A stretch of 62,070 bases of DNA from a virus (Duplodnaviria > Caudoviricetes). This document shows, in pieces, positions 1 through 62,070 of the stretch. The notes beneath the pieces were generated by a model. The model was not told the origin of the DNA and did no database searches. It worked only from the letters and a program-made list of their open reading frames with translations. The stretch covers positions 1-62,070 of IMG/VR virus record IMGVR_UViG_3300017742_000005; one strand, given 5' to 3'. Within the stretch, counting starts at the first letter, position 1. The number at the start of each line of letters is the position of its first letter. The translations under genes were made by a program, and so were the position numbers.

Positions 1-2
1 CC

Positions 3-1019
3 AAAGGTGAAAAAGGAACTCAAGGTACTTTAGGTACGCAAGGTATTAGAGGTATACAAGGTATTAGAGGTACGCAAGGTATTAAAGGTACACAAGGAAC
101 TAAAGGTGAAAAAGGAACTCAAGGAACTAACGGAACACAAGGTATTTTAGGTACTCAAGGAATTAGAGGAACTCAGGGAACCAAAGGTGAAACTGGTACA
201 CAAGGAACTAAAGGTACACAAGGAACTAAAGGTGAAAAAGGAACACAAGGTTCTAAAGGTACTCAAGGTACTAAAGGAGCTCAAGGAACCAAAGGTCAAA
301 CTGGAGCTCAGGGTGCTAAAGGTACTAAAGGTGATAAAGGTTTACAAGGAAGTAAAGGTACTAGTGGAGATAAAGGATCTCAAGGAACTAAAGGTATATT
401 AGGTACACAAGGTACTGGTGGGGCTAATGCTGTACAAGGTACACAAGGACTTTCTGGTGGAGGAGGATCCGGTCCATTTCAGACTGGTGTAATGGCCCAT
501 ATGTTTGGAATTGAGAATCCCTCGCCTGGCGAATATTATTGGGGTGGATCTGATGCTAGATCAGGTGGTGTCCCTTATGGCTGGTCCTCAAATATGTGGG
601 TTCCAGGTAATGTTGCTGTTGGAAGTACTTTACAAACAAACCAAAAAGCTAGGCTCGGTATAAAAATACCAGGTGATATAAATTGGACTGGGAATGGTGA
701 TAGAGTAGCGATATGTTGGTCAGCTGGTTTTAATCCAGGAAAAGGTTCTGTTGTAGATGGTACAATGTGGCTGTCAGGTTATTTATGTGATAATAAAGCC
801 AATGGACCGATATGGAATGCAAAGGAAAATTTTACAATCGATGCCACCACGACATTATACTGTGGTAGGTTTGAATCGGACAACAACCTTTACGATTGGG
901 GAGCCTGTGATTATGTTATGGTTACTTTACAAACACATGAACAAGTAAACCACTCAGGATATATGCATGTGAGTTTCAATTTATCAACATGGCGACAAAG
1001 TTTAAGTGGGCCTTTATAA
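3..1019 (+). CDS. Collagen-like (Gly-X-Y) fibre protein, 5'-truncated, with C-terminal globular domain
   Basis: Frame 3 is open from the window edge (KGEKGTQGTLGTQGIRG...) and continues without a stop into the 492..1019 ORF. Confidence 0.85.
   Translation, partial: KGEKGTQGTLGTQGIRGIQGIRGTQGIKGTQGTKGEKGTQGTNGTQGILGTQGIRGTQGTKGETGTQGTKGTQGTKGEKGTQGSKGTQGTKGAQGTKGQTGAQGAKGTKGDKGLQGSKGTSGDKGSQGTKGILGTQGTGGANAVQGTQGLSGGGGSGPFQTGVMAHMFGIENPSPGEYYWGGSDARSGGVPYGWSSNMWVPGNVAVGSTLQTNQKARLGIKIPGDINWTGNGDRVAICWSAGFNPGKGSVVDGTMWLSGYLCDNKANGPIWNAKENFTIDATTTLYCGRFESDNNLYDWGACDYVMVTLQTHEQVNHSGYMHVSFNLSTWRQSLSGPL
6..455 (+). repeat. 9-nt period Gly-X-Y coding repeat (about 45 triplets, rich in GTQ/GTK/GEK)
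   Basis: Recurrent caaggt/aaaggt/caagga every 9 nt. Confidence 0.9.
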
Positions 1020-1027
1020 AATAAACA

Positions 1028-1231
1028 ATGATGAGATTATTAAGATTTTTAAAAGCTTTAATAAAGTATATTTTTATTGGTAATCAGGTAAACCAAAGAG
1101 AGTATGATATGAGATTAGAAATATGTTCTGCATGTAATGATAAATGTGGTAAGAAATGTTGTCTATGTGGTTGTTATCTAAATAAAAAGGCACAATGGTC
1201 AACTGAAAGTTGCCCTAAAAATAAATGGTAA
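1028..1231 (+). CDS. Small Cys-rich protein (DUF6171-like)
   Basis: RLEICxxC...CCLCGCYL..K...CPxxKW pattern. Confidence 0.6.
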   Translation: MMRLLRFLKALIKYIFIGNQVNQREYDMRLEICSACNDKCGKKCCLCGCYLNKKAQWSTESCPKNKW

Positions 1232-1233
1232 AT

Positions 1234-1368
1234 ATGGGATGCGGATGTAATAAAAAGGTTAAAAAACAAAAACCTATAACTAAAACTAAAGAGGTCTTGC
1301 GAAAAATGTGGCAAAAAAGCCAAACAGAAACTAAACCAGTTAGTGTTAAGGGAATAAATAAACCATAA
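1234..1368 (+). CDS. 44-aa basic protein MGCGCNKKVKK... (not in ORF track)
   Basis: ATG 1234 to TAA 1368 fills the gap exactly and overlaps the next start as TAATG. Confidence 0.6.
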   Translation: MGCGCNKKVKKQKPITKTKEVLRKMWQKSQTETKPVSVKGINKP

Positions 1369-1586
1369 TGAAACTAAAAATGTTGTTAAGCGATAAAAAT
1401 TCATGTATATTTAGTGAAAAGCCATCATGTATAGAAGAGCTAAAAGAATTAGCAGCTTCTCTATCTGATCGTGATACTCTCATGAAAAAAGATTATAAAA
1501 TAGTTAAGGGAATTATACATGACTCTGGTTTAACAAATGCACAAAAGATAAAGAAAATTAAAACTATTATAGATGGCGGCAAATAA
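1368..1586 (+). CDS. Hypothetical protein
   Basis: ORF overlaps both neighbours. Confidence 0.55.
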   Translation: MKLKMLLSDKNSCIFSEKPSCIEELKELAASLSDRDTLMKKDYKIVKGIIHDSGLTNAQKIKKIKTIIDGGK

Positions 1587-1905
1587 TTCCCAAAATGGCT
1601 GGAACGAATATTCTAAACTTGTCATTGCAGAATTGGAAAGATTGAATGATGGAATCACGAATCTTAATGTAGAAATACAGGATCTTAAAAGAGAGATTGC
1701 TGAAATGAAAGTCAAAGAGGATTTTGCAAAAGAACTCTGGAGATGGAAAAAAGAGGTAGACGAAGTTGCATCCCCGTCACAATTAGACCAGGCAGTTAAA
1801 GATGTTGCTGATTTGAAAACATTTAAGACCCAAGCAATTACTGTATGGATAGTAGTTCAAACTTTGTTTGGTATGGCTTTAGCATTACTTAAATTCTGGA
1901 AATAA
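1573..1905 (+). CDS. Coiled-coil protein with C-terminal transmembrane helix
   Basis: Heptad-like N-terminus; AITVWIVVQTLFGMALALL hydrophobic tail. Confidence 0.6.
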   Translation: MAANNSQNGWNEYSKLVIAELERLNDGITNLNVEIQDLKREIAEMKVKEDFAKELWRWKKEVDEVASPSQLDQAVKDVADLKTFKTQAITVWIVVQTLFGMALALLKFWK

Positions 1906-1925
1906 TACAATTTAGAAAATAATTA

Positions 1926-1960
1926 AAAAAAAGATTTGAATTAGCTTTCAGATCTTTTTT
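1926..1960 (+). terminator. Putative intrinsic terminator
   Basis: aaaagatttgaa-ttagct-ttcagatctttt hairpin flanked by A and T tracts. Confidence 0.55.
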
Positions 1961-1998
1961 AGTTTTGTTATATTTAAATAAATAATAAAATAACAAAT

Positions 1999-2343
1999 AT
2001 GGAAAACGATTGGTACAATTCAGATCCTGAAGATGGATTTAATCCTCAAGATCACAACATTGAAATGGATGAGATCGCCAAAATGTATGCAATGGCAGAT
2101 ATGGAAGAAGAACAAAAAACATGGGCAAAACAACAGGCTGAAAAATTTTATGCTGATTTTGAAAATCTAAGTATCGAGGAATCTGTGTTAGCAGTAAAAT
2201 CATTAGTGAAAACTAAAAGTGTTACTTTGGCTGAAGCAAATACATTATTGGATAATATGATTCAAGTTTTTCAAGATGATGAAGAATATGAAAGATGTCA
2301 TATATGTCTGCAAATTAAAAAAGGTATCAATGATAGAGTTTAA
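1999..2343 (+). CDS. Acidic hypothetical protein with C-terminal UVR-like motif
   Basis: DEEYERCHICLQIK resembles the UvrB/C (E-x-Y/F-E-x-A) motif. Confidence 0.55.
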   Translation: MENDWYNSDPEDGFNPQDHNIEMDEIAKMYAMADMEEEQKTWAKQQAEKFYADFENLSIEESVLAVKSLVKTKSVTLAEANTLLDNMIQVFQDDEEYERCHICLQIKKGINDRV

Positions 2344-2620
2344 TTCCGATAATTTAGAAGACCTCGAGGAAGAGGCAAGAAATAGAGCGGTTGAAGTTTC
2401 TGTTTCAATTGTACAAGGTGTATGCGATGGTTTAGATAAAGGTGCTGATGTTATAGCATTAGGATTTATGAAAGCTCAAAACTTAGACATTAATGTAGAC
2501 AAGGATAATTACTTAGACGCATTATTACTTAACCTACCTAGAGTAGAACAGGCTGAGGAATTTGAATTATGCCAAAGAGCAGTTAAGTGGATAGATAAAC
2601 TTAAATCAGAATCAGAATAA
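2330..2620 (+). CDS. Hypothetical protein with C-terminal UVR-like motif
   Basis: Likely start ATG 2330 (MIEFNSD); AEEFELCQRAVKW. Confidence 0.55.
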   Translation: MIEFNSDNLEDLEEEARNRAVEVSVSIVQGVCDGLDKGADVIALGFMKAQNLDINVDKDNYLDALLLNLPRVEQAEEFELCQRAVKWIDKLKSESE

Positions 2621-2670
2621 GGGAGATAGAAGCACTTTATAGTTATCACCTATTATTTTATAATTACATT

Positions 2671-2697
2671 AAACAATTCCTTTAATAATCAATATAA
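2671..2697 (+). promoter_or_regulatory. Bipartite promoter AAAC-N17-ATATAA
   Basis: One of 11 intergenic copies with a 16-17 nt spacer. Confidence 0.6.
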
Positions 2698-2710
2698 TAA
2701 TAAATAAGTT

Positions 2711-2923
2711 ATGAGTTTAAGAGATGATATGAAATTGCGTTGGAGATATAATGATACAGAATTCACACCTCCTAATAATCCTCTTTTAAGTAAAAGATTA
2801 GTTTTAGAGAATCTTAATCAAATTTTAAGTCTTCTAAAAGAAGATCCTCCAGGAGTAAAAAAAAGAATTGAGTTTCTAATATCTGATATCAAAAATGATA
2901 AACTAAAGCCAGGTAATCTTTAG
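2711..2923 (+). CDS. Hypothetical protein
   Basis: ORF directly downstream of the conserved promoter motif. Confidence 0.6.
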   Translation: MSLRDDMKLRWRYNDTEFTPPNNPLLSKRLVLENLNQILSLLKEDPPGVKKRIEFLISDIKNDKLKPGNL

Positions 2924-3032
2924 CAAATTGTTAATAACTTTTTTCATTTTTAGAGAAAAAAGTCTCCCAAAAATTTTTATTTCCCAATTATTTTTATTAT
3001 ATTTATAATATAATTATAAAACGGAAAACAAT

Positions 3033-3605
3033 ATGGATAACACATTCTACAAACAAATCGGAGAGTACAAAACATCAAAAGACCCAGTATTAGGTAACCT
3101 AAGATTGGTCGTTCACCTTGCTAAAAAATATCAAGGTATGGGATTATCATTAGAGGATCTAATCCATGAAGGTACAATCGGATTATGCCAAGCAAGGGAT
3201 AAATGGAACCCTGCAAAATCAAACGGTGCAAAATTCTCCACTCACGCTTCATGGTGGATCAAGGCAACAATTCGCCAGGCACTAAACAACAAAAGCCGTA
3301 CCATCAGAGTACCGGCTCATAAGACTCATCTTACCGAAGAAGCACCTAAGGTATCTGTATTAGATGCTACTTACCAAGGTTCTTATCAACCACATATTGA
3401 AGCCTCTCATAATGAATCACATCTGAATCATACTATTGCCGGTTTACTTACCAAACTAAAACCTAAGCAACAAGAAATTATCAAAATGAAATTCGGTATC
3501 GGTTGCCATGAAATGAAAACTTCTGAAATTGCCAAAGAACTTAATCTAACTGTCCAGGCAGTAAACGGAAATATTCGTAACGCTCTAAAACTGATGAAAG
3601 GATGA
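3033..3605 (+). CDS. Phage-encoded sigma-70 family RNA polymerase sigma factor
   Basis: Region 2 NLRLVVHLAKKY..GLSLEDLIHEGTIGL...KFSTHASWWIK..IRQAL; region 4 HTH TSEIAKELNLTVQAV. Confidence 0.9.
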   Translation: MDNTFYKQIGEYKTSKDPVLGNLRLVVHLAKKYQGMGLSLEDLIHEGTIGLCQARDKWNPAKSNGAKFSTHASWWIKATIRQALNNKSRTIRVPAHKTHLTEEAPKVSVLDATYQGSYQPHIEASHNESHLNHTIAGLLTKLKPKQQEIIKMKFGIGCHEMKTSEIAKELNLTVQAVNGNIRNALKLMKG

Positions 3606-4111
3606 TACCAAGAATAAAACTATACGCCGAAACATTATATCCTTTACTTAAATGGTATGATGAAAATCCTGACGATAAAGATACTAAATATGCTATATCT
3701 AGAATAATTAGATTTTCATCTGATAATCCTAGACAGCATGGAATACCTTATATGTATTCTTTAGGTGCTTTAAATGAAGCAAAGAAAATGGAAATACCTG
3801 ATGCTGAAGAAAGATTGCAATGGGTAAGGTGGAAAGAACAAAATCATAAAAGTGGATTAAGAGATATAGGTAGACAAAATGGTATCTTTCACCAAGAACA
3901 TATTGTACCAGTATCTCAAATAGCAAAAAAGCTATATGACTTAGAAAAAATTACAGTTAAGAATATTCATGACATCTTAGTTGATAATCTTAAGATTGCT
4001 TGGATACTTAAAACTGAACAGAAAACATTAGATGCCGTATGTAGAAGCGGTGTAAGAACTCCAGAATTACTAACCTCCTTAGATATTCATATTAAAGGAT
4101 TTAACTGTTAA
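3602..4111 (+). CDS. Hypothetical protein, possible HNH-like fold
   Basis: HQEHIVP motif; ATGA overlap with the sigma gene. Confidence 0.5.
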   Translation: MIPRIKLYAETLYPLLKWYDENPDDKDTKYAISRIIRFSSDNPRQHGIPYMYSLGALNEAKKMEIPDAEERLQWVRWKEQNHKSGLRDIGRQNGIFHQEHIVPVSQIAKKLYDLEKITVKNIHDILVDNLKIAWILKTEQKTLDAVCRSGVRTPELLTSLDIHIKGFNC

Positions 4112-4114
4112 CAT

Positions 4115-4951
4115 ATGCCAGAATTAGCTGAACTTAGATTAACTGCCGACTATGTCAATAAAGCGGCAACAGGATTAAAATTTGTAAATATTAAAAAGAA
4201 CCCAGTTCATAAAGGTAAAGATGTTGAAGTACCTTTTAAATTCTTTAGAATATCGGCAGAGAGTAGAGGTAAGGAACTTATGCTTACTTTCTCAGATAAT
4301 AACTCTGCTGAAAAAATGTACCTTCTAATGACAATGGGAATGAGCGGTCATTTTGCCCATACAAATACTGGTCAAGAAAAGAAACATTCACATCTTATGT
4401 TTACTGAAAAGGATGGAACTACATTATCATTTGTAGATGTACGAAGGTTTGGTAAATGGAAATGGGTAGATGATTGGTCGCCTAATAGAGGACCAGATCC
4501 TACAACTGAATATGATGCCTTTACTGATAATATTATTCATAACTTAGATAAAGCTGCATTCAATCACCCTATACACACAGTACTGATGAACCAGTCTTAC
4601 TTTAATGGTATAGGAAATTATTTAAGGGCAGAAATACTTTACCGATTACCTTGGATTAATCCTTTTGAGTCGGCAAGAGAAGTATTAAAAAGAGAGCCTG
4701 ATCTTTTTGTATTATGTAGAGACATTCCTCTCCAAGCATATAAGCTAGGCGGCGGCCAACTTAAGGATTGGGAAAATCCATTTAGCACAGACCCTGAACC
4801 ACTCAGACAGTTTATGAGATGCTATGGTAACCCACAAATGTCAAAAAGAAAGGATAAAAATGGTAGAATGTTTTGGTATGATTCAAAGTGGAATGAAGAT
4901 GCTCTATGGGATCATTATAGTGGACTCCCAAATCCTTCTGCTTACTTGTAA
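4115..4951 (+). CDS. Fpg/Nei DNA glycosylase, NEIL1-like
   Basis: N-terminal MPE, RGKEL, GMSG, FVDVRRFG, H2TH FNGIGNYLRAEILY, zincless finger GRMFWY. Confidence 0.92.
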   Translation: MPELAELRLTADYVNKAATGLKFVNIKKNPVHKGKDVEVPFKFFRISAESRGKELMLTFSDNNSAEKMYLLMTMGMSGHFAHTNTGQEKKHSHLMFTEKDGTTLSFVDVRRFGKWKWVDDWSPNRGPDPTTEYDAFTDNIIHNLDKAAFNHPIHTVLMNQSYFNGIGNYLRAEILYRLPWINPFESAREVLKREPDLFVLCRDIPLQAYKLGGGQLKDWENPFSTDPEPLRQFMRCYGNPQMSKRKDKNGRMFWYDSKWNEDALWDHYSGLPNPSAYL

Positions 4952-4976
4952 ACAAATTTACATTTTAGCTATATAA
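4950..4976 (+). promoter_or_regulatory. Bipartite promoter AAAC-N17-ATATAA
   Basis: Upstream of dUTPase, methyltransferase and polymerase N-half. Confidence 0.65.
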
Positions 4977-4994
4977 AAATAAATCAAAATTTAT

Positions 4995-5489
4995 ATGGCA
5001 AACATTGATAACAAATGTAAAGATTTGGATGTAAGAGACTACTTTACAGAAAACGGCTATGATCATTCTAAGAATTCTTTAGAAGATCTTTATTCATTAC
5101 AAAACGAAACACAATCTATGTATTTTGAAAAACAAGGAAAGAAACCTTTTTCAGAATATAACATAGGTGATGTAGTAGATTTTCTAATGGTTACTAATCA
5201 TGCAATCATTGATGAATTACATGAGATGATGGATGCAGTCGGTGGAATCGAAGACGGCGAAGGTAATGCTGCATGGAAACCTTGGAAGTCTACAAACCCT
5301 GAAGTTAGAAATAAAAAATTATCTGATTTAACCCCAGGTGATTTAAAAGAACTTAAAATGGAATGGATAGATGTAATGCATTTCGTATTTAATGCTGGGT
5401 TAGCAATAGGTGTTACCCCTAAGGAGTTTTATAATTTTTACTTAAGTAAGAATGAAGAAAACTGGAATAGACAAAAAAATAATTATTAA
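4995..5489 (+). CDS. Dimeric all-alpha dUTPase / T4 gp56-like dCTPase-dUTPase
   Basis: DELHE...WKPWK...EWIDVMHF...KNEENWNRQ motifs. Confidence 0.85.
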   Translation: MANIDNKCKDLDVRDYFTENGYDHSKNSLEDLYSLQNETQSMYFEKQGKKPFSEYNIGDVVDFLMVTNHAIIDELHEMMDAVGGIEDGEGNAAWKPWKSTNPEVRNKKLSDLTPGDLKELKMEWIDVMHFVFNAGLAIGVTPKEFYNFYLSKNEENWNRQKNNY

Positions 5490-5492
5490 CAT

Positions 5493-6095
5493 ATGTTTTT
5501 AAAAAATACTCATTATCATCAAATTGCAAAAATTTATGGGCGAGAATGTATTCACCCATCATATTTAAACTTAGATAAATTTTTGTGGGGAGACACAGGA
5601 AACGTTTGGCAATTATCATTACTTGTAACTTTAGCAAAAGATAACGATGTATTTGAAATCGGCACTTATCGTGGAAGAACAACAGATCAATTAGCAAAAG
5701 TAGCAAAAAGAGTAGTTACTTTAGATTGGGATAGTACACCAACTGAAGATGTACCAGATAATGGGTATTCAAATTATACTGTAGGTGAAATTTATAAAAA
5801 GAATAATAGAACTAATGTAACCCAATTAATTGGAGATAGCAGAACTATAAACTTAAGTAAATATTATAACCAATTTAATGTTGTATACTTAGACGGTGGT
5901 CATACAAAAGAAATGGCATACAATGATTTCTATTTAGCATTAAACCTTTTAAAAGATGGCGGTATAATTATTATAGATGATTCACAATGGGAAGGTGTTT
6001 ATCAGGCTATTCATAAATTACGAGATGAAGGATTTGAAATTCCTACAGTACATTATATTAACTATTACATTAAACGAAATAAACCATGCTTTTAG
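5493..6095 (+). CDS. Class I SAM-dependent methyltransferase (Methyltransf_24-like)
   Basis: FEIGTYRGRT, GDS, YLDGGH, GGIIIIDD. Confidence 0.85.
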   Translation: MFLKNTHYHQIAKIYGRECIHPSYLNLDKFLWGDTGNVWQLSLLVTLAKDNDVFEIGTYRGRTTDQLAKVAKRVVTLDWDSTPTEDVPDNGYSNYTVGEIYKKNNRTNVTQLIGDSRTINLSKYYNQFNVVYLDGGHTKEMAYNDFYLALNLLKDGGIIIIDDSQWEGVYQAIHKLRDEGFEIPTVHYINYYIKRNKPCF

Positions 6096-7501
6096 ACATT
6101 ACACAAGAAGACCGCCAATTATGGGTATCATACTTTAACCTTGATGGTAAAACTAGATTTAAAACTTATGATCTTAAACCAGAAGATATGTTTAACTGGG
6201 AGGTTTGCGATGAAGGTGATACTAAAGCAGATTCTAAAATGAAAAACTGGGATGGTCGTCCTGTTAAAAAAGTAAAATCTAGATGGCTTAACAAATATAG
6301 AATAATTGAATATATGGATCAATTATCTTTTTCTGATAGGGAATTAATTTTTGGTTATCACTTTCCAAGAACTTATTTTGTAGATATTGAGGTTGAGGTA
6401 ACCGATTCATTCCCTGAGCCAAGTAAAGCAGCAAACCCAGTTACTACAATTTGTATTGTTACTCCAGAGAAACAATGTATTGTTTTAGCAACTAAAGATT
6501 TAGACAATCAAACTCAAACCAAAATACAAAAACAAATTGATGAACATTTTAAAGATATAGATGATGATTTTTCTTTTACCTTTAAATGTTTTAAATCTGA
6601 GTATGATATGATGTCAACCTTTATGATGTCATTTGTTCAGAAATTCCCAATGATGACAGGGTGGAATTATATTAAATTTGATTGGCAGTACATTATAAAC
6701 CGTTGCAAAAAATTAGGTATTGATATTGGCTCTGCTTCGCCAATAGGTAGGAACTTTGGTAGAGATGAATTTCCATGCCATGTAGGTGTAATGGATTATT
6801 TAGATATTTATGCCAAGTGGGATAGAACTGTTGATATTAAGGAAGACTTTAAATTAGATACTGTAGGTGAAGCTGTCGTAGGAATTAAGAAAGTTAAATA
6901 TGAAGGCACTATTCAAGATATGTACGAAAAGGATTATCCAAAATATGTTTTCTATAACGTAATTGATACTGCATTAGTTTATCTTATTCATCAAAAGATT
7001 AAGACAATGGACATTGCATTAACAATTGCTCATATGACTCAGATTAGTATTTTTAAAGCTGCATCGCCAGTAGCAATTACCGAAGCCCTGTTGGCAAGAG
7101 AATTTTTAACAAGGAATCTTGTAATGGCAAAAGATCCGAAAGCCCCTCCATCTAAACGAGAACAATTTGAAGGTGCCTTTGTAAAAGAACCTATAACAGG
7201 TATGCATAATGCTGTTGCTGCATTTGACTTTGCTTCTCTATATCCTTCTATAATGAGACAGATGAATGTTTCCCCAGAAAGCTTTAAGAAGAAGGTTGCT
7301 CCAGAAAAAAGAAAAGAAGAGGAAGGTGATAACAACATAGTATCAGTTACAGGTGCAGTGTATGATACTGAAAGATCAATATTAAAAGATGTATTAACTA
7401 GGTTATATTCACAAAGAAAAGAATATAAAACAGAATCTTTTAGATTGCAGCAAAAAGCATATGATTTAGAACAAGAATTAAAAAAGGACTTAAATAAATA
7501 A
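6086..7501 (+). CDS. gp43A: Family B DNA polymerase, N-terminal half (exonuclease and palm motif A)
   Basis: ExoI VDIEV, ExoII GWNYIKFD, ExoIII YNVID, motif A FDFASLYPSI; ends in the fingers helix and lacks KxxxNSxYG and DTDS. Confidence 0.92.
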   Translation: MLLDITQEDRQLWVSYFNLDGKTRFKTYDLKPEDMFNWEVCDEGDTKADSKMKNWDGRPVKKVKSRWLNKYRIIEYMDQLSFSDRELIFGYHFPRTYFVDIEVEVTDSFPEPSKAANPVTTICIVTPEKQCIVLATKDLDNQTQTKIQKQIDEHFKDIDDDFSFTFKCFKSEYDMMSTFMMSFVQKFPMMTGWNYIKFDWQYIINRCKKLGIDIGSASPIGRNFGRDEFPCHVGVMDYLDIYAKWDRTVDIKEDFKLDTVGEAVVGIKKVKYEGTIQDMYEKDYPKYVFYNVIDTALVYLIHQKIKTMDIALTIAHMTQISIFKAASPVAITEALLAREFLTRNLVMAKDPKAPPSKREQFEGAFVKEPITGMHNAVAAFDFASLYPSIMRQMNVSPESFKKKVAPEKRKEEEGDNNIVSVTGAVYDTERSILKDVLTRLYSQRKEYKTESFRLQQKAYDLEQELKKDLNK

Positions 7502-7566
7502 ACAACACTAAACCAAACTACTTATGCAACTTCTGTTGCATATTTAGTCAAAAAGAAAAATTAACA

Positions 7567-8562
7567 ATGAGCAAACTTTTTACTGAACGCGTCGAATATA
7601 AACCCTTTGAATTTCCTGAATATTATTTGGACGGTTGGTTACCACAAGCACAAGCCTTTTGGCTTCATACAGAAATCTCGATGCAAGGTGATTTAAAAGA
7701 TTGGAATGAAAACATTAAACCTCATGAAAAAAACCTAGTTGGAAATATTCTTTTAGGCTTTGCTCAAACTGAATGTGCAGTATCTGATTATTGGACAGGA
7801 ATGGTTACTAAATGGTTTCCTAAGCATGAAATAAGACAAATGGCAATGATGTTCGGTTCACAAGAAACTATTCATGCCGTTGCATACTCTTATTTAAATG
7901 AAACTTTAGGACTTGAGGATTATACTGCATTTTTACATGAACCTTCAATGGCTAATAAATTTGAATTCTTAATGTCAACTAAAGCCGAATACACAGATAA
8001 AGATTTATTAGAAAGCAAAGATGCCAGAAAAGAAGTTGCTAGGAGTCTTGCAATATTTTCTGCGTTTGCTGAAGGAGTAAGTTTATATAGCTCCTTTGCT
8101 GTTCTTTATTCTTTTCAAATGAGAAACCTTTTAAAAGGAATAGGTCAACAAATGAAATGGTCTGTAAGAGATGAATCATTGCATTCTAAAATGGGATGCA
8201 GATTATTTAATCATATGTGTTCTGAGGATGAAACTCTAAGAGGAGAAGTTGAAGAATCTGTTTATGAAGCTGCAAAATTAATTGTAGGTATGGAGCATGA
8301 TTATATTGATAAGATATTTGAACAAGGAGATATTGAAAATCTTAAAGCATATGATTTAAAGAATTTTATTTACAGGAGAACAAACGAAAAATTACAAGAA
8401 CTAGGATTAGATCCGATATTTGAATATGATGAAAAATCTGCTGATGCGTTAGATTGGTTTTATCATTTAACTGGTGGCCATACTCATACTGACTTTTTTG
8501 CAATCAGACCAACTGATTATGCTAAAGCAGGTGAAGGTGATGATTGGGATGATATTTGGTAA
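7567..8562 (+). CDS. nrdB: Ribonucleotide reductase class I beta subunit
   Basis: QETIHAVAYS, AEGVSLYSSF, RDESLH di-metal motifs. Confidence 0.95.
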   Translation: MSKLFTERVEYKPFEFPEYYLDGWLPQAQAFWLHTEISMQGDLKDWNENIKPHEKNLVGNILLGFAQTECAVSDYWTGMVTKWFPKHEIRQMAMMFGSQETIHAVAYSYLNETLGLEDYTAFLHEPSMANKFEFLMSTKAEYTDKDLLESKDARKEVARSLAIFSAFAEGVSLYSSFAVLYSFQMRNLLKGIGQQMKWSVRDESLHSKMGCRLFNHMCSEDETLRGEVEESVYEAAKLIVGMEHDYIDKIFEQGDIENLKAYDLKNFIYRRTNEKLQELGLDPIFEYDEKSADALDWFYHLTGGHTHTDFFAIRPTDYAKAGEGDDWDDIW

Positions 8563-8582
8563 TAATTAAAAAACAAAAAGAA

Positions 8583-10358
8583 ATGACAGCAGATCAAATA
8601 GAAAAAGAATTAGGTTGGGAACGTGGTGTTGATTATCCAGAATGGGGTCATACTGATGTTTACTTAAATACAATATCCAGAGGTTATTGTTTACCAGGAG
8701 AAACACCAAAAGATGCATATTGGAGAGTAGCAACAACAGTTGCAAATAGACTTAAGAAACCAGAAATGGCAGATAAGTTTATGAAGTACATTTGGAGGGG
8801 ATGGCTAAATCTAGCCTCACCTGTATTAAGTAACACTGGAACTGAAAGAGGTTTACCTATAAGCTGTTTCGGTATAGATGTAGCGGATTCAATAAACGAT
8901 ATAGGGCAAAAGAACCTAGAGTTAATGTTATTAGCTAAGCATGGTGGAGGAGTAGGAATATGCCATAATCAGATTAGGCCTGCAGGAGCTGCCATAACTG
9001 ATAACGGTACAAGTGACGGTGTAGTACCTTTTATTAAAATTAATGATTCTACAATTCTTGCTACTAATCAAGGCGCGGTAAGAAGAGGTGCCGCTAGTAC
9101 AAACTTAAGTATTGATCATGATGATTTTTGGGAATGGCTAGAAATCAGAGAACCTAAAGGTGATATTAATAGACAATGTTTAAATACTAATCAATGTGTT
9201 GTTATTTCTGATAAGTTTATGAGAAATGTTTTAGAAGGTGATTCTGAATCTAGAAAAAGATATGCGGCTGTACAAAGAAAAAGAAGACAGACAGGTCAAC
9301 CTTACATAATGTATAGAGGAAATGTTAATAAGCAAAACCCTGATGCATATAAGAGAAATGGACTGAAGGTTTTTATGACCAACATTTGTTCTGAAATTGT
9401 TTTACATACAGATGAAAATCACTCTTTCGTATGTTGTTTAAGTTCTCTTAATCTTTCTAAATATGATGAATGGAAAAACACTAATCTTATTTATGATGCT
9501 ACTTGGTTTCTTGATGGTGTACTTGAAGAATTTATCCAAAAGGCTAAATACAGAAAAGGTTTTGAAAATTCTGTAAGAACCGCTGAAAAGGGTAGGGCTG
9601 TAGGTTTAGGTGTATTAGGATGGCATACTTATTTACAGCAAAGAGGAATCGCATTTGAAGGTTTAGAGGCACAGTATGAAACTCGTAATATATTTTCTCA
9701 AATTAAAATAGAAAGTGAAAAGGCGAGCCGGGATCTTGCTGAAGAATACGGAGAACCTTTATGGTGCAGAGATACCGGTTTTAGGAATACTCACCTGAGA
9801 GCCGTAGCACCAACGGTTTCTAATTCTAAATTAGCGGGTGGTATATCTGCAGGAATTGAACCTGTACCTGCAAACATTTGGACTGATCAATCTGCTAAAG
9901 GAACATTTATTAGAAAGAACAGGCAATTAGAAGGTTATCTTGATAAAATTGGTCATGATAATAAAAAGGTATGGGATAAAATTATGGCTGACGGTGGATC
10001 TGTACAAGGATTAAAATTCTTAGATGATTGGTGTTTCTTAAAAGGCATCCTAATGAAATGTAAAGATGTTCCACAATACCAAGAAGGTGTTCCATTTAAA
10101 GATGTGTTTAAAACATTTAAAGAAATCAATCAATTAGAATTAGTAAAGCAAGCAGGCGTTAGACAACAATACGTAGATCAAGCAGTATCTTTAAATCTTG
10201 CCTTTCCTAAAGAAGCTACACCAAAATGGATTAACCAAGTTCATTTAGAAGCATGGAAGCAAGGAATTAAAACTTTATATTATATGAGAACTGAATCTGT
10301 ATTGAGAGGTGACATTGCTCAAAAGGCAATGGAAGACTGTATTAGCTGTGACGGATAA
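8583..10358 (+). CDS. nrdA: Ribonucleotide reductase class I alpha subunit, no ATP cone
   Basis: ISCF, TNICSEI, VCCLSS, APTVSNS, KTLYY, C-terminal CISC; likely start ATG 8583. Confidence 0.95.
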   Translation: MTADQIEKELGWERGVDYPEWGHTDVYLNTISRGYCLPGETPKDAYWRVATTVANRLKKPEMADKFMKYIWRGWLNLASPVLSNTGTERGLPISCFGIDVADSINDIGQKNLELMLLAKHGGGVGICHNQIRPAGAAITDNGTSDGVVPFIKINDSTILATNQGAVRRGAASTNLSIDHDDFWEWLEIREPKGDINRQCLNTNQCVVISDKFMRNVLEGDSESRKRYAAVQRKRRQTGQPYIMYRGNVNKQNPDAYKRNGLKVFMTNICSEIVLHTDENHSFVCCLSSLNLSKYDEWKNTNLIYDATWFLDGVLEEFIQKAKYRKGFENSVRTAEKGRAVGLGVLGWHTYLQQRGIAFEGLEAQYETRNIFSQIKIESEKASRDLAEEYGEPLWCRDTGFRNTHLRAVAPTVSNSKLAGGISAGIEPVPANIWTDQSAKGTFIRKNRQLEGYLDKIGHDNKKVWDKIMADGGSVQGLKFLDDWCFLKGILMKCKDVPQYQEGVPFKDVFKTFKEINQLELVKQAGVRQQYVDQAVSLNLAFPKEATPKWINQVHLEAWKQGIKTLYYMRTESVLRGDIAQKAMEDCISCDG

Positions 10359-10368
10359 AAAATAAATT

Positions 10369-11115
10369 ATGAAAGACTATACTTATATACTTGGTCCTTG
10401 TAGTATTGAAAACGAGGAAAACTTCTTAACTGTAGCAAAAGCTTTGGATGCTTGGATGGGAAATAAAAATTGGTACTTAAAAGGTTCTTTTGATAAAGCA
10501 AACAGAACTTCTATACATTCTGATAGAGGTCCTGGATTAGAAGAAGGGATGGAAATTATGAGAACGGTTAAGCACCATTATCCTAACATTAAAATTATAA
10601 CAGATATTCATGAACCTAGTCAGGCACTACCGCTATCTGAAGTAGTAGATGTTATTCAAATACCTGCATTCTTATGTAGACAAACTGATCTTTTAGTTGA
10701 ATGCGCTAAAAACTTTAATGTTATTAATATTAAGAAAGGTCAATGGTTATCAGCTGAGGCAATGGAACATGCAGTTACTAAGATAAAAGAAGTAGATCCT
10801 AATTGTGAAGTATGGGTAACTGAAAGAGGGTCTAACTTTGGTTATGACAGACTTATTGTAGATTTTAGAGGGGTTGATGTAATGAAACAATTTGCAGATA
10901 AAGTTATTTTAGATTGTACTCATTCAACACAAATGGCTGGGGATGGTATAACTGGAGGAAGTCGCAAATTAGCTAAGCAGTATTCACAAGCTGCAAAGAT
11001 ATTTGAATACGATGGAGCTTTTATTGAAACTCACCCAGATCCAGACAATGCAATATCAGATGCAGGAAGTCAAGTAGAATTAGATTGGTTAATTTCCAAT
11101 TTAGATAACATATGA
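10369..11115 (+). CDS. kdsA: KDO 8-phosphate synthase
   Basis: GPCSIE, KGSFDKANRTS, QIPAFLCRQTDL, KKGQW, ERG, DCTHS. Confidence 0.93.
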   Translation: MKDYTYILGPCSIENEENFLTVAKALDAWMGNKNWYLKGSFDKANRTSIHSDRGPGLEEGMEIMRTVKHHYPNIKIITDIHEPSQALPLSEVVDVIQIPAFLCRQTDLLVECAKNFNVINIKKGQWLSAEAMEHAVTKIKEVDPNCEVWVTERGSNFGYDRLIVDFRGVDVMKQFADKVILDCTHSTQMAGDGITGGSRKLAKQYSQAAKIFEYDGAFIETHPDPDNAISDAGSQVELDWLISNLDNI

Positions 11116-12182
11116 ATTTAGAAAAGATATTAGCAAATAGTCTTAAGACTGAAAACCATAAGTATTTTCATATTGAAGATTTAGGTGAATGGTCTAAAAA
11201 GGTTTTATCTAAAGGTTATGTTGAATATCAAACAGATGAAGACGGCAATGTAATTTCTTACGTAGCTTATTACAAAAATAAAAATAGTTATTTTATTACT
11301 ATGGTATGGACTCATCCTAACCATAGAGGTAAAGGTCTTTCTAAAAAAATTATTAAAGATATTGTAGATTCAACTGAACTTCCTGTTGACTTAGAAGTTC
11401 ATAAAGATAACCCTGCATATAACTTATATCGGATATTAAAGTTTGAAGCTGTTGATTTTAAGAATGACCAGATCATAATGAGGAGGTGTAAGAAGTTAGC
11501 TATAATGCAACCTTATATCTTTCCTTATGTAGGTTACTTTAGTTTAATTAATTCATCTGATAAAATTTTATTTTATGATGATGTTAACTTCATTAAAAGA
11601 GGATGGATTCACAGGCAAAGAATTCTCATAAACGGCAAGGATCATTTATTTACTATTCCTTTAAATAAACCATCACAAAATAAAAAGATAAATCAAATAG
11701 AAATATCTGAAAATGAAAGTAGAGTAAAAATTATAAAGAATATAGAAAATGCATACAAAAAGGCACCATACTTTAAAGAAGTTTTCCCAATTATTGAAAA
11801 AGTTATATTAGGTAAATATACACATATTGATGAAATGGCTATTTCTTCTTTAATTGCAGTATGTAAATATTTAAACTTAGAGATTAATTATGATAGGTCT
11901 TCAAAGGCTGATCCTAATTCACAAGGGCAAGAAAAGTGTGAAAGGTTAGCATCTATAACAAAGACACTAGGTTTTTCTAATTATGTAAATGTAATAAATG
12001 ACATGTATGATAAAGAAACTTTTAAAACAAAGGGTGTTAATTTATTCTTTAATGATCATAAAATAAAACCATATAAGCAATTCGGTAAACCTTTCGTATC
12101 TCATTTGTCAATTATTGATGTTTTGATGTTTAATTCAATAAGAGACGTTAAGAAATTAATATTATCATATCATATCATTTAA
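11112..12182 (+). CDS. GNAT acetyltransferase fused to WbqC-like protein
   Basis: N-terminal HPNHRGKGLS acetyl-CoA motif; C-terminal AIMQPYIFPYVGYF, YKKAPYF, LSIIDVLMF. Confidence 0.85.
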   Translation: MNLEKILANSLKTENHKYFHIEDLGEWSKKVLSKGYVEYQTDEDGNVISYVAYYKNKNSYFITMVWTHPNHRGKGLSKKIIKDIVDSTELPVDLEVHKDNPAYNLYRILKFEAVDFKNDQIIMRRCKKLAIMQPYIFPYVGYFSLINSSDKILFYDDVNFIKRGWIHRQRILINGKDHLFTIPLNKPSQNKKINQIEISENESRVKIIKNIENAYKKAPYFKEVFPIIEKVILGKYTHIDEMAISSLIAVCKYLNLEINYDRSSKADPNSQGQEKCERLASITKTLGFSNYVNVINDMYDKETFKTKGVNLFFNDHKIKPYKQFGKPFVSHLSIIDVLMFNSIRDVKKLILSYHII

Positions 12183-12184
12183 CA

Positions 12185-12192
12185 GATATATA
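12185..12192 (+). promoter_or_regulatory. Putative late promoter GATATATA
   Basis: Matches the RATAWATA motif found before structural genes. Confidence 0.5.
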
Positions 12193-12211
12193 ATAAAATT
12201 AGAAAACCAAT

Positions 12212-13099
12212 ATGTTACAGTCATATGATACTTATTTATTATTAGAATCTTTTATTGATGATAAAAACTTTGAAATATTAAATGAAAAGAATTTATCTAG
12301 TAAAATTAATAACGATATAAAATTTGCTGTGGTTATGCCAACTTACAAAATTAAGAGTGATGCTGGTGTACATAAGACAAGAGCAAATCATATGTCTTCA
12401 ATTGATGTTCTTAAGGATTCTTTAGGATCTATTAAAAATCAAAAATTTAAAAATTGGAAACTATTTATAGTTGGTGATAAATATGAAGATGATCAAGAAT
12501 TAAAAGATTTATTATCTTCTATGCTTAAGCCTGGTCAATACGAATATTTTAATTTACCTAAACCAGGTGAAAGAGAATCTAATATATCATCAGAAGAAAA
12601 GAGATTAACTGGAGGTATTAAAGCAGTTAATAAGGGATTAGATATGGCAGCATCTGCTGGCTTTAATTATATTACAAGATTAGATCACGATGATAAATGG
12701 GCACCTAATCATTTAGAGCTTTTAGCAAAAGCATATTCTCAATTTCCTAATCTAGGATTTGTATTTACACAAGGTAAGAAAAAGATAGATGCTACCAATT
12801 CCTCTGGTGGTTATATGATGATGCCAGATGCAACACCAGAATTAGATGTTAATAATAAAGGTTATGCAACCGGTCAAACTGCTGCTAGTTCTGTTTCATG
12901 GTGTCCTAAGTTAATAGGAAAATTTAAATATCGAGATGCTTCAGCGCAAAAAGGAACTGAACCAAAACAAAAGAAAACTATTGCCGGTGATGTTGATTTA
13001 TTTCAACGAATGATGAAAGCAATAAAAGATAAAGAACACAAATACATGTTTATACCTAAAATGACTGTGTATCACAGAAACAGAAAAGGTAAATTTTAA
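12212..13099 (+). CDS. GT2-family glycosyltransferase
   Basis: AVVMPTY, SIKNQ, NKGLD, RLDHDD (DxD), GDVDL. Confidence 0.85.
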   Translation: MLQSYDTYLLLESFIDDKNFEILNEKNLSSKINNDIKFAVVMPTYKIKSDAGVHKTRANHMSSIDVLKDSLGSIKNQKFKNWKLFIVGDKYEDDQELKDLLSSMLKPGQYEYFNLPKPGERESNISSEEKRLTGGIKAVNKGLDMAASAGFNYITRLDHDDKWAPNHLELLAKAYSQFPNLGFVFTQGKKKIDATNSSGGYMMMPDATPELDVNNKGYATGQTAASSVSWCPKLIGKFKYRDASAQKGTEPKQKKTIAGDVDLFQRMMKAIKDKEHKYMFIPKMTVYHRNRKGKF

Positions 13100-13134
13100 G
13101 TGAATATATATTAAAACAATAAAAAATAACTATT

Positions 13135-13311
13135 ATGGAAAAATTTGAAGAAATCAAAGCTCTTATTGAATCAGTAAGTGAAGATGTAGATAAATTCTAC
13201 GTAAAAGGAAACAAGGCTGCTGCCGTAAGAATTAGAAAATCAATGCAAGAAGTTAAAAATCTTGCACAAGAGCTAAGATTACATGTCCAAGAGACAAAGA
13301 ACAATATGTAA
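13135..13311 (+). CDS. 58-aa histone H1-like (Hc1 family) protein (not in ORF track)
   Basis: MEKFEEIKALIESVSEDVDKFYVKGNKAAAVRIRKSMQEVKNLAQELR; KGNKAAxxRxRK signature; AATATATA at 13103 and a downstream terminator. Confidence 0.8.
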   Translation: MEKFEEIKALIESVSEDVDKFYVKGNKAAAVRIRKSMQEVKNLAQELRLHVQETKNNM

Positions 13312-13330
13312 TTTTACATACCCTTCATTA

Positions 13331-13364
13331 AAAAGGACTATCTTTAACTAGGTAGTCCTTTTTT
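13331..13364 (+). terminator. Intrinsic terminator
   Basis: aaaaggactatct-ttaact-aggtagtcctttttt. Confidence 0.8.
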
Positions 13365-13388
13365 AGTTTTTATTGTCCTATTTACTTG

Positions 13389-13414
13389 AAACTATTTTAT
13401 AATCCTCTATATAA
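13389..13414 (+). promoter_or_regulatory. Bipartite promoter AAAC-N16-ATATAA heading the modification operon
   Basis: Conserved motif 20 nt upstream of the HAD start codon. Confidence 0.65.
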
Positions 13415-13434
13415 TAATAAATCAAACAGATTAT

Positions 13435-13986
13435 ATGGAAAAATGTTTAATATTAGATTTTGATGATACATTAGTTTCTACTATAGAAACTCATGCTGAT
13501 TCGTGGCGGCGTGCATTAGAAAGAGTCTTAAACAGAGATATACCGTTAAGTACTATAATGGCGGATATTAATTATGGTATGGATGTCCTTTTAAAGAAAT
13601 ACCAATTAAGTGAAGATGAATCCAAATTGGCACAAGATTATAAAAGGGAAATATTTTCAAAGAATCTTTATAAAACTAAAATTAATCAATTACTCTTATG
13701 GGTAATAAAAAATCATAAATTTGAAAAAATTATTATAGCATCAAATTCATCTAGAGAAAATGTAGATAGAATTATGTCGTATCATAATATCAGCCCTAAT
13801 TTGTTTGATATGATTGTAACAAGAGATGATGTAGTAAATAAAAAGCCACATTCTGATATGGCAGATTTAATTTTTAAAACATTTACTGAATATAAGCCTA
13901 AAGACTTTCTTATGGTTGGTGATTCAGAAGTAGATTCAACATTCGCACTTAAAAACAAAATGAAATGCATACTGGTAAAGTTTTAG
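13435..13986 (+). CDS. HAD-superfamily phosphatase
   Basis: LDFDDTL, ASNS, KKPH, VGDSEVD. Confidence 0.9.
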   Translation: MEKCLILDFDDTLVSTIETHADSWRRALERVLNRDIPLSTIMADINYGMDVLLKKYQLSEDESKLAQDYKREIFSKNLYKTKINQLLLWVIKNHKFEKIIIASNSSRENVDRIMSYHNISPNLFDMIVTRDDVVNKKPHSDMADLIFKTFTEYKPKDFLMVGDSEVDSTFALKNKMKCILVKF

Positions 13987-14711
13987 TAGGAAATAGTGGA
14001 GATAAGGTATATCTCCAAGATAACAAAGTTATTAAAGAAGCAGGCGTTTATCCTATAAAGTTTAAACAACAAATGGATTGGTTACAAAATTGTACTCATC
14101 CTAATTTTATAAAGATTAATCCAATATCAGATACTTCTTTTGAAATGAAAAGGTATCCTACTTGGTATGATAAAATTTGCGAGCAGCCTTTAATTAAATC
14201 AATTGATCAATTAGATAATCTTATTCATATAATAAACGACTTTGATGGATATGGTGCTGATGTAGATGTAAGATCTTATTTGGATAAATTAGAAGGAAGA
14301 ACCGGTTATCAGTATGATGGCGAATTAAATGCATCTTCTGGGTGGGGATTTGTACATGGTGATTTAACAGTAAGTAATATTTTATATGATAATGATTTTA
14401 TCTTTATTGACCCAAGAGGTACTGAAGAACAGAATTATTATGACTATGGAAAACTGATGCAATCCTTTGTAATGAAATATGAGGCCCATATATACAATGA
14501 AAGGAATTCTAAATACCTTAAGTTCTGTAGAGAAGCAGAAAACATAATGTATGAATGGTATGATGAATATCAATTAAAATTCTTTTTAGCAGTCCACTTA
14601 TTAGGAGCAGTACCTTTCTTTGAATTAAATGAAAGATATGAATTGGCTGGAATGTTCCTTAAAAAAGGTCATGAATTATTTGACGAATTAGAAATTAAAT
14701 ATAGCAAATGA
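13965..14711 (+). CDS. Aminoglycoside/choline kinase-like phosphotransferase
   Basis: HGDLTVSNI, FIDPRG, YDYGKL. Confidence 0.85.
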   Translation: MHTGKVLVGNSGDKVYLQDNKVIKEAGVYPIKFKQQMDWLQNCTHPNFIKINPISDTSFEMKRYPTWYDKICEQPLIKSIDQLDNLIHIINDFDGYGADVDVRSYLDKLEGRTGYQYDGELNASSGWGFVHGDLTVSNILYDNDFIFIDPRGTEEQNYYDYGKLMQSFVMKYEAHIYNERNSKYLKFCREAENIMYEWYDEYQLKFFLAVHLLGAVPFFELNERYELAGMFLKKGHELFDELEIKYSK

Positions 14712-15415
14712 GCAGAGTAAGAAAAGCAATTATCTTAGCAGCCGGAAGGTCTACTAGGTATGGATCAAATAAACTTATAGATCCAATTTTAGGAAAATCA
14801 ACAATTCAGTACTGTATTGAATTTTGTATTGAAAATGGAATAGAAGATGCATATGTTACTATAAGCAAATCTGACTTCTTTTTTAAAGGAAGGAATACTA
14901 AATTATCTCATCCTATTATTGAAAGTTTATCTAAGTATAAAGAAAAGATAAACATTTATTATGAATTTCAAAAGGATGATGAATATGGACCAGGTGCTGC
15001 AATTAAAGCATGGGAAGGTAAATTTTATGAACCTTTCTTATGTCTCTTTGGTGATAATTATTATCAAGGTAATATTGGTTTAGAATATCATGATCCAAAC
15101 AATACTGTAGTTACTTATAAGGATTATGAAACTAGAGCAAGGAATTTACAACTTGCTACTATCTTAGAAGATGTGGTTATTGAAAAACCTCATGGTGTAG
15201 TAAACGGAAGATACTTCTGTGGATATATGATATTTGGTAAAGAAGCATTTGATAACTTAAGCAGTATTAAATTATCAAATAGAAATGAATACGAAATTAC
15301 TCATCTTATAAACTCGATGGATAATTTAAAATTTGAAGAATTAAATATATGTTGGTATGACCTAACATATGAACAAGATAAACAAGTAATAGAAGACATT
15401 ATTCAAAATTGTTAA
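14708..15415 (+). CDS. Sugar-phosphate nucleotidyltransferase (RmlA-like)
   Basis: AIILAAGRSTR, LFGDN, IEKP, SNRNEYEIT. Confidence 0.9.
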   Translation: MSRVRKAIILAAGRSTRYGSNKLIDPILGKSTIQYCIEFCIENGIEDAYVTISKSDFFFKGRNTKLSHPIIESLSKYKEKINIYYEFQKDDEYGPGAAIKAWEGKFYEPFLCLFGDNYYQGNIGLEYHDPNNTVVTYKDYETRARNLQLATILEDVVIEKPHGVVNGRYFCGYMIFGKEAFDNLSSIKLSNRNEYEITHLINSMDNLKFEELNICWYDLTYEQDKQVIEDIIQNC

Positions 15416-15416
15416 T

Positions 15417-16682
15417 ATGAAAGAGAATGTAAAAAAGATTGGCTTTTTTAAATTAGGTAAAGCCATAAAGTTTAACGAAAACAGTTGGAGTGCAATCGGT
15501 GGTGATTGTGAACCTAAGCAATTAATTTGCTCAATTGCAAACCGAAACCCTAATATTGAATATTGGTTATTAAGCCCAAATGATTTAGGTAAGTTTAGAG
15601 CAAAACAAAAACCTAAAGTAGCTTCATTATTTGGACCTCCACCTACTGATGATCCAGTAGTTCCTAATAATATTAAGGAGTTTCATTCAACTATGAAAGA
15701 GAGAAAGTCTACGGATGAAACTGTTGAAATTATTCAAGGTTTAGATTTAGATTTTATTTTCTTTTATACTGGTCCAACAAGTACCGTTAATATTCCAGAA
15801 TATATTAATAAGAAAGATGGTACTGGTCAAGTTAAATCATTAGACTTCTTTAAGTATTATGCAGCTCCTATTATTAAATCGATGAATGAGTTGGAAAAGA
15901 AAGTTCCTATTGTAGGTTTACTTGTTGATAACCGATACGTTCTTGCATGTAAGGATTGGGGAATTAATAATAGACCAACTTATTACTTGGCACAAAATAC
16001 CTTTACTAAAGAAGAACAATATTTCTGCAACCCACCATTAAGAGATGTTAAGACTATTACATCAACCTATGAATATTCCGGTATTGAAACAGTATTCTTA
16101 TTAGATAAGAAAAGATATAATACTGATGAATTATTTAAAATGAAGAAGACTGATTCATTTATGATGCTACAGAATCAAGGTAAAGGATCAGGTGGAATGG
16201 ACCGATGGAATCCAGTAAAAGAGTACATTGTAGATCAAAATATTGAAACTGATATTTATGGAAAATGGGACGATGAGATTAAGGAAAAATATCCTAAATG
16301 GTTTAAAGGTGAAACTAGGATTGAAACAATGACTGATGAACTACTTGGTACCAAATATACATTCTGTGTTCCTATTAAAGAAGGTATGGTCACTTCTAAA
16401 TATGCGGAAATGTTGCATTATGGTATAATACCTTTCTTACACCCATCTTACGATACTGACTTTAATGTGTTTCCTGAAGGTCACTTCATTAGATGTAAAT
16501 CACCAGAAGATCTTAAAAAGAAAATTGAATTCTTAAATGCAAACCCAGAGCATTATAAGAAATTATTTTACAATCTCCAAGAAAAGTATCTTAAAGATTC
16601 TTATTATACCGGAGAGCATGTAGATAACAAAATCTGGGAAGCTTATGAACTTGTAACAAAAACTGAAACAATAAATGTATAA
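15417..16682 (+). CDS. GT-B fold glycosyltransferase, T4 beta-glucosyltransferase-like (candidate DNA glycosyltransferase)
   Basis: C-terminal DIYGKW...MVTSKYAEMLHYGIIPFLHPSYDT...SPEDLKKKIEFL parallels my recollection of the BGT C-domain (ITLRVWETM...FDT...ELIDRVNEL). Confidence 0.65.
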   Translation: MKENVKKIGFFKLGKAIKFNENSWSAIGGDCEPKQLICSIANRNPNIEYWLLSPNDLGKFRAKQKPKVASLFGPPPTDDPVVPNNIKEFHSTMKERKSTDETVEIIQGLDLDFIFFYTGPTSTVNIPEYINKKDGTGQVKSLDFFKYYAAPIIKSMNELEKKVPIVGLLVDNRYVLACKDWGINNRPTYYLAQNTFTKEEQYFCNPPLRDVKTITSTYEYSGIETVFLLDKKRYNTDELFKMKKTDSFMMLQNQGKGSGGMDRWNPVKEYIVDQNIETDIYGKWDDEIKEKYPKWFKGETRIETMTDELLGTKYTFCVPIKEGMVTSKYAEMLHYGIIPFLHPSYDTDFNVFPEGHFIRCKSPEDLKKKIEFLNANPEHYKKLFYNLQEKYLKDSYYTGEHVDNKIWEAYELVTKTETINV

Positions 16683-17697
16683 TTCCGAAACAAAAATCCT
16701 AGTCACCGGTGGTGCTGGGTTCGTTGGTACAAATTTTATTAACGATTTATTAAATAGAGGTCATAACCCTAAATGTATTGCCGTTATTGACAATATGGAA
16801 CACGGTACTTATATACCAAAGGTACATGACCAAATAGAAAATTTTCATAAAGTAGATATTAGAAATCAATATGTAGAAAACATTATTCAAGAATTTGCTC
16901 CTGATTATGTTTATCACTTTGCAGGTTTAGTTTCTATTTATGACTGTCATGAAGATCCGTATGAAGCTGTTGATAATAATATTCTAGGTAGTATTAATGT
17001 AATGAATGGCTGTGTAAAGGCTAATGTAAAAAGAATCATTTTTAGCGAAACTTCTGCTGTGTATGAAAACTGTGAAATGCCAGAAGCTGGGTTTAATGAA
17101 ACGCAATCAGATCCTACTACAATTTATTCTACAACAAAAGCATGCTTGGCATTATTAGCAGAATCATATCAGAGAACCAAAGGATTAAATTATACTGCAT
17201 TAAGATACTTTAATGTTGCTGGGCCACTACAGGATTATAATAGAACTATACCTCCAGTGTTTGCCGGATTTATTTTAAGAATTAAAGGTAATCATAACCC
17301 TATTGTGTTTGGGGATTATATGAAGGCGAGAGATTATATTGATGTATCTGATGTTAATGCATTTCATATTCTTTGTATGGAAAATGAAGACACTGCAAAC
17401 CAAACTTTTAATTTAGGAACTGGAAAAATGACAAATTTAATGGATCTTAAAAATATGATTGGGGAAATCATGGAAGTAGGTGAAGTACCTTTTGATCATT
17501 ATGATCCAATTGCAGGTGAAGCTCTAAATATCAGAGGAGATATTTCTAAAGCTAAATCAATGGGATGGGAACCTAAAAAAGATATTAGAGATACTATTAA
17601 AGAAACTATTGTTTACTTAGAAGAAGAGATTAAACAAGGTACAATTGATCCTCTAACATTTATGGAAGATTTAGAAATTGAAAAAGTAAAAATATAA
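16675..17697 (+). CDS. NAD-dependent nucleotide-sugar epimerase/dehydratase
   Basis: TGGAGFVG, YSTTK, LRYFNVAG, RDYIDVSD. Confidence 0.92.
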   Translation: MYNSETKILVTGGAGFVGTNFINDLLNRGHNPKCIAVIDNMEHGTYIPKVHDQIENFHKVDIRNQYVENIIQEFAPDYVYHFAGLVSIYDCHEDPYEAVDNNILGSINVMNGCVKANVKRIIFSETSAVYENCEMPEAGFNETQSDPTTIYSTTKACLALLAESYQRTKGLNYTALRYFNVAGPLQDYNRTIPPVFAGFILRIKGNHNPIVFGDYMKARDYIDVSDVNAFHILCMENEDTANQTFNLGTGKMTNLMDLKNMIGEIMEVGEVPFDHYDPIAGEALNIRGDISKAKSMGWEPKKDIRDTIKETIVYLEEEIKQGTIDPLTFMEDLEIEKVKI

Positions 17698-17699
17698 AT

Positions 17700-18962
17700 A
17701 TGGAAAAAGAGTTAAAATGGGGTACTATAATTCCACTTATTGGAGGTAGTGCAATAGGATGTAAAAAATCTGCAGGTAATGAGCCGGCATTTCATTTAAG
17801 TTATGATGCATTTGCCGCTAATGAAAGTCATATTGAAAAGTATTGGCCAGAAGTACCTATGTATAGATTAGACCACGAAGACTTAGATATACCTAAACAA
17901 ACTTTTAATGAAGTTGACTATGTAAATTCAGTATGTCCTTGTGCAGGTTTATCACAATTAAATTCTGCAAAAGGTAGTGCAGCATCTCGAGGATCTGGTG
18001 CAACACAGAATCAATGGATGTATAATTCATCAGAGTATATTTTAGAAAATGTAAAGCCTAAAGTTCTTTGGGGTGAAAACGCGCCTGGTCTTTTTACTAA
18101 GATGGGGGAAGGTGTAGTTGATAGGCTAAAGGCTATTGGTGAAAAATACGGATATAGTTTTTCTTTAATTAAAACTAATACTGAATTGCATGGAATTCCA
18201 CAAAGAAGAATGAGAACATTTTATTTCTTTTGGAATACACCAACCGTCCCTATGCTAAGCTGGAAGTTTAGAGAAAAGAAAAATCTTATTGATTATCTTA
18301 ATGAAATACCAGAAGATGCTACACACCAAGATATGTTTATGGTAGAAGGTAAAGTTACAGATCATTTTAAACCTTATGAATATGTTTTAGAAAAAGAAGG
18401 TTTAACACATTCTGAATTCGCTGCTAAATTTAAAAAAGGTACTATTGCTCAATATTTAGAGAAAAATGAATTAATACCTGACTGTATTAAGTGGTTAGAG
18501 AAGCATTATCCAAAAAGAGGGTTTTCAAATAAAAAATCTACCAAGACTTTTATTGATATGTTAGAACATCAGCAATATAAAACAAGTCAAGGGTTAGGTT
18601 ATTGGGATGCCTCACCACACTTCTTCCATGATTCATTCTCTGCTCTTATTGGTAGAAATATGTTTAATGGTGTTCATCCTATAGAAAATAGATATCTTAA
18701 TGTAAGAGAGATGTTACATTTAATGGGCTTACCATTAGACTTCGGTATTGAAAATGCAAAGCAAGTAAATCACATTGCTCAAAATGTACCAGTAACTACT
18801 GCAATGGATATGGCCGATGAAGTAAAGAAATTTTGTAATGGAGAAGCTAAAATGACTAATTATACTTTTCTTAAACAAGATAATACAAACCATAAAATAA
18901 TTGACTCTGTTGAAATCGGAGCAGAACCTAAAAAGAAGTATAAAGTAAAAAGTATAATTTAA
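17700..18962 (+). CDS. Cytosine-C5 DNA methyltransferase homolog with non-canonical motif I
   Basis: Catalytic PC (CPCAGLS), motif VI ENA, motif VIII PQRRMR, motif X QNVP; motif I reads IPLIGG instead of FxGxGG. Confidence 0.85.
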   Translation: MEKELKWGTIIPLIGGSAIGCKKSAGNEPAFHLSYDAFAANESHIEKYWPEVPMYRLDHEDLDIPKQTFNEVDYVNSVCPCAGLSQLNSAKGSAASRGSGATQNQWMYNSSEYILENVKPKVLWGENAPGLFTKMGEGVVDRLKAIGEKYGYSFSLIKTNTELHGIPQRRMRTFYFFWNTPTVPMLSWKFREKKNLIDYLNEIPEDATHQDMFMVEGKVTDHFKPYEYVLEKEGLTHSEFAAKFKKGTIAQYLEKNELIPDCIKWLEKHYPKRGFSNKKSTKTFIDMLEHQQYKTSQGLGYWDASPHFFHDSFSALIGRNMFNGVHPIENRYLNVREMLHLMGLPLDFGIENAKQVNHIAQNVPVTTAMDMADEVKKFCNGEAKMTNYTFLKQDNTNHKIIDSVEIGAEPKKKYKVKSII

Positions 18963-18964
18963 TT

Positions 18965-19981
18965 ATGAAAGATAAGGCATTAGCAATAGGCGTTTCAAGC
19001 CTAGAGTTTACTAACATCTTATGTAGTTATTATCCTAGAGGAATTAAAGAAGAATTTGACATTTACCTGTTTGTGGATGATACCAAAATAGATTTAGATA
19101 AACTGCAAGGAATTTTTAATGAACATGATTTAGATATTTTTAAGAAGGCAAAAGTTATTATTTTAAATGACCTTTATGACTATTATATAGAAAAGCATGG
19201 CTATGAAGGTAAGTCAAAGGAATTTTTATTAAGTCATGGGTGTCTATTTAAAATCTTAATGCCTATTTATCTAAAGGAAAAATTTGGAGTTAAAAGAACT
19301 TTAGTATCAGATGATGATGTATTTATTTTAAATGACATTAGTTATATGTGGGATGAATATGAAGAGTTCGGTATTAAAAAGGAAAATTTATTTTACATTA
19401 GGAATAAAGATAAGTATGATGTAATGAATGCATTTAATGAAATCTTTGAAACTGATTTTACATTAGAGCAAATGAATGCCCTTTCAATCAATGCCGGTAA
19501 TATCATATACGGTGAGGATCCTAAATTAGAATATTACTTTGAAAGATTTATGAAGCATCCTTTCATTCACCACCAATATTTTAATTTTACAGGATATACG
19601 AGTTGGACAGTAGAACAGAGATTCCATCATTTTAATATTCATAGGTATTTAGCCGAAGGTAGAAAGGTTAAATTTACTGAGAGCAAAGACTTAAGGTTAA
19701 TGCAAAATAGAGATAAGATGATGAAAGCCGGTACACCACCTGATAAGTATCTTAAAGTAGTTGTACCATCTATTATTCATTATGCTATAGGTACAAAAAA
19801 ACCATTATGGTTAAATGATTTTTTACCAGGATTAGAATGGAGATACGGTTTTACATATGAAGCTAAATATGAGCTTAAAGATATCTTATACAATAAAAAT
19901 TGGCAACCACCATCATTTAAAAGTGTACAAAAAAATGGCTTTAATTTAAATAAAGATTTAAAAACAAATTCAGTATTTTAG
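18965..19981 (+). CDS. Putative GT-A fold glycosyltransferase
   Basis: SDDDVF DxD motif, INAG, EQ, IIHY pattern as in GT8-like enzymes. Confidence 0.6.
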   Translation: MKDKALAIGVSSLEFTNILCSYYPRGIKEEFDIYLFVDDTKIDLDKLQGIFNEHDLDIFKKAKVIILNDLYDYYIEKHGYEGKSKEFLLSHGCLFKILMPIYLKEKFGVKRTLVSDDDVFILNDISYMWDEYEEFGIKKENLFYIRNKDKYDVMNAFNEIFETDFTLEQMNALSINAGNIIYGEDPKLEYYFERFMKHPFIHHQYFNFTGYTSWTVEQRFHHFNIHRYLAEGRKVKFTESKDLRLMQNRDKMMKAGTPPDKYLKVVVPSIIHYAIGTKKPLWLNDFLPGLEWRYGFTYEAKYELKDILYNKNWQPPSFKSVQKNGFNLNKDLKTNSVF

Positions 19982-19984
19982 CTT

Positions 19985-20010
19985 AAACTAAGTAACAATA
20001 ATCAATATAA
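19985..20010 (+). promoter_or_regulatory. Bipartite promoter AAAC-N16-ATATAA
   Basis: Upstream of the sliding clamp gene. Confidence 0.65.
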
Positions 20011-20032
20011 TAATAAACAAATAATATTTTAA

Positions 20033-20782
20033 ATGGAAACAAAAATCAACAAAATTGACGGTTATGAATTAAGTTCATTCGTTCGCAAATTACTTCCAAT
20101 TGACAAATTCATCTTTATGAAAATCGCTAAAGAAGGTACAGTGTCTTCTGTATATTTTCCTGAGAGAGATGCCGTAAAATTGGTTAATACTCCAACATCT
20201 GATATCTTTGATGCTGATATATCTGACCCTGTTAAAGTAAGCTTTTACAACGGTACTAAAGTAATAGATGCATTAAGTCATTTTAACGGAGATGTACAAG
20301 GTCGTATTAAGTATACTGAATATGATGGTGAATTAATGGCAAGTGATTTTATTTTAGAAAATGAAGATCTTCAAATTAATTTGGCATGTACTGATCCATC
20401 ATTATCATTTATGGAAATGAGTAAAGAAGAAACGGATAGAGCATTTGGTGTTGAATCTAAAATGTTTGATTTTGATTTACTTACAACGCACGTAGATAAA
20501 ATGAAATCATTATTTAATTTAGATAAAGATGAGGATATCTTTACTCTCTATATTGGAGAAAAAGGAATTAATATTAAAGGTACTTCTTATGATGCTACAT
20601 TATGTCACTCTTATGATTCAAATGTAGAAAAAGGTGCAAAGGTTGTAATTTACAAAAAGTATATCAATCTTTTAGATAAAGAAAATTACAAAGTAAGTGT
20701 ATGTGAAAATAAAGTGGTGTTTAAATCTCTTGATACTAATACGCACTTAACTGTTGCTGTTGCTATAACAGACGAAGATTAA
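20033..20782 (+). CDS. gp45: Putative sliding clamp
   Basis: 249 aa, acidic, beta-rich; C-terminal YKVSVC..KVVFKS...VAV pattern; replication context. Confidence 0.6.
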   Translation: METKINKIDGYELSSFVRKLLPIDKFIFMKIAKEGTVSSVYFPERDAVKLVNTPTSDIFDADISDPVKVSFYNGTKVIDALSHFNGDVQGRIKYTEYDGELMASDFILENEDLQINLACTDPSLSFMEMSKEETDRAFGVESKMFDFDLLTTHVDKMKSLFNLDKDEDIFTLYIGEKGINIKGTSYDATLCHSYDSNVEKGAKVVIYKKYINLLDKENYKVSVCENKVVFKSLDTNTHLTVAVAITDED

Positions 20783-20790
20783 TTTCTTAT

Positions 20791-21735
20791 ATGCTGACTG
20801 GAAAAATTGACATTGTATTACAAGGTCCTTATAATGATTATGTTGATGAGGTTGCCTTATATTACTTATCATTAAGCTTTGTCAATAACATAATTATTTC
20901 TCATCATACTACAGATACTAAAGAGAGATTAATTCATGACCAGATAAAATATATCACTACCGATAAAATTAAACCTATCGGTAGTGGTAATGAAAATTTA
21001 CAAATCATATCTTCTTTGGCTGGTATAAAGGCTGCAACTACAACTTTTGTTGTAAAAATGAGGAATGACCAAAAGTATACTTTGGATTCTATGAAGGCTA
21101 TGTATGACTTTTATAATCAAAACTCTGATAAAGAAGTTTCTTTTTTAGATGATTCATCTAAGCCATGTAATAGAATCTGTGTAGCTGGTAATTTTTCTCA
21201 TTTACCATTTCATCCTAGAGATCATATTTTTTGGGGTAATAAAAATGACTTAATTGATTTATTCAGTTTACCTTTAGATGAATATGATATCTATCAAAGA
21301 CTAGATAATCGTGATGATGATATAGTTGATGTTATTAATAAGAAAGGTGTTGATTGGATTTTAACTGATCCTATACATTCACCTTCCGAAATGGTAAAAA
21401 AGCACAACATCTCATGGATATTCTATGAGCACCCACCAGAAGAAAATTATAGTATGCCTTTAATAAGAACTGAGGCAAGAATAGCTTTAAATTATATAGC
21501 TAAATTTGATCCAAGAGTAAAGTTGTTTTTATCTAATCCTAAGGAATATGTACATGATGGTGCACCTAATTATTATGAAGCGTTAAACGTGAGTACTAAT
21601 TTAACACCGAAGGTTTTTAAATCCTTTCCAAAAACCGGTATTGATTTATCATGCCCAAAAAATGGATGGACTAATTACCCATATGATCAACAATACAATC
21701 AATACGGAGAAAGATGGCATGAAGATAATGTTTAA
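20791..21735 (+). CDS. WavE-like LPS synthesis protein
   Basis: IVLQGP, NLQIISSLAGI, VKMRND, FHPRDHIFWG. Confidence 0.7.
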   Translation: MLTGKIDIVLQGPYNDYVDEVALYYLSLSFVNNIIISHHTTDTKERLIHDQIKYITTDKIKPIGSGNENLQIISSLAGIKAATTTFVVKMRNDQKYTLDSMKAMYDFYNQNSDKEVSFLDDSSKPCNRICVAGNFSHLPFHPRDHIFWGNKNDLIDLFSLPLDEYDIYQRLDNRDDDIVDVINKKGVDWILTDPIHSPSEMVKKHNISWIFYEHPPEENYSMPLIRTEARIALNYIAKFDPRVKLFLSNPKEYVHDGAPNYYEALNVSTNLTPKVFKSFPKTGIDLSCPKNGWTNYPYDQQYNQYGERWHEDNV

Positions 21736-21759
21736 ACTAAGTATAACTTTACCATATAA
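21734..21759 (+). promoter_or_regulatory. Bipartite promoter AAAC-N16-ATATAA
   Basis: Directly upstream of the polymerase C-half. Confidence 0.65.
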
Positions 21760-21768
21760 AAATAAAAA

Positions 21769-22887
21769 ATGACTGAGGAATTACAAAAAATTAACGAAGA
21801 AGCATCAAAGTTTTATAATTATGAACAGGCAGTTAAGTTAATGCTCAATTCAATTTACGGAGCATTTGGTAATCCTTATTTTTATTTCTTTAATGTTGAT
21901 ATTGCAGAAACTATTACTTTACAAGGTAAGGATGCAATTCTTTATACCGAAAATTTAGTTAACAAATATTTTAAGGAATATTGGCATAAAGATACTGCTG
22001 CTCATCAAGCCATGGGAATTACCGTTACCGGTAAAATTGAAAAGCCCGTAGGTATTTACATTGATACTGATTCTGTATATGTAAAGTTTGAGGAATTAAT
22101 TAAAAAATGCGAGGGATGGGAAGGCGATGAAAAGGAATTTATTTTAAAGTTATATGAAGTAAGACTTAAATCTTATATAGAAAAAATTCTACAAGTATAT
22201 GCTGATAATAATAATGCTGAAAACTTTTTATCTTTTGAATTAGAAAGTATAGCAAAAAATGCGATATGGCTCGCCAAGAAAAAGTATATGCAAAATATTG
22301 TTTGGAAAGATCCGGATATTCATTATGATGATCTTTCTAAAATTAGTTCTAAAGGTTTTGAAATCATACAGTCATCTACTCCAATTTTTGCTAGAGAAAA
22401 ACTTAAAGAATTGCTAACTTATATCTTTTCAGTTAGTGAATTAGATATGGGAGCTTTTGCTGCATTACTTAAGGATATAAAAAGACAATTTAGATTAGCC
22501 AACGTAGATCAAATATGTTTCTCAAGAAAGGTAAATAATTATCAGAAATATATTGTTAATGATTATGAGGCTTTTGAAATTGCATCAAAGTGTCCTATTG
22601 GTGTAAGGTCTGCAGGTTATCATAATTACCTTTTAAATAATTCTGGTCTTAAAGGAAAATATCAACCATTAGGAAATGGAGAAAAATGTAAAATGTATTT
22701 CTCCACTGATAATTCTTGCGATGTATTTGCATTTGCGCCAGGTGATTATCCTTACGAGTTTGCACCTAAGATAGATTATGATAGGCAATTCGAAAAAACA
22801 ATATTAGATCCAATAAATCGAGTAGTTACTGCAATGGGCTTTAAGTCTTTTAATAGAAATTTGATTTATACAACCAGCTTATTTTAA
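21769..22887 (+). CDS. gp43B: Family B DNA polymerase, C-terminal half
   Basis: Motif B KLMLNSIYGAFGN, motif C YIDTDS, KKKY, C-terminal clamp-binding-like TSLF. Confidence 0.92.
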   Translation: MTEELQKINEEASKFYNYEQAVKLMLNSIYGAFGNPYFYFFNVDIAETITLQGKDAILYTENLVNKYFKEYWHKDTAAHQAMGITVTGKIEKPVGIYIDTDSVYVKFEELIKKCEGWEGDEKEFILKLYEVRLKSYIEKILQVYADNNNAENFLSFELESIAKNAIWLAKKKYMQNIVWKDPDIHYDDLSKISSKGFEIIQSSTPIFAREKLKELLTYIFSVSELDMGAFAALLKDIKRQFRLANVDQICFSRKVNNYQKYIVNDYEAFEIASKCPIGVRSAGYHNYLLNNSGLKGKYQPLGNGEKCKMYFSTDNSCDVFAFAPGDYPYEFAPKIDYDRQFEKTILDPINRVVTAMGFKSFNRNLIYTTSLF

Positions 22888-22901
22888 AAAAATAATAATA
22901 T

Positions 22902-24524
22902 ATGGAAAAGAGATTAGAAAATCTAAAAGAACAAACAGGTATAAAAAATATATGCAAATTAGCCCTTGATGCAGGTGGTGATATTAGCCCTCTTATTATA
23001 CCTTCATCACAAACCGGCGGCGATGGTTTAACTAATGGTACTATACTTAAAGTTGATGGTAAATGGTTAATGAATATCAGAAGAGTTGCTTATGCATTAT
23101 TTCATTCTGAAAATAATCAAAAGTTTCATTCACCTTGGGGTCCTCTTGTTTATTTTAATCCTGAAGATGACATTACATTAACCACTACTAATTACATGTG
23201 TGAAGTTAATCCAGATAATTTAGAATTACTTAAATGGTCAAAAACTGATACGAGTAAATTAGACGTGAAACCTATATGGGAATTTGTTGGTCATGAGGAT
23301 GTTAGATTAGCGCATTGGGACAATATTTTATATCAAACCGGTGTGCGTAGAGATACCACACCTAACGGTGAAGGAAGGATGGAACTATCAACAGTAGAAA
23401 AATCTGAGCCTTTTAATTGGAAAGAGGTTGAGCGACAAAGATTATCTACACCAGACGGTAAGGCAAATAATCAAGGAGGTAGCTATTGTGAAAAGAATTG
23501 GATGCCTATTAATGATATGCCTTACCATTATGTTAAATGGTGTATACCTACAGAAATAGTTAAGGTAAATCCTAATGACGGTTCTGTTGAACAGGTTGCA
23601 TTAATAGATCAACCTAACTTTAATCCACCTAGAGATATAAGAGGATCCTCCAATGTCATTAGATATAAAGATATGTGGGTTGCTATAATTCATGAATGCG
23701 ATTTATGGTATGATATAGATGGAAAGAAAGATGCAGTTTACCATCATAGAATATTATGTTGGGATAATGATTGGAATTTAATTAAGACTAGTGAAACTTT
23801 TAACTTTATGACAGGGCAGGTAGAGTTTACGTGTGGTTTGGCATTAGATGGTGATAACTTTTTAATCCCGTTCGGTTTCCAGGACCATACTTCATTCTTA
23901 TTAAAATTACCAACATCGGTATTTGATTTTTTAATTGAAGATGATATTATACATACCGAGATTAATAAAGATAATCATAAAGATACAGTTATTACAAGAT
24001 TTATTAAAGACCCTCATAATGGTAAGCTTGCCTTTGATGTGGCAGAATGGTATTTTAAACAAGGGCAGTATGCATCTGCTTTAGGTTTTTATTCAAGGTG
24101 TGCAGAATATTCAACTGATGATAATTTAATTTACCAAGCAGTATATATGTTAGCCGGTAGTTTATCTGCAATGAAACGTCGAGATAATGCCGAAGAGCTT
24201 ATGTATCTTAAAACCATAGAATTAGATAAAGATAGGCCTGAGGCTTATTTAGCATTATCAAGATGGTACTCATGGAGAAATGATCCAAATAAAGCTTTCT
24301 ATTTTGCAAGTATGGGCTGTAAGTGTACAAAGAAAAATATGCCAGTATCTTCAAGTTTAGGTTATAATGAAGATGAACTACAATTACAGAGAGTTTTATT
24401 TTCTAGCTTTGATGGCAAATATGACGAAAAGAAAAAATTACTACAAAGAGCAGTTAATGATGGTTTAGATTACCCATGGGTTAAATACCATGCAGATAAG
24501 TGGAACATAAAAAAGAATAATTAA
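22902..24524 (+). CDS. Beta-propeller glycoside-hydrolase-like domain plus TPR repeats
   Basis: GHEDVRL, EKNWMP, RGSS, VEFTCGL; C-terminal TPR-like DRPEAYLALSR. Confidence 0.6.
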   Translation: MEKRLENLKEQTGIKNICKLALDAGGDISPLIIPSSQTGGDGLTNGTILKVDGKWLMNIRRVAYALFHSENNQKFHSPWGPLVYFNPEDDITLTTTNYMCEVNPDNLELLKWSKTDTSKLDVKPIWEFVGHEDVRLAHWDNILYQTGVRRDTTPNGEGRMELSTVEKSEPFNWKEVERQRLSTPDGKANNQGGSYCEKNWMPINDMPYHYVKWCIPTEIVKVNPNDGSVEQVALIDQPNFNPPRDIRGSSNVIRYKDMWVAIIHECDLWYDIDGKKDAVYHHRILCWDNDWNLIKTSETFNFMTGQVEFTCGLALDGDNFLIPFGFQDHTSFLLKLPTSVFDFLIEDDIIHTEINKDNHKDTVITRFIKDPHNGKLAFDVAEWYFKQGQYASALGFYSRCAEYSTDDNLIYQAVYMLAGSLSAMKRRDNAEELMYLKTIELDKDRPEAYLALSRWYSWRNDPNKAFYFASMGCKCTKKNMPVSSSLGYNEDELQLQRVLFSSFDGKYDEKKKLLQRAVNDGLDYPWVKYHADKWNIKKNN

Positions 24525-24548
24525 ACAAACCTCAGATTTTCTATATAA
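24523..24548 (+). promoter_or_regulatory. Bipartite promoter AAAC-N16-ATATAA
   Basis: Upstream of uvsX. Confidence 0.65.
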
Positions 24549-24567
24549 TAATAAAATAAAAACAAAC

Positions 24568-25764
24568 ATGGCAAAAGAATTTTCATTCGCAGATTTAAAT
24601 AAAGAAATGTCAAAACACTCCACTTATGGGGAGACATTAGACAAATCAACTATTTCAGAAATAGATCATTATATACCAACCGGTAATTGGCACCTTAACG
24701 CATGTTTAACCGGTTCTTTATTTGGTGGTTATCCTAATAATAGAGCAGTTGCATTAGCCGGCCCTTCTGGTACAGGTAAAACTTATCTTATCTTAAATGC
24801 AATTAAACAAGCACAGGCACAAGGTTATAGTATCGTATTTTATGATTCTGAAAATGCTGTAGATAAAACTCTAGTAGAGAAATTCGGTATTGATCCAACA
24901 AAATTCCGTTATGAGCCATGTAATACGGTTCAAGAATTTAGAACTTCAGTAACTGCAATTACTGATGTATTAATTGAACAAAAGTCAAAAGGAATAGCTT
25001 TACCTAAAATTATGGTAGTGTTAGATTCTGCAGGTAACTTGGCAACTCAAAAAGAAATTGATGATGCTAAAACCGGTAGCAGTAAGGCAGATATGACAAG
25101 AGCCAAACTTCTTAAATCTACCTTCCGAATCATTATGACCCAATTCGGAATTTGTAAAATACCTTTCTTATTTACAAATCATACTTACCAAACACAAGAT
25201 TTATTCTCAAGGCAAGTAGGAGGTGGTGGTACTGGTCCTGAGTATGCTGCTTCTATTATCTTATTTTTAGGTAAAGCAAAACTTAAAGAAGGTATAGAAC
25301 AAACTGGTATCATTGTAACTGCAAAGCCTAATAAAAATAGATTTGCAAAACCGACTAATATTAAATTCCATATTTCCTTTAATAAAGGTATGAATCCTTA
25401 TATTGGATTAGAAGAGTATATTAGCTGGGATGCATGCGGTGTTGAAAGAGGGAGATTTATTAATGCAAATGCTTTTAATAAATTAACTGATCCAGGTAAA
25501 GCTGAATGTAGAGAGCATACTTACGAAAAGGATGGTAAAGAAATTACTGTTTATTTTCAACCAGCTGCAACGGCTAGAAAGATTTGTGTAAAGCATCTTA
25601 ATGATACTGTTGATCTTAATCAATTATTTACACCTGAAGTTTTAACTGAAGATGTACTCAAGGCATTAGAACCTATCGTTGCTGCTAAATTTAAATACGG
25701 CGAAGAAATTGATGTTGAGAACTTAACCGAAATGCTAGAAGCCGATGTTACCGAAAACTCTTAA
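24568..25764 (+). CDS. uvsX: RecA-like recombinase
   Basis: Walker A GPSGTGKT, YDSE, VLDSAGNL, TNHTY, GGG. Confidence 0.92.
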   Translation: MAKEFSFADLNKEMSKHSTYGETLDKSTISEIDHYIPTGNWHLNACLTGSLFGGYPNNRAVALAGPSGTGKTYLILNAIKQAQAQGYSIVFYDSENAVDKTLVEKFGIDPTKFRYEPCNTVQEFRTSVTAITDVLIEQKSKGIALPKIMVVLDSAGNLATQKEIDDAKTGSSKADMTRAKLLKSTFRIIMTQFGICKIPFLFTNHTYQTQDLFSRQVGGGGTGPEYAASIILFLGKAKLKEGIEQTGIIVTAKPNKNRFAKPTNIKFHISFNKGMNPYIGLEEYISWDACGVERGRFINANAFNKLTDPGKAECREHTYEKDGKEITVYFQPAATARKICVKHLNDTVDLNQLFTPEVLTEDVLKALEPIVAAKFKYGEEIDVENLTEMLEADVTENS

Positions 25765-26044
25765 TACTGCAAAACTTAAAGTAAAGCACGTATTAGGAAA
25801 TCATACAACATTACCAAGCTATCCAGATGCTGAAGATATCATATATGAACTAATACGAGATTATTGTGGAAAGGTTGCACAAGAAATTAAATTTACTAAT
25901 GTATCCTTAAAGAAAAAATATAGCCTAGATGATGAAAGGGCTAATGCAATAATTATGAAACTTAGAAATGATAAAATTATTAAAGTATCATTATCTAATT
26001 CTGCTTATACTACATATGAAGTCATCACAAACCCTTATGAGTAA
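25745..26044 (+). CDS. Hypothetical protein, possible winged helix
   Basis: Overlaps the end of uvsX; helix-helix-beta hairpin pattern. Confidence 0.55.
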   Translation: MLPKTLNTAKLKVKHVLGNHTTLPSYPDAEDIIYELIRDYCGKVAQEIKFTNVSLKKKYSLDDERANAIIMKLRNDKIIKVSLSNSAYTTYEVITNPYE

Positions 26045-26069
26045 ACTAAATATAGTTTTTGCTATATAA
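26043..26069 (+). promoter_or_regulatory. Bipartite promoter AAAC-N17-ATATAA
   Basis: Upstream of the helicase gene. Confidence 0.65.
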
Positions 26070-26081
26070 AAATAAACAAAG

Positions 26082-27365
26082 ATGAATTCCAGTACAGATC
26101 ACGAAAAAATATTTTTTAATTACTTTCTTAAGAAACCGCATTATCTAAAAAGTACTGGTCCAGGTTTCTTTTCTAACAGTGATTTAGATCATATAGCAAA
26201 ATTATCAAAAAAGTTTTATACTGATTTTGGTGAAAGCCCTTCAAGAGAACAGATGAAGGCTCTTATTAAAGATGATCCTAATGAAATTCCTGATAGTATA
26301 GTATCAAGTGTTTATGATATTAACATTAATGAATATGACCAGGATTGGTTAAAAAGAACTGGTGAATCATGGGTTAAATGGAAGCATTTTGATAAACAAC
26401 TAGTAAGAACAATTGAATATGTAAAAACTCAAGATGTATCTCCAGAAAATGTTGAGGATGTAGTAACTCGTGCTATTGGTATGATCTCAACAGAAGGATC
26501 GCTAAACTTTGATACAGATATTGGATTAGACTTTTTTAAACCAGAAGACCATGTACAGAGAACATCAAAGAAAATAGAAACCGGTTGGTCATTTATAGAT
26601 AATGTATCAGGTGGAGGTTATGATACTAAATCTTTAATAGTTTATGCAGGTGAACAAAACATTGGTAAATCTATTTGGTTAGCAAATGATGCAGCCAACT
26701 TTGTTAGGATGGGTCATAATGTTGTTTTTATTACAGCTGAGATGTCAGCACAAAAGGTTCTTAAAAGAATTGGATCTAATTTATTAAGTATACCTATGCC
26801 ACAGTATGATGAAAAAACTGGCAATAGAGATTTTATGAAAAGGCGCCTTGAAAAAATATCCAGAGGATTACTACCACCAGGTAAACTTTTCGTAAAGGAA
26901 ATGCCAACATCACAAGGTACTGTTTTAGATATAGAAGCATACTTAAAAGATTTAGAAGAAGCACAAGATCATAAAGTAAATGTATTAGTTGTTGATTATA
27001 TTAATATTCTTGCAAATTATAGAAATCCTAATACTGAAAATACTTATATGAAAATAAAACAAATTGCTGAAGATCTCAGAGCATTGGCTGTTAAAAGAGA
27101 TATGTTAGTAATTTCAGCCACACAGATTAACCGTGGTGCATGGGATGCTACGGAAGTAAGAATGGAAAACATTGCTGAATCTGCTGGTCTTGCACATACT
27201 GCTGATGTTATGTATGCGCTGATACAGGATTCAATGATGCATGCAAATAGAGAATACTGGTTAAAGGTATTAAAAATTAGAGACGGTCAAGGTAAGGGTA
27301 CTCGATGTAGATTTAATATTGATTATGATCACATGAGACTTACTGAAACTGATGATATAAATTAA
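26082..27365 (+). CDS. gp41: Replicative DnaB-like helicase
   Basis: GEQNIGKS, ITAEM, VVDYINI, SATQINR, AESAG. Confidence 0.92.
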   Translation: MNSSTDHEKIFFNYFLKKPHYLKSTGPGFFSNSDLDHIAKLSKKFYTDFGESPSREQMKALIKDDPNEIPDSIVSSVYDININEYDQDWLKRTGESWVKWKHFDKQLVRTIEYVKTQDVSPENVEDVVTRAIGMISTEGSLNFDTDIGLDFFKPEDHVQRTSKKIETGWSFIDNVSGGGYDTKSLIVYAGEQNIGKSIWLANDAANFVRMGHNVVFITAEMSAQKVLKRIGSNLLSIPMPQYDEKTGNRDFMKRRLEKISRGLLPPGKLFVKEMPTSQGTVLDIEAYLKDLEEAQDHKVNVLVVDYINILANYRNPNTENTYMKIKQIAEDLRALAVKRDMLVISATQINRGAWDATEVRMENIAESAGLAHTADVMYALIQDSMMHANREYWLKVLKIRDGQGKGTRCRFNIDYDHMRLTETDDIN

Positions 27366-27375
27366 ATAAAAAAAT

Positions 27376-27873
27376 ATGTGGGGTAAAAAGAAAAAACCAA
27401 AATTAGACGAGAATGGAAAACCTATTCCAGTTAAGTTAGCTGACAAAGATAAAATTTTTAATAATACATACGGTGATCAAGATGTAACCGAAAATAAAGT
27501 TAACTTTACAGTTGCTGCTACTTACGGTGATAGCATGGATCCAGATGATAGGATGCATTATGAATTACTAATTAAGAAAATAGATAAAATAATTAAGGGG
27601 AGTGAATACGAACATTTAAATGAAGCAACACCAGAAGGCGTTATTAAAAAATTAAATAAGGTTCAGATTAATCGTGTCTATTCTCATATTATAGAAAAGA
27701 TAGGTGACGGTTATACAAGAGTTGATTTGTTCAGTGTCATATCAGATTATTTTGATGTATTTCCTAATAAATTTTATAATTCACTTTCCAACAAATTTAA
27801 AGATGAACTTATTAAAGAATTAGATGATAAGTATAATATCCTAGAAAAAAGAAAAATCCGAAAATTATTTTAA
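27376..27873 (+). CDS. Hypothetical protein; C-terminus weakly resembles the gp33 late co-activator
   Basis: Helical C-terminal pattern only. Confidence 0.4.
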   Translation: MWGKKKKPKLDENGKPIPVKLADKDKIFNNTYGDQDVTENKVNFTVAATYGDSMDPDDRMHYELLIKKIDKIIKGSEYEHLNEATPEGVIKKLNKVQINRVYSHIIEKIGDGYTRVDLFSVISDYFDVFPNKFYNSLSNKFKDELIKELDDKYNILEKRKIRKLF

Positions 27874-27874
27874 T

Positions 27875-28960
27875 ATGGCAAGAGTTTGGATGGTGAGTGA
27901 TTCGCATTTAGGATGTAGATCAAATTCTGTATTATGGCTTAATATTATTGAAGATTACTTTTTTAACTTTTTTATTCCTTTGGTAAAAAAAGAATATAAA
28001 GAAGGTGATGTTCTTTATCATTTAGGTGATGTATTTGATAATCGACAAAGTGTCAATTTAGCAGCACAAGATTTAGCAATTAGAGTATTTGAAGAATTAG
28101 GAAAAATATTTCCAGATGTGCATATCATTGTAGGTAATCATGATATCATGAGAAAAAACTCAAATGAAATTGCATCTGTTGATTGTTTAAAATATATTCC
28201 TAATGTTACGGTACATAAAGAACCTAAGATTTTACAGTATGGAAAAACTAAATGTTTACTGATGCCTTGGAGAAGAGATCATAAACATGAAAAGGAAACA
28301 TTAGATTCAATAAAGGAAAAAATTGATTATATGTTTTGTCATACTGAAACAAGAGGTGTTCAAACTAGCCCAAGTACAAAACATTTACATGAAGGTGGTA
28401 ATGAAGTAGGCATCTTTAAAAGATTTAAAAGAGTATACTCTGGTCATATTCACTATAGGCAAGATAAGCAGAATTTTGTTTTAGTAGGTAATCCTTATCA
28501 AATGACCAGATCTGATAGAGGTAATCAAAAAGGTATATACTTATTAGATTTAGATACAGGTAAGCACCAATTCTTTATGAATAAAAGGAGTCCAGAATTT
28601 ATAAGGTATTATATTAATGATATCTTAGAGATGCGTATGGAGGATATAAAGAAAGAAATTAAGGATAATTTTGTAGATGTTTTTATACCATCAAATGTAT
28701 TAGGAAAGTATAATATTAATATGTTTATGGATTATCTTGATGGTGTTGCTAGAAAATTAGAGCCTAGAATTTATGATGAAGAAAATCCTTATGATAGAGA
28801 AGATGGTGAAATGTCTGATTTTAACGGAGAACTTAATCTAATGAATATTGCTGCTGAATATATTAATTCATTAGAATATGAAGAGGATTTAAAAGATAGG
28901 CTAAAGACGTCGGTACAAGAATTATATAAAAGAACATTATCACCTAACTATGAAGATTAA
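27875..28960 (+). CDS. gp47: Mre11/SbcD-like recombination nuclease
   Basis: SDSHLG, LGDVFD, VGNHD, SGHIH. Confidence 0.92.
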   Translation: MARVWMVSDSHLGCRSNSVLWLNIIEDYFFNFFIPLVKKEYKEGDVLYHLGDVFDNRQSVNLAAQDLAIRVFEELGKIFPDVHIIVGNHDIMRKNSNEIASVDCLKYIPNVTVHKEPKILQYGKTKCLLMPWRRDHKHEKETLDSIKEKIDYMFCHTETRGVQTSPSTKHLHEGGNEVGIFKRFKRVYSGHIHYRQDKQNFVLVGNPYQMTRSDRGNQKGIYLLDLDTGKHQFFMNKRSPEFIRYYINDILEMRMEDIKKEIKDNFVDVFIPSNVLGKYNINMFMDYLDGVARKLEPRIYDEENPYDREDGEMSDFNGELNLMNIAAEYINSLEYEEDLKDRLKTSVQELYKRTLSPNYED

Positions 28961-30620
28961 AAAGGTAGAATTTAAAAACTTTGCAAGTTACGGAAACCGA
29001 ACACAGGTAATAGAATTTGATAAAGATAAAAGTGATCTTTATTTAGTTCTTGGTGGAAATGGTGCAGGTAAGAGTACTCTTGCTAAAGTAATTACATATT
29101 TATGTTATGGTAAAGTAGAAGGTTCCACTTTAAAAGATTTACCTAACAGAGTAAACGGTGCTCTTTGGGGTAGGATAGAATTAGAATCTAAAAATAATAC
29201 CGTTGAAATAGAAAGAGGAATTAATCCAGGTATTTTTAACGTAAAAATAAATGGTTCTGAATATGATGTTGCAGGTAAAGTAAACCTTCAGGATTTTTTA
29301 GAAACTGAAATTTATGAAATACCATATCATGTATTTAAGAATGTAATTATTTTATCCGTAAATGATTTTAAGTCTTTTATAACAATGTCTCCGTATGATA
29401 AGAAAAGAATTATTGATAAGATATTTGGATTTTCTATCATTAATGAAATGGCAGAGTCTGTAAAGGAAAAGAGAAGATCTATAATTGAAGAAATTAGAAC
29501 ATATGAAGACGAGATCCGAACTCTTAATGAATCTATAGAATCCGTTATAGAAAAGATAACACAATTTGAAAAGGTAAGCAAAAGTAAAGATGCTGAAAAG
29601 ATAAAAATACTTAAAGAAAAGTTAGTAGAATTAAACGGTAATAGAAAGAAATTAAAAGACTTAACAGCATCTACAAAACTCAACCTAGAAAAATTAGATG
29701 AAGATTCTAGAAAAAAGAATAACCAAAGATCATCACTAAATAATAAAATCAATACAGTTAAGAAGGAGCTTAAGCTTTATGAAAACAATGCATGCCCTAC
29801 ATGTACAGCTCCTCTTAACTCTGATTTTCATTTAGATATAAAAAAGGAAAAGGAAGAAAAGTTAGATTCTCTATTTACTGAATGGAATCAGATAAAGGTT
29901 GATGCTGAAAAGGCTGAAGCTGATTTAACAGACTTAAGACAAAAAGGTAGAAAGATCCACGTCAAAGTTGGTCAATTAGAAACACAGATGGAAGCCATTA
30001 AAGATAAGTTAATTGAAATGGCTGATAAAGATGAATCAGAATCATCAACACATCTCAAACAATTGGTCAAGGATTTTAAAGTTCGTAAAGATGATAAAAC
30101 TACTGGTAAGCTTAAGAGCGAAGGCGAAGATTATTATTTAACCATCTTGGAAAATATAATGGGCGAAAATGGGATTAAGAATTTAGCAGTAAGATCTATA
30201 CTCCCTTCTTTTAACAATCATATTCTTTTAATGGGAAGAGAAATGGGCATACCTTTCGGTATTAGATTTAATGAAAAGTTTTATTGTTCTCTTCATCATT
30301 TAGGAACTGAGATTAGTCCTAAGACATTAAGCACGGGTGAAAAGAAAAAAGTTGATTTTGTAATTATCATGGCATTAATAAAAATGATTAAAGTTAGGTT
30401 CCCTTCTCTTAATATTTTATTCCTAGATGAAATCTTCTCTTCTATTGACTCTGATGGTGTCCACCATATAATTAATATACTTCATAATACTATTCAAGAT
30501 ATAGGCCTTAATACCTTTGTTATCAACCATACAGTTTTACCGAGTGAATATTTTGATAAAAAGATTGAAATAACAAAAGACGGTGGCTTTAGTGAATTTA
30601 ACATTGAATCTATTGGATAA
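28950..30620 (+). CDS. gp46: Rad50/SbcC-like ATPase
   Basis: GGNGAGKS, CPTC hook, LSTGE, FLDEIF. Confidence 0.93.
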   Translation: MKIKKVEFKNFASYGNRTQVIEFDKDKSDLYLVLGGNGAGKSTLAKVITYLCYGKVEGSTLKDLPNRVNGALWGRIELESKNNTVEIERGINPGIFNVKINGSEYDVAGKVNLQDFLETEIYEIPYHVFKNVIILSVNDFKSFITMSPYDKKRIIDKIFGFSIINEMAESVKEKRRSIIEEIRTYEDEIRTLNESIESVIEKITQFEKVSKSKDAEKIKILKEKLVELNGNRKKLKDLTASTKLNLEKLDEDSRKKNNQRSSLNNKINTVKKELKLYENNACPTCTAPLNSDFHLDIKKEKEEKLDSLFTEWNQIKVDAEKAEADLTDLRQKGRKIHVKVGQLETQMEAIKDKLIEMADKDESESSTHLKQLVKDFKVRKDDKTTGKLKSEGEDYYLTILENIMGENGIKNLAVRSILPSFNNHILLMGREMGIPFGIRFNEKFYCSLHHLGTEISPKTLSTGEKKKVDFVIIMALIKMIKVRFPSLNILFLDEIFSSIDSDGVHHIINILHNTIQDIGLNTFVINHTVLPSEYFDKKIEITKDGGFSEFNIESIG

Positions 30621-30645
30621 ATAGAATATAAACAAAGTCTAATAA

Positions 30646-31602
30646 ATGTCAGCATATAATCAAGAATTTAATAAAGATAATACTATCCTCAGATACTTAG
30701 TAGTAGGTATGCTTGCTGAGTTAAGTAAAAAGGTTTATTATTATAACCAGGTAGATGAGGATACTCTAAAGAAAATTGAAGTACCTTTCTTTTATTCAGT
30801 TTCCGGAAACGAAAGATTTCTTTTAGATAATTTTATGTTTGATGCTGAAAAGGCAGGTAAAGCTATTGGTGATTATGAAGTAGTTCCTAGAGGTATTATT
30901 CAAATGAATTCAATGTCTATTAATGCAGATGAACAAACTAATAAATTTACAAGAGCAGAATTTGTTAGAGAATGGGAAGGTGTATTAAAAACCTTTTCTT
31001 TAATGACAAATTTTTTACCTGTAACTATAGGATTCGGCGTTACTGTAATATGTTCTAATAATTTAGAAATGTTAAAGGTTACCGATTCTATTATGAGTAA
31101 GTTATATAAAGGTACCTTATTTAATGTTGATTTAGGAATGTTTAGGGTTAACGCATCAATGTCAGTTCCTGAAGATTTTTCACAAGAAAGATTATTTGAA
31201 TGGGGATTAAATGATAAAAAAGAATTCCAGGTTACTTTTGATATGGAATTAAAATCATTTATGCCAGTGTTTGAGAGTGGTATATTATTAGCTGAAATTG
31301 ATTATATCACCAGAGAAGCTATAAAATCTAATCCAAATGCTAATGGTATCGGTCAATTAAGATCTGATAGTAACGGTAATTTAGGAATCTATTTTGGTGG
31401 TGTATTTCAGGAATTTAAATTTACTGATGATAATTTAAGAGTTGCTCCAAATACAACGGTTATGAGTAATGAATCATATAACAATACATCAAGTAAAGAA
31501 GTAGGTGGTCCTTATGATGAAAGAAGTATTGATACATCACAAAAAACAAAGGAAAGTGAACCAAGTAGGGTTTACAGAAATGCTAATGATGACGAGGGAT
31601 AA
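30646..31602 (+). CDS. Tail sheath stabiliser/terminator (gp15-like)
   Basis: KIEVPFFYS...ERFL...VPRG pattern; GATAAATA upstream at 30616. Confidence 0.6.
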   Translation: MSAYNQEFNKDNTILRYLVVGMLAELSKKVYYYNQVDEDTLKKIEVPFFYSVSGNERFLLDNFMFDAEKAGKAIGDYEVVPRGIIQMNSMSINADEQTNKFTRAEFVREWEGVLKTFSLMTNFLPVTIGFGVTVICSNNLEMLKVTDSIMSKLYKGTLFNVDLGMFRVNASMSVPEDFSQERLFEWGLNDKKEFQVTFDMELKSFMPVFESGILLAEIDYITREAIKSNPNANGIGQLRSDSNGNLGIYFGGVFQEFKFTDDNLRVAPNTTVMSNESYNNTSSKEVGGPYDERSIDTSQKTKESEPSRVYRNANDDEG

Positions 31603-31649
31603 TTAACTCTAAGATCTTAGAATATATAAAACAAATCAAATTCTATAAT

Positions 31650-33626
31650 ATGGAAAAAGTTATTAAAGAAGGACAAACTCAGGTTTACTCAGGTGGTTCA
31701 ATAGACCGTCAATATGGTGTTAACACTGATGCTCCTTACCTTAATATGCCACCTCAGCAATTAATTGATATTGTTGGTGTTTTATTTGCCCAGAGTGGAA
31801 AAACAAAACTAGATGGTAAAAACGGTAAGGTTGTTGAAAGTGGACCGATGACAGATTCACAAGTACTTGCAATTCTTGTAGGTATGGGAACTCCTCAACA
31901 ATTAGCAATGAGTGCAATTAATGCCTTCAAAGGAAATCAAACAGAAATTACAGAAAATAATAATAAACAAAAAAATCATAACGAAATGAAATTTACAATT
32001 GCTGAACTGCACGAAAATGTTATGAAGAGCATTGATGCATTAAAGGAAATGAATTCGGATAATTCCAGAGTTTCTTATTCTGCTAAAAATGCACTTGACA
32101 TTTTAGAAGAATCTTTAAAGGCATTCCCAATGAGATTCAAAAACGAAGAAACTGAAGTTATCAGTGAAGAAATAGAAAACAGTGTTAATCCTATGTTGAA
32201 ATTTAACATTGCTAAACATCTTCACAAAAGCTTAGCCTCTTCAGATTGGTTAAATCCAATCACAGAACTAAGAGCTTATATTACTGGAGCTTATAATGAT
32301 ACTAAATGGTCATTCAGAGTATCTGAAGCGATCGCTCGTACACAAACACAAAAAGGTAAAATGTATGAAGGATTAGTAAATGACCTAGAAGGTTTATTAA
32401 ATGAATCTTCTGATTCTATTAAATCTAAGTTTTCTGCAATTGCTGCAAAGAACCCATGGTCAATGGATTGTAAAGCTATTCTTAATGAAATGAAAGCAGA
32501 AGATAATAAAGCTGTATCAAACAGTGGTGGTAATATTTCTACTATTCTTTCACCAGTTTTAGAATCTGAAAAAGGATTAACATTCCACTTACATGGAAAG
32601 AATTATAATTTTGATGGAAAAACAATTACTGAAGCCGATGTTAAAGATGCTAGATTCTTTGATGTATTAGAAGGATTAGGAATGTTTAAGAATATGAATA
32701 ATACTTTAGTTACTTTTGGTGAAGGTAATGATAGAACTTTAGAATTTAATTTAACTGAAGGTACTATTAAGTTAGGAAAGACTGATTTATCAAATGCTAG
32801 TATAATTGAATTAAAAGAATCTTTAATGGCTCTTAACTTTTTCGGTTATAGAAATCAATGGAAAATAGATAAAGTATGTAAATTCTTTGAATCTGTTGAT
32901 CTTCTTGCTGAAATGGATAATTTTACAAATATTACTTCAACCGAATTTGATAATTTATTTTTAACTATGATAGGTGTAAATGAAGGAATTTATGTAAATA
33001 AAGTTAATTCTGCAATGCACTTAAATGAAATGGTATTTGTACCTTCTGCAACTGAAGCTGTTAAATTAGTAAAAGAATTTATTAATTATGATGCTTCTCC
33101 AATTCTTTCAGAAAGATTAATTGCTGAAAATGATGAAGCTGCTAAAGTTGAAAAAGAAAGATCTGATATCTCTGATAAAATATCATTCCTAGAAGAAAAG
33201 AAAGCTAAAGTTAAAGAAGCTATTAATAAGCTTGGTGAAACTGAAGAACTTACTGAAGCTATGAATTTATTAGAAGAAGAAATTTCTAAGTTTGAAAAAT
33301 CTTTACAAGAAACATATGACAGAGTTGTATTAGGTGGTAATAAAGGCGATAAGTCTAAAACTCATGACGGCGAAGATTATGAAGATGAAGATGAAAAGAA
33401 AGAAGAAGCAGTAACAGAAAAAAAAAGTCGTAACGATTATTTAAACGACGGATTTGTTGAAGCTGAAATTAATAAGAACGGAAATGGTCTTAGAAAAGGT
33501 CAAGAAGTTATGGTAAGTGCTGAAGATTATACTTCTTTAGGCGATGATGATTCTTTAGAATGTATTGATCCAAAAAATGGAAAAACTACAATCTGTCCTA
33601 AAGGTCAACTTAACGTTAAGATTTAA
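31650..33626 (+). CDS. Large hypothetical protein, probably virion-associated
   Basis: Late-type motif at 31621; C-terminal coiled coil; many [LI]xE sites. Confidence 0.55.
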   Translation: MEKVIKEGQTQVYSGGSIDRQYGVNTDAPYLNMPPQQLIDIVGVLFAQSGKTKLDGKNGKVVESGPMTDSQVLAILVGMGTPQQLAMSAINAFKGNQTEITENNNKQKNHNEMKFTIAELHENVMKSIDALKEMNSDNSRVSYSAKNALDILEESLKAFPMRFKNEETEVISEEIENSVNPMLKFNIAKHLHKSLASSDWLNPITELRAYITGAYNDTKWSFRVSEAIARTQTQKGKMYEGLVNDLEGLLNESSDSIKSKFSAIAAKNPWSMDCKAILNEMKAEDNKAVSNSGGNISTILSPVLESEKGLTFHLHGKNYNFDGKTITEADVKDARFFDVLEGLGMFKNMNNTLVTFGEGNDRTLEFNLTEGTIKLGKTDLSNASIIELKESLMALNFFGYRNQWKIDKVCKFFESVDLLAEMDNFTNITSTEFDNLFLTMIGVNEGIYVNKVNSAMHLNEMVFVPSATEAVKLVKEFINYDASPILSERLIAENDEAAKVEKERSDISDKISFLEEKKAKVKEAINKLGETEELTEAMNLLEEEISKFEKSLQETYDRVVLGGNKGDKSKTHDGEDYEDEDEKKEEAVTEKKSRNDYLNDGFVEAEINKNGNGLRKGQEVMVSAEDYTSLGDDDSLECIDPKNGKTTICPKGQLNVKI

Positions 33627-33643
33627 GAAACCTCCCATATTAT

Positions 33644-33680
33644 AAAAGCCGGTAGTAATAATAAACTATCGGCTTTTTTT
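33644..33680 (+). terminator. Intrinsic terminator overlapping the next promoter
   Basis: aaaagccggtagt-aataataa-actatcggcttttttt. Confidence 0.8.
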
Positions 33681-33688
33681 GTATATAA
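33663..33688 (+). promoter_or_regulatory. Bipartite promoter AAAC-N16-ATATAA
   Basis: Upstream of the gp55-like gene. Confidence 0.65.
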
Positions 33689-33710
33689 TAATAAATAAAA
33701 CATTTATGAA

Positions 33711-34076
33711 ATGGCAAGAAAAAGAAATTACTTAAATAATAGAGATCTCCTGGAACAAATAATTTTATCTAAAGAACAGGATGAACTTACACCAAAGGCA
33801 TTAGAATTTCTAATGTTATTAGCAGATAAATGTTCTAGAAAATTATCATATGCAAATCCTGATGATAGACAAGATTGTATAGCATCTGCTTACATGGATT
33901 TATTTAAATATTGGAGAAATTTTAATCCTGAGAAAAGTACTAATGCATTTGCTTATTTTACTGAAATAGCAAAAAGAGGATTTGCTAAAGGTTGGAATAA
34001 ACTTCATCCTAGAAAATATGCCGGTACTGTTTCAATTAACGGTAGCGCTGATAGCGACGGTATTTATACAATATAA
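33711..34076 (+). CDS. gp55: T4-type late sigma factor
   Basis: NYLNNRDL, NFNPEKSTNAFAYFTEI signature. Confidence 0.85.
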   Translation: MARKRNYLNNRDLLEQIILSKEQDELTPKALEFLMLLADKCSRKLSYANPDDRQDCIASAYMDLFKYWRNFNPEKSTNAFAYFTEIAKRGFAKGWNKLHPRKYAGTVSINGSADSDGIYTI

Positions 34077-34082
34077 TATTAA

Positions 34083-34559
34083 ATGGGCATTAAAAAAGTA
34101 AAACCTACTTCTAAGTCTGGATTTAAGCAAGGGTATTATAATCCTACTAATCCACGAAAGTATATTGGGGAGCATCCAATTATATACAGAAGTAGTTGGG
34201 AAAGAAAGTTTTGCCACTGGTGTGATCATAATGAAGAAGTAATAAAATGGGCATCTGAACCTTTCTCTGTAAAATACTTTAATATGTTAGATAAAAAGTT
34301 TCATAATTATTATCCGGATTTTTATATGAAAATGGATAAAGGTGGTATAATGGAAGAATTTGTAGTAGAGATAAAACCTAAAGCACAATTACAAAAACCT
34401 AAAGCACCAAAAAGAAAAACAGCAAAGGCTTTAAAAAACTTTCAACATGGATACGAAACTTATGTAAGAAACCTTTGTAAAACTGAAGCATTAAATAAAA
34501 TGGCAAAGTTAAGAAATTTTAAAGTAATGCTATTAACAGAAGACTCAAAATTATTCTAA
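34083..34559 (+). CDS. gp4: Head completion nuclease
   Basis: NPRKYIG, IIYRSSWE, WASE, YYPDF, VEIKP. Confidence 0.9.
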   Translation: MGIKKVKPTSKSGFKQGYYNPTNPRKYIGEHPIIYRSSWERKFCHWCDHNEEVIKWASEPFSVKYFNMLDKKFHNYYPDFYMKMDKGGIMEEFVVEIKPKAQLQKPKAPKRKTAKALKNFQHGYETYVRNLCKTEALNKMAKLRNFKVMLLTEDSKLF

Positions 34560-35134
34560 TGGCAATAATAGGATCCTTTCAAGAAGACTTAGATATTTAC
34601 CTTGCAGATTATAAAGGTAGAAGTGGAGCATCTAAACAGTCTGATAAAGAATTAAAAAATATAGGGAGTGCGGCAAAAGGTATTTTAGATAATGGAAAAA
34701 TGTATTCTTTTGAATATTTTACTCCAGCTGAAACATTCTATGATACATACCCTTTAGTTTTAGGATTAGGTAAAAGTGATAATGATCACCAACTTGGCGT
34801 TAATCTTCATTATATTCCTTATGATGCTAGACTACCATTTCTTTCAGATGTAATTAAATCATTTAAGAATACTATATCATCTGCAATAAATAAATCTCCA
34901 GGTAATCCTGCTGCTCAACCTAGATTAAGTGAATTTACATATGAAAATTTAAAAAAGTCTTTAGGAAGAAAGTATAATCTTACGTATGCTATTAGGCAAT
35001 ATAGATTAGATAGAATAAGAAAACAGAGGATGTTAGGATATGAGGATTGGTATATAGGTGCCGTTAACAATCAAAATCATTTCTTTGGTGGAAATATAAA
35101 TGAGGCACAAGCATTATATTACAAGAATATATAA
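34559..35134 (+). CDS. gp2: DNA end protector-like protein
   Basis: GKMYSFEY, YDTYPLV, GVNLHYIP, AIRQY. Confidence 0.8.
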   Translation: MAIIGSFQEDLDIYLADYKGRSGASKQSDKELKNIGSAAKGILDNGKMYSFEYFTPAETFYDTYPLVLGLGKSDNDHQLGVNLHYIPYDARLPFLSDVIKSFKNTISSAINKSPGNPAAQPRLSEFTYENLKKSLGRKYNLTYAIRQYRLDRIRKQRMLGYEDWYIGAVNNQNHFFGGNINEAQALYYKNI

Positions 35135-35154
35135 ACAATAAAAGATAAAACAAT

Positions 35155-36801
35155 ATGGCAGGTTTTACTGATAGAAGAGGACCCTTAAGTACAGGCAATC
35201 CAGTAAGGAAGATTTTAAAGGATCTTTCTAATTTAGGCATGGCTTACGATGATATGATTATTCGTAATTCACGAGCGGTTGGGTTTACGGAAAATCAAAT
35301 GGGTTATACCTTTAATCCAATGGGCTCTGATGCCGATGATATGTACAGCGCATTTGCTGCACTATCTTTAACGGATACTACAATGAAAAAGAATATCTCT
35401 ATTTTTGATAGGGATTATGAAAGAAAGAGAGACCAGCTTAGAGAATACGCAGTACAGGATGAGATAGAAGATATCTTAGATGTAATTACCGATGAGGCAA
35501 TTGTATTTGATGAATCTAATTTTATGGCATATGCTGATTTTCACGGTCATATTGCAAGTTCTATCGAAGATGAAATAGATGATGTATATAATAACCTTTA
35601 TAATTACTTTGGCTTTAATGATTCGGTACAGCCTTGGAATTATTTTAGAAAATGGTTAGTTGATGGATTCCTTGCATTTGAAATAGTATATAATGATAAA
35701 CAAACAGAGATTATTGGGTTTAAAGAATTGGATCCTATTTCCTTAATGCCTGGTATTGATACTGACACTGGAAAGAAGCAGTGGGTACAATATAAAGGGC
35801 AAGGTGCTAAAGAGAGAAAGTTATGGGATTCTCAAATTATATACCTTTCTTATTCACAAGTTAATTCCCCAATGAGAATATCTTATGTCGAGAGATTAAT
35901 AAGATCATTTAATCTTTTAAGAATTATGGAAACTACTAGAATTATCTGGGCTGTTTCTAATGCTTCATTTAAAACTCAATTTATTATACCAGTTGGTGGT
36001 AAATCTAAAACTAGAGCAAAGCAATCACTTGCACAGTTAATGAATTCATATAGAGAGGTTGTAGATTTTAACCAAGAAAGTGGTGAAATTGTAACTAACG
36101 GAAAACCAATGATGCCGTTTAATAAAGAGTATTGGTTACCTTCAAAAGACGGTGAATCACCAGAGATTAGTACAATCGGTGGAGATGGTCCTGACTTAGG
36201 AGATACTGAATCTCTAAAGTATTTTGCTGATAGACTAAAAATGGCTTCTAAAATTCCTTTCTCAAGATTTGATAAAGAAGGAGGTAATACATATGATATG
36301 GATGCCAGTGGAATGTTAAGAGATGAAATTAAATTTTCTAAATTTGTTGATCGTTTAAGATCAATATTTCAGGAAATATTAGTTAAGCCTATGTATCTTC
36401 AGATGTGCCTTAACCATCCTGAATTAAAAAATGATGTTTCATTTAAATCAGGACTAGGACTTAATTTTGTTAAAGATAATGTCTTTGAGGAAATGAAAGA
36501 AATGGAATTACAGACTAAGCGAGTTGATTTTATCGGTAACCTAAAAACTCAGTTGAGTACTATGACAGCAGAAATGGAGGAAATTCCATACTTCGATTTA
36601 GGATTCTTGGTTAAGAGATATGGTGGCTTTACTCGTGAAGATTTAAAGGCTAATGCTAGAGCTAAAGAAAGAGCTGATTTAGAGAAAGAAGGGTATTCTG
36701 AAAAGGATATAGAAATGATCCTTTTAGGTGCTGATAAAGCAGATTTTAAACCAGAAAAGAAAGAAGGTGCAGCTGATGAGGATCCATTAGCAGACCTCTA
36801 A
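35155..36801 (+). CDS. gp20: Portal protein
   Basis: FRKWLVDG, SYVERLIR, EYWLP, RDEIKFSKFVDRLR. Confidence 0.92.
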   Translation: MAGFTDRRGPLSTGNPVRKILKDLSNLGMAYDDMIIRNSRAVGFTENQMGYTFNPMGSDADDMYSAFAALSLTDTTMKKNISIFDRDYERKRDQLREYAVQDEIEDILDVITDEAIVFDESNFMAYADFHGHIASSIEDEIDDVYNNLYNYFGFNDSVQPWNYFRKWLVDGFLAFEIVYNDKQTEIIGFKELDPISLMPGIDTDTGKKQWVQYKGQGAKERKLWDSQIIYLSYSQVNSPMRISYVERLIRSFNLLRIMETTRIIWAVSNASFKTQFIIPVGGKSKTRAKQSLAQLMNSYREVVDFNQESGEIVTNGKPMMPFNKEYWLPSKDGESPEISTIGGDGPDLGDTESLKYFADRLKMASKIPFSRFDKEGGNTYDMDASGMLRDEIKFSKFVDRLRSIFQEILVKPMYLQMCLNHPELKNDVSFKSGLGLNFVKDNVFEEMKEMELQTKRVDFIGNLKTQLSTMTAEMEEIPYFDLGFLVKRYGGFTREDLKANARAKERADLEKEGYSEKDIEMILLGADKADFKPEKKEGAADEDPLADL

Positions 36802-36850
36802 CAAAAACCTTACAGAGATTGTAATATATAAATCAAATAACTACTAGAAA

Positions 36851-38653
36851 ATGTCAGGAAAAAAATTATTAATTCTTGAAAGACAAAAATCAAATTTAGA
36901 TATAACAACCGGCGATGACGGATCTGTTGTACTAGAAGGTGTATTTACCGAATTTGATGTTAAGAACAAGAATAACCGAATTTATGAGGAGAAAGAAGTA
37001 ATGCCTCACATTAATGAATTACAAGAAAAGGTTAAGACCAATAAACTTCTAGGTGAATTAGACCATCCTAAAGATTTTGATGTTAGTTTGGCTAATGTCT
37101 CTCACGTTGTTGAATCTTTAGATTATGATAAAGAAAAGAAGCAGGTTATTGGAAAAATAAGATTACTGAATACCTCTAAAGGAAAAGAAGCACAAGCACT
37201 TATTAAGGACGGTATTCCTTTACATATTTCAAGCAGAGCTGCTGGTACAGTAGATGAAAATGGTAAAGTTAAAATTAAAAAGTTTTTTACTTATGACTTG
37301 GTTGCAGATCCTGGCTTTGAAAATGCTGAGTTATCAAGAGTAAATGAATCTTTTGGTTTAAGTAATGATGATGGTATATTAATCTACGAAATGGAAGAAA
37401 CTGAAAATAACGATAATAAAAAAGATCTAACGATGGAAAATAATAATTTTGTAACTGTTGAAGATTTTCAAAAGTATACTGAATATGTATCAGGTGTTCT
37501 TAGTAATGTTAAAGAATCTACTAATTCTAATAATGATGAGGTAATGGAAAAACTTATTAAGTATACCGAGCACATTGCAGAGAAAGTGAATCAGGTTACT
37601 GATTATGCTGAATACTTATCAGAGAATCTTGATAAAAACATTTCATACTCTGACTACTTAGCAGAGAATGTAAATTCAATTAAAGACTATGCGTCTTATT
37701 TAGCTGAAGAACTAGATGGAAGTATTCAATATGCTGAACATGTAGCTGAAATGGCTGACAAAGGAATTCAATATTCTAACTATGTTGCTGAAAACTTAGA
37801 GAAGAGTATTGACTATTCTGAATACGTTGCTGAAAAGGTTGACCAGAATATTGCTTATTCTGAATATCTTGGTGAAAATGTAGATAAGAGCATTAAGTAT
37901 GCTGAGTATATTGCTGAAAATGTAAACACTCCTAATGCTGAATCTATTAATGAAGGTACTGTTAATGAATATGGTATGAAGGAAGGTTCTATGCCAACAA
38001 TGGAAGAAGTTTCTAAATGTATGGATGAAGGAATGACTTATGAACAAGTTTGTGAAAAGTATCCTGATGCTGATAAAGCAAAATTAAAAGAAATGTGTGA
38101 ATCATGTGGTAAAACTCATGAGACTGTAGATTATAAAAATTCTATTGAAGAAAAATTAGAAAAGTTAATTGCAGCTGCTGAGGTTAAGAATGTATCTGAA
38201 ATGCACTTTATGAATTTCTTAGGAGAATCTAAAAAGAATGAATTTAATTCTTTATCTACAGAGAAGCAAGCTATGATTGTAGAATCAATGAATGCTAAAC
38301 CAATTATGTCAACTATACAGGCTGAAAATGTTTGGGAATCTAATTTTATTGAAAAGAAAAGAGGATTAGATGTTGTTACTGATATGCCAGAAAAATTCAA
38401 AGAAAAATGGAATAACCTTTCTGAAGCAAGACAAAGTCAAATTATTTCGGAATCTAGGTTCCACCCTGTAAATAATCAATATGGAATTAATAACTTCTGG
38501 TCAACTAGAGATCTAAGGGATACTCAAATTGTAACAGAATCTATTAACGAAAGTAAAACTGCTGCTGAGGCCGCGAATACAAAAGAGCCATTAGTAAATG
38601 AATCTTTTAAAAACGACTTAGTAAACAAAATGAAATTCAGATTAAATAGATAA
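36851..38653 (+). CDS. gp21: Prohead protease fused to scaffold-like extension
   Basis: LEGVF, NKNNRIY, LGELDHP, ISSRAAG, YDLVADPGF, then about 430 aa acidic helical tail. Confidence 0.88.
   Translation: MSGKKLLILERQKSNLDITTGDDGSVVLEGVFTEFDVKNKNNRIYEEKEVMPHINELQEKVKTNKLLGELDHPKDFDVSLANVSHVVESLDYDKEKKQVIGKIRLLNTSKGKEAQALIKDGIPLHISSRAAGTVDENGKVKIKKFFTYDLVADPGFENAELSRVNESFGLSNDDGILIYEMEETENNDNKKDLTMENNNFVTVEDFQKYTEYVSGVLSNVKESTNSNNDEVMEKLIKYTEHIAEKVNQVTDYAEYLSENLDKNISYSDYLAENVNSIKDYASYLAEELDGSIQYAEHVAEMADKGIQYSNYVAENLEKSIDYSEYVAEKVDQNIAYSEYLGENVDKSIKYAEYIAENVNTPNAESINEGTVNEYGMKEGSMPTMEEVSKCMDEGMTYEQVCEKYPDADKAKLKEMCESCGKTHETVDYKNSIEEKLEKLIAAAEVKNVSEMHFMNFLGESKKNEFNSLSTEKQAMIVESMNAKPIMSTIQAENVWESNFIEKKRGLDVVTDMPEKFKEKWNNLSEARQSQIISESRFHPVNNQYGINNFWSTRDLRDTQIVTESINESKTAAEAANTKEPLVNESFKNDLVNKMKFRLNR
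37559..37927 (+). repeat. About nine tandem 14-aa (42-nt) repeats, xY[AS]EY[LVI]AExxDxxI
   Basis: Visible in translation: DYAEYLSENLDKNI, SYSDYLAENVNSIK, DYSEYVAEKVDQNI and others. Confidence 0.9.
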
Positions 38654-38763
38654 TCATTTAATCTAAAAGATATTAATCGAATGGTTAAGAAGAAAAGAAC
38701 CGAGGCGATTAAATAAACGGAATTGAAAGATTCCACAAAAATGCGAAAAATAATTTTTTAAAA

Positions 38764-40500
38764 ATGTACGCAAATCAATTAATCAACGAGGCTGAGGTTC
38801 AAAAGACCTGGGGCCCTATCATTGAGGAAAGTACTGGTATTACTGAAAAGTCTAAGTTATCTTGGATGTCTAAGTACTGTCACTACCACAATCTTAATGA
38901 GAGTGTATATAATACTGTACACTTAAATCCAAACATGAATGTTCAAGGTATGGGTGCAACTGCTTTCCCAAGCGATCCTACTACAATGAACAACTTCAAC
39001 GGTAATATGACTGCCGGTTCTGGAGATAGACCATTCTCTTTGTTGCCACTTGCTATGCAGGTTGCTGCTCAGACTGTAGGTTTAGACTTAGTACCAGTTG
39101 TACCAATGCAAGGTCCTATGGGAGTATTAACTTACCTAGACTTCGTATATGGTGGAGGTAGAACTACCGATGCAGGTGGAAAAGTAACTGATTCTGCTCC
39201 ATTACTAATTAAAGCTGATTTAACTTTAGCTTCAGGTGTAGCTGCATTAGCAGTTAACCAATTAGTATATGCTGCTTCAACTGCTGCTAACAATGCTGCT
39301 TACGAATTAACTTACGTAGGTAAATCTAGAATCGATGGTTACTCAATCTTCCGTGTAAGAGGTAATGGTGTTGCTACTGATACTAACTTTGCTCAAGGTG
39401 AAGAAGGTTACGAAGCAATTTATGAAGCTGTTAAAGGTGGTGTAGATTTCTATTCTGATATCGCTACTGCAGCAGTTATCGGTGCATGGGGTGATACTCC
39501 TGAATATGTAAAAGCTTTAGAGGACCATATTACTGGTTTCTCAGGTAATGCATTTGAGGATAACAACCCACTACCTGGTGCTACGAACGTTCCTGGATTC
39601 TTAACTGAGTCTATTGACGGAACTGATCCTTACCAAAGAGGTGTTGGAGAATCAACTCCAGACAATATCATGGGACTAAGCTTATTCAACAAGTCTGTTG
39701 CTGCTAAAACTTACCAAGTTGCTGCTGCCGTGACTAGAGAACAAGTTCAGGATTTGAAACAATTCGGAATCGACGCAGTTGCTCAAGTAGAAGCTGTATT
39801 GGTGAATGAATTAACTCAATCTATCAACAAATATATCTTAGATAGAATCTTCAGAAATGGAGCTGAAAATGCTAAGAATATTAATGCTGTTGACGGTTTA
39901 CAGTTATCAGCTTCTTACGGAACAACTGCAGCACCTGCTGTTGTAATTCCATTAGGACCTGGAAACGATAGCAATACTAACATTAATGCAACTGTTGCAA
40001 GAACGTTAGTTGGTGCAGGTGGTGAAACACAAGGAACTTTACAACGTAGGTTGTATACTAAAGTACTTGCTGCTTCTAACCTAATCGCAACAAGAGGAAG
40101 AAGAGGACCTGCTACTTTCGCAGTAACTTCTGGAGAAATTGCTACGGCACTTCAGGATGTTGCAGGATTCGTACCTTACCCACTATCAAATACAATCAAC
40201 CAAGCTGGTGGATCTTTATATCCAATCGGTGCTTTGGCTGGTGTAACTATTTATGTTGATCCAAACATGGCTTGGACTGACTATAGAGTTGCTGTAGGTA
40301 GAAAAGGTGATGGTAATTCTCCTGGTTTAGTATTCATGCCTTACTTAATGGCTGAATCTGTTGAAACAATCGCAGAAGGAACTATGGCTCCTAAAATCGC
40401 GGTTAAATCTAGATTCGCTTTAGTAGACGCTGGATTCCACCCAGAAACAATGTATTACACATTAGGTTTTAACTTCGAGGCTGGTACTAGTATCATCTAA
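38764..40500 (+). CDS. gp23: Major capsid protein
   Basis: VVPMQGPMG, EQVQDLK, TRGRRG, GLVFMPY, PKIAVKSRF; position after the protease. Confidence 0.92.
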   Translation: MYANQLINEAEVQKTWGPIIEESTGITEKSKLSWMSKYCHYHNLNESVYNTVHLNPNMNVQGMGATAFPSDPTTMNNFNGNMTAGSGDRPFSLLPLAMQVAAQTVGLDLVPVVPMQGPMGVLTYLDFVYGGGRTTDAGGKVTDSAPLLIKADLTLASGVAALAVNQLVYAASTAANNAAYELTYVGKSRIDGYSIFRVRGNGVATDTNFAQGEEGYEAIYEAVKGGVDFYSDIATAAVIGAWGDTPEYVKALEDHITGFSGNAFEDNNPLPGATNVPGFLTESIDGTDPYQRGVGESTPDNIMGLSLFNKSVAAKTYQVAAAVTREQVQDLKQFGIDAVAQVEAVLVNELTQSINKYILDRIFRNGAENAKNINAVDGLQLSASYGTTAAPAVVIPLGPGNDSNTNINATVARTLVGAGGETQGTLQRRLYTKVLAASNLIATRGRRGPATFAVTSGEIATALQDVAGFVPYPLSNTINQAGGSLYPIGALAGVTIYVDPNMAWTDYRVAVGRKGDGNSPGLVFMPYLMAESVETIAEGTMAPKIAVKSRFALVDAGFHPETMYYTLGFNFEAGTSII

Positions 40501-40525
40501 GAATAAAAACTTATAATACAGTTTT

Positions 40526-40557
40526 AAAAGGTTCGCTTAACGGCGGACCTTTTTTTT
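40526..40557 (+). terminator. Intrinsic terminator after the capsid gene
   Basis: aaaaggttcgct-taac-ggcggacctttttttt. Confidence 0.85.
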
Positions 40558-40599
40558 GTCTTATATTAGTTGAATATATAAAAAAATCAATAACTAGAT

Positions 40600-41775
40600 A
40601 TGAAAAGAGTAAAATCATACAATGAGTTTATAGCTGAATCTAATAATAAAAATGTAGATGAAGGTATTACTGACATTAAAGGTATTGCATCTAATCCTAT
40701 AAAATGGAAAAAGATTAAAAACAATGCTAAGAAGTATCAACAGACTAAAGTTCAAATAGCTTTAAATAATGTTGATCATGCTAAGAAGAAAGAAAAGTCT
40801 TCAGGTAAAATAGATCCTAAGCAAAAGGAGGTTTTAGATGCTGCAAATAAAGCTAAGAACCAAGCGTTAAAAGATAAAGCATCTGCGGTTAGTCAAAGAA
40901 TGAAAGATTTAGCTTCAACTGATGCTCTTAAAAAGGTTGTAACCATTGCAACAACAAAAGCTAACCTAGCCGCAGCAGAAACTGCTCTTAAAGCTGCTGA
41001 TGGCGAAGAATCAAAACAACTTAAGATTAAAATTAAAAAATTAGCAGGTCAGGCTGCTGATGCACAGCAAGCATTAAAGGATTATGAATCAGAAGGTGAT
41101 AAGGAAGTTAAATTACCAGGTGAAGATGAAAAGGCTGCAGCTGCAGAAAAGGCAAAGTTAGATAAAGAAAAAGCTGAGAAGGCTAAAGAAGCTGTTGAAG
41201 GCGAGATTACTAAAGCTAAAGCTGCGTATGATAAAGTAAAAGACGGCGAAGATGAAAAGGCCAAACTACAAGCAGAAATTAAATTTAAACAAGCTCAACA
41301 GAAAAAAGCTAAATTAGATGGTAATGATGAATTGTTCCAAGGTTTAGGAAATGACATTGGGGAGATTATGAAAAAGATAAAGGCTATTGATCCGAATGCT
41401 GAAACTGAAACAGAGACCGAGACCGAGACTGAAACAGAGACCGAGACTGGTAAAGATGATCCAGGTGCAAAATTAGAAGCTGATATTAAAGCCTTTAATG
41501 ATAACATAGAAGCTGAGAGAACTACAATGAATAAAGCTACTAAAGATTTGGAACAGGCTAAAAGAGATCTAAAAACCGGTAGAGGTTCTGAGGAACAAGT
41601 TCAAAAGTTACAAAAGGCAATTGAAGATAGTAAAGAAGATATTGCTGAACTTAAGAAAAAGGAAGCTGATGCTAAAAAGAAATTGGCTGCACTATCTAAA
41701 CCTAAAGGAGAATCATTTCAACCACTCGAAGAAACAGTTTCTGAAAAGTTTAGAAGGTTAATGAATAATGTATAA
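40600..41775 (+). CDS. Lys/Ala/Glu-rich coiled-coil protein, probable internal head protein
   Basis: N-terminus KSYNEFIAE resembles the T4 capsid-targeting sequence; late motif at 40573. Confidence 0.65.
   Translation: MKRVKSYNEFIAESNNKNVDEGITDIKGIASNPIKWKKIKNNAKKYQQTKVQIALNNVDHAKKKEKSSGKIDPKQKEVLDAANKAKNQALKDKASAVSQRMKDLASTDALKKVVTIATTKANLAAAETALKAADGEESKQLKIKIKKLAGQAADAQQALKDYESEGDKEVKLPGEDEKAAAAEKAKLDKEKAEKAKEAVEGEITKAKAAYDKVKDGEDEKAKLQAEIKFKQAQQKKAKLDGNDELFQGLGNDIGEIMKKIKAIDPNAETETETETETETETETGKDDPGAKLEADIKAFNDNIEAERTTMNKATKDLEQAKRDLKTGRGSEEQVQKLQKAIEDSKEDIAELKKKEADAKKKLAALSKPKGESFQPLEETVSEKFRRLMNNV
41401..41448 (+). repeat. (Glu-Thr)x8 hexanucleotide repeat
   Basis: gaaact gaaaca gagacc gagacc gagact gaaaca gagacc gagact. 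Confidence 0.9.
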
Positions 41776-42259
41776 AGTCCGTAAGATAAACTTTGGATGG
41801 TATAAAAGGAGGCATGGAATTCTATTGGAGAATCTGCCTCCTTTGAAGCAACGATTTATGATAGAGAATAATTATCTTAAATGGTTGGATTCAGATACTC
41901 AGGCATTTGAGATTATCTTTAAAGTTGAGGATATGAATGAGCATGAAAAAAATCCTAATCGTATACTTTGGAATCCTTTCAGAGAAACTTTTACAAACAT
42001 TAAAGAATTAGAAAAAGATTCTGATGTTGTGGATTGGAATTGTGGTATATGTAAAGTTGAAATTAAATCTAGAATGGATTCTAGGAAGGTTGAAAACTTT
42101 GTTTGTAATAAGTGTTCAGATGCTCATAACTCCCGGAATAAAAGAGTTGATCAAAGAATAATAGATTCGTCAATCAAATTTACCCAACACTGTAAATCGT
42201 TATTAAAAGGTGAACAAAGAGAGTTTATGACTTATGTACGCAGATCATCAAAGGGATAA
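41768..42259 (+). CDS. Hypothetical protein with CxxC...CxxC zinc ribbon
   Basis: CGIC and CNKC. Confidence 0.6.
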   Translation: MYKVRKINFGWYKRRHGILLENLPPLKQRFMIENNYLKWLDSDTQAFEIIFKVEDMNEHEKNPNRILWNPFRETFTNIKELEKDSDVVDWNCGICKVEIKSRMDSRKVENFVCNKCSDAHNSRNKRVDQRIIDSSIKFTQHCKSLLKGEQREFMTYVRRSSKG

Positions 42260-43036
42260 CGATTCTTCTATAGTTATTTTTTTAAATACATTTAATTTAC
42301 TCGTAGGGCATGCATTAAAAATTTGTATACCTTTACCTTTGATATGTTCCTTTAGAATATCAAACCCTGGTAAAAAGTGTTTATTATAAATAGTATCAGC
42401 TGTTGCATTAATTGGGTACCCATCATGAAAGTGACTAACAGTTCCACTATTTCCCATATCATAACCTAATAATACTATTTTCTTAGATCCTAAATGTAAT
42501 GCTAAATTAATGGCAGCATATCCACTATTCATTCCGTGAGCTAATGTATTTGGTGAAGTTTCTAATCCATATTTTACACCTCTCTTTAACAAATGAATAT
42601 CTTCCGTAAGTTCTCTTCTAGGGGCAATCGTATATTTTAAACCTTTAAAACTATCAATATCTTTTTTATGCCAATTATAAAATCTACCATCCGTCCAATA
42701 TAAAACATTCGCATTAGGATAGCTTAGTAGTGCTTTGTTTATAACTATTGTTTTTTTATCATTTAACCTATTCCAATTAAACCCTTTTAATGATGGCCCA
42801 CCACCAATAATGTATACGGTTTCACCAGCCCATATTCTTGGTACAGGTTTAAATACCTTTGGTATATTCCAATTAGGATTTACATTTTTTCTATGAGTAG
42901 CTGCTATACGAGTAGATGCATTAGGTTTGGTCTTATGTACTACCACAGGCCCTCTAGTTATATTACTCCTAACATTACTAGATATCTTTGGATCTACTTT
43001 AACTTTAACTATCTTCCTAATTTTTCGAGGACTCAT
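42248..43036 (-). CDS. Maf/CstII (GT42)-like glycosyltransferase-fold protein
   Basis: YIIGGGPSL, NSGYAAINLALHLG, LLGYDM, HFH; likely start at 43036 (MSPRK). Confidence 0.65.
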   Translation of the reverse strand: MSPRKIRKIVKVKVDPKISSNVRSNITRGPVVVHKTKPNASTRIAATHRKNVNPNWNIPKVFKPVPRIWAGETVYIIGGGPSLKGFNWNRLNDKKTIVINKALLSYPNANVLYWTDGRFYNWHKKDIDSFKGLKYTIAPRRELTEDIHLLKRGVKYGLETSPNTLAHGMNSGYAAINLALHLGSKKIVLLGYDMGNSGTVSHFHDGYPINATADTIYNKHFLPGFDILKEHIKGKGIQIFNACPTSKLNVFKKITIEESLSL

Positions 43037-43065
43037 TAATAGATTTTTTTTATTTATTTCTATTA

Positions 43066-43091
43066 AAACAAATGCTATTTTTTCCATATAA
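43066..43091 (+). promoter_or_regulatory. Bipartite promoter AAAC-N16-ATATAA
   Basis: Upstream of the clamp loader gene. Confidence 0.65.
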
Positions 43092-43111
43092 AAATAAATC
43101 AAAACTAAAAT

Positions 43112-44074
43112 ATGAAGAATATTCAAAATGTACTTTTAACAGAGAAGTACCGACCACAGTCATTAGATGATTTAATTACTCCTAAAAGAGTAGGTGAAAA
43201 ACTAAGTAAAGGAGTCTATCAACATTTATTACTACATGGCAGTCCTGGTACCGGTAAAACTTCTGCTGCTAAGGCTTTGGTTAAACATTTTAAGCACCCT
43301 TACTTATACATTAATGCTTCTACTGATACTTCTGTTGATGTTGTAAGAAATAGGATTACTGATTTTTGTGCTAACCGTTCTATTATGGATGAGCCAGGAA
43401 AAATGAAAGTAATTATACTTGATGAGATTGATGGTGTATCTGATCAATTCTTTAAAGCATTAAGAGCTACAATGGATCAGTTTGCTGTTAATGCAAGATT
43501 CGTTGCAACATGTAATTATATTAATAAAGTACCTGATCCAATTCAGTCAAGATTTGAAATGATTGATTTTGATTTTTCCAAAGAAGAAGAAACTGAAATA
43601 ATGAAAAGTTACATTATGAGAATTCTTCAAATTTGTAAGGAAGAAGGTATCGGTATTGATAAACATGCAGCTGTAGAATTAGTAAAAAGAAAATTTCCTG
43701 ATTTAAGAAATATGTTAAATCAGTTACAAGGATTTAAATCCCAGGGCGTAGAAACTATAACGGTTGAAAATATTAAACAATTCAGTTCAGTATATAAAGA
43801 TATTTATGATCTTGTTATTGACGGTGAAGATCCTGTAAAAAATTATCAATATATGCTATCTAATTATGCAAATAGAACCGATGATGTTTTATCTTCACTA
43901 GGTGCTGAGTTTATAGATTTTATAAAACAAGATAGGCAATCATACACTACATTTATTCCACAGATAATTGTAACAGTTGCAAAATACCAGGCACAGCGAC
44001 AACAGGTAATTGATCCTGCTGTATCAATGCTTGCTTGTATATATGAATTACAAACAATAGTAAACGGAGCATAA
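43112..44074 (+). CDS. gp44: Clamp loader AAA+ subunit
   Basis: EKYRP, GSPGTGKT, LDEID, SRF. Confidence 0.92.
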   Translation: MKNIQNVLLTEKYRPQSLDDLITPKRVGEKLSKGVYQHLLLHGSPGTGKTSAAKALVKHFKHPYLYINASTDTSVDVVRNRITDFCANRSIMDEPGKMKVIILDEIDGVSDQFFKALRATMDQFAVNARFVATCNYINKVPDPIQSRFEMIDFDFSKEEETEIMKSYIMRILQICKEEGIGIDKHAAVELVKRKFPDLRNMLNQLQGFKSQGVETITVENIKQFSSVYKDIYDLVIDGEDPVKNYQYMLSNYANRTDDVLSSLGAEFIDFIKQDRQSYTTFIPQIIVTVAKYQAQRQQVIDPAVSMLACIYELQTIVNGA

Positions 44075-44730
44075 TGGCATACGGAGTATATAAAAACACT
44101 GAAGAGTTTGAGGAGCAGTTAGCACAATACACTGGTTCTAAATATGCAGTAACTTTAGATAATATGAGTAACGGTTTATTCCTTGCTTTATATTATGAGA
44201 AGCATGTTAACAAATCAATAATAGATGATTCTATAATAATTCCAAATAGAACTTACCCATCAGTCCCTTGTGAAATAATCCATGCAGGATTAAAGGTTAA
44301 GTGGAATAAAAAACACCCACAAGTTTTTAAAGGTAAATTAACTGGCGCATATCAGTTAAAAGGATCTAATGTTTGGGATTCAGCATTAACATTTACTGCA
44401 GATATGTATAAACCTTCTACTCATATGTGTGTATCATTCACTGGCCCTTTTAAACATTTTAAATTATCTAAAGGCGGTGCAATACTAACCGATAGTCTAA
44501 AAGCATATCATTGGTTTAAAAGAGCAAGGTATTCAGGTCGCAGAGAATGTTCTTATCATGATGATAATTTTGATATGATTGGGTGGAATTTTTATATGAT
44601 GCCAGAATTAGCAGCAAGAGGATTATTATTAATGAACCAATTTTATAACCAGGACGGTACTAAAAAGCACCAAGAAGATTTGTCGTTACCTTACCCTGAT
44701 TTATCAAAATTTAAAATATACGAAAAATGA
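44074..44730 (+). CDS. Short DegT/DnrJ/EryC1/StrS-family PLP-dependent aminotransferase
   Basis: FEEQLAQYTGSKYAV, WDSA, SFTGPFKH, GGAILTD, GWNFYM. Confidence 0.8.
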   Translation: MAYGVYKNTEEFEEQLAQYTGSKYAVTLDNMSNGLFLALYYEKHVNKSIIDDSIIIPNRTYPSVPCEIIHAGLKVKWNKKHPQVFKGKLTGAYQLKGSNVWDSALTFTADMYKPSTHMCVSFTGPFKHFKLSKGGAILTDSLKAYHWFKRARYSGRRECSYHDDNFDMIGWNFYMMPELAARGLLLMNQFYNQDGTKKHQEDLSLPYPDLSKFKIYEK

Positions 44731-44882
44731 GAGAAGAATTTTTAAAAAAATTAATTAAGGCATTTCCTAATTATATGGAGCTAGGAGCCGCTGTACATAA
44801 ATATCATACACTTATACAGGATGGAATAGGTGAAAAACAAGTAGAAGAATATATCTTACAAGAAACTTTCAAAGTTCTTTAA
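44727..44882 (+). CDS. 51-aa hypothetical protein (not in ORF track)
   Basis: ATGA overlap with the upstream stop; MREEFLKKLIKAFPNYMELGAAV... Confidence 0.55.
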   Translation: MREEFLKKLIKAFPNYMELGAAVHKYHTLIQDGIGEKQVEEYILQETFKVL

Positions 44883-44913
44883 TACTTGTTATAATTATAT
44901 TAAATAACACATT

Positions 44914-46140
44914 ATGAAAAAAACAGGCAGACATACATTTGTCATAGATGGAAACTATTTTCTATTTAGAACATTATACGTAATTCCACAAAGATCAAAA
45001 AAGGCAGGTCTATTAGGAACAGAAGAAGATGTACAGGCCTTTGTTAAAAAATTGGCAACTGACTTTGCATATCAGATCAGGTTATTTGAAGGTCTTATTG
45101 ATAAGGTAGTTTGGACGGTAGATTCAAGGTCATGGCGTAAAGACTTTTACCCAGAAGCAGAATATAAAGGTAACCGTAAACAGAACGATGCTCTTAACTG
45201 GGAAAACTTCTCAAAGGCAACAGCTGACTTTATTTCTATTCTATCTAAACAAGGTGTTATCATTTCTAAAATTGATGGCGCTGAAGGTGATGATTTAATG
45301 TATGCATGGAATACTGAATCTCTTGCTAATGACAAATCAGTTATTATGTTTACTGGAGATAGGGATTTAGTTCAATTAGTAGATAAGAGTAAAAGTAATC
45401 ATACTCATACTATTCTATTTTCACCAGCTCATAAAAAATTATATACTTACCAAGGTTTTTCTGAATGGATGGATTCTCAAACTGAAGAAGAACAATCTGA
45501 TGACATATTTGATGTACTAAAAACTTCTGTATCGCCAGAGAATCAGGCTAAAAAATTACTTAAGGCATTAGTCGCAAAGAAAAAGGTTTCTATTATAGAA
45601 GTTGACCCTGAAGACTTCCGTTTCCGTAAAGTACTCACTGGAGATGCAGGTGATAATGTACCACCTGCATACTATTATAAAAAAGGTAATAGGAGATACG
45701 GTATTAGTGAAAACAAGGCAACTGCTATTATTGCTGAGTTCAAAGAAAAGCATGGTCACTTATCCCATATGTATCTTTATAATGATGAGTATATTACTGA
45801 CCTTGCAAATATGACCGTAAGAGTTATGAATGCAAAACATATGAGCAGAGAACAGATTATTTCTAATCTCAAATCTAATGTCAATCTTATGGTTCTTGCT
45901 GCTGAATCTATACCAGAAGGTATCCTAGACGAAATGTTTAAATCAGTTGAATCTAAAATGAATTTAAAAGGTTTACAGTTAAAAACAATTTCTACTATGA
46001 AATCTATCTTGGAGAATACTGAATATGCTAAAGAAACTGATAGCTCTTTTAAAGCTTCATTTTTTAAAGATGATGATTCAAGTGATTCTAATGATATGTC
46101 TTTTATAAAAGGTAGTAAAAAACAAGATAAGATTTTTTAA
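44914..46140 (+). CDS. rnh: RNase H / 5'-3' exonuclease (FEN-like)
   Basis: VIDGN, SWRK..YPEAEYKGNR, EGDD, GDRDL, GDAGDNV. Confidence 0.88.
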   Translation: MKKTGRHTFVIDGNYFLFRTLYVIPQRSKKAGLLGTEEDVQAFVKKLATDFAYQIRLFEGLIDKVVWTVDSRSWRKDFYPEAEYKGNRKQNDALNWENFSKATADFISILSKQGVIISKIDGAEGDDLMYAWNTESLANDKSVIMFTGDRDLVQLVDKSKSNHTHTILFSPAHKKLYTYQGFSEWMDSQTEEEQSDDIFDVLKTSVSPENQAKKLLKALVAKKKVSIIEVDPEDFRFRKVLTGDAGDNVPPAYYYKKGNRRYGISENKATAIIAEFKEKHGHLSHMYLYNDEYITDLANMTVRVMNAKHMSREQIISNLKSNVNLMVLAAESIPEGILDEMFKSVESKMNLKGLQLKTISTMKSILENTEYAKETDSSFKASFFKDDDSSDSNDMSFIKGSKKQDKIF

Positions 46141-46164
46141 ACTTTTTACTTTTTCTTCATATAA
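46139..46164 (+). promoter_or_regulatory. Bipartite promoter AAAC-N16-ATATAA
   Basis: Upstream of the gp62-like gene. Confidence 0.6.
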
Positions 46165-46179
46165 ATATAAAATAACTTA

Positions 46180-46596
46180 ATGAAATTATTTGACTACATA
46201 AGAGTACTTTTTGGTAAAGATGTTCACTGGGATAAGGTATCTAATTACGATAAATCTAAAAATTCATTTATGACTAATAGATTTATGAGTATTAAGTTTC
46301 CTATCCAGGCAAATATGTTTAATACTTTAAAAATAGATCCCGTTGGTCAAGCCGAATCATGGAGATTAATTTCATCTAAATTTAATAGGGTGCCAGGTTT
46401 TATTTACACTAAAGTAAAAAAGACAGCAAAACAAAAATCAAAGGAATGGACTCCTGATCCTGCTGCAAAAGAAATGTACATGAAGTTTAATGAAATAGGC
46501 GAAAGAGAATACAGAGAAGCTCTAAAACATAACCCATCACTAATAAAGTCTTCGATAGATATATTAGAAAAACAAATGGGCAAAGATGTTAATTGA
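46180..46596 (+). CDS. Putative clamp loader small subunit (gp62-like)
   Basis: LFDYI...FMTNRFMS...AN pattern and size. Confidence 0.55.
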   Translation: MKLFDYIRVLFGKDVHWDKVSNYDKSKNSFMTNRFMSIKFPIQANMFNTLKIDPVGQAESWRLISSKFNRVPGFIYTKVKKTAKQKSKEWTPDPAAKEMYMKFNEIGEREYREALKHNPSLIKSSIDILEKQMGKDVN

Positions 46597-47251
46597 TAAT
46601 AAATTTGAACTAGGCATACCCACGCATATTATGTTTACTTTATATAAGTATGATTACTTTGATAGTATTATTATAAATAGAGTAAAAAAAGAATGCAGAA
46701 ATCTATCAAAGATAGACGGTGAAATAACAGTTAAGCTTTCTTCTTTCTTAACTGCTATTAATACAAGCAAAAGACTTAGGACTGAAATTCAAAAGGCTGA
46801 AGATTTTGGTTATATTCCTAATCCTAACATTAAGCCTAATTCTATTTACTTTTTATTTTCTATTTTTAACAGACTTGAAAATTTAGATTTTATAACATTT
46901 AAAATTAGCGACGATAAAAACTTTAGTAGATTGATTAAAAATGAAAGAGGTTCATCAATACTAAGCTTTCACTTTAATATAATTGAAGGTATTTTTGACT
47001 TGACTAAATTGATGGATAGGGTAGAATTGGATACTTTCAATAAAACACTAATTGATTTTAAAATACTTAAAAATAAATATTTAGAAAGAAAGCCATATTT
47101 CTATATGAAAGCTACTGCTATTATTGATATTTTAACATCAATGGATATTGAAGGTAAATTAAGTACTTTTGGTGTATTGGATAGAATAGATCAAAAATTA
47201 GAAGAAGATGATCCGGTCTTAATTGTGAAGACAGACTATACTCCATATTAG
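46586..47251 (+). CDS. Hypothetical protein
   Basis: 221-aa ORF overlapping the upstream gene. Confidence 0.6.
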   Translation: MLIDNKFELGIPTHIMFTLYKYDYFDSIIINRVKKECRNLSKIDGEITVKLSSFLTAINTSKRLRTEIQKAEDFGYIPNPNIKPNSIYFLFSIFNRLENLDFITFKISDDKNFSRLIKNERGSSILSFHFNIIEGIFDLTKLMDRVELDTFNKTLIDFKILKNKYLERKPYFYMKATAIIDILTSMDIEGKLSTFGVLDRIDQKLEEDDPVLIVKTDYTPY

Positions 47252-47283
47252 TAGCTGAATATATAAACAAATAATGTTTGTAT

Positions 47284-47544
47284 ATGAAAAGAATTGTCAA
47301 TTGGTTAGGTGGTCTTTTAAAAGATGAAAAAGGTACACCTTCTTCAAAAAGGTTTATTGGTATTTTAGCAGGTGTAACATTATGCTCTGCATTAATGATT
47401 AATTTATACACAGATATGCCAGTAGAACCTACTCTTGTTAATGCCGTAGCGGCAATATGTATTGGTGGTTTAGGTCTTGCTTCAGCTGATAAAATTTTTG
47501 GAAAGAAAAAATCTATGGGTGGAGATCAACAAATAAATTCTTAA
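47284..47544 (+). CDS. Small two-TM membrane protein (holin-like)
   Basis: SSKR followed by two hydrophobic helices and a basic tail; late motif at 47258. Confidence 0.55.
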   Translation: MKRIVNWLGGLLKDEKGTPSSKRFIGILAGVTLCSALMINLYTDMPVEPTLVNAVAAICIGGLGLASADKIFGKKKSMGGDQQINS

Positions 47545-47547
47545 TCG

Positions 47548-49509
47548 ATGGCAGTTAACGGAAGAACAACAGATGCTAACGGGGATGCTATATTAATAAG
47601 TCTTCAGGAACCTTACTTAAATGTAGTTGAAGTCTTAGGATATACTGATGTCACAAAAGGTGAAAGTACAGGTACCTATTATAATAAACAATTTAGGTGG
47701 GGAACGGATGGTGTCACATATTCTGATTATACCACCCTTACAAATGCGAATCTAGAGGCTTTATTATTAAATCCAAATAAACCTTTTTGGATTCAATATA
47801 GATATGAACAGGTTGGCGATGGCACTTTAGAATTTGAATCTATTGCATTAGAATTAGTAACGGATGGCGGTGTAATTTGTAGAGTACCCCAAGTTGAATG
47901 CGGAGCTGAAGGTTGTATAGGTGTACCTAATTTAGTTGTAGATTGCTGTGGTGATACCTGGAATCCTTATGACTTATCTAGAACTTCATCAATGTATAAT
48001 CAATTATCCGCTATCACATCTAACATGTTTGGCTTCTGCGTTGATTATTTTAAGACTAAGGCAGATCAAAGAAGTAGAGATGTTATATTAAAAGAGTATT
48101 CTTTATTTGATGTTATTAAAGAAGGTGAAGTAAAGATTTTAATTCCAGATAACGAATTACCAACAAGGGAAATTCAGTTTAATCCAATGATGATGGATTT
48201 TCCTGTTCAATTTGAAATACATATTGTAAAATCTGCATTTGAGGCAATATTCGGATTAGGTACTAAACCTGAAATGAGAGACTATTTATATTTTAAAGAT
48301 TATATGAATCGTATGTATGAAGTTGATGCAATTGCTGAAGCAGATGATTTTCTTTATTCAGGTTCTTATTGGAGAGTTAGTTTAGTACCTTATCAGAAAA
48401 GGACGGCCGTTGGTTTTGATCCAACACCAGAAGGTCAAAGAGCTGAAATCGATACAGATGCATTAACGTCAAATGTAGAAGATAAATTTAGAGTTGAAAG
48501 AGAAAACGAATTTAGAGATGTAAGAAAGAATAATCAATATAATACAATAGGCACATTAGCAAATGATTATGTCAGGAGATCCTTAAATAAGAAATTAATT
48601 ATAAAAGAAGAAAACGTTTATAATGAATGGACTATAATTTCTAAATATCATTATAGGTTAGGTTCTTTAGGAACTTCTAACGAAGCTATAAAATATCAAT
48701 ATGAAGGTGGTTGGACTAATGAAGAAGACAGGGCATTTACTTTTTGGATTAGACCACAGTATGCAAAACCTATAGGCGAAAATATATTAATATTATCAAT
48801 TGCAGATAATAATGGAAAGGTTCAATTTAATACAGGTGGATTGCCTAAATTTGGTAATGCTATTAACATAGGTGATTGGGTTGAAATAAGAGGAACTAAA
48901 TCTTATAATGGAATAGGAAAGGTTATTGAAATAATTGGTGATTCTATTGTAATTGATGAAAAATTTATAGATGATGTAACAACAACAGGATCTCCTAGTT
49001 TTAATAAAGAAGCAACCAATAATTTTATGGTTTATGAAAATTCTTTATTACCACCAACTCAGTATGTTTCACTTACCTACACACCTAATTGGTTTATTAT
49101 GAAAATTAATGATGTTTACTATAAGTGGAAATTAACACAATCTTTTGCAAAAGATAAATGGTATGCTATAGTAATTAATTTAAATGCTACTGCGAGACAA
49201 TTAGGACTGTTTGTATATAATACTGAAGAAGCAACAGGCGCGGTTAATCCTGAGTTAACATCAACATTAAATTTGGTTTATAATAAAACCCAGGCAGCAA
49301 CACCACAAACAGTAATAGATGACCAATCATGGAAATTATTTGGATGTGAAACTGATTTAACAAATATAAGAATTTGGAAAAAGCCAATAGAAGAGGAACT
49401 GCAATCTTTAATACTTAGTCAATATGTAGTAAAAGATACACATTTAACTTTATTATTGGATAATGCTTCACCTGAATTAATGCTGCAAGATGTAACAGAT
49501 GCCAGATAA
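47548..49509 (+). CDS. Virion structural protein, gp14 neck-like core with extra beta domains
   Basis: FGFCVDY...DVILKEY...FEIHIVKSAFE...PEMRDYLYF...MYEV resembles gp14; LamG-like C-terminus. Confidence 0.55.
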   Translation: MAVNGRTTDANGDAILISLQEPYLNVVEVLGYTDVTKGESTGTYYNKQFRWGTDGVTYSDYTTLTNANLEALLLNPNKPFWIQYRYEQVGDGTLEFESIALELVTDGGVICRVPQVECGAEGCIGVPNLVVDCCGDTWNPYDLSRTSSMYNQLSAITSNMFGFCVDYFKTKADQRSRDVILKEYSLFDVIKEGEVKILIPDNELPTREIQFNPMMMDFPVQFEIHIVKSAFEAIFGLGTKPEMRDYLYFKDYMNRMYEVDAIAEADDFLYSGSYWRVSLVPYQKRTAVGFDPTPEGQRAEIDTDALTSNVEDKFRVERENEFRDVRKNNQYNTIGTLANDYVRRSLNKKLIIKEENVYNEWTIISKYHYRLGSLGTSNEAIKYQYEGGWTNEEDRAFTFWIRPQYAKPIGENILILSIADNNGKVQFNTGGLPKFGNAINIGDWVEIRGTKSYNGIGKVIEIIGDSIVIDEKFIDDVTTTGSPSFNKEATNNFMVYENSLLPPTQYVSLTYTPNWFIMKINDVYYKWKLTQSFAKDKWYAIVINLNATARQLGLFVYNTEEATGAVNPELTSTLNLVYNKTQAATPQTVIDDQSWKLFGCETDLTNIRIWKKPIEEELQSLILSQYVVKDTHLTLLLDNASPELMLQDVTDAR

Positions 49510-49539
49510 CCTGGAATATATATTACAAATAACTTATTA

Positions 49540-50145
49540 ATGGAAGATAACTCAAAGGAGAAGTTTAGAGATAGTATTGGTGATTTACTTAGCGATTTAC
49601 CAGATGAAGTACCTGGTTTAAATGAAACACCAGAATTATCAAGAGTAAGAAATGAAAGTACACAAGCAGTTGCTTTAACAAAGGCTAAAGGAAAGGCTAA
49701 AAAAGTAATGTCGAGTTTACTTAAGTTTTATTTAAGTGAAGAGATAATAGCTGAACATGAATACATTCAAGCAAAATCAAACTTAGATGAATATGCACTA
49801 GGTATGTTAATTCGCCAAATGGAAAATAGCGAAATTGCAATTTCACAGCTAATGGACATTATTAATGAAGGTGATGTTTCCCCAAGAATGTTTGAGGTAC
49901 TTAGTGATTTACAGAGAACTTTATTGGATATTATTAAAAGCCAAACAATGTATATGGTGGCTATTGAAGAGAATGCTAAAAAGACGTCAAGAGATATTGA
50001 TGTATATCATGGTAACTCTGATAGTAGCAGTAAAAAACAAACTGGAGTTAAGTCTAGGGGTACTAAAGATTTAATGAGAGCATTACAAGAAACAATTAAC
50101 GAAGAAGATATACAAGATGTCGATAGCGATGAAAATGAAGAATGA
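49540..50145 (+). CDS. Putative terminase small subunit (gp16-like)
   Basis: SPRMFEVLSDL and GTKDLMRAL motifs; upstream of gp17. Confidence 0.6.
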   Translation: MEDNSKEKFRDSIGDLLSDLPDEVPGLNETPELSRVRNESTQAVALTKAKGKAKKVMSSLLKFYLSEEIIAEHEYIQAKSNLDEYALGMLIRQMENSEIAISQLMDIINEGDVSPRMFEVLSDLQRTLLDIIKSQTMYMVAIEENAKKTSRDIDVYHGNSDSSSKKQTGVKSRGTKDLMRALQETINEEDIQDVDSDENEE

Positions 50146-50404
50146 TTACATTCTTACACAGGAAATAGTACAAGGTGAAAGAAGAACCGATAGTGGATTA
50201 ATTATTCCTGAAGAAAAATATAATAGGGTTGCTTTAGTGATAGAGGCAGCCGATAACCTTGAAGTAAAGAAAGGTGACCAAATAGTAAAAACAATAGGCA
50301 AGGGTACTGAATACACATTTGAAGGAGATAAGTTTGAAATCCTTCATATAAATCATGTTCTTGCTGTAATAGAAGAAGATGGCACAGAAACCACAAGCGC
50401 CTAG
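50129..50404 (+). CDS. GroES-like co-chaperonin
   Basis: RTDSGLIIP mobile loop, VKKGD, GTEY..EG, VLAVIE. Confidence 0.8.
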   Translation: MKMKNDYILTQEIVQGERRTDSGLIIPEEKYNRVALVIEAADNLEVKKGDQIVKTIGKGTEYTFEGDKFEILHINHVLAVIEEDGTETTSA

Positions 50405-52196
50405 CGCAGGATTTGATTTTAATGTTGGTAAAGCCAAGCAAGCGTTTTCATGGTCTAGTGAAAGTGTAGAACAACTAATGTTTGCAATAGAAGAAGGTTA
50501 TAAACCAGCATCTACTCCATTCTATGAAGGTAATCCTAATTTAAGAAAGGGTAATATTGTTTTTAACTATACCTCAAATGAAATAAAAGAAATTAAAAAG
50601 TGTGCAAAAGATATTGTATACTTTGCCAATACTTATTGTACTGTAATGACCGACCACGGTTTACAAACAATTAATTTAAGACCTTACCAAGAAGAAATGT
50701 TAAGGCAGTTTCAAGCAGAAAGATTTAATGTTTGTTTAGCTAGTAGGCAAGTTGGTAAAACTATATGCTCATCTATTTTTATAGCTTGGTATTCATTATT
50801 TAACTTCGATAAAAATTCTTTAATACTTTCAAATAAAGGTGCAACAACCAGAGAGATCATTGATAAAGGTAAAACTATATTAGAGCATTTACCTTTCTTT
50901 TTAAAACCCGGTACTCTTAAATGGGATGTATTTAATTCTAAGTTTGATAATGGCTGTAGAATAATTGGTCAGACAACAACAAAGAAAGCAGCAATTGGTT
51001 TTACTATTCATTTATTATTCATGGATGAGTTCGCGCATATCCCTGCAAATTTCGTTGATACTTTTTATGAAAATGTGTATCCAACGGTATCCGCATCCAC
51101 AAACTCTAAAGTTATCATAACAAGTACACCTAATGGCTTTAATAAATTTTATGACATATATACTGCTGCCGATAAAGGCTTAAGTGAATATACGCCCTTT
51201 AGAGTTGACTGGTGGGATGTACCAGGAAGAGACGATGCTTGGATGAAGCAAGAGGTTGCTAACTTAGGTAGTGACGAAGCATTTAATAGGCAATACGGAA
51301 ATCAATTTATTGCAGGTTCATCATTACTATTAGGACCTGATAGTCTTAAGAAATTAAAAGGAAACGAAACAGAATTTGTTCATCGTGAAATGATTGCGTT
51401 TGAAGATGAGCAAGTAGAATACTCTGGTTTATTATGGGATCCTGAATTTAATTTAGATGATGCTGAAGAAGATGAAAATTATTGGTGTTTTTCTGTTGAT
51501 ATAGCAGAAGGTACCGGTGGTGACTATTCTATTATTAATATCTTTAAGATAGAGCTTATGGATGAGGCCGATTGGAAAAAGGTAACTTCACCAGGTAGCT
51601 TTATTGATTTTTACAGAATTAGACAAGTTGGTAGATTTAGAAGTAATGAACATACCATTGAAGAATTTGCAAAATCTCTTTATATTTTAGCATATGATGT
51701 TTTTTACTCTGAGAATGTAAAATTAATTATAGAATGGAATTTATTTGGTGGTGAGCTAATTAAAAGAATGGAAACCGTTTTTCCACAGAGAAATGATTTT
51801 GATGAAGAATCTGTTGTTAAATTTAAACACCGTATAGATGCAAGGACTAAACAATTTGGGTTAAAAGTTAAAAAAGATAATAAGCCTATTTTTTGTCAAA
51901 ACTTTAAAAAATATATTACACAAAATAAAATTGTAATAAAAGATAAGCAAACTGTTTATGAAGCAGCTACATTCGGTAAATTACCTAATGGTACGTATGC
52001 TGGGCAATTAGGCCATGATGATTTAATAATGACCTGCATAAATAGTTCTGAATTCTTTTTTACATTAGACTTTTCCGATTTTGCTGAAGAGATTCACGAT
52101 GTTGCCGAACAGCACGTACAGGATAAAATTGATGCTATCTTAGAACAAGATGCTAAGGGAGGACAATTGAATTTTGATATCTATGACTTGGTATAA
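50379..52196 (+). CDS. gp17: Terminase large subunit
   Basis: SRQVGKT, MDEFAH, ITSTPNG, VDIAEG, HDDLIM. Confidence 0.95.
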   Translation: MAQKPQAPSAGFDFNVGKAKQAFSWSSESVEQLMFAIEEGYKPASTPFYEGNPNLRKGNIVFNYTSNEIKEIKKCAKDIVYFANTYCTVMTDHGLQTINLRPYQEEMLRQFQAERFNVCLASRQVGKTICSSIFIAWYSLFNFDKNSLILSNKGATTREIIDKGKTILEHLPFFLKPGTLKWDVFNSKFDNGCRIIGQTTTKKAAIGFTIHLLFMDEFAHIPANFVDTFYENVYPTVSASTNSKVIITSTPNGFNKFYDIYTAADKGLSEYTPFRVDWWDVPGRDDAWMKQEVANLGSDEAFNRQYGNQFIAGSSLLLGPDSLKKLKGNETEFVHREMIAFEDEQVEYSGLLWDPEFNLDDAEEDENYWCFSVDIAEGTGGDYSIINIFKIELMDEADWKKVTSPGSFIDFYRIRQVGRFRSNEHTIEEFAKSLYILAYDVFYSENVKLIIEWNLFGGELIKRMETVFPQRNDFDEESVVKFKHRIDARTKQFGLKVKKDNKPIFCQNFKKYITQNKIVIKDKQTVYEAATFGKLPNGTYAGQLGHDDLIMTCINSSEFFFTLDFSDFAEEIHDVAEQHVQDKIDAILEQDAKGGQLNFDIYDLV

Positions 52197-52250
52197 AAAG
52201 TTATAGGTTAGTGGATATATAAAAAAAGCAAATAAAAAAAATAATATAAG

Positions 52251-55200
52251 ATGGCACTAGATCCGAAAATCGCTTCGATTAAAGCAGCAGGAACTTACAG
52301 ATTTGAATTTGACAAATCTCAAGTAGTTAGTATTCCTGCTAATCAGACAAGGTTAATTGTCGGTTTCTCTAAAACAGGTCCTTTCAATACTCCGGTATTT
52401 GTACCTGACACCGCATTCTTCAAACAAGTATATGGTGATATTGACAGAAACTTAGAAAGAAAGGATTCATTTTTCCATAGAAGCTGTTTAGCAGCATTGG
52501 AAAGAGGACCGATTCTTGCACTTAACCTATTAAACTTAACTGCTGCCGATAAGGTAGAATATATTAAATTTGGTACAGCTGCTACCCCTGATGTTCAGGA
52601 TAATGCTGGAGCCTTAGGAGAATATCAAAAAATGTACAATAGAGATAAATTCTTTTATCCTGACTCAGACGCATTCTTAGATAATGTTGGTGCAAATAAA
52701 CTAGCATTTAATTCAGGAACAACTAATGATTTATTAGACTTTACTAATTTAGGTCAGAATCCTATCTCAGTTATTGTAAGAAAAGCATCAGCTGCAAATT
52801 CAACAGGATTTAATGTAACTGCAGAAGAATGGTATGGTGCTGCAAATGTACCAGGTTATTTAAATAAAGATAGTTTAGTATCTGACTTCTTAGTAGATGT
52901 ATTTTTAATAGAAGGTAATTTTGGTGGAGACTTTGGTTCTGCAACGCCTTATGAAAGATTTGTAGCAGATCCAATTTATCAAACATATTTTGATAAAGTA
53001 CAAGGATTAAAAAGAAGAGTATTCCAAAATGATGAATCAGATACAAAAATTGCTGAATTCTTTAATGAATCAGAAGTTAATGTAGTTGCAACTTATACTG
53101 CATCATTACTTCCTAATTTTACAGACTTACTAGGTAATAACCTTTTTATTGAAAAAGTTATTAATGCTGATACAGCAAGCACTGGTGTATTTGTCGCAGT
53201 AAATGAAGATTTATTTGATGGTGATACATTAATTGATGGGGTTGCTGGTGGTATTGATTTAATAGGTCATAACCTTGAATATACTCAAGCTTACGATTTC
53301 CAACAAGATGTTAATTTCTTATCTTATAGTGGATCAATCGTTTCAGATGTTAGTTATGCTGGCACAGGAACTGCACCAAACACAGTAAGTGCAACGACTG
53401 AAGCTATTAATGTAAGTCAATTAACAAGTGGAGATATACAGATTACTGTTGTAGGTTCTGCTGGTGATCCATTATGGGATGCATTCGCTGCGTTTACTGC
53501 AAATACACAAAGTGCTGTAGGTACTTACATATTAGCAAACACTGGTACAGGTGATAAATATGTTCCTGTAACATCAGTACAGATTGTAGGAAATACTGTT
53601 ACCTTATTACTATCAAGTGTAGGTGGAATTATACCAGGTGATTTTAGTAATGTTACTGGAGCTTCATATACATTTATTAATGAAAGTGACTTTGGTTTTG
53701 TAACTGATGAAGCAATCCTAGCAGATAATGCAAATGCAAATATCATAGGTGGATATGGTTCAACATTATACAGCCAATTCTCAAACGGTACTCTTACCGA
53801 TGGTGATGAAGCGGTATATTTGAAAACCGGTACAGAATATTTAAGTTACTTAGTATTTAATGCTGTTGATTATGGATTCATTCATACGCAAACTCCAACT
53901 ACTACTTTAACAACTATTCCTATTTCAGATCCGGCATATAACTTACCATCTGTTCAGGTAACACCTTACGAGGAAGATGCATTTAATAATTTAACACCGC
54001 ATGATCAATTTACTTTAGATCCTGCTAATGGCGGTTTCTTTATAGACACAGAATTTTCAAATACAGGTATTACTTATCCTGCAGGTACATTAGGAATTCA
54101 AACGCTGAAAGGTGCTAATAATGTTTCTATTGATATTATTTCAGATTCAATAACTGAAACTGGATTAAAACCTAACCAAGTATTAATAGCTAGTGATAAT
54201 CCTGATGCTGCTGATGTAGTTGTAGGAAACTACTTAGTACATTCTGAAGGCTCTCCTTCCGGTGTAGCCCACTCAAGGTTAACAAGAATTAACGTTGTAC
54301 AAGGTGGATTAACAAATGCTGAATTTAGTACTATTCCTGCAGGTAAGCAGGCACTATTAGTAACTTGTCAAAGTGAAATTGCAACAACAACCGCTGCAGG
54401 TATTGTTAAAGTTGAATTATACTTCCCAATAGATAAGTGGATTGATTATTTAAATATCTTTACATTAGATGGATTTAATTTAACTTCTACTCACGTACCT
54501 AACGGAACTAATGACAGACAGGTTGAAATCTTAAATGGTACTTTAAATGGAACAAATTTATTTAAAGCATTAACTGACAGAGATGTAATTAACTTTAGAT
54601 ATATTGTAGATACATTTGGAAACGGTATTGAAAGTGGATCTAAAGCGATCTATACAATATTGGCTTCTACTAGAAAGAATGCATTCGCAATATTAAATGC
54701 TCCATCTGCTAAGGACTTTAAGAGTAATTCTTCACCTTCATTTAAAGATCTAACTGGAAGTTTATCCTCTAGATTTATTTCTACTGGTGGTGATCTTTCA
54801 TTAAATCCTACAGTAAGATACTCATTACCATCTCAAACACAAGGTGCGAGTTGGGGAGCATTCTATTATCCTTTTATTACTGTTAGGGATTTAGGTAGAA
54901 ATATAAATGTTGTACCGGCTGCATACGTTTCAAATAACTTTATTGCAAAATATGAAAACGCATTACCGTGGTCATTAGTTGCCGGAGTTCGTCGAGGTGT
55001 TGTAGGTGGAACAGGAGTTGTAGGATTAGAAATCAATCTTGGAAAAGAGGACAGAGAATACTTAGAACCATTTGGATTAAATCCAATTGTATTCCAAAGT
55101 GGAACTGGGCCAACAATCTTTGCAAATAAAACTGCACAGCAGACTACAAAATCTGCATTAAGCTCTATTAACTGTAGAGAGGTTGTAATTTATATCCAAG

Positions 55201-55487
55201 ATGGTATTGAAGCAATTCTTAGAAACTATCTATTTGAATTCAATACTGCTCAAACAAGATTAGAGATTAAAACACTTGCTGATAACTTTTTATCAACAGT
55301 TCAGAATGATGATGGTGTTTATGACTTTAAGAATGTAATGGATGAAACTAATAATACTCCAGAAGTTATTGATCAAAATGTAGGTATCCTAGATACATAT
55401 ATTGAACCAGTAAGAGGAATGGAAATTCTTGTACAAAGAACAACTATTTTGAAAACAGGAGCTATTAGTTCAGGAAACTTCCAATAA
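52251..55487 (+). CDS. gp18: Contractile tail sheath protein (1078 aa, large insertions)
   Basis: GFSKTGPFNTP, PWSLVAGVRRG, LNPI, ALSSINCRE, FEFN. Confidence 0.92.
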   Translation: MALDPKIASIKAAGTYRFEFDKSQVVSIPANQTRLIVGFSKTGPFNTPVFVPDTAFFKQVYGDIDRNLERKDSFFHRSCLAALERGPILALNLLNLTAADKVEYIKFGTAATPDVQDNAGALGEYQKMYNRDKFFYPDSDAFLDNVGANKLAFNSGTTNDLLDFTNLGQNPISVIVRKASAANSTGFNVTAEEWYGAANVPGYLNKDSLVSDFLVDVFLIEGNFGGDFGSATPYERFVADPIYQTYFDKVQGLKRRVFQNDESDTKIAEFFNESEVNVVATYTASLLPNFTDLLGNNLFIEKVINADTASTGVFVAVNEDLFDGDTLIDGVAGGIDLIGHNLEYTQAYDFQQDVNFLSYSGSIVSDVSYAGTGTAPNTVSATTEAINVSQLTSGDIQITVVGSAGDPLWDAFAAFTANTQSAVGTYILANTGTGDKYVPVTSVQIVGNTVTLLLSSVGGIIPGDFSNVTGASYTFINESDFGFVTDEAILADNANANIIGGYGSTLYSQFSNGTLTDGDEAVYLKTGTEYLSYLVFNAVDYGFIHTQTPTTTLTTIPISDPAYNLPSVQVTPYEEDAFNNLTPHDQFTLDPANGGFFIDTEFSNTGITYPAGTLGIQTLKGANNVSIDIISDSITETGLKPNQVLIASDNPDAADVVVGNYLVHSEGSPSGVAHSRLTRINVVQGGLTNAEFSTIPAGKQALLVTCQSEIATTTAAGIVKVELYFPIDKWIDYLNIFTLDGFNLTSTHVPNGTNDRQVEILNGTLNGTNLFKALTDRDVINFRYIVDTFGNGIESGSKAIYTILASTRKNAFAILNAPSAKDFKSNSSPSFKDLTGSLSSRFISTGGDLSLNPTVRYSLPSQTQGASWGAFYYPFITVRDLGRNINVVPAAYVSNNFIAKYENALPWSLVAGVRRGVVGGTGVVGLEINLGKEDREYLEPFGLNPIVFQSGTGPTIFANKTAQQTTKSALSSINCREVVIYIQDGIEAILRNYLFEFNTAQTRLEIKTLADNFLSTVQNDDGVYDFKNVMDETNNTPEVIDQNVGILDTYIEPVRGMEILVQRTTILKTGAISSGNFQ

Positions 55488-55529
55488 GAGGAAACTAAAT
55501 AAGAATATATAAAAAAAATAAAATAAACT

Positions 55530-56087
55530 ATGCCACTACCACATTATACCCAATCAAGGGCCAGTAGCCAAAGGTACGAACCAGTTCAGCCTAACCTTTT
55601 TGAGGTGACAGTATTTTCACCACTAGGGGATGATACGGGTTTAATCTTAGAGCAAGTTAAAACTATTGGAGGTTTAAATAACTTAAACCCTGCTGTAGAT
55701 GCAATCGGACAGAAATACAAATTTGCTGACCGTTCATTTGCAAGTATGCCAGGTCAAACATTTATGGATCTGACTGTTAACTTTAGTCTTAACTTAAATG
55801 AAGCTAACGAAAATTACATTTACAATACATTCCGTAATTGGTACAAATTAATCTATGATCCATTGACTGGTGAAATGGGATTAAAGAAAGACTATGTAGG
55901 AAGTATGATTATTGTACAGTACAACAGAGCAGGTGATATCTTTAGAAAGATTACTTGTAAAGATGTATTCCCTACAGGTCAACCTGATTTTGTAGATGAA
56001 TTAAGTTATGAAACTCCAGACGCAGTTGATTTAACAATGACTTATCGTTGTGATCACTGGGTTGAGGAAAATGTTGGAGCTGCATAA
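55530..56087 (+). CDS. gp19: Tail tube protein
   Basis: PNLFEV, FRNW, VFPT, TYRCDHW; follows the sheath gene. Confidence 0.88.
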   Translation: MPLPHYTQSRASSQRYEPVQPNLFEVTVFSPLGDDTGLILEQVKTIGGLNNLNPAVDAIGQKYKFADRSFASMPGQTFMDLTVNFSLNLNEANENYIYNTFRNWYKLIYDPLTGEMGLKKDYVGSMIIVQYNRAGDIFRKITCKDVFPTGQPDFVDELSYETPDAVDLTMTYRCDHWVEENVGAA

Positions 56088-56104
56088 TCTTTTAAATATT
56101 TTAG

Positions 56105-56132
56105 AAAAACTGGCTTTAGGGCCAGTTTTTTT
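56105..56132 (+). terminator. Intrinsic terminator
   Basis: aaaaactggc-tttagg-gccagttttttt. Confidence 0.85.
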
Positions 56133-56175
56133 GTCTTCACTCTAATATATATTATAAATTATATAATCTAAACAT

Positions 56176-56646
56176 ATGACAATCTTTAAAGTAGTAAATG
56201 AAACTGATGGAAAAGTTTATGTAGGTTATTCAGTTAATGATAATCCTAATAACTTAGGAGCAGGTAAATATATTAAAAGAGCAGTTAAAGACTTTGGTAC
56301 AAGATCTTTTCAAAAAACTGTTCTTGAAGAATTTGAATCTGAAGAATCATTAAGCCATATAATGGAAAGGCTAGAATTTTGGATAAAAAATTATAAAGCC
56401 GATAATCCTAAATATGGATATAATGAAAGCGTACAAGAATTAATTCCACAAAAAAAGAGACTTACTAAAAAACTACAAGTTCTCTTAACACCAGAAGATG
56501 AAGATAATTTAAATTCAATTATTATCGAGAAATCAATGGAAAATAAAACAAAACCGTTGCCAGTATCCAAATACGTAAGACAATTAATAGTTGAACATAT
56601 AGTAGAGGAAACCGCTCCTGAAAAACAATTAATAAAAACTAAATAA
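56176..56646 (+). CDS. Degenerate GIY-YIG domain plus C-terminal ribbon-helix-helix-like domain
   Basis: TIF...VYVG, GYN; KLQVLLTPED...VSKYVRQLI. Confidence 0.6.
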   Translation: MTIFKVVNETDGKVYVGYSVNDNPNNLGAGKYIKRAVKDFGTRSFQKTVLEEFESEESLSHIMERLEFWIKNYKADNPKYGYNESVQELIPQKKRLTKKLQVLLTPEDEDNLNSIIIEKSMENKTKPLPVSKYVRQLIVEHIVEETAPEKQLIKTK

Positions 56647-56648
56647 TT

Positions 56649-57653
56649 ATGAGTAGTCACGAAGACAATATTAAAAAAGAATTTGCAGAGGCTGAAGGTA
56701 TAGTAGATACTACGGCTGAGGTAAAAACAAATGATGAAGGTAAAGTTACTGAATTAGGTAAAGTAGATACTACAAGAGGATCTGGTATAACTTCTATAGA
56801 TGATCCTGAAATTCAGAGAATACAATCTTTAACAGGTTATATTAAATTAGATTTAGCTAACTTTCCATCAGGTGGTCAATTTTATAGAGAAGATTTTGAA
56901 ATTCATATTAGAGCCGCAAGGGTTGGTGAGATTAGGGAATTCTCTACATTAGATGAAGAAAACATTTTAGATGTTGATGAAAAGCTAAACTCACTTCTAG
57001 TGAACTGTACAAAAATTATGTATGGTAACCAAAGAGGATCTTATAGAGATGTTTTAGAAGAGGATAGAATATATCTAATCCTATCTATTAGAGAGTTAAC
57101 ATTTAAGGAAGGCGAAAATAAATTAATGATGCCGGTTGGTAAAAAGAGTTGTAAAACAGGAACTTGTAAATCACAAGAATCAGTGGAACTTCAAACAGCT
57201 AATCTTCAATTTAATGAACAAGATGATTTAATAGCAAAATATTATGATCATGAAAATAAATGTTTTACCGTACCAACAAAAAGCCACGGTGAATTAACCA
57301 TAGCACCTCCTACGATTGGTGTTATGCGATCTATTACTGATTGGATACGAAAGAGAGAAGAAGAAGGAAAGACTTGGGATAGATCATCATTATCTATCTT
57401 ACCTTACATTCAGAGAGAATGGAGAGGATTTAATGATAAAGAAATATTTTCAGCCATTACAAATTTTCAGGGCTGGGACGCTACTAAATTTTCAATTGTA
57501 TACAGATTAGTTGAGAAAGCGAAAATTGGAGTTAAACCTGAGTTTAGTTTTCCATGTGAAAGTTGCGGTGAGGAGGTCGCCGTCCCGCTCACGTTTCCCG
57601 GCGGCATCAAAGCTCTGTTTATTATTCAAGATATCTCTTCTGAACTTTTATAA
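56649..57653 (+). CDS. Baseplate hub / tail assembly protein (gp26-like)
   Basis: FPSGG, DRIYLILSIRELT, C-terminal CESC; between tube and tape measure genes. Confidence 0.7.
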   Translation: MSSHEDNIKKEFAEAEGIVDTTAEVKTNDEGKVTELGKVDTTRGSGITSIDDPEIQRIQSLTGYIKLDLANFPSGGQFYREDFEIHIRAARVGEIREFSTLDEENILDVDEKLNSLLVNCTKIMYGNQRGSYRDVLEEDRIYLILSIRELTFKEGENKLMMPVGKKSCKTGTCKSQESVELQTANLQFNEQDDLIAKYYDHENKCFTVPTKSHGELTIAPPTIGVMRSITDWIRKREEEGKTWDRSSLSILPYIQREWRGFNDKEIFSAITNFQGWDATKFSIVYRLVEKAKIGVKPEFSFPCESCGEEVAVPLTFPGGIKALFIIQDISSELL

Positions 57654-57903
57654 GATTAGAGTTTTATTATTAGAAAAGTTGCATCTCCAGCCATCAGAGC
57701 TGGATTTGCTTCCTTTCTATGAGTATGAATATACCTTAGAAATTTACAATGATCTATTAAAAGATCGTAATGATGAAGAGAAACAGAATACTCAATCCTA
57801 TTCGGATAAATATAATACGGACAGCATGTCTAGATCTATGAACAAACAGATGAGTTCTTTTAAAGCACCATCTATGCCTAAGATTAGTATGCCGAAGTTT
57901 TAA
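57616..57903 (+). CDS. gp51-like baseplate/tail assembly chaperone segment with no ATG start (start uncertain)
   Basis: SLLNFYK...LHLQPSELDLLPFYEYE resembles the gp51-type motif; lies in the +1 frame overlapping the gp26-like end. Confidence 0.6.
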   Translation, partial: CLLFKISLLNFYKIRVLLLEKLHLQPSELDLLPFYEYEYTLEIYNDLLKDRNDEEKQNTQSYSDKYNTDSMSRSMNKQMSSFKAPSMPKISMPKF

Positions 57904-57919
57904 TAAATAAATAGATTGA

Positions 57920-60900
57920 ATGGCTGCTGTAACTCTTAAAGATTTAATGGATCCTCTGTCAAAGATAGAGGCTGCTGCAAAAGAGACTAATGAAAAATTA
58001 GATGCTCTTATTGCAGTTTCTGGAGGCGGTAATTCCGGTGGTAGTTTAGATGCTGCCATAGTGGCTCAATTAACAGCACAAACAGATTTATTAACTGCTA
58101 TTGAAGCAAATACATCCAGAAATCCTTTAGGAGGAATATTTAGTAGAAAAGGTGGTGCTGCTAAGAAAAGTAATGCTGGTGCTACTTTAAATGATTTAGG
58201 TATTGGTGCAAAGTTAACAGCTAAGGCAATAATGTTGTGGCTATTAGTACCGAAGAAAGCATTGGAGAAATTTAAAGGTTTTGTAGCAGATACACTTGAT
58301 TCATTTGAAAAAGTTAAACCTAAAAAAGTAAAGGCTGGGGCTGATGCTCTTGCTGTTGCTTCTGGTGCTGCAATGATATCTGCAAAAGCATTAATGGTTT
58401 GGACGTTTGTACCTGAATCGGCTATAGATAAATTTACAGCTTATATAACAAAATTAGATAAAGCTTTATCTAAGACCACACCTAAAAAGGCTAAGAAAGG
58501 TGCGGAAACTTTAGGCTTAATGGGCGATGCACTTTTAAAATTTGCAAAAGGATTAGCTTTATCTGCAATATTAGTTCCATTAGGTTTAATAGCAATACCG
58601 TTCTTATTATTGGCTGTGACTGCTGTTGGTGGTATTATGGCTTTACTAGGTGGTAAGAAAATGGGCCAACGAATTAGGAGAGGCGCAAGAGCTTTAGATA
58701 AAGTAGGTGATGCTCTAACATCCTTTGCAATAGGACTAGGTTTATTTGCTTTATCTACTATGTTTATTATAACTCAACCAAATATCTTAATAGGTATGGT
58801 AGCTTCACTAATATTAGTACCAGGTGCAATTGCAATATTAGGTGGTAAGAAAATGGCTAAGAGAGTTAGGAGAGGTTCATTAGGTTTACTAATCTTAGGT
58901 GTAGCATTAATACCTTTTTCTATAGGTATGTTAGCATTATCATACGCAACGAGAGGTAATGGTATTGGAGACATTCTTCTACAAGGTGCTACAATATTAG
59001 CAATAGGTGGAGCTGCTGCATTAGTTGGTAAGATGGGTATGAAGAATATTTTGTTTGGTGCTGCCGCGATGGCGTTAAACGGTTTAGGACTTTTAGTATT
59101 TAGTTTAGGTTATACTCCGTTTGCTGATGCAACTAGAGGTAACACTTTAGAAGATGTAGGCGTACAGGCATTAACACTTGTAGCTATTGGTGGAATTATG
59201 GCATTAGCTGGATTGGCAGTTGCTGCCACTGGAGGTACTGCTTTATTAGGTCCTCTTATGTTTGCTGCCGCAGGTTTAGCATTACAAGAATTGGCACCAG
59301 GTTTACAGATGATGAAAAAGATAGACTTTACCAAAACCGATGCTGAAAACTTATCCTTTACATTAGGTGCAGTAGCTGCTGCATTCTCAGGTGTAGAACC
59401 TGAAGCAGGATTCTTAAAGAATGTTGGTAATGTATTTAGTAGAATAGGGCAGAGTATTGCCGGAGGTGGAGCCGCTGCAATGTATATAGGTGCAGGAAAG
59501 GCGTTACAAGAATTATCAAAAGGTTTAAAAGATTTTAAAGAAATTGACTTTACACAAGAAGATTCAGAAGATCTTGCTGTCGCATTAGGTTCTGTTAGTG
59601 CTGCCTTTGCTCAAGCTGGTGGAGAACCATCAAGCCCAGGTGGTTTATTCGGATTGGTATTTGGATCTACGTTTAGCCCTAATGCAACTGAAAGAGGAGT
59701 TAAATCGGTAATGAGATCAGGTGATGCACTTACCGAAATTACAAAAGGGCTCCATTCCTTTATGAAACTACAAGAAAAGGGTGCTAAGTTTGGTGAACCT
59801 GATAGTGATGGACATTATGAAGAAGGTACTTTAGGTTATGCAATTACAAATACTGTAGGATTTATTAGAACGGCGTTTGCCGCAGTTGCTGGAGAAGGTA
59901 ATGTTCAGGCAGGTGGATTCTTTAATACTCTATTTGGAATTAAAAAGAATAAAGTAGCAGAAGGTATTGATTCAGTTAGAGGAGTTGGTAAAAACTTAGA
60001 TGATATTGCCAATAGTGTAATGAAATTCCAAACAATGATAGAAAAAGGTATTAAGTTTGGAGAACCTGATGGTGATGGAAATTATGAAGAAGGTACCCTA
60101 GGTTATGCAATTGTAAATACTATAGGATTTATTCGTACTGCTTTTGCTGCCGTTGCTGATGAAGGTAATGTTGAGGCAGGTGGATTCTTTAATTCCTTAT
60201 TTGGTGTTAAAAAGAATAAAGTAGCGGAAGGTGTTGATTCAGTTAGAGGAGTTGGTAAAGATTTAGATTCAATTGCTGATGGTTTACTTAAATTTATTGG
60301 ATTTACGAAAGATAATATTGATTTTGGTCCAGAAGGTGATTTAGCCAAAGCAGTTGTAGGTTCAATAACATTTATAAGCGATGCATTTGCTGCAGTCGCA
60401 GGTGAGGAAACTGAGGATAGTGCATTATTTGGTCTAATTACATGGAATGAAAATAATGTAGAAAAAGGTGTTTCGGCTGTAAAGGGTGTAGGTAAAGATT
60501 TGGAAGGTATTGCTAACGGATTAGAAACTTTCCAAAAGATGGTAAAAGATAAAGTTGATTTTAAACCAAAGGGAGAATTGGCTAATGCAGTTAAAAATAC
60601 TTTAACTTTTGTTGGTGATGCGTTTGCTGCAATTGGTTCAAATGAAACAACTGACTCTGCAATGTTTGGTTTAATTTCATGGGATGAGAATAATGTAGAA
60701 AAAGGAATTAAAGCAGTAAAAGGCGCAGGTAAGGAACTATCAGGTATTGCTAAAGGTGTAGCTACATTTGCCGGCGTTAAGAACCCTGCCCAAGTAGCAA
60801 AAGGTATAGGTACATTATTTAATAGTATTGCTGATGCGTTTACAAAGAATTATATAGACATTGCAATGATGAGACCTGCAATGAATCATTTCTCTGGTTG

Positions 60901-61297
60901 GATTACTGATTTAGCAGATGCTGCAGATGATGGATCATTAAATAAAGCTGGAACAGATTTAGAAAAAATTGCTGCAGCTATTAATTCTGTTGATCCTTTT
61001 AAGGCTGAAGCAATGGCCGGATTATTCAGTGGTGCCGGTGAACTTGGTGAAAATAGAAGAGCATATCAAACCCTAGCAAGAGCAGTAGAGGATATTCGAG
61101 ATTTACTATCAGAAACGAGTGGAGGCGGTGAAGCTGCAACAACTGAAGGCGGGGCTCCTGCTGCCGGAGGATCAAGTAAGAGTAGTAATAATAATGCTGC
61201 AATGGTAAGACTTAATAGTACTCTTAGCCGACTTAATTCTACAATGAGTTCGTTACCTGCATCAATTCAATCAATTAAAATCATAGTAGAAGATTAA
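57920..61297 (+). CDS. Tape measure-like protein
   Basis: 1125 aa, Ala/Gly-rich, hydrophobic segments, long internal repeats; follows the hub and chaperone genes. Confidence 0.75.
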   Translation: MAAVTLKDLMDPLSKIEAAAKETNEKLDALIAVSGGGNSGGSLDAAIVAQLTAQTDLLTAIEANTSRNPLGGIFSRKGGAAKKSNAGATLNDLGIGAKLTAKAIMLWLLVPKKALEKFKGFVADTLDSFEKVKPKKVKAGADALAVASGAAMISAKALMVWTFVPESAIDKFTAYITKLDKALSKTTPKKAKKGAETLGLMGDALLKFAKGLALSAILVPLGLIAIPFLLLAVTAVGGIMALLGGKKMGQRIRRGARALDKVGDALTSFAIGLGLFALSTMFIITQPNILIGMVASLILVPGAIAILGGKKMAKRVRRGSLGLLILGVALIPFSIGMLALSYATRGNGIGDILLQGATILAIGGAAALVGKMGMKNILFGAAAMALNGLGLLVFSLGYTPFADATRGNTLEDVGVQALTLVAIGGIMALAGLAVAATGGTALLGPLMFAAAGLALQELAPGLQMMKKIDFTKTDAENLSFTLGAVAAAFSGVEPEAGFLKNVGNVFSRIGQSIAGGGAAAMYIGAGKALQELSKGLKDFKEIDFTQEDSEDLAVALGSVSAAFAQAGGEPSSPGGLFGLVFGSTFSPNATERGVKSVMRSGDALTEITKGLHSFMKLQEKGAKFGEPDSDGHYEEGTLGYAITNTVGFIRTAFAAVAGEGNVQAGGFFNTLFGIKKNKVAEGIDSVRGVGKNLDDIANSVMKFQTMIEKGIKFGEPDGDGNYEEGTLGYAIVNTIGFIRTAFAAVADEGNVEAGGFFNSLFGVKKNKVAEGVDSVRGVGKDLDSIADGLLKFIGFTKDNIDFGPEGDLAKAVVGSITFISDAFAAVAGEETEDSALFGLITWNENNVEKGVSAVKGVGKDLEGIANGLETFQKMVKDKVDFKPKGELANAVKNTLTFVGDAFAAIGSNETTDSAMFGLISWDENNVEKGIKAVKGAGKELSGIAKGVATFAGVKNPAQVAKGIGTLFNSIADAFTKNYIDIAMMRPAMNHFSGWITDLADAADDGSLNKAGTDLEKIAAAINSVDPFKAEAMAGLFSGAGELGENRRAYQTLARAVEDIRDLLSETSGGGEAATTEGGAPAAGGSSKSSNNNAAMVRLNSTLSRLNSTMSSLPASIQSIKIIVED
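59786..60300 (+). repeat. 267-nt (89-aa) tandem duplication in the tape measure gene
   Basis: KFGEPD.DG.YEEGTLGYAI starts at 59786 and 60053; more degenerate units follow. Confidence 0.85.
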
Positions 61298-61311
61298 TTT
61301 CTAAAATCTTA

Positions 61312-61338
61312 AAACCTTTTTATATTTTAGCTATATAA
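61312..61338 (+). promoter_or_regulatory. Bipartite promoter AAAC-N17-ATATAA
   Basis: Upstream of the exonuclease gene. Confidence 0.6.
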
Positions 61339-61384
61339 AATTTAACAGAGAGAGTCTGGAAATAGTATAGTTTAAAAGTATAAT

Positions 61385-62070
61385 ATGGAAAAAGTAAAAA
61401 ACATAGTTTGGTTTGATTTAGAAACCACAGGAGTAAACACAAGTAGCGATAGAATTATCGAGATCGCAATGATAAAAACTGATTCTGAAGGAAATGAAAT
61501 AGATTCTTTTCAGTCATTAGTTAATCCCGGCCCTAATGCAGTCATGAGAGAAGAAGCTCAAGATAAGCACGGTATCACACCAGAACAATTAAAAGATGCG
61601 CCCCAATTTGATTTAATAGCCAAAGAAGTTTTGGACTTTATTGATGATAGTGACTTAGGTGGATATAACGCACTTTACTTTGATGTACCAATGCTCGTAG
61701 AGGAATTTATGAGAAGTGGTATTGCATTCTCGCATCGCCAAAGAGCTGTAGTAGATCCTTTTTTAATTTATTCAAAATATGAACGTAGAGATTTAAGTAC
61801 TGCATATAAAAAATATACAGGAAAGGATTTAGAAGGCGCTCATAGGGCCGATGTTGATATTCGTGCAACAATGGAAATATTTCAAAAACAAAAAGAACTT
61901 TATGACATGCCAACCACAGCAAAAGAAATTGATGATGTTGTAAATGAATCAAGAAAAGATCAAGTAGACCTTAGTGGTAAATATAAATTTGCTGAAATAA
62001 ATGGTAAACGAGAAATTGTATTTAACTTTGGTAAAAACAAAGGAAAACCGTTTAAAGAAGTTTATGAAAC
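61385..62070 (+). CDS. DEDDh 3'-5' exonuclease (DnaQ-like), runs off the window end
   Basis: Manual translation MEKVKNIVWFDLETTG...GYNALYFD...AHRADVD. Confidence 0.88.
   Translation, partial: MEKVKNIVWFDLETTGVNTSSDRIIEIAMIKTDSEGNEIDSFQSLVNPGPNAVMREEAQDKHGITPEQLKDAPQFDLIAKEVLDFIDDSDLGGYNALYFDVPMLVEEFMRSGIAFSHRQRAVVDPFLIYSKYERRDLSTAYKKYTGKDLEGAHRADVDIRATMEIFQKQKELYDMPTTAKEIDDVVNESRKDQVDLSGKYKFAEINGKREIVFNFGKNKGKPFKEVYE

Follow-up and report, generated by a model that had tools for sequence, protein, structure and literature searches.

A seven-gene operon in the window, the 62-kb stretch of phage DNA analyzed here (62,070 nucleotides), is well supported as a locus for DNA sugar hypermodification, and it probably provides the sugar branch of a pre-replicative, T-even-type pathway for cytosine hypermodification. 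As the preliminary description had proposed, the gene functions, a BGT-like fold and conserved synteny point to an operon whose products synthesize their own NDP-sugar and transfer it to DNA, with a second sugar possibly added via a GT-A enzyme. To call the pathway undescribed was too strong, since, in the available portions of two reports, GT-B clusters associated with ThyS, in which an epimerase, APH and a methyltransferase are neighbours, have been catalogued (bioRxiv 10.1101/2023.12.21.572611) and a kinase/transferase/phosphatase logic has been described for arabinosyl-cytosine phages (PMC13326640). The features are as follows.

4995..5489, + strand: all-alpha NTP pyrophosphatase-like protein, candidate dCTPase (dUTPase_2 8e-4 and PRA-PH 0.003-0.08, below cut-offs)
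13330..13363, + strand: terminator-like hairpin (14 pairs, then a T run) that ends the upstream Hc1-like gene
13385..13423, + strand: promoter-like element, TTGAAA-18-TATAAT (13386-13415), then TATATAATAATAAATC
13435..13986, + strand: HAD-superfamily phosphatase, HAD_2 / beta-phosphoglucomutase-like (Pfam HAD_2 2.5e-22)
13965..14711, + strand: APH-fold sugar kinase (Pfam APH 0.015, below cut-off; VHGDLTVSN and FIDPRG motifs)
14708..15415, + strand: sugar-1-phosphate nucleotidyltransferase (Pfam NTP_transf_3 1.8e-6; sugar-1-P nucleotidyltransferase matches)
15417..16682, + strand: GT-B glycosyltransferase, T4 BGT-like by fold (AF2 model, fold matches, genomic linkage)
16675..17697, + strand: NAD-dependent NDP-sugar 4-epimerase-like SDR (Pfam Epimerase 3.4e-46; phrog_540 7.5e-62)
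17700..18962, + strand: C5-cytosine DNA methyltransferase (MTase) of a distinct phage clade (Pfam DNA_methylase 1.2e-19)
18965..19981, + strand: GT-A, GT8-like (model with pLDDT 89 matches GT8 enzymes; invariant DD at 117-118)

The seven abutting ORFs are joined at −22, −4, +1, −8, +2 and +2 nt in order, thus all gaps between operon genes are 2 nt or less. The terminator-like hairpin delimits the transcription unit on its 5' side. The element that follows shares 83% identity over about 70 nt with the one before the gene at 4995, and a short upstream motif was observed at 9 sites (2.6 expected), six of them 4–14 nt before start codons, including those of uvsX (24568) and a helicase gene (26082). 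The single promoter of the preliminary description is putative: promoter-like sites as such were not enriched (69 observed, 86.8 expected). That description's account of the architecture otherwise largely holds up: the seven genes and their short gaps are real, profile searches and fold models bear out the predicted functions, the operon lies between the halves of a real split family-B polymerase (6086-7501 and 21769-22887), and an upstream element is common to the operon, uvsX, the helicase gene and the dCTPase-like gene. A WavE-like gene likewise separates the operon from the polymerase C-half, and 20033-20782 is a candidate clamp, although a weak lead. The phage that carries the operon is an abundant marine phage.

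The HAD phosphatase gene is kept in 34/34 close relatives, and its product may take the distal phosphate off a sugar bisphosphate, a role like that of AfhF or GmhB. The HGDxxxxN/IDP core is visible in the kinase sequence, which resembles the kinase halves of transferase-kinase fusions (1e-8 for L081 and 1e-4 for L075), S-CBWM1 gp12 (3e-7) and phage G gp311 (2.5e-7). These fusions in turn match the RB69 gp52 kinase (1.8e-11 and 9.5e-6); BLAST of the window proteins against RB69 gave no direct match. The nucleotidyltransferase is 38% identical to S-CBWM1 gp11, and the closest solved structure to the epimerase-like SDR is GalE (4zrm, 3.2e-40).

When the AF2 model of the GT-B (pLDDT 93.7; 383 clusters) was compared with the PDB by fold, ranks 1–6 were all T4 BGT (E 2.8e-10 to 1e-7), with moderate TMt (0.60-0.68) and 11–13% identity in the fold alignments. 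T4 AGT was also among the PDB matches, the second-best BFVD match bears the name DNA beta-glucosyltransferase, and many other matches are LPS or bacillithiol enzymes. The BGT-like assignment proposed earlier is therefore upheld by the two-domain fold, not by sequence-level family membership: no Pfam family scored above cut-off (Glyco_trans_1_2 and GT10 were sub-threshold only), and no PHROG or NCBIfam match was found. The protein is a putative DNA 5hmC glycosyltransferase. The GT-A, without a Pfam match, occurs in 26/41 close loci and 4 distant loci, and is an accessory gene for a putative second-sugar transferase.

Synteny in related phages is conserved, as anticipated. The core of HAD phosphatase, kinase, nucleotidyltransferase, GT-B, epimerase and MTase was detected in the same order in 34/34 close loci with both flanks covered, and the GT-B adjoins the same MTase clade in 30/39 distant loci (10/16 lineages); tailoring genes vary by strain. 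A divergent thymidylate-synthase homolog occurs with the GT-B in 19/39 distant loci, and the two are neighbors in L075, L081, L082, the cultured Pseudoalteromonas phage vB_Psh_XG4 (XG4) and Enterococcus phage 9183.

Searches of the window agree with the earlier statement that it encodes neither a dCMP hydroxymethylase (no thymidylate-synthase homolog of any kind was found) nor TET/JBP. The conclusion drawn from this, that the MTase primes the base for want of a hydroxymethylase, is not supported: the window is a 24%-complete genome fragment, and a gp42-like dCMP hydroxymethylase homolog is encoded in each of the six close-relative contigs that are long enough (G001, G005-G009) and, in distant lineages, inside the glycosylation module. 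In the nearest relative (G005, 98–99% identical here) it lies 54 kb downstream of the GT-B, which would correspond to about 69 kb here, just past the window's end. The gene of this phage is thus probably beyond the window, where the T-even-type scheme would place it by analogy with the relatives.

Among solved structures, the close-relative homolog best matches MilA (2.3e-25) and T4 dCMP hydroxymethylase (4.6e-24), with true thymidylate synthases at 2.8e-13 at best. The gp42-like homologs carry DFxCT and RSND motifs. ThyA-177 is Asp in 18/19 homologs of distant loci and in all 11 divergent homologs compared separately (29 Asp177 rows, some of them the same gene twice), and the Asn177 to Asp change switches specificity to dCMP according to the available part of PMC8670742. 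The ThyS-type combination of Asp at ThyA-177 and a hydroxymethylase-type active site was accordingly found in relatives, not inside the window. D143 is kept in 28/29 rows (Cys in S-TIM54) and C146 is conserved. Asn at ThyA-169 is diagnostic of 5hodCMP synthase in the accessible text of PMC13326640; that identity was rejected, as Asn is lacking in 29/29 rows, all of which have Asp, and the predicted base is accordingly 5hmC, not 5hoC. In G001, the homolog sits between guanylate-kinase-like and thymidylate-kinase-like genes. The dCTPase-like gene at 4995-5489 has no MazG match; its homologs are inside the module in XG4 (36% identity), L123 and L126 (3e-43), making it a candidate functional member of the pathway.

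The MTase has the motifs PLIGG, CPCAGLS, ENAPG, QRRMR and QNVP; the catalytic Cys and motifs VI, VIII and X are all present. The catalytic Cys, ENxP Glu, RxR and PLxGG motif I are invariant in its clade, and the family profile matches M.HaeIII (2.2e-15), M.HhaI and DNMT1, with CmoX (8yf3) weaker (1.4e-10). The MTase keeps all catalytic motifs and is most simply read as an active methylase, which would act on cytosines escaping replacement and thereby protect the DNA at a second level. Were hmC to replace every C, no substrate would be left for a C5-MTase, which counts against our best explanation, and such mopping up accounts only weakly for the MTase/GT-B conservation in 10/16 distant lineages.

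Alternatively, the clade may not be a plain methylase and may act with the GT-B on hmC DNA, or use a non-SAM cofactor, and the final base would then be something other than glycosyl-5hmC. We consider this unlikely. In its favor, the MTase and GT-B are tightly linked in many lineages that have a dCMP hydroxymethylase and no TET, motif IV is PC-A/S (VCPC here) instead of PCQ, motif X carries an invariant Gln in place of the Asn in GNAVP of M.HaeIII, and the single protein P0001 matched none of the solved MTases with E of 0.01 or below. In M.HhaI, both variant positions belong to the wall of the pocket that takes up the transferred group, and a reaction of C5-MTases with 5hmC is possible in vitro. 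On the other hand, the invariant catalytic residues and the M.HaeIII, M.HhaI and DNMT1 profile matches are the pattern of an ordinary methylase. A CmoX-type carboxymethyltransferase was rejected, as the signatures given in the available part of PMC12783734, SPPC and Arg at the HhaI-304 (Asn304) position, are both absent; the motif-X Gln was provisionally carried over to HhaI 304 from the M.HaeIII alignment. It is similarly doubtful, although worth stating, that the clade, which is widespread in phages, partners the BGT-like transferase on hmC DNA either through a non-SAM cofactor or hmC substrate, yielding an undescribed cytosine adduct, or by placing 5mC and glycosyl-5hmC in a programmed mosaic. 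If true, pre- and post-replicative cytosine modification would routinely coexist in one genome without TET, and co-existence of the two routes is an open question in the portion available of bioRxiv 10.1101/2023.12.21.572611.

It is rather improbable that the glycan made by the operon is destined for something other than DNA, such as virion proteins or the host envelope, with the MTase as an unrelated anti-restriction passenger. LPS/capsule-type genes do occur in the flanks (KdsA at 2.2e-85, WbqC-GNAT, GT2 and the WavE-like gene), the relative G001 has KdsD, KdsB, an acyltransferase and an aminotransferase fragment, and the LPS and bacillithiol enzymes among the GT-B fold matches would fit as well. 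However, the best of those matches are to a DNA enzyme, the operon shares its upstream element with replication genes, and unrelated phages repeatedly carry the GT-B family next to dCMP-hydroxymethylase-type homologs, nucleotide kinases, dCTPase-like genes and polymerases, which argues against a non-DNA target.

Least probable is a post-replicative route of the C5-MT/TET/GT type whose oxygenase is missing or novel: the MTase would write 5mC, 5hmC would arise from it through an unrecognised oxidase, and two GTs would glycosylate the 5hmC. In its favor, the MTase gene lies next to the GT-B gene in most lineages, the window has no thymidylate-synthase homolog and MT+TET+GT(+epimerase) clusters are known in marine viromes (PMC8256090, as far as its available text goes), but TET/JBP (PF12851, E up to 1) was detected in 0/9 records (7 incomplete and 2 complete genomes, XG4 and S-TIM54, both with the MTase), all operon genes have other assignments, and relatives encode the gp42-like hydroxymethylase.

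In the T-even-type pathway that we favor, the chemical steps, the sugar and the MTase target are predictions from gene content, folds, homologies and linkage. The dCTPase-like enzyme, together with the gp42-like hydroxymethylase and two nucleotide kinases presumably encoded just past the window's end, would generate a dNTP pool with 5-hydroxymethyl-dCTP, which the split polymerase would put into DNA. The APH-like kinase may phosphorylate C1 of a sugar phosphate, possibly arabinose-5-P given that relatives encode a KdsD-type isomerase, and the HAD phosphatase would then remove the distal phosphate. The nucleotidyltransferase would form the NDP-sugar, the SDR epimerise it and the BGT-like GT-B move the sugar onto 5hmC in DNA; a second sugar would be added in strains with the GT8-like GT-A. 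No arabinose-5-phosphate isomerase was found in the window; the KdsD/KpsF-type SIS proteins of G001 (4.4e-50) and G009 are encoded beside KdsB and therefore may serve Kdo synthesis.

The T-even glucosyl-hmC system (gp42 dCMP hydroxymethylase, gp56 dCTPase, gp1 kinase, BGT/AGT) is alike in the BGT-like GT-B fold, the gp42-like homolog of relatives with DFxCT, RSND and Asp177, the nucleotide kinases beside it and the location among replication genes. It differs in using host UDP-glucose, whereas here the kinase, phosphatase, transferase and epimerase would supply a phage-made NDP-sugar. This lineage also has an additional GT8-like transferase and a conserved C5-MTase, a hydroxymethylase about 45–54 kb from the glycosylation genes, and a GT-B outside the Pfam-level BGT family.

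The arabinosyl-5-hydroxycytosine (Afh) pathway of RB69, DLP3 and HY126 (AfhE transferase-kinase, AfhF HAD phosphatase, A5P isomerase and a thymidylate-synthase-like 5hodCMP synthase, in the accessible text of PMC13326640) likewise supplies its DNA GT-Bs through a kinase, a HAD phosphatase and a nucleotidyltransferase. The kinases are related via the transferase-kinase fusions, G001 and G009 have a KdsD-type protein as candidate A5P isomerase, and the cluster, as in RB69, adjoins the DNA polymerase and candidate clamp. An AfhE-type sugar kinase and nucleotidyltransferase are both present as separate genes, whereas they are fused in AfhE; the HAD and AfhF belong to different subfamilies, the thymidylate-synthase homolog has Asp rather than the diagnostic Asn at ThyA-169, the GT-B lacks BLAST similarity to the RB69 region, and the epimerase and MTase are added here.

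Metavirome C5-MT/TET(5mYOX)/GT clusters, in the available portions of PMC8256090 and bioRxiv 10.1101/2023.12.21.572611, differ in their TET/JBP next to the MTase, in place of which the lineage studied here has a thymidylate-synthase-type hydroxymethylase. They are alike in having a C5-MTase next to GTs and an epimerase on marine viral contigs, and their di-sugar products from two transferases can be likened to the two GTs of the operon.

The genes of this operon and its relatives describe a system that would work much as the T-even glucosyl-hmC pathway does, with a donor sugar predicted to be self-made, as in the arabinosyl-cytosine phages. The window, a viral contig fragment with an estimated completeness of 24% and a GC content of ~31%, has every gene on the + strand and includes the following features (E-values in brackets).

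4995-5489, +, dCTPase-like candidate gene
6086-7501, +, family-B polymerase, N-terminal (exonuclease) half
13135-13311, +, Hc1 histone-like gene upstream of the operon, 58 aa (Pfam, 2.6e-23)
13330-13363, terminator-like hairpin between the Hc1-like gene and the operon
13386-13415, TTGAAA-18-TATAAT site upstream of the operon
13435-19981, +, operon: HAD phosphatase (HAD_2, 2.5e-22), APH-like kinase, nucleotidyltransferase (NTP_transf_3, 1.8e-6), GT-B (15417-16682), epimerase (Epimerase family, 3.4e-46), C5-MTase (17700-18962; DNA_methylase, 1.2e-19) and GT-A
21769-22887, +, family-B polymerase, C-terminal half

The preliminary description reported seven abutting genes between the halves of a split polymerase, under a promoter of the class used by the replication genes. 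The first two points were confirmed, and the third is supported by a shared upstream element. Neighboring operon genes overlap by 22, 4 and 8 nt or are separated by 1, 2 and 2 nt. Over the 70 nt 5' of each, the operon and gene 4995 share 83% identity, and a core, TATATAANAATAAATC, occurs in nine copies (≤2 mismatches) against 2.6 expected, six of them 4-14 nt before start codons, including those of uvsX (24568) and a DnaB-like helicase gene (26082). The region shows no excess of promoter-like sites (69 versus 86.8 ± 10.3 expected), so "one promoter" for the operon cannot be demonstrated. The operon DNA had no matches among 50,697 phage records. The Hc1-like gene, related to chlamydial histone H1 and followed by its own terminator, places a DNA-compacting protein beside DNA-modification genes. 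The 14 kb that separate the polymerase halves hold RNR and sugar genes as well as the operon and a clamp candidate; in the distant locus L075 the polymerase is unsplit (840 aa).

The window had been described as lacking a hydroxymethylase. This holds for the window itself, which has no thymidylate-synthase homolog, but not for its lineage, as a divergent homolog is present in each of the six close-relative records of sufficient extent (G001 and G005-G009; 80-88 bits), two of which, G001 and G009, additionally encode a canonical thymidylate synthase (~290-300 bits). Its best solved relatives are the MilA CMP hydroxymethylase (2.3e-25) and T4 dCMP hydroxymethylase (4.6e-24), versus 2.8e-13 at best for true thymidylate synthases. 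In the alignments, Asp occupies ThyA positions 177 and 169 in 29/29 non-canonical rows (some genes appear twice) and position 143 in 28; position 147 is Thr in 26 rows and Asn in two, and the cyanophage S-TIM54 protein differs in having Cys at 143 and His at 147. In the four canonical rows these positions are Leu143 and His147, and position 177 is Asn. The change from Asn177 to Asp gives dCMP specificity (PMC8670742), and Asn at 169 marks 5-hydroxy-dCMP synthases (PMC13326640). The predicted product is 5hm-dCMP rather than 5ho-dCMP because the non-canonical rows combine Asp177 with Asp169. In G005, 98-99% identical to the window here, the coordinates are 69445 for the homolog and 15660 for the GT-B. 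In G001, the counterpart of the window's last large gene spans 38721-41855, and the homolog, at 49194, is preceded by guanylate-kinase-like and thymidylate-kinase-like genes. Because of these positions, the candidate is expected ~6-7 kb past the window's end. TET/JBP was found in none of nine records, two being complete genomes, and the MazG family in none of five; gene 4995-5489 had no meaningful PDB match.

No family scored over the cut-off for the GT-B, which belongs to a family of 383 clusters at 50% identity; clustered at 90% identity, the proteins found with it form 191 groups, and their contigs reach ~219 kb. An AF2 model was built from 85 sequences (pLDDT 93.7), and its six best solved fold matches are all T4 beta-glucosyltransferase, consistent with the BGT-like enzyme proposed earlier. 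T4 AGT is also among the solved matches, and the second match among viral models is named DNA beta-glucosyltransferase. The GT-A, the last operon gene, had no Pfam matches; its model (pLDDT 89) has a GT8-like GT-A fold with an invariant DD, matching xyloside xylosyltransferase, LARGE1, glycogenin and LgtC.

In its logic, the set of kinase, phosphatase and transferase corresponds to AfhE and AfhF of the arabinosyl-cytosine phages (PMC13326640). The kinase reaches 0.015 at best against APH, with HGDxxxxN and IDP motifs visible; it aligns to the kinase portion of fused transferase-kinase proteins (1e-8 and 1e-4), to S-CBWM1 gp12 and to phage G gp311, and had no matches in a tblastn search of phages. 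The transferase is closest to sugar-1-P thymidylyl/uridylyltransferases and the epimerase to UDP-glucose 4-epimerases. A KdsC-type assignment of the HAD was rejected, as no KdsC models matched. In two distant loci, L075 and L081, the fused kinase matches that of RB69 gp52 (1.8e-11 and 9.5e-6), and the window's own proteins had no direct matches in the RB69 region. The RB69 modification cluster likewise lies beside polymerase and clamp; its scheme has no counterpart to the 4-epimerase step predicted here. KdsA is encoded in the window (10369-11115; 2.2e-85), and a KdsD/KpsF-type arabinose-5-P isomerase in G001 and G009, in G001 adjoining KdsB (5.9e-65); from these genes, arabinose-5-P would be available, either as Kdo precursor or as NDP-pentose source. 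Across the lineage, KdsA (window) with KdsD and KdsB (L111, G001 67659-71057) makes a nearly full CMP-Kdo pathway. Beside the G001 KdsD/KdsB genes are a gene for a WecD-like acyltransferase and a fragment of an aminotransferase gene.

Two IMG/VR scans for close relatives returned 41 and 40 loci. The expected conservation of synteny was found: the six genes from HAD to MTase occur in identical order in 34/34 GT-B loci with both flanks (of 41). Of the 41 loci, 26 have the GT-A and 15 lack it; in 14 of the latter the next gene begins 57-63 nt after the MTase. Some relatives have extra genes within the operon (L013 8642-9289 and 12290-12910; L010 12285-12950; L007 14590-15387), including an FkbM-type methyltransferase (2.4e-19), a GT2 and class I SAM methyltransferases (1e-13, plus one weak match). 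Homing endonucleases were ruled out, the Pfam matches being methyltransferases and GT2. The flanking WbqC-GNAT, GT2 and WavE-like genes likewise vary. Such gain and loss of sugar methyltransferases and glycosyltransferases among near-identical strains is the pattern expected of an arms race over DNA-glycan structure. In close relatives the operon is a hot spot of glycan-tailoring genes.

In the distant loci L075, L080/L081 and L082, MTase homologs (38-63% identity) each adjoin a GT-B homolog (27-31%), and each locus has a divergent thymidylate-synthase homolog, together with transferase-APH-kinase fusions, additional glycosyltransferases, or a HAD-SIS fusion with ribulose-P epimerase. Four distant GT-B representatives used as queries found no IMG/VR loci; a profile-guided scan with a four-sequence alignment found 39 additional distant GT-B loci. 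Within the fetched flanks, 30 of these loci include the MTase clade, 19 a thymidylate-synthase homolog, 16 a fusion of transferase and kinase, four a GT-A homolog and two a homolog of gene 4995-5489. Grouped at 60% GT-B identity, they form 16 lineages, with MTase in 10, thymidylate-synthase homolog in nine and fusion in seven, several negatives being 4-kb fragments. Gene content in cultured phages is as follows.

Pseudoalteromonas phage vB_Psh_XG4: consecutive thymidylate-synthase homolog, small HAD, fusion, GT-B, second GT, MTase and dCTPase-like gene
Enterococcus phage 9183: thymidylate kinase, thymidylate-synthase homolog, dUTPase, HAD, fusion and GT-B, without MTase
Bacillus phage G: MTase homolog, transferase, HAD, kinase-like gene and Pfam-level T4 AGT homolog
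Cyanophage S-TIM54: MTase adjoining a "ThyA" with Asp177

Phage XG4, for which we found no mention in the literature, offers a cultured system for testing cytosine modification. In a distant lineage, loci L113-L118, the order is thymidylate-synthase homolog ... epimerase, GT-B, MTase, without kinase or transferase. Its epimerase strongly resembles that of the window (E 1e-90 to 1e-123), so the mobile core may consist of epimerase, GT-B and MTase.

The MTase clade comprises 2107 proteins at E ≤1e-5, and 46 aligned members are invariant at P12, L13, G15, G16, C81, E126-P129, R170, R172 and Q361-P364. The window's protein alone had no matches to PDB sequences at 0.01; the family profile, required for this, matches M.HaeIII (2.2e-15), M.HhaI, DNMT1 and CmoX (1.4e-10). 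The family departs from canonical C5-MTases in having PCA or PCS for PCQ and Gln for the motif X Asn, both positions that presumably line the methyl pocket of M.HhaI. On the simplest reading the enzyme is a plain methylase acting on unreplaced cytosines, which leaves unexplained its tight linkage with the GT-B in hydroxymethylase-bearing phages. The CmoX signatures given in PMC12783734 are absent. Clade members of 600-713 aa (P0382, P0387, P0393, P0395, P0415 and others) have an extra domain and are 53-58% identical to the window's MTase; the source of one of them is a collection of eukaryote transcriptomes.

The pathway had been called undescribed, but GT-B clusters associated with ThyS, having epimerase, APH, methyltransferase and clamp genes as neighbors, are already catalogued in bulk in bioRxiv 10.1101/2023.12.21.572611, which leaves the coexistence of pre- and post-replicative routes as a question. 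The recurrent combination, without TET, of C5-MTase, dCMP hydroxymethylase candidate and BGT-like enzyme is directly relevant to it; the supplements of the cited papers aside, which possibly list the lineage, we found no publication bringing together dCMP hydroxymethylase, cytosine methyltransferase, glycosyltransferase and phage. In marine metagenomes this group of phages is abundant, and if its cytosine carries a self-made glycan, DNA sequencing, restriction and host-defence recognition would all be affected.

Elsewhere in the window, a class I SAM methyltransferase (5493-6095; Methyltransf_24, 9.5e-14, O-methyltransferase-like), possibly a sugar methylase, lies directly 3' of the dCTPase-like gene and 5' of the polymerase N-terminal half. 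Positions 3033-3605 and 4115-4951 encode a sigma-70 family factor, with regions 2 and 4, and a DNA glycosylase of the Fpg/Nei type, and a 5'-open ORF at 3-1019 has collagen triple-helix repeats (Pfam, 2.1e-22). The WavE-like ORF, as annotated, has a perfect TTGACA-17-TATAAT match (20807-20835) shortly after its start, and the true start may be later; a hairpin with a 13-bp stem lies within the same ORF on the opposite strand (20955-20986).

Follow-up and report, generated by a model that had tools for sequence, protein, structure and literature searches.

The window, i.e. the whole stretch of 62,070 nucleotides that was analysed, has a T4-like backbone (gp20, gp23 and gp44) and carries an open reading frame (ORF) with the predicted fold of a C5-cytosine methyltransferase within a run of genes related to sugar activation and transfer (Table 1).

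Table 1. Features of the methyltransferase locus, with positions in the window.
Feature	Position	Strand	Basis
MazG-like NTP pyrophosphohydrolase, candidate dCTPase	4995..5489	+	phrog_173 E=2e-18; weak dUTPase_2 match
HAD phosphatase, kinase-like ORF and sugar-phosphate nucleotidyltransferase (putative activated-sugar supply)	13435..15415	+	HAD_2 E=2.5e-22; phrog_21938 (kinase-like ORF); NTP_transf_3 E=1.8e-6
GT-B glycosyltransferase resembling T4 beta-glucosyltransferase	15417..16682	+	weak Pfam Glyco_trans_1_2; AF2; Foldseek
NAD-dependent nucleotide-sugar epimerase/dehydratase	16675..17697	+	PF01370 E=3.4e-46; phrog_540 E=7.5e-62
C5-cytosine methyltransferase-fold ORF (420 aa, ATG start)	17700..18962	+	PF00145; AF2 model; Foldseek
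Motif I variant IPLIGG, residues 11-16	17730..17747	+	translation, representatives
F38 and N41-E42, probable motif II (adenine stacking, ribose-binding acid)	17811..17825	+	conservation, alignment
Motif IV CPCAGLS with catalytic Cys81 (CPC, residues 79-81, preceded by V78)	17934..17954	+	translation, representatives
Motif VI GENAP, residues 125-129 (ENV to ENA)	18072..18086	+	aligned to ENV of HhaI and HaeIII
Motif VIII QRRMR, residues 168-172	18201..18215	+	aligned to HhaI QKRER
Variable target-recognition domain, residues 179-330	18234..18689	+	between motifs VIII and IX; identity comparison
Motif X variant AQNVPV, residues 360-365	18777..18794	+	HMM and profile alignments
338-aa ORF, possible GT-A/GT8 glycosyltransferase (lead only)	18965..19981	+	ESM Atlas feature search

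The product of the methyltransferase ORF matched Pfam PF00145 with an E-value of 1.2e-19 (71.3 bits at a gathering cut-off of 22), and its AF2 model had a mean pLDDT of 89.2 and a pTM of 0.87. The best PDB matches of this model were MET1, HaeIII, DIM2, ZMET2, CmoX and HhaI, with a Foldseek probability of 1.00 to HaeIII, HhaI, MET1 and DNMT1 over about 400 columns and the full length of the protein, so that the model has the two-domain HhaI-like fold. The assignment to the C5-methyltransferases made in the first-pass annotation is thereby borne out far beyond chance, and all the motif elements named there can be read from the translation, as IPLIGG, CPC, GENAP, QRRMR and AQNVPV. The catalytic residues P80-C81, E126 and Q168/R170/R172 align with those of HhaI and HaeIII, and the ORF shares with these type II enzymes the PC dipeptide, the Glu of ENx, the QxRxR motif and a variable domain between motifs VIII and IX. 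However, the Pfam alignment begins only at residue 53, which indicates that the motif I-II region is truly divergent, and the earlier remark that the cofactor region departs from the canonical pattern stands: the ORF has IPLIGG instead of FxGxGG, keeping the Gly-Gly pair alone, and AQNV instead of a motif X of the type GN(A/S)V in which Asn faces the cofactor. It further differs from M.HhaI in having Ala, Ala and Gln in place of Gln82, Val121 and Asn304, respectively. Its sequence and model thus predict an unusual, catalytically complete-looking DNA cytosine-5 methyltransferase of a phage-specific branch.

This branch is large: a search at E<=0.001 gave 2086 proteins, and clustering at 50% identity gave 325 clusters at E<=1e-30. 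Conservation was counted in 150 family representatives with denominators that vary by position. The catalytic set is invariant or nearly so, with C81 in 134/134, E126 in 144/144, N127 in 141/144, Q168 in 143/145, R170 in 145/145 and R172 in 144/145 representatives. The divergent elements are likewise clade-wide (IPLIGG, PC with a small residue after it, ENA and Q-N-V-P), and the clade has its own invariant motifs, IIPLIGG, PC-A/S, GENAP, QxRxRTFYFFW and AQNVPV. In motif I, P12 and L13 are each found in 128/131, G15 in 130/130 and G16 in 129/130 representatives; the canonical Phe is replaced by Ile, Val or Gln and the first Gly by Leu (128/131). A MAFFT alignment to SpCmoX, a DNA cytosine C5-carboxymethyltransferase from Synechococcus phage S-B43 (PDB 8YF3; PMC12783734), paired I11 with F25 and G15-G16 with G29-G30 of that enzyme. 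Further positions that correspond to adenosine-binding residues of CmoX, whose roles have been described (F48, D69 and others; PMC12783734), are F38 (119/132), which is aligned with CmoX F48, and D58 (105/132, plus 11 with Glu), which is aligned with CmoX D69. N41 (126/134) followed by Asp or Glu at position 42 (128/134) probably represents motif II, the N-[DE] pair falling within helix 36-48 of the AF2 model, whose secondary structure does not settle the exact equivalence. Because this pair is conserved and matches the N-E of CmoX, a loss of the motif II acid is no longer claimed; D36, considered for the ribose-binding acid, is variable and was dropped. The CPC of motif IV, which the first-pass annotation had set against the usual PPC, is present in the ORF but is not a meaningful change, since position 79 is Cys in 72/134 and Pro in 59/134 representatives and PPC thus occurs widely in the clade.

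By contrast with position 79, three positions at which the transferred group is accommodated in M.HhaI are altered throughout the clade. At the equivalent of Gln82, 135/136 representatives have a small residue (Ala in 105, Ser in 24 and Gly in 6); at that of Val121, 143/144 have Ala (A128), and at that of Asn304, 134/139 have Gln, with Lys in 4/139, Glu in 1/139 and Arg in none. Three independent alignments agree that Gln361, and not Asn362, sits at the position of HhaI Asn304, the HaeIII Asn and CmoX Arg350. M.HhaI Q82A is reported to methylate about 16-fold less and to favour larger groups, with N304 as the main steric gate (PMC3526304). Our work defines a large, almost purely viral C5-methyltransferase branch with natural changes at positions that engineers mutate to alter the transferred group. 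Pathways of phage DNA hypermodification yield new nucleic-acid chemistry as well as enzymes that serve in epigenome sequencing. The literature searched yielded no enzyme assay of any member of this uncharacterised clade.

The target-recognition domain is considerably more variable than the remainder of the protein, with a mean identity to the window protein of 0.295, whereas that of the two cores is about 0.50, and tandem paralogues in three related loci (L070, L074 and L077) have identities of 0.22-0.31 in this domain and 0.43-0.59 in the cores. A recognition domain that diverges far faster than the cores, and in which paralogues mainly differ, is the pattern of sequence-specific methylases. 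The window is depleted in CpG (symmetrised odds ratio 0.49); since few CpG dinucleotides are common in low-GC genomes, this depletion was not taken as a footprint of CpG methylation.

The clade is found in phages and some protists. Unlike M.HhaI and M.HaeIII, the ORF lies outside any restriction-modification pair, and the clade is essentially absent from cellular genomes: a scan with two clade-specific peptide patterns, which finds close relatives only, returned 11 loci among species-representative genomes, all of them on MAG contigs whose backbone is that of a phage, and membership in cellular restriction-modification systems was rejected on this basis. Two homologues carry additional domains. 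P0237, a protist-like protein of 838 aa that is about 35% identical (34-35%), keeps APCAGLS, GENAP and CQGVPV and matches the catalytic domain of human TET2 with its C-terminal part (E=6.8e-12), although P0237 is a distant relative with a different motif I (YPNAGGG) and a possibly truncated TET part; P0074 bears a CXXC zinc finger. These fusions suggest that the clade product is likely 5mC, the TET2-like domain of P0237 in particular pointing to it. This TET2-like fusion, in a homologue that shares the unusual motifs, also speaks against a non-methyl donor, and the first-pass inference of a donor other than SAM has become a minority reading.

The sugar genes that flank the methylase probably act on DNA, as the first-pass annotation had plausibly proposed for the glycosyltransferases. 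The AF2 model of the ORF at 15417-16682 (pLDDT 81.4) had T4 beta-glucosyltransferase (BGT) as its five best Foldseek PDB matches (E 3e-10 to 3e-8) and T4 alpha-glucosyltransferase (AGT) at rank 30, which by structure only places it with the BGT/AGT-type DNA glucosyltransferases, and this BGT-like ORF occurs in 50/80 related loci. Elsewhere, methylase homologues adjoin a T4-type alpha-glucosyltransferase (phrog_2888, E=2.8e-86), and genes of the clade are repeatedly found beside group-transfer modules, AGT-like, BGT-like or HMUDK-like kinase. The 338-aa ORF, which begins 3 nt past the methylase stop and is found in 35/80 related loci, matched nothing in Pfam, in PHROG or, by sequence, in the PDB; a feature search of the ESM Atlas linked it at 0.96, through 166 features in common, to a GT8 cluster. 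A neighbouring 249-aa ORF had no match in the PDB sequence search, and an assignment as sliding clamp was for this reason not made. Other lineages (L048) have the nucleotidyltransferase fused to an APH-type kinase.

It had been argued earlier that the methylase must make the handle for these sugars, since a plain methyl group cannot be glycosylated. This is not required, because related genomes encode a homologue of thymidylate synthase (TS) in which the position of E. coli ThyA Asn177 is occupied by Asp, a residue that marks dCMP specificity (PMC8670742). The homologue was found in 25/41 related records and in 13/13 of those at least 30% complete, while the window ends before any; Asp occupied the 177 position in 18/18 cluster-20 copies and in 5/5 aligned copies of the T4-like lineage (a count that leaves out loci L090, L094 and L096), as well as in the TS of S-TIM54 and the second TS of phage G. 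It is thus more likely that a dCMP-specific TS homologue, as judged from this residue, rather than the methylase, supplies the sugar handle, and by analogy to T4 this would be 5-hydroxymethyl- or 5-hydroxy-cytosine. In the literature searched on S-TIM5-type phages, their DNA modification is not addressed. A route in which TET turns 5mC into glycosylatable 5hmC was rejected, as Tet_JBP (PF12851) had no match over cut-off in the window or in any of 41 related records, including one complete genome (a single 13-bit match was seen in G036). In this respect the locus differs from the phage clusters of methyltransferase, TET (5mYOX) and glycosyltransferase genes, which it resembles (bioRxiv 10.1101/2023.12.21.572611) in having a C5-methyltransferase beside DNA glycosyltransferases, an epimerase and sugar-activating genes, and to which P0237 provides a further likeness. 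Here, the methylase clade is the constant partner of TS-type (pre-replicative), not TET-type, cytosine modification cassettes. With the T4 system of 5hmC glucosylation (gp42 dCMP hydroxymethylase, alpha- and beta-glucosyltransferase) the lineage shares BGT-like and AGT-like neighbours, the Asp177-type TS of the relatives and the T4-like backbone. T4 is not known to have a C5-cytosine methyltransferase, whereas in this lineage such an enzyme is a constant member of the cassette and the TS homologue is not within the window.

On balance, we regard it as moderately probable that the ORF encodes an active AdoMet-dependent DNA cytosine-5 methyltransferase of a distinct phage/protist clade, which adds a second layer of protection within the cassette. 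As in HhaI, a cytosine would be flipped out of the DNA, Cys81 would attack C6 while Glu126 and Arg170/Arg172 hold the base, and the SAM methyl group would be transferred to C5, yielding 5mC at target sites presumably set by residues 179-330. The methylase would be the last gene of a DNA-modification cassette whose other products (dCMP-specific TS homologue, sugar-nucleotide enzymes and BGT/AGT-like DNA glycosyltransferases) may replace or decorate cytosine in a T4-like manner, and it most likely would act as an independent protection on cytosines left unsubstituted. The predicted fold, catalytic residues, pattern of conservation, genomic context and TET fusion were observed here; from them we infer the methyl donor, the 5mC product and this two-layer role. 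Besides the invariant catalytic set, such a SAM-dependent methylase is suggested by the conserved adenosine-binding positions (G15-G16, F38, N41-[D/E]42 and D58), the full-length C5-methyltransferase fold of the model, and Gln361 together with the lack of CmoA in our searches. Against a plain methylase speak the three altered positions (HhaI 82, 121 and 304), which in the alignments affect the site of the transferred group, and the company of the dCMP-specific TS homologue, since no C5-H would remain for methylation if the TS pathway replaces all cytosine. Should 5mC be the sole product, these phages would combine two layers of cytosine modification, and the enzyme, whose pocket is widened by nature, may prove of use as a methylase.

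A low, if appreciable, probability is given to the clade being a dedicated step of viral cytosine hypermodification, in which either a non-methyl group would be moved from a SAM-derived donor via Cys-C6 or 5hmC would be re-activated for substitution. Such a step would explain the altered pocket positions, the place of the gene at the end of TS-headed cassettes, and neighbours that are sugar transferases in some cases and a 5-hmdU-DNA-kinase-like enzyme in others. Transfer to cytosine C5 of a group larger than methyl, as a hypermodification intermediate from a SAM-derived donor that need not be carboxy-SAM, appears rather unlikely, although it would represent a new DNA-modifying reaction, as would any product other than 5mC. 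The positions that engineers enlarge are naturally small here (Ala82 and Ala128) and the Asn304 gate is Gln (PMC3526304), the gene lies tightly and repeatedly beside the group-transfer modules, and the Lys361 of the few representatives noted above is the change that confers carboxymethyl activity on M.MpeI and M.MedI (PMC12015181). However, no gene for the synthesis of a donor, CmoA for instance, was found in the 41 related records. The side chain of Gln exceeds that of Asn in size and, combined with Ala82, may be a compensating swap by which the volume of the pocket is retained. In addition, both the TET and the CXXC fusions speak for 5mC, and the variable recognition domain resembles that of ordinary sequence-specific methylation.

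We consider it improbable that the enzyme acts on 5hmC, with Cys81 at C6 activating the exocyclic carbon for a SAM-independent exchange of the hydroxyl. SAM-independent exchange reactions of this kind are known for C5-methyltransferases in vitro, and this reading would account for the constant company of a C5 enzyme with the dCMP-specific TS homologue and for the enlarged space around C5. Yet the adenosine-binding residues, which a cofactor-free enzyme would not need, are strictly conserved, no candidate nucleophile donor was identified, and relatives with TET or CXXC fusions are at odds with this reading. Another reading is methylation of RNA (e.g. phage or host tRNA) instead of DNA, as by Dnmt2. 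C5-methyltransferase folds are able to act on tRNA, and a full replacement of cytosine in the DNA would then pose no conflict. This reading is highly improbable given the HhaI-like variable domain of large size, the fusions to CXXC and TET and the position of the gene within DNA replication and modification modules.

The first-pass suggestion that the ORF is a CmoX-type enzyme transferring carboxymethyl from carboxy-SAM fares worst. The window, which corresponds to about 24% of a genome, had no match to CmoA (TIGR00740) at E<=1, as had been stated earlier, and CmoA was over cut-off in 0/41 related records, including one complete 293-kb genome (three sub-threshold matches of about 15-18 bits compared to a cut-off of 193). 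That no phage CmoA was found does not decide the matter, because CmoX can be fed by the CmoA of E. coli (PMC12783734), so that host-made carboxy-SAM could serve. SpCmoX does share with the ORF an origin in a T4-like marine phage, the C5-methyltransferase fold (Foldseek E=3.2e-11), and aligned catalytic Cys, Glu and Arg residues, and the divergent cofactor region would be in keeping with such a function. However, CmoX is characterised by SPPC (S95-P96-P97-C98) and by Arg350, which binds the Cx-SAM carboxylate and whose replacement in R350N abolished activity (PMC12783734), whereas the ORF has VCPC at residues 78-81 and a neutral Gln361, which hhalign pairs with Arg350 in a weak profile match (probability 37%). 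Moreover, S-B43 has CmoA and CmoY beside CmoX (L003), while the ORF is adjoined by neither, and Pfam scans of the window gave no match to a CmoY-like amide ligase of the asparagine-synthetase type. A CmoX-type C5-carboxymethyltransferase is therefore very doubtful and membership in this group was rejected, the clade showing no specific kinship to 8yf3: in the profile comparison it matched CmoX with E=1.7e-3, HhaI with 3.4e-6 and HaeIII with 4.2e-9.

The methylase is encoded by a single ORF of 420 amino acids (ORF listing of the window), and all the motifs described in the first-pass annotation, namely IPLIGG, CPC, GENAP, QRRMR and AQNVPV, were found in its translation. The Pfam DNA_methylase profile matched the protein with E=1.2e-19 in an alignment that begins only at residue 53. 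An AlphaFold2 model built from 30 homologs reached a mean pLDDT of 89.2, and its top PDB fold matches were exclusively C5-cytosine methyltransferases (MET1, HaeIII, DIM2, ZMET2, CmoX (8yf3), HhaI and DNMT1), with alignments spanning approximately 400 columns.

Positions of the methylase, its motifs and neighbors, and other features of the window and related loci
Feature	Position	Strand	Identification
Methylase ORF	17700-18962	+	ORF listing
IPLIGG (motif I variant)	residues 11-16 of ORF 17700-18962	+	translation
CPC, inside VCPCAGLS (motif IV)	residues 79-81 of ORF 17700-18962	+	translation
GENAP (motif VI)	residues 125-129 of ORF 17700-18962	+	translation
QRRMR (motif VIII)	residues 168-172 of ORF 17700-18962	+	translation
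AQNVPV (motif X variant)	residues 360-365 of ORF 17700-18962	+	translation
Methylase neighbor, option 1: T4-type alpha-glucosyltransferase			phrog_2888, E=2.8e-86
Methylase neighbor, option 2: another GT-B			
Methylase neighbor, option 3: protein with 5-hmdU DNA kinase helical domain			E=6.2e-7
GT-B of the window	15417-16682		
Further sugar-related genes	10369-13099, 20791-21735, 22902-24524, 42248-43126, 44074-44730		
Family-B DNA polymerase, first ORF	6086-7501		exonuclease and start of polymerase domain
Family-B DNA polymerase, second ORF	21769-22887		rest of polymerase domain
Fpg/Nei-type DNA glycosylase	4115-4951		N-terminal, H2TH and Neil1 DNA-binding domains
Collagen-repeat ORF, left contig end	3-1019		
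TnsA-like endonuclease ORF, between structural genes	34083-34559		
290-aa ORF directly after TS(Asp), closest relatives	L091:2245-3117		glycosyltransferase-like by eye

The protein is a member of a large, coherent clade, for which a word-indexed search retrieved 2086 proteins at E<=0.001 out of 3797 candidates and an exhaustive search 975 cluster representatives at E<=0.001 (325 at E<=1e-30). Cultured carriers are few and comprise Pseudoalteromonas phage vB_Psh_XG4 (34% identity), cyanophages S-TIM5/54/61/66 (31%) and Bacillus phage G, whose gp301 is 26% identical to the window methylase. Only 11 clade loci, each on a MAG contig whose backbone is that of a phage, were recovered from one genome per prokaryotic species, a scan that finds close relatives alone because it used two clade-specific peptide patterns. 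Among 150 representatives the catalytic residues are fixed or almost so (C81 134/134, E126 144/144, R170 145/145, R172 144/145), and residues specific to the clade are as fixed as these (P12 and L13 128/131 each, G15-G16, A128 143/144, Q361 134/139); at the site equivalent to HhaI Gln82, 135/136 have a small residue (A 105, S 24, G 6). CPC had to be discarded as a clade trait, since position 79 is Cys in 72/134 and Pro in 59/134. Public annotation names these proteins site-specific DNA-cytosine methylases, and in the full-text literature searched we found no description of the clade, its motif set or a tie to thymidylate synthase (TS)-type cytosine modification cassettes, on which supplementary files might hold more.

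For the gene neighborhood, ORFs of 80 related viral loci were clustered and recurrent clusters annotated. The order in the window lineage is HAD phosphatase, kinase-like ORF, nucleotidyltransferase, GT-B, epimerase, methylase and a 338-aa ORF. Phages of a very different kind, some of which encode a Pol III alpha replicase, have the methylase immediately next to one of three genes (see table). In phage G a HAD phosphatase, a glucose-1-phosphate thymidylyltransferase and an alpha-glucosyltransferase lie at most 8 kb from gp301. T4 beta-glucosyltransferase provided the five top PDB matches of the window GT-B model (pLDDT 81.4), and this match, together with the alpha-glucosyltransferase-type neighbors in other phages, makes the earlier guess that the flanking glycosyltransferases act on DNA a reasonable one. 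A preprint places ThyS-associated glycosyltransferases near methyltransferases, clamps, epimerases and APH kinases, in general terms (bioRxiv 10.1101/2023.12.21.572611, excerpt). Further sugar-related genes of the window (KdsA/DAHP-synthase family, WbqC-GNAT fusion, GT2, WavE-like, MptE-like, a TPR protein with a weak glycosyltransferase match and a short DegT-type aminotransferase fragment) suggest a complex glycan, on DNA or on the cell surface.

No TET/JBP domain scored above cut-off in the window or in the 41 related records. A divergent TS homolog was present in 25/41 of these records, and all 13 records at least 30% complete have one. In an alignment that left out loci L090, L094 and L096, every TS copy carries Asp at the position of E. 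coli ThyA Asn177 (18/18 in the neighbor cluster, 5/5 in the T4-like lineage), as do the 'ThyA' adjoining the S-TIM54 methylase and the second TS of phage G. This Asp is a sign of dCMP-specific enzymes tied to modified cytosine (PMC8670742), which yield 5-hydroxymethyl-dCMP in T4 and 5-hydroxy-dCMP in RB69 (PMC13326640, excerpt). Since the related records encode such a homolog, TS(Asp), the sugars likely have a handle without the methylase, contrary to the first-pass proposal that the methylase creates it; the window stops short of the position where its closest relatives carry the TS homolog. Nine of the 11 MAG loci show the order TS(Asp), dCMP deaminase, variable group-transfer module, methylase. 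At L060-L066, L078, L106-L108, L111 and L112, the stretch from TS(Asp) to the methylase encodes a protein with the 5-hmdU-DNA-kinase helical domain, a myo-inositol-1-phosphate synthase and two ORFs of unknown function; the kinase-like protein might act on 5hmC rather than 5hmU, or the arrangement might reflect a route through a dCMP deaminase.

With moderate confidence we consider the window methylase a plain 5mC methylase. Its variable region (residues 179-330, from motif VIII to motif IX) has a mean identity of 0.295 compared to about 0.50 for the catalytic cores, and tandem paralog pairs at three loci (L070, L074, L077) diverge mainly in this region (0.22-0.31 versus 0.43-0.59 identity). 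Divergence concentrated in the variable domain is the evolutionary mode of sequence-specific methylases. Some clade homologs are long, eukaryote-like proteins, such as P0074, which ends in a CXXC zinc finger, and P0237 (838 aa, 47 cluster members), which has C2H2 fingers, a methylase core retaining APCAGLS, GENAP and CQGVPV, and a C-terminal part matching the human TET2 catalytic domain (E=6.8e-12). A 5mC dioxygenase as fusion partner implies 5mC as the product of the P0237 methylase. The eukaryote-like homologs (P0121, P0122, P0041 and P0074, about 50-61% identity; P0237, about 35%) carry long tails rich in Arg and Gly together with C2H2 or CXXC zinc fingers, and one of them also has the TET2-like domain; some come from a copepod transcriptome assembly, with prey or associated protists as a possible source, which suggests gene exchange between marine phages and protists.

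Plain methylation leaves it odd that a C5 methylase constantly accompanies a pathway that already substitutes C5. Cytosine replacement might be incomplete, in which case the methylase would guard the remaining cytosine as a second layer, or some modified dCMP might be deaminated and occupy thymine positions, leaving cytosine free. The same pairing, together with pocket positions changed across the clade, keeps alive a non-canonical role, in which the enzyme would either transfer some other group or act on 5hmC; taken together, we regard these options as unlikely. The remodeled SAM site proposed at first pass stands for the residues around the transferred group, which are changed, but not for the adenosine-binding elements, which are kept. 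The motif I Gly-Gly is retained in the clade, F38 aligns with CmoX F48, which stacks on adenine, N41-[D/E]42 (128/134 representatives) corresponds to N-E of CmoX and HhaI, and D58 (105/132) aligns with CmoX D69, the roles of these CmoX residues being those given in PMC12783734 (excerpt). Judged from this conservation, SAM, or a compound closely derived from it, is very probably the cofactor. Near the transferred group, HhaI Gln82, Val121 and Asn304 are replaced by Ala82, Ala128 and Gln361; because Gln is longer than Asn, Ala82 and Gln361 may represent a compensating swap. In M.HhaI, Gln82 and Asn304 are sites altered by steric engineering for larger groups, where Q82A lowered methylation about 16-fold and the chief gain came from N304A (PMC3526304, excerpt). 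Action of the methylase on an RNA target appears very improbable, and a small share of the probability goes to none of the readings considered.

The first-pass annotation correctly noted that phage CmoX moves carboxymethyl from carboxy-SAM; in Synechococcus phage S-B43 the donor is made by a phage CmoA, Arg350 of CmoX holds the carboxylate, R350N is inactive, and SPPC plus R350 define candidate CmoX proteins (PMC12783734, excerpt). When compared by profile with SpCmoX (sequence from MN018232), the window methylase has Gln361 opposite Arg350; HMM alignments likewise place Gln361 at the HaeIII Asn and at HhaI Asn304. SPPC is replaced by VCPC. CmoA (TIGR00740) was not found in the window, as the first reading had stated, nor above cut-off in any of the 41 related viral records, including one complete 293-kb genome, and the clade profile matched CmoX (E=1.7e-3) more weakly than HaeIII (4.2e-9) or HhaI (3.4e-6). 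CmoX membership was rejected on these grounds, and the CmoX-type activity suspected at first pass is extremely improbable. Lys at the position of HhaI Asn304 gave carboxymethyl transfer in M.MpeI and M.MedI (PMC12015181, excerpt). Where the clade has Gln361, Lys occurs in 4/139 representatives and Glu in 1/139; the four with Lys361 make better CmoX-like candidates than does the window methylase.

The window spans a whole IMG/VR viral contig (62,070 bases, an estimated 24% of a genome). Its gp20-type portal, gp23-type capsid, gp44-type clamp loader and T4-type terminase are those of a distant T4-like myovirus. Its family-B DNA polymerase is split into two ORFs about 14 kb apart, between which lie ribonucleotide reductase, sugar genes and the methylase. 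An Fpg/Nei-type DNA glycosylase, a collagen-repeat ORF and a TnsA-like endonuclease ORF are also encoded. CpG is strongly depleted across the whole window (symmetrized odds ratio 0.49; GpC 1.13), and the most under-represented 4-base palindromes are TCGA, GGCC, CATG and ACGT.
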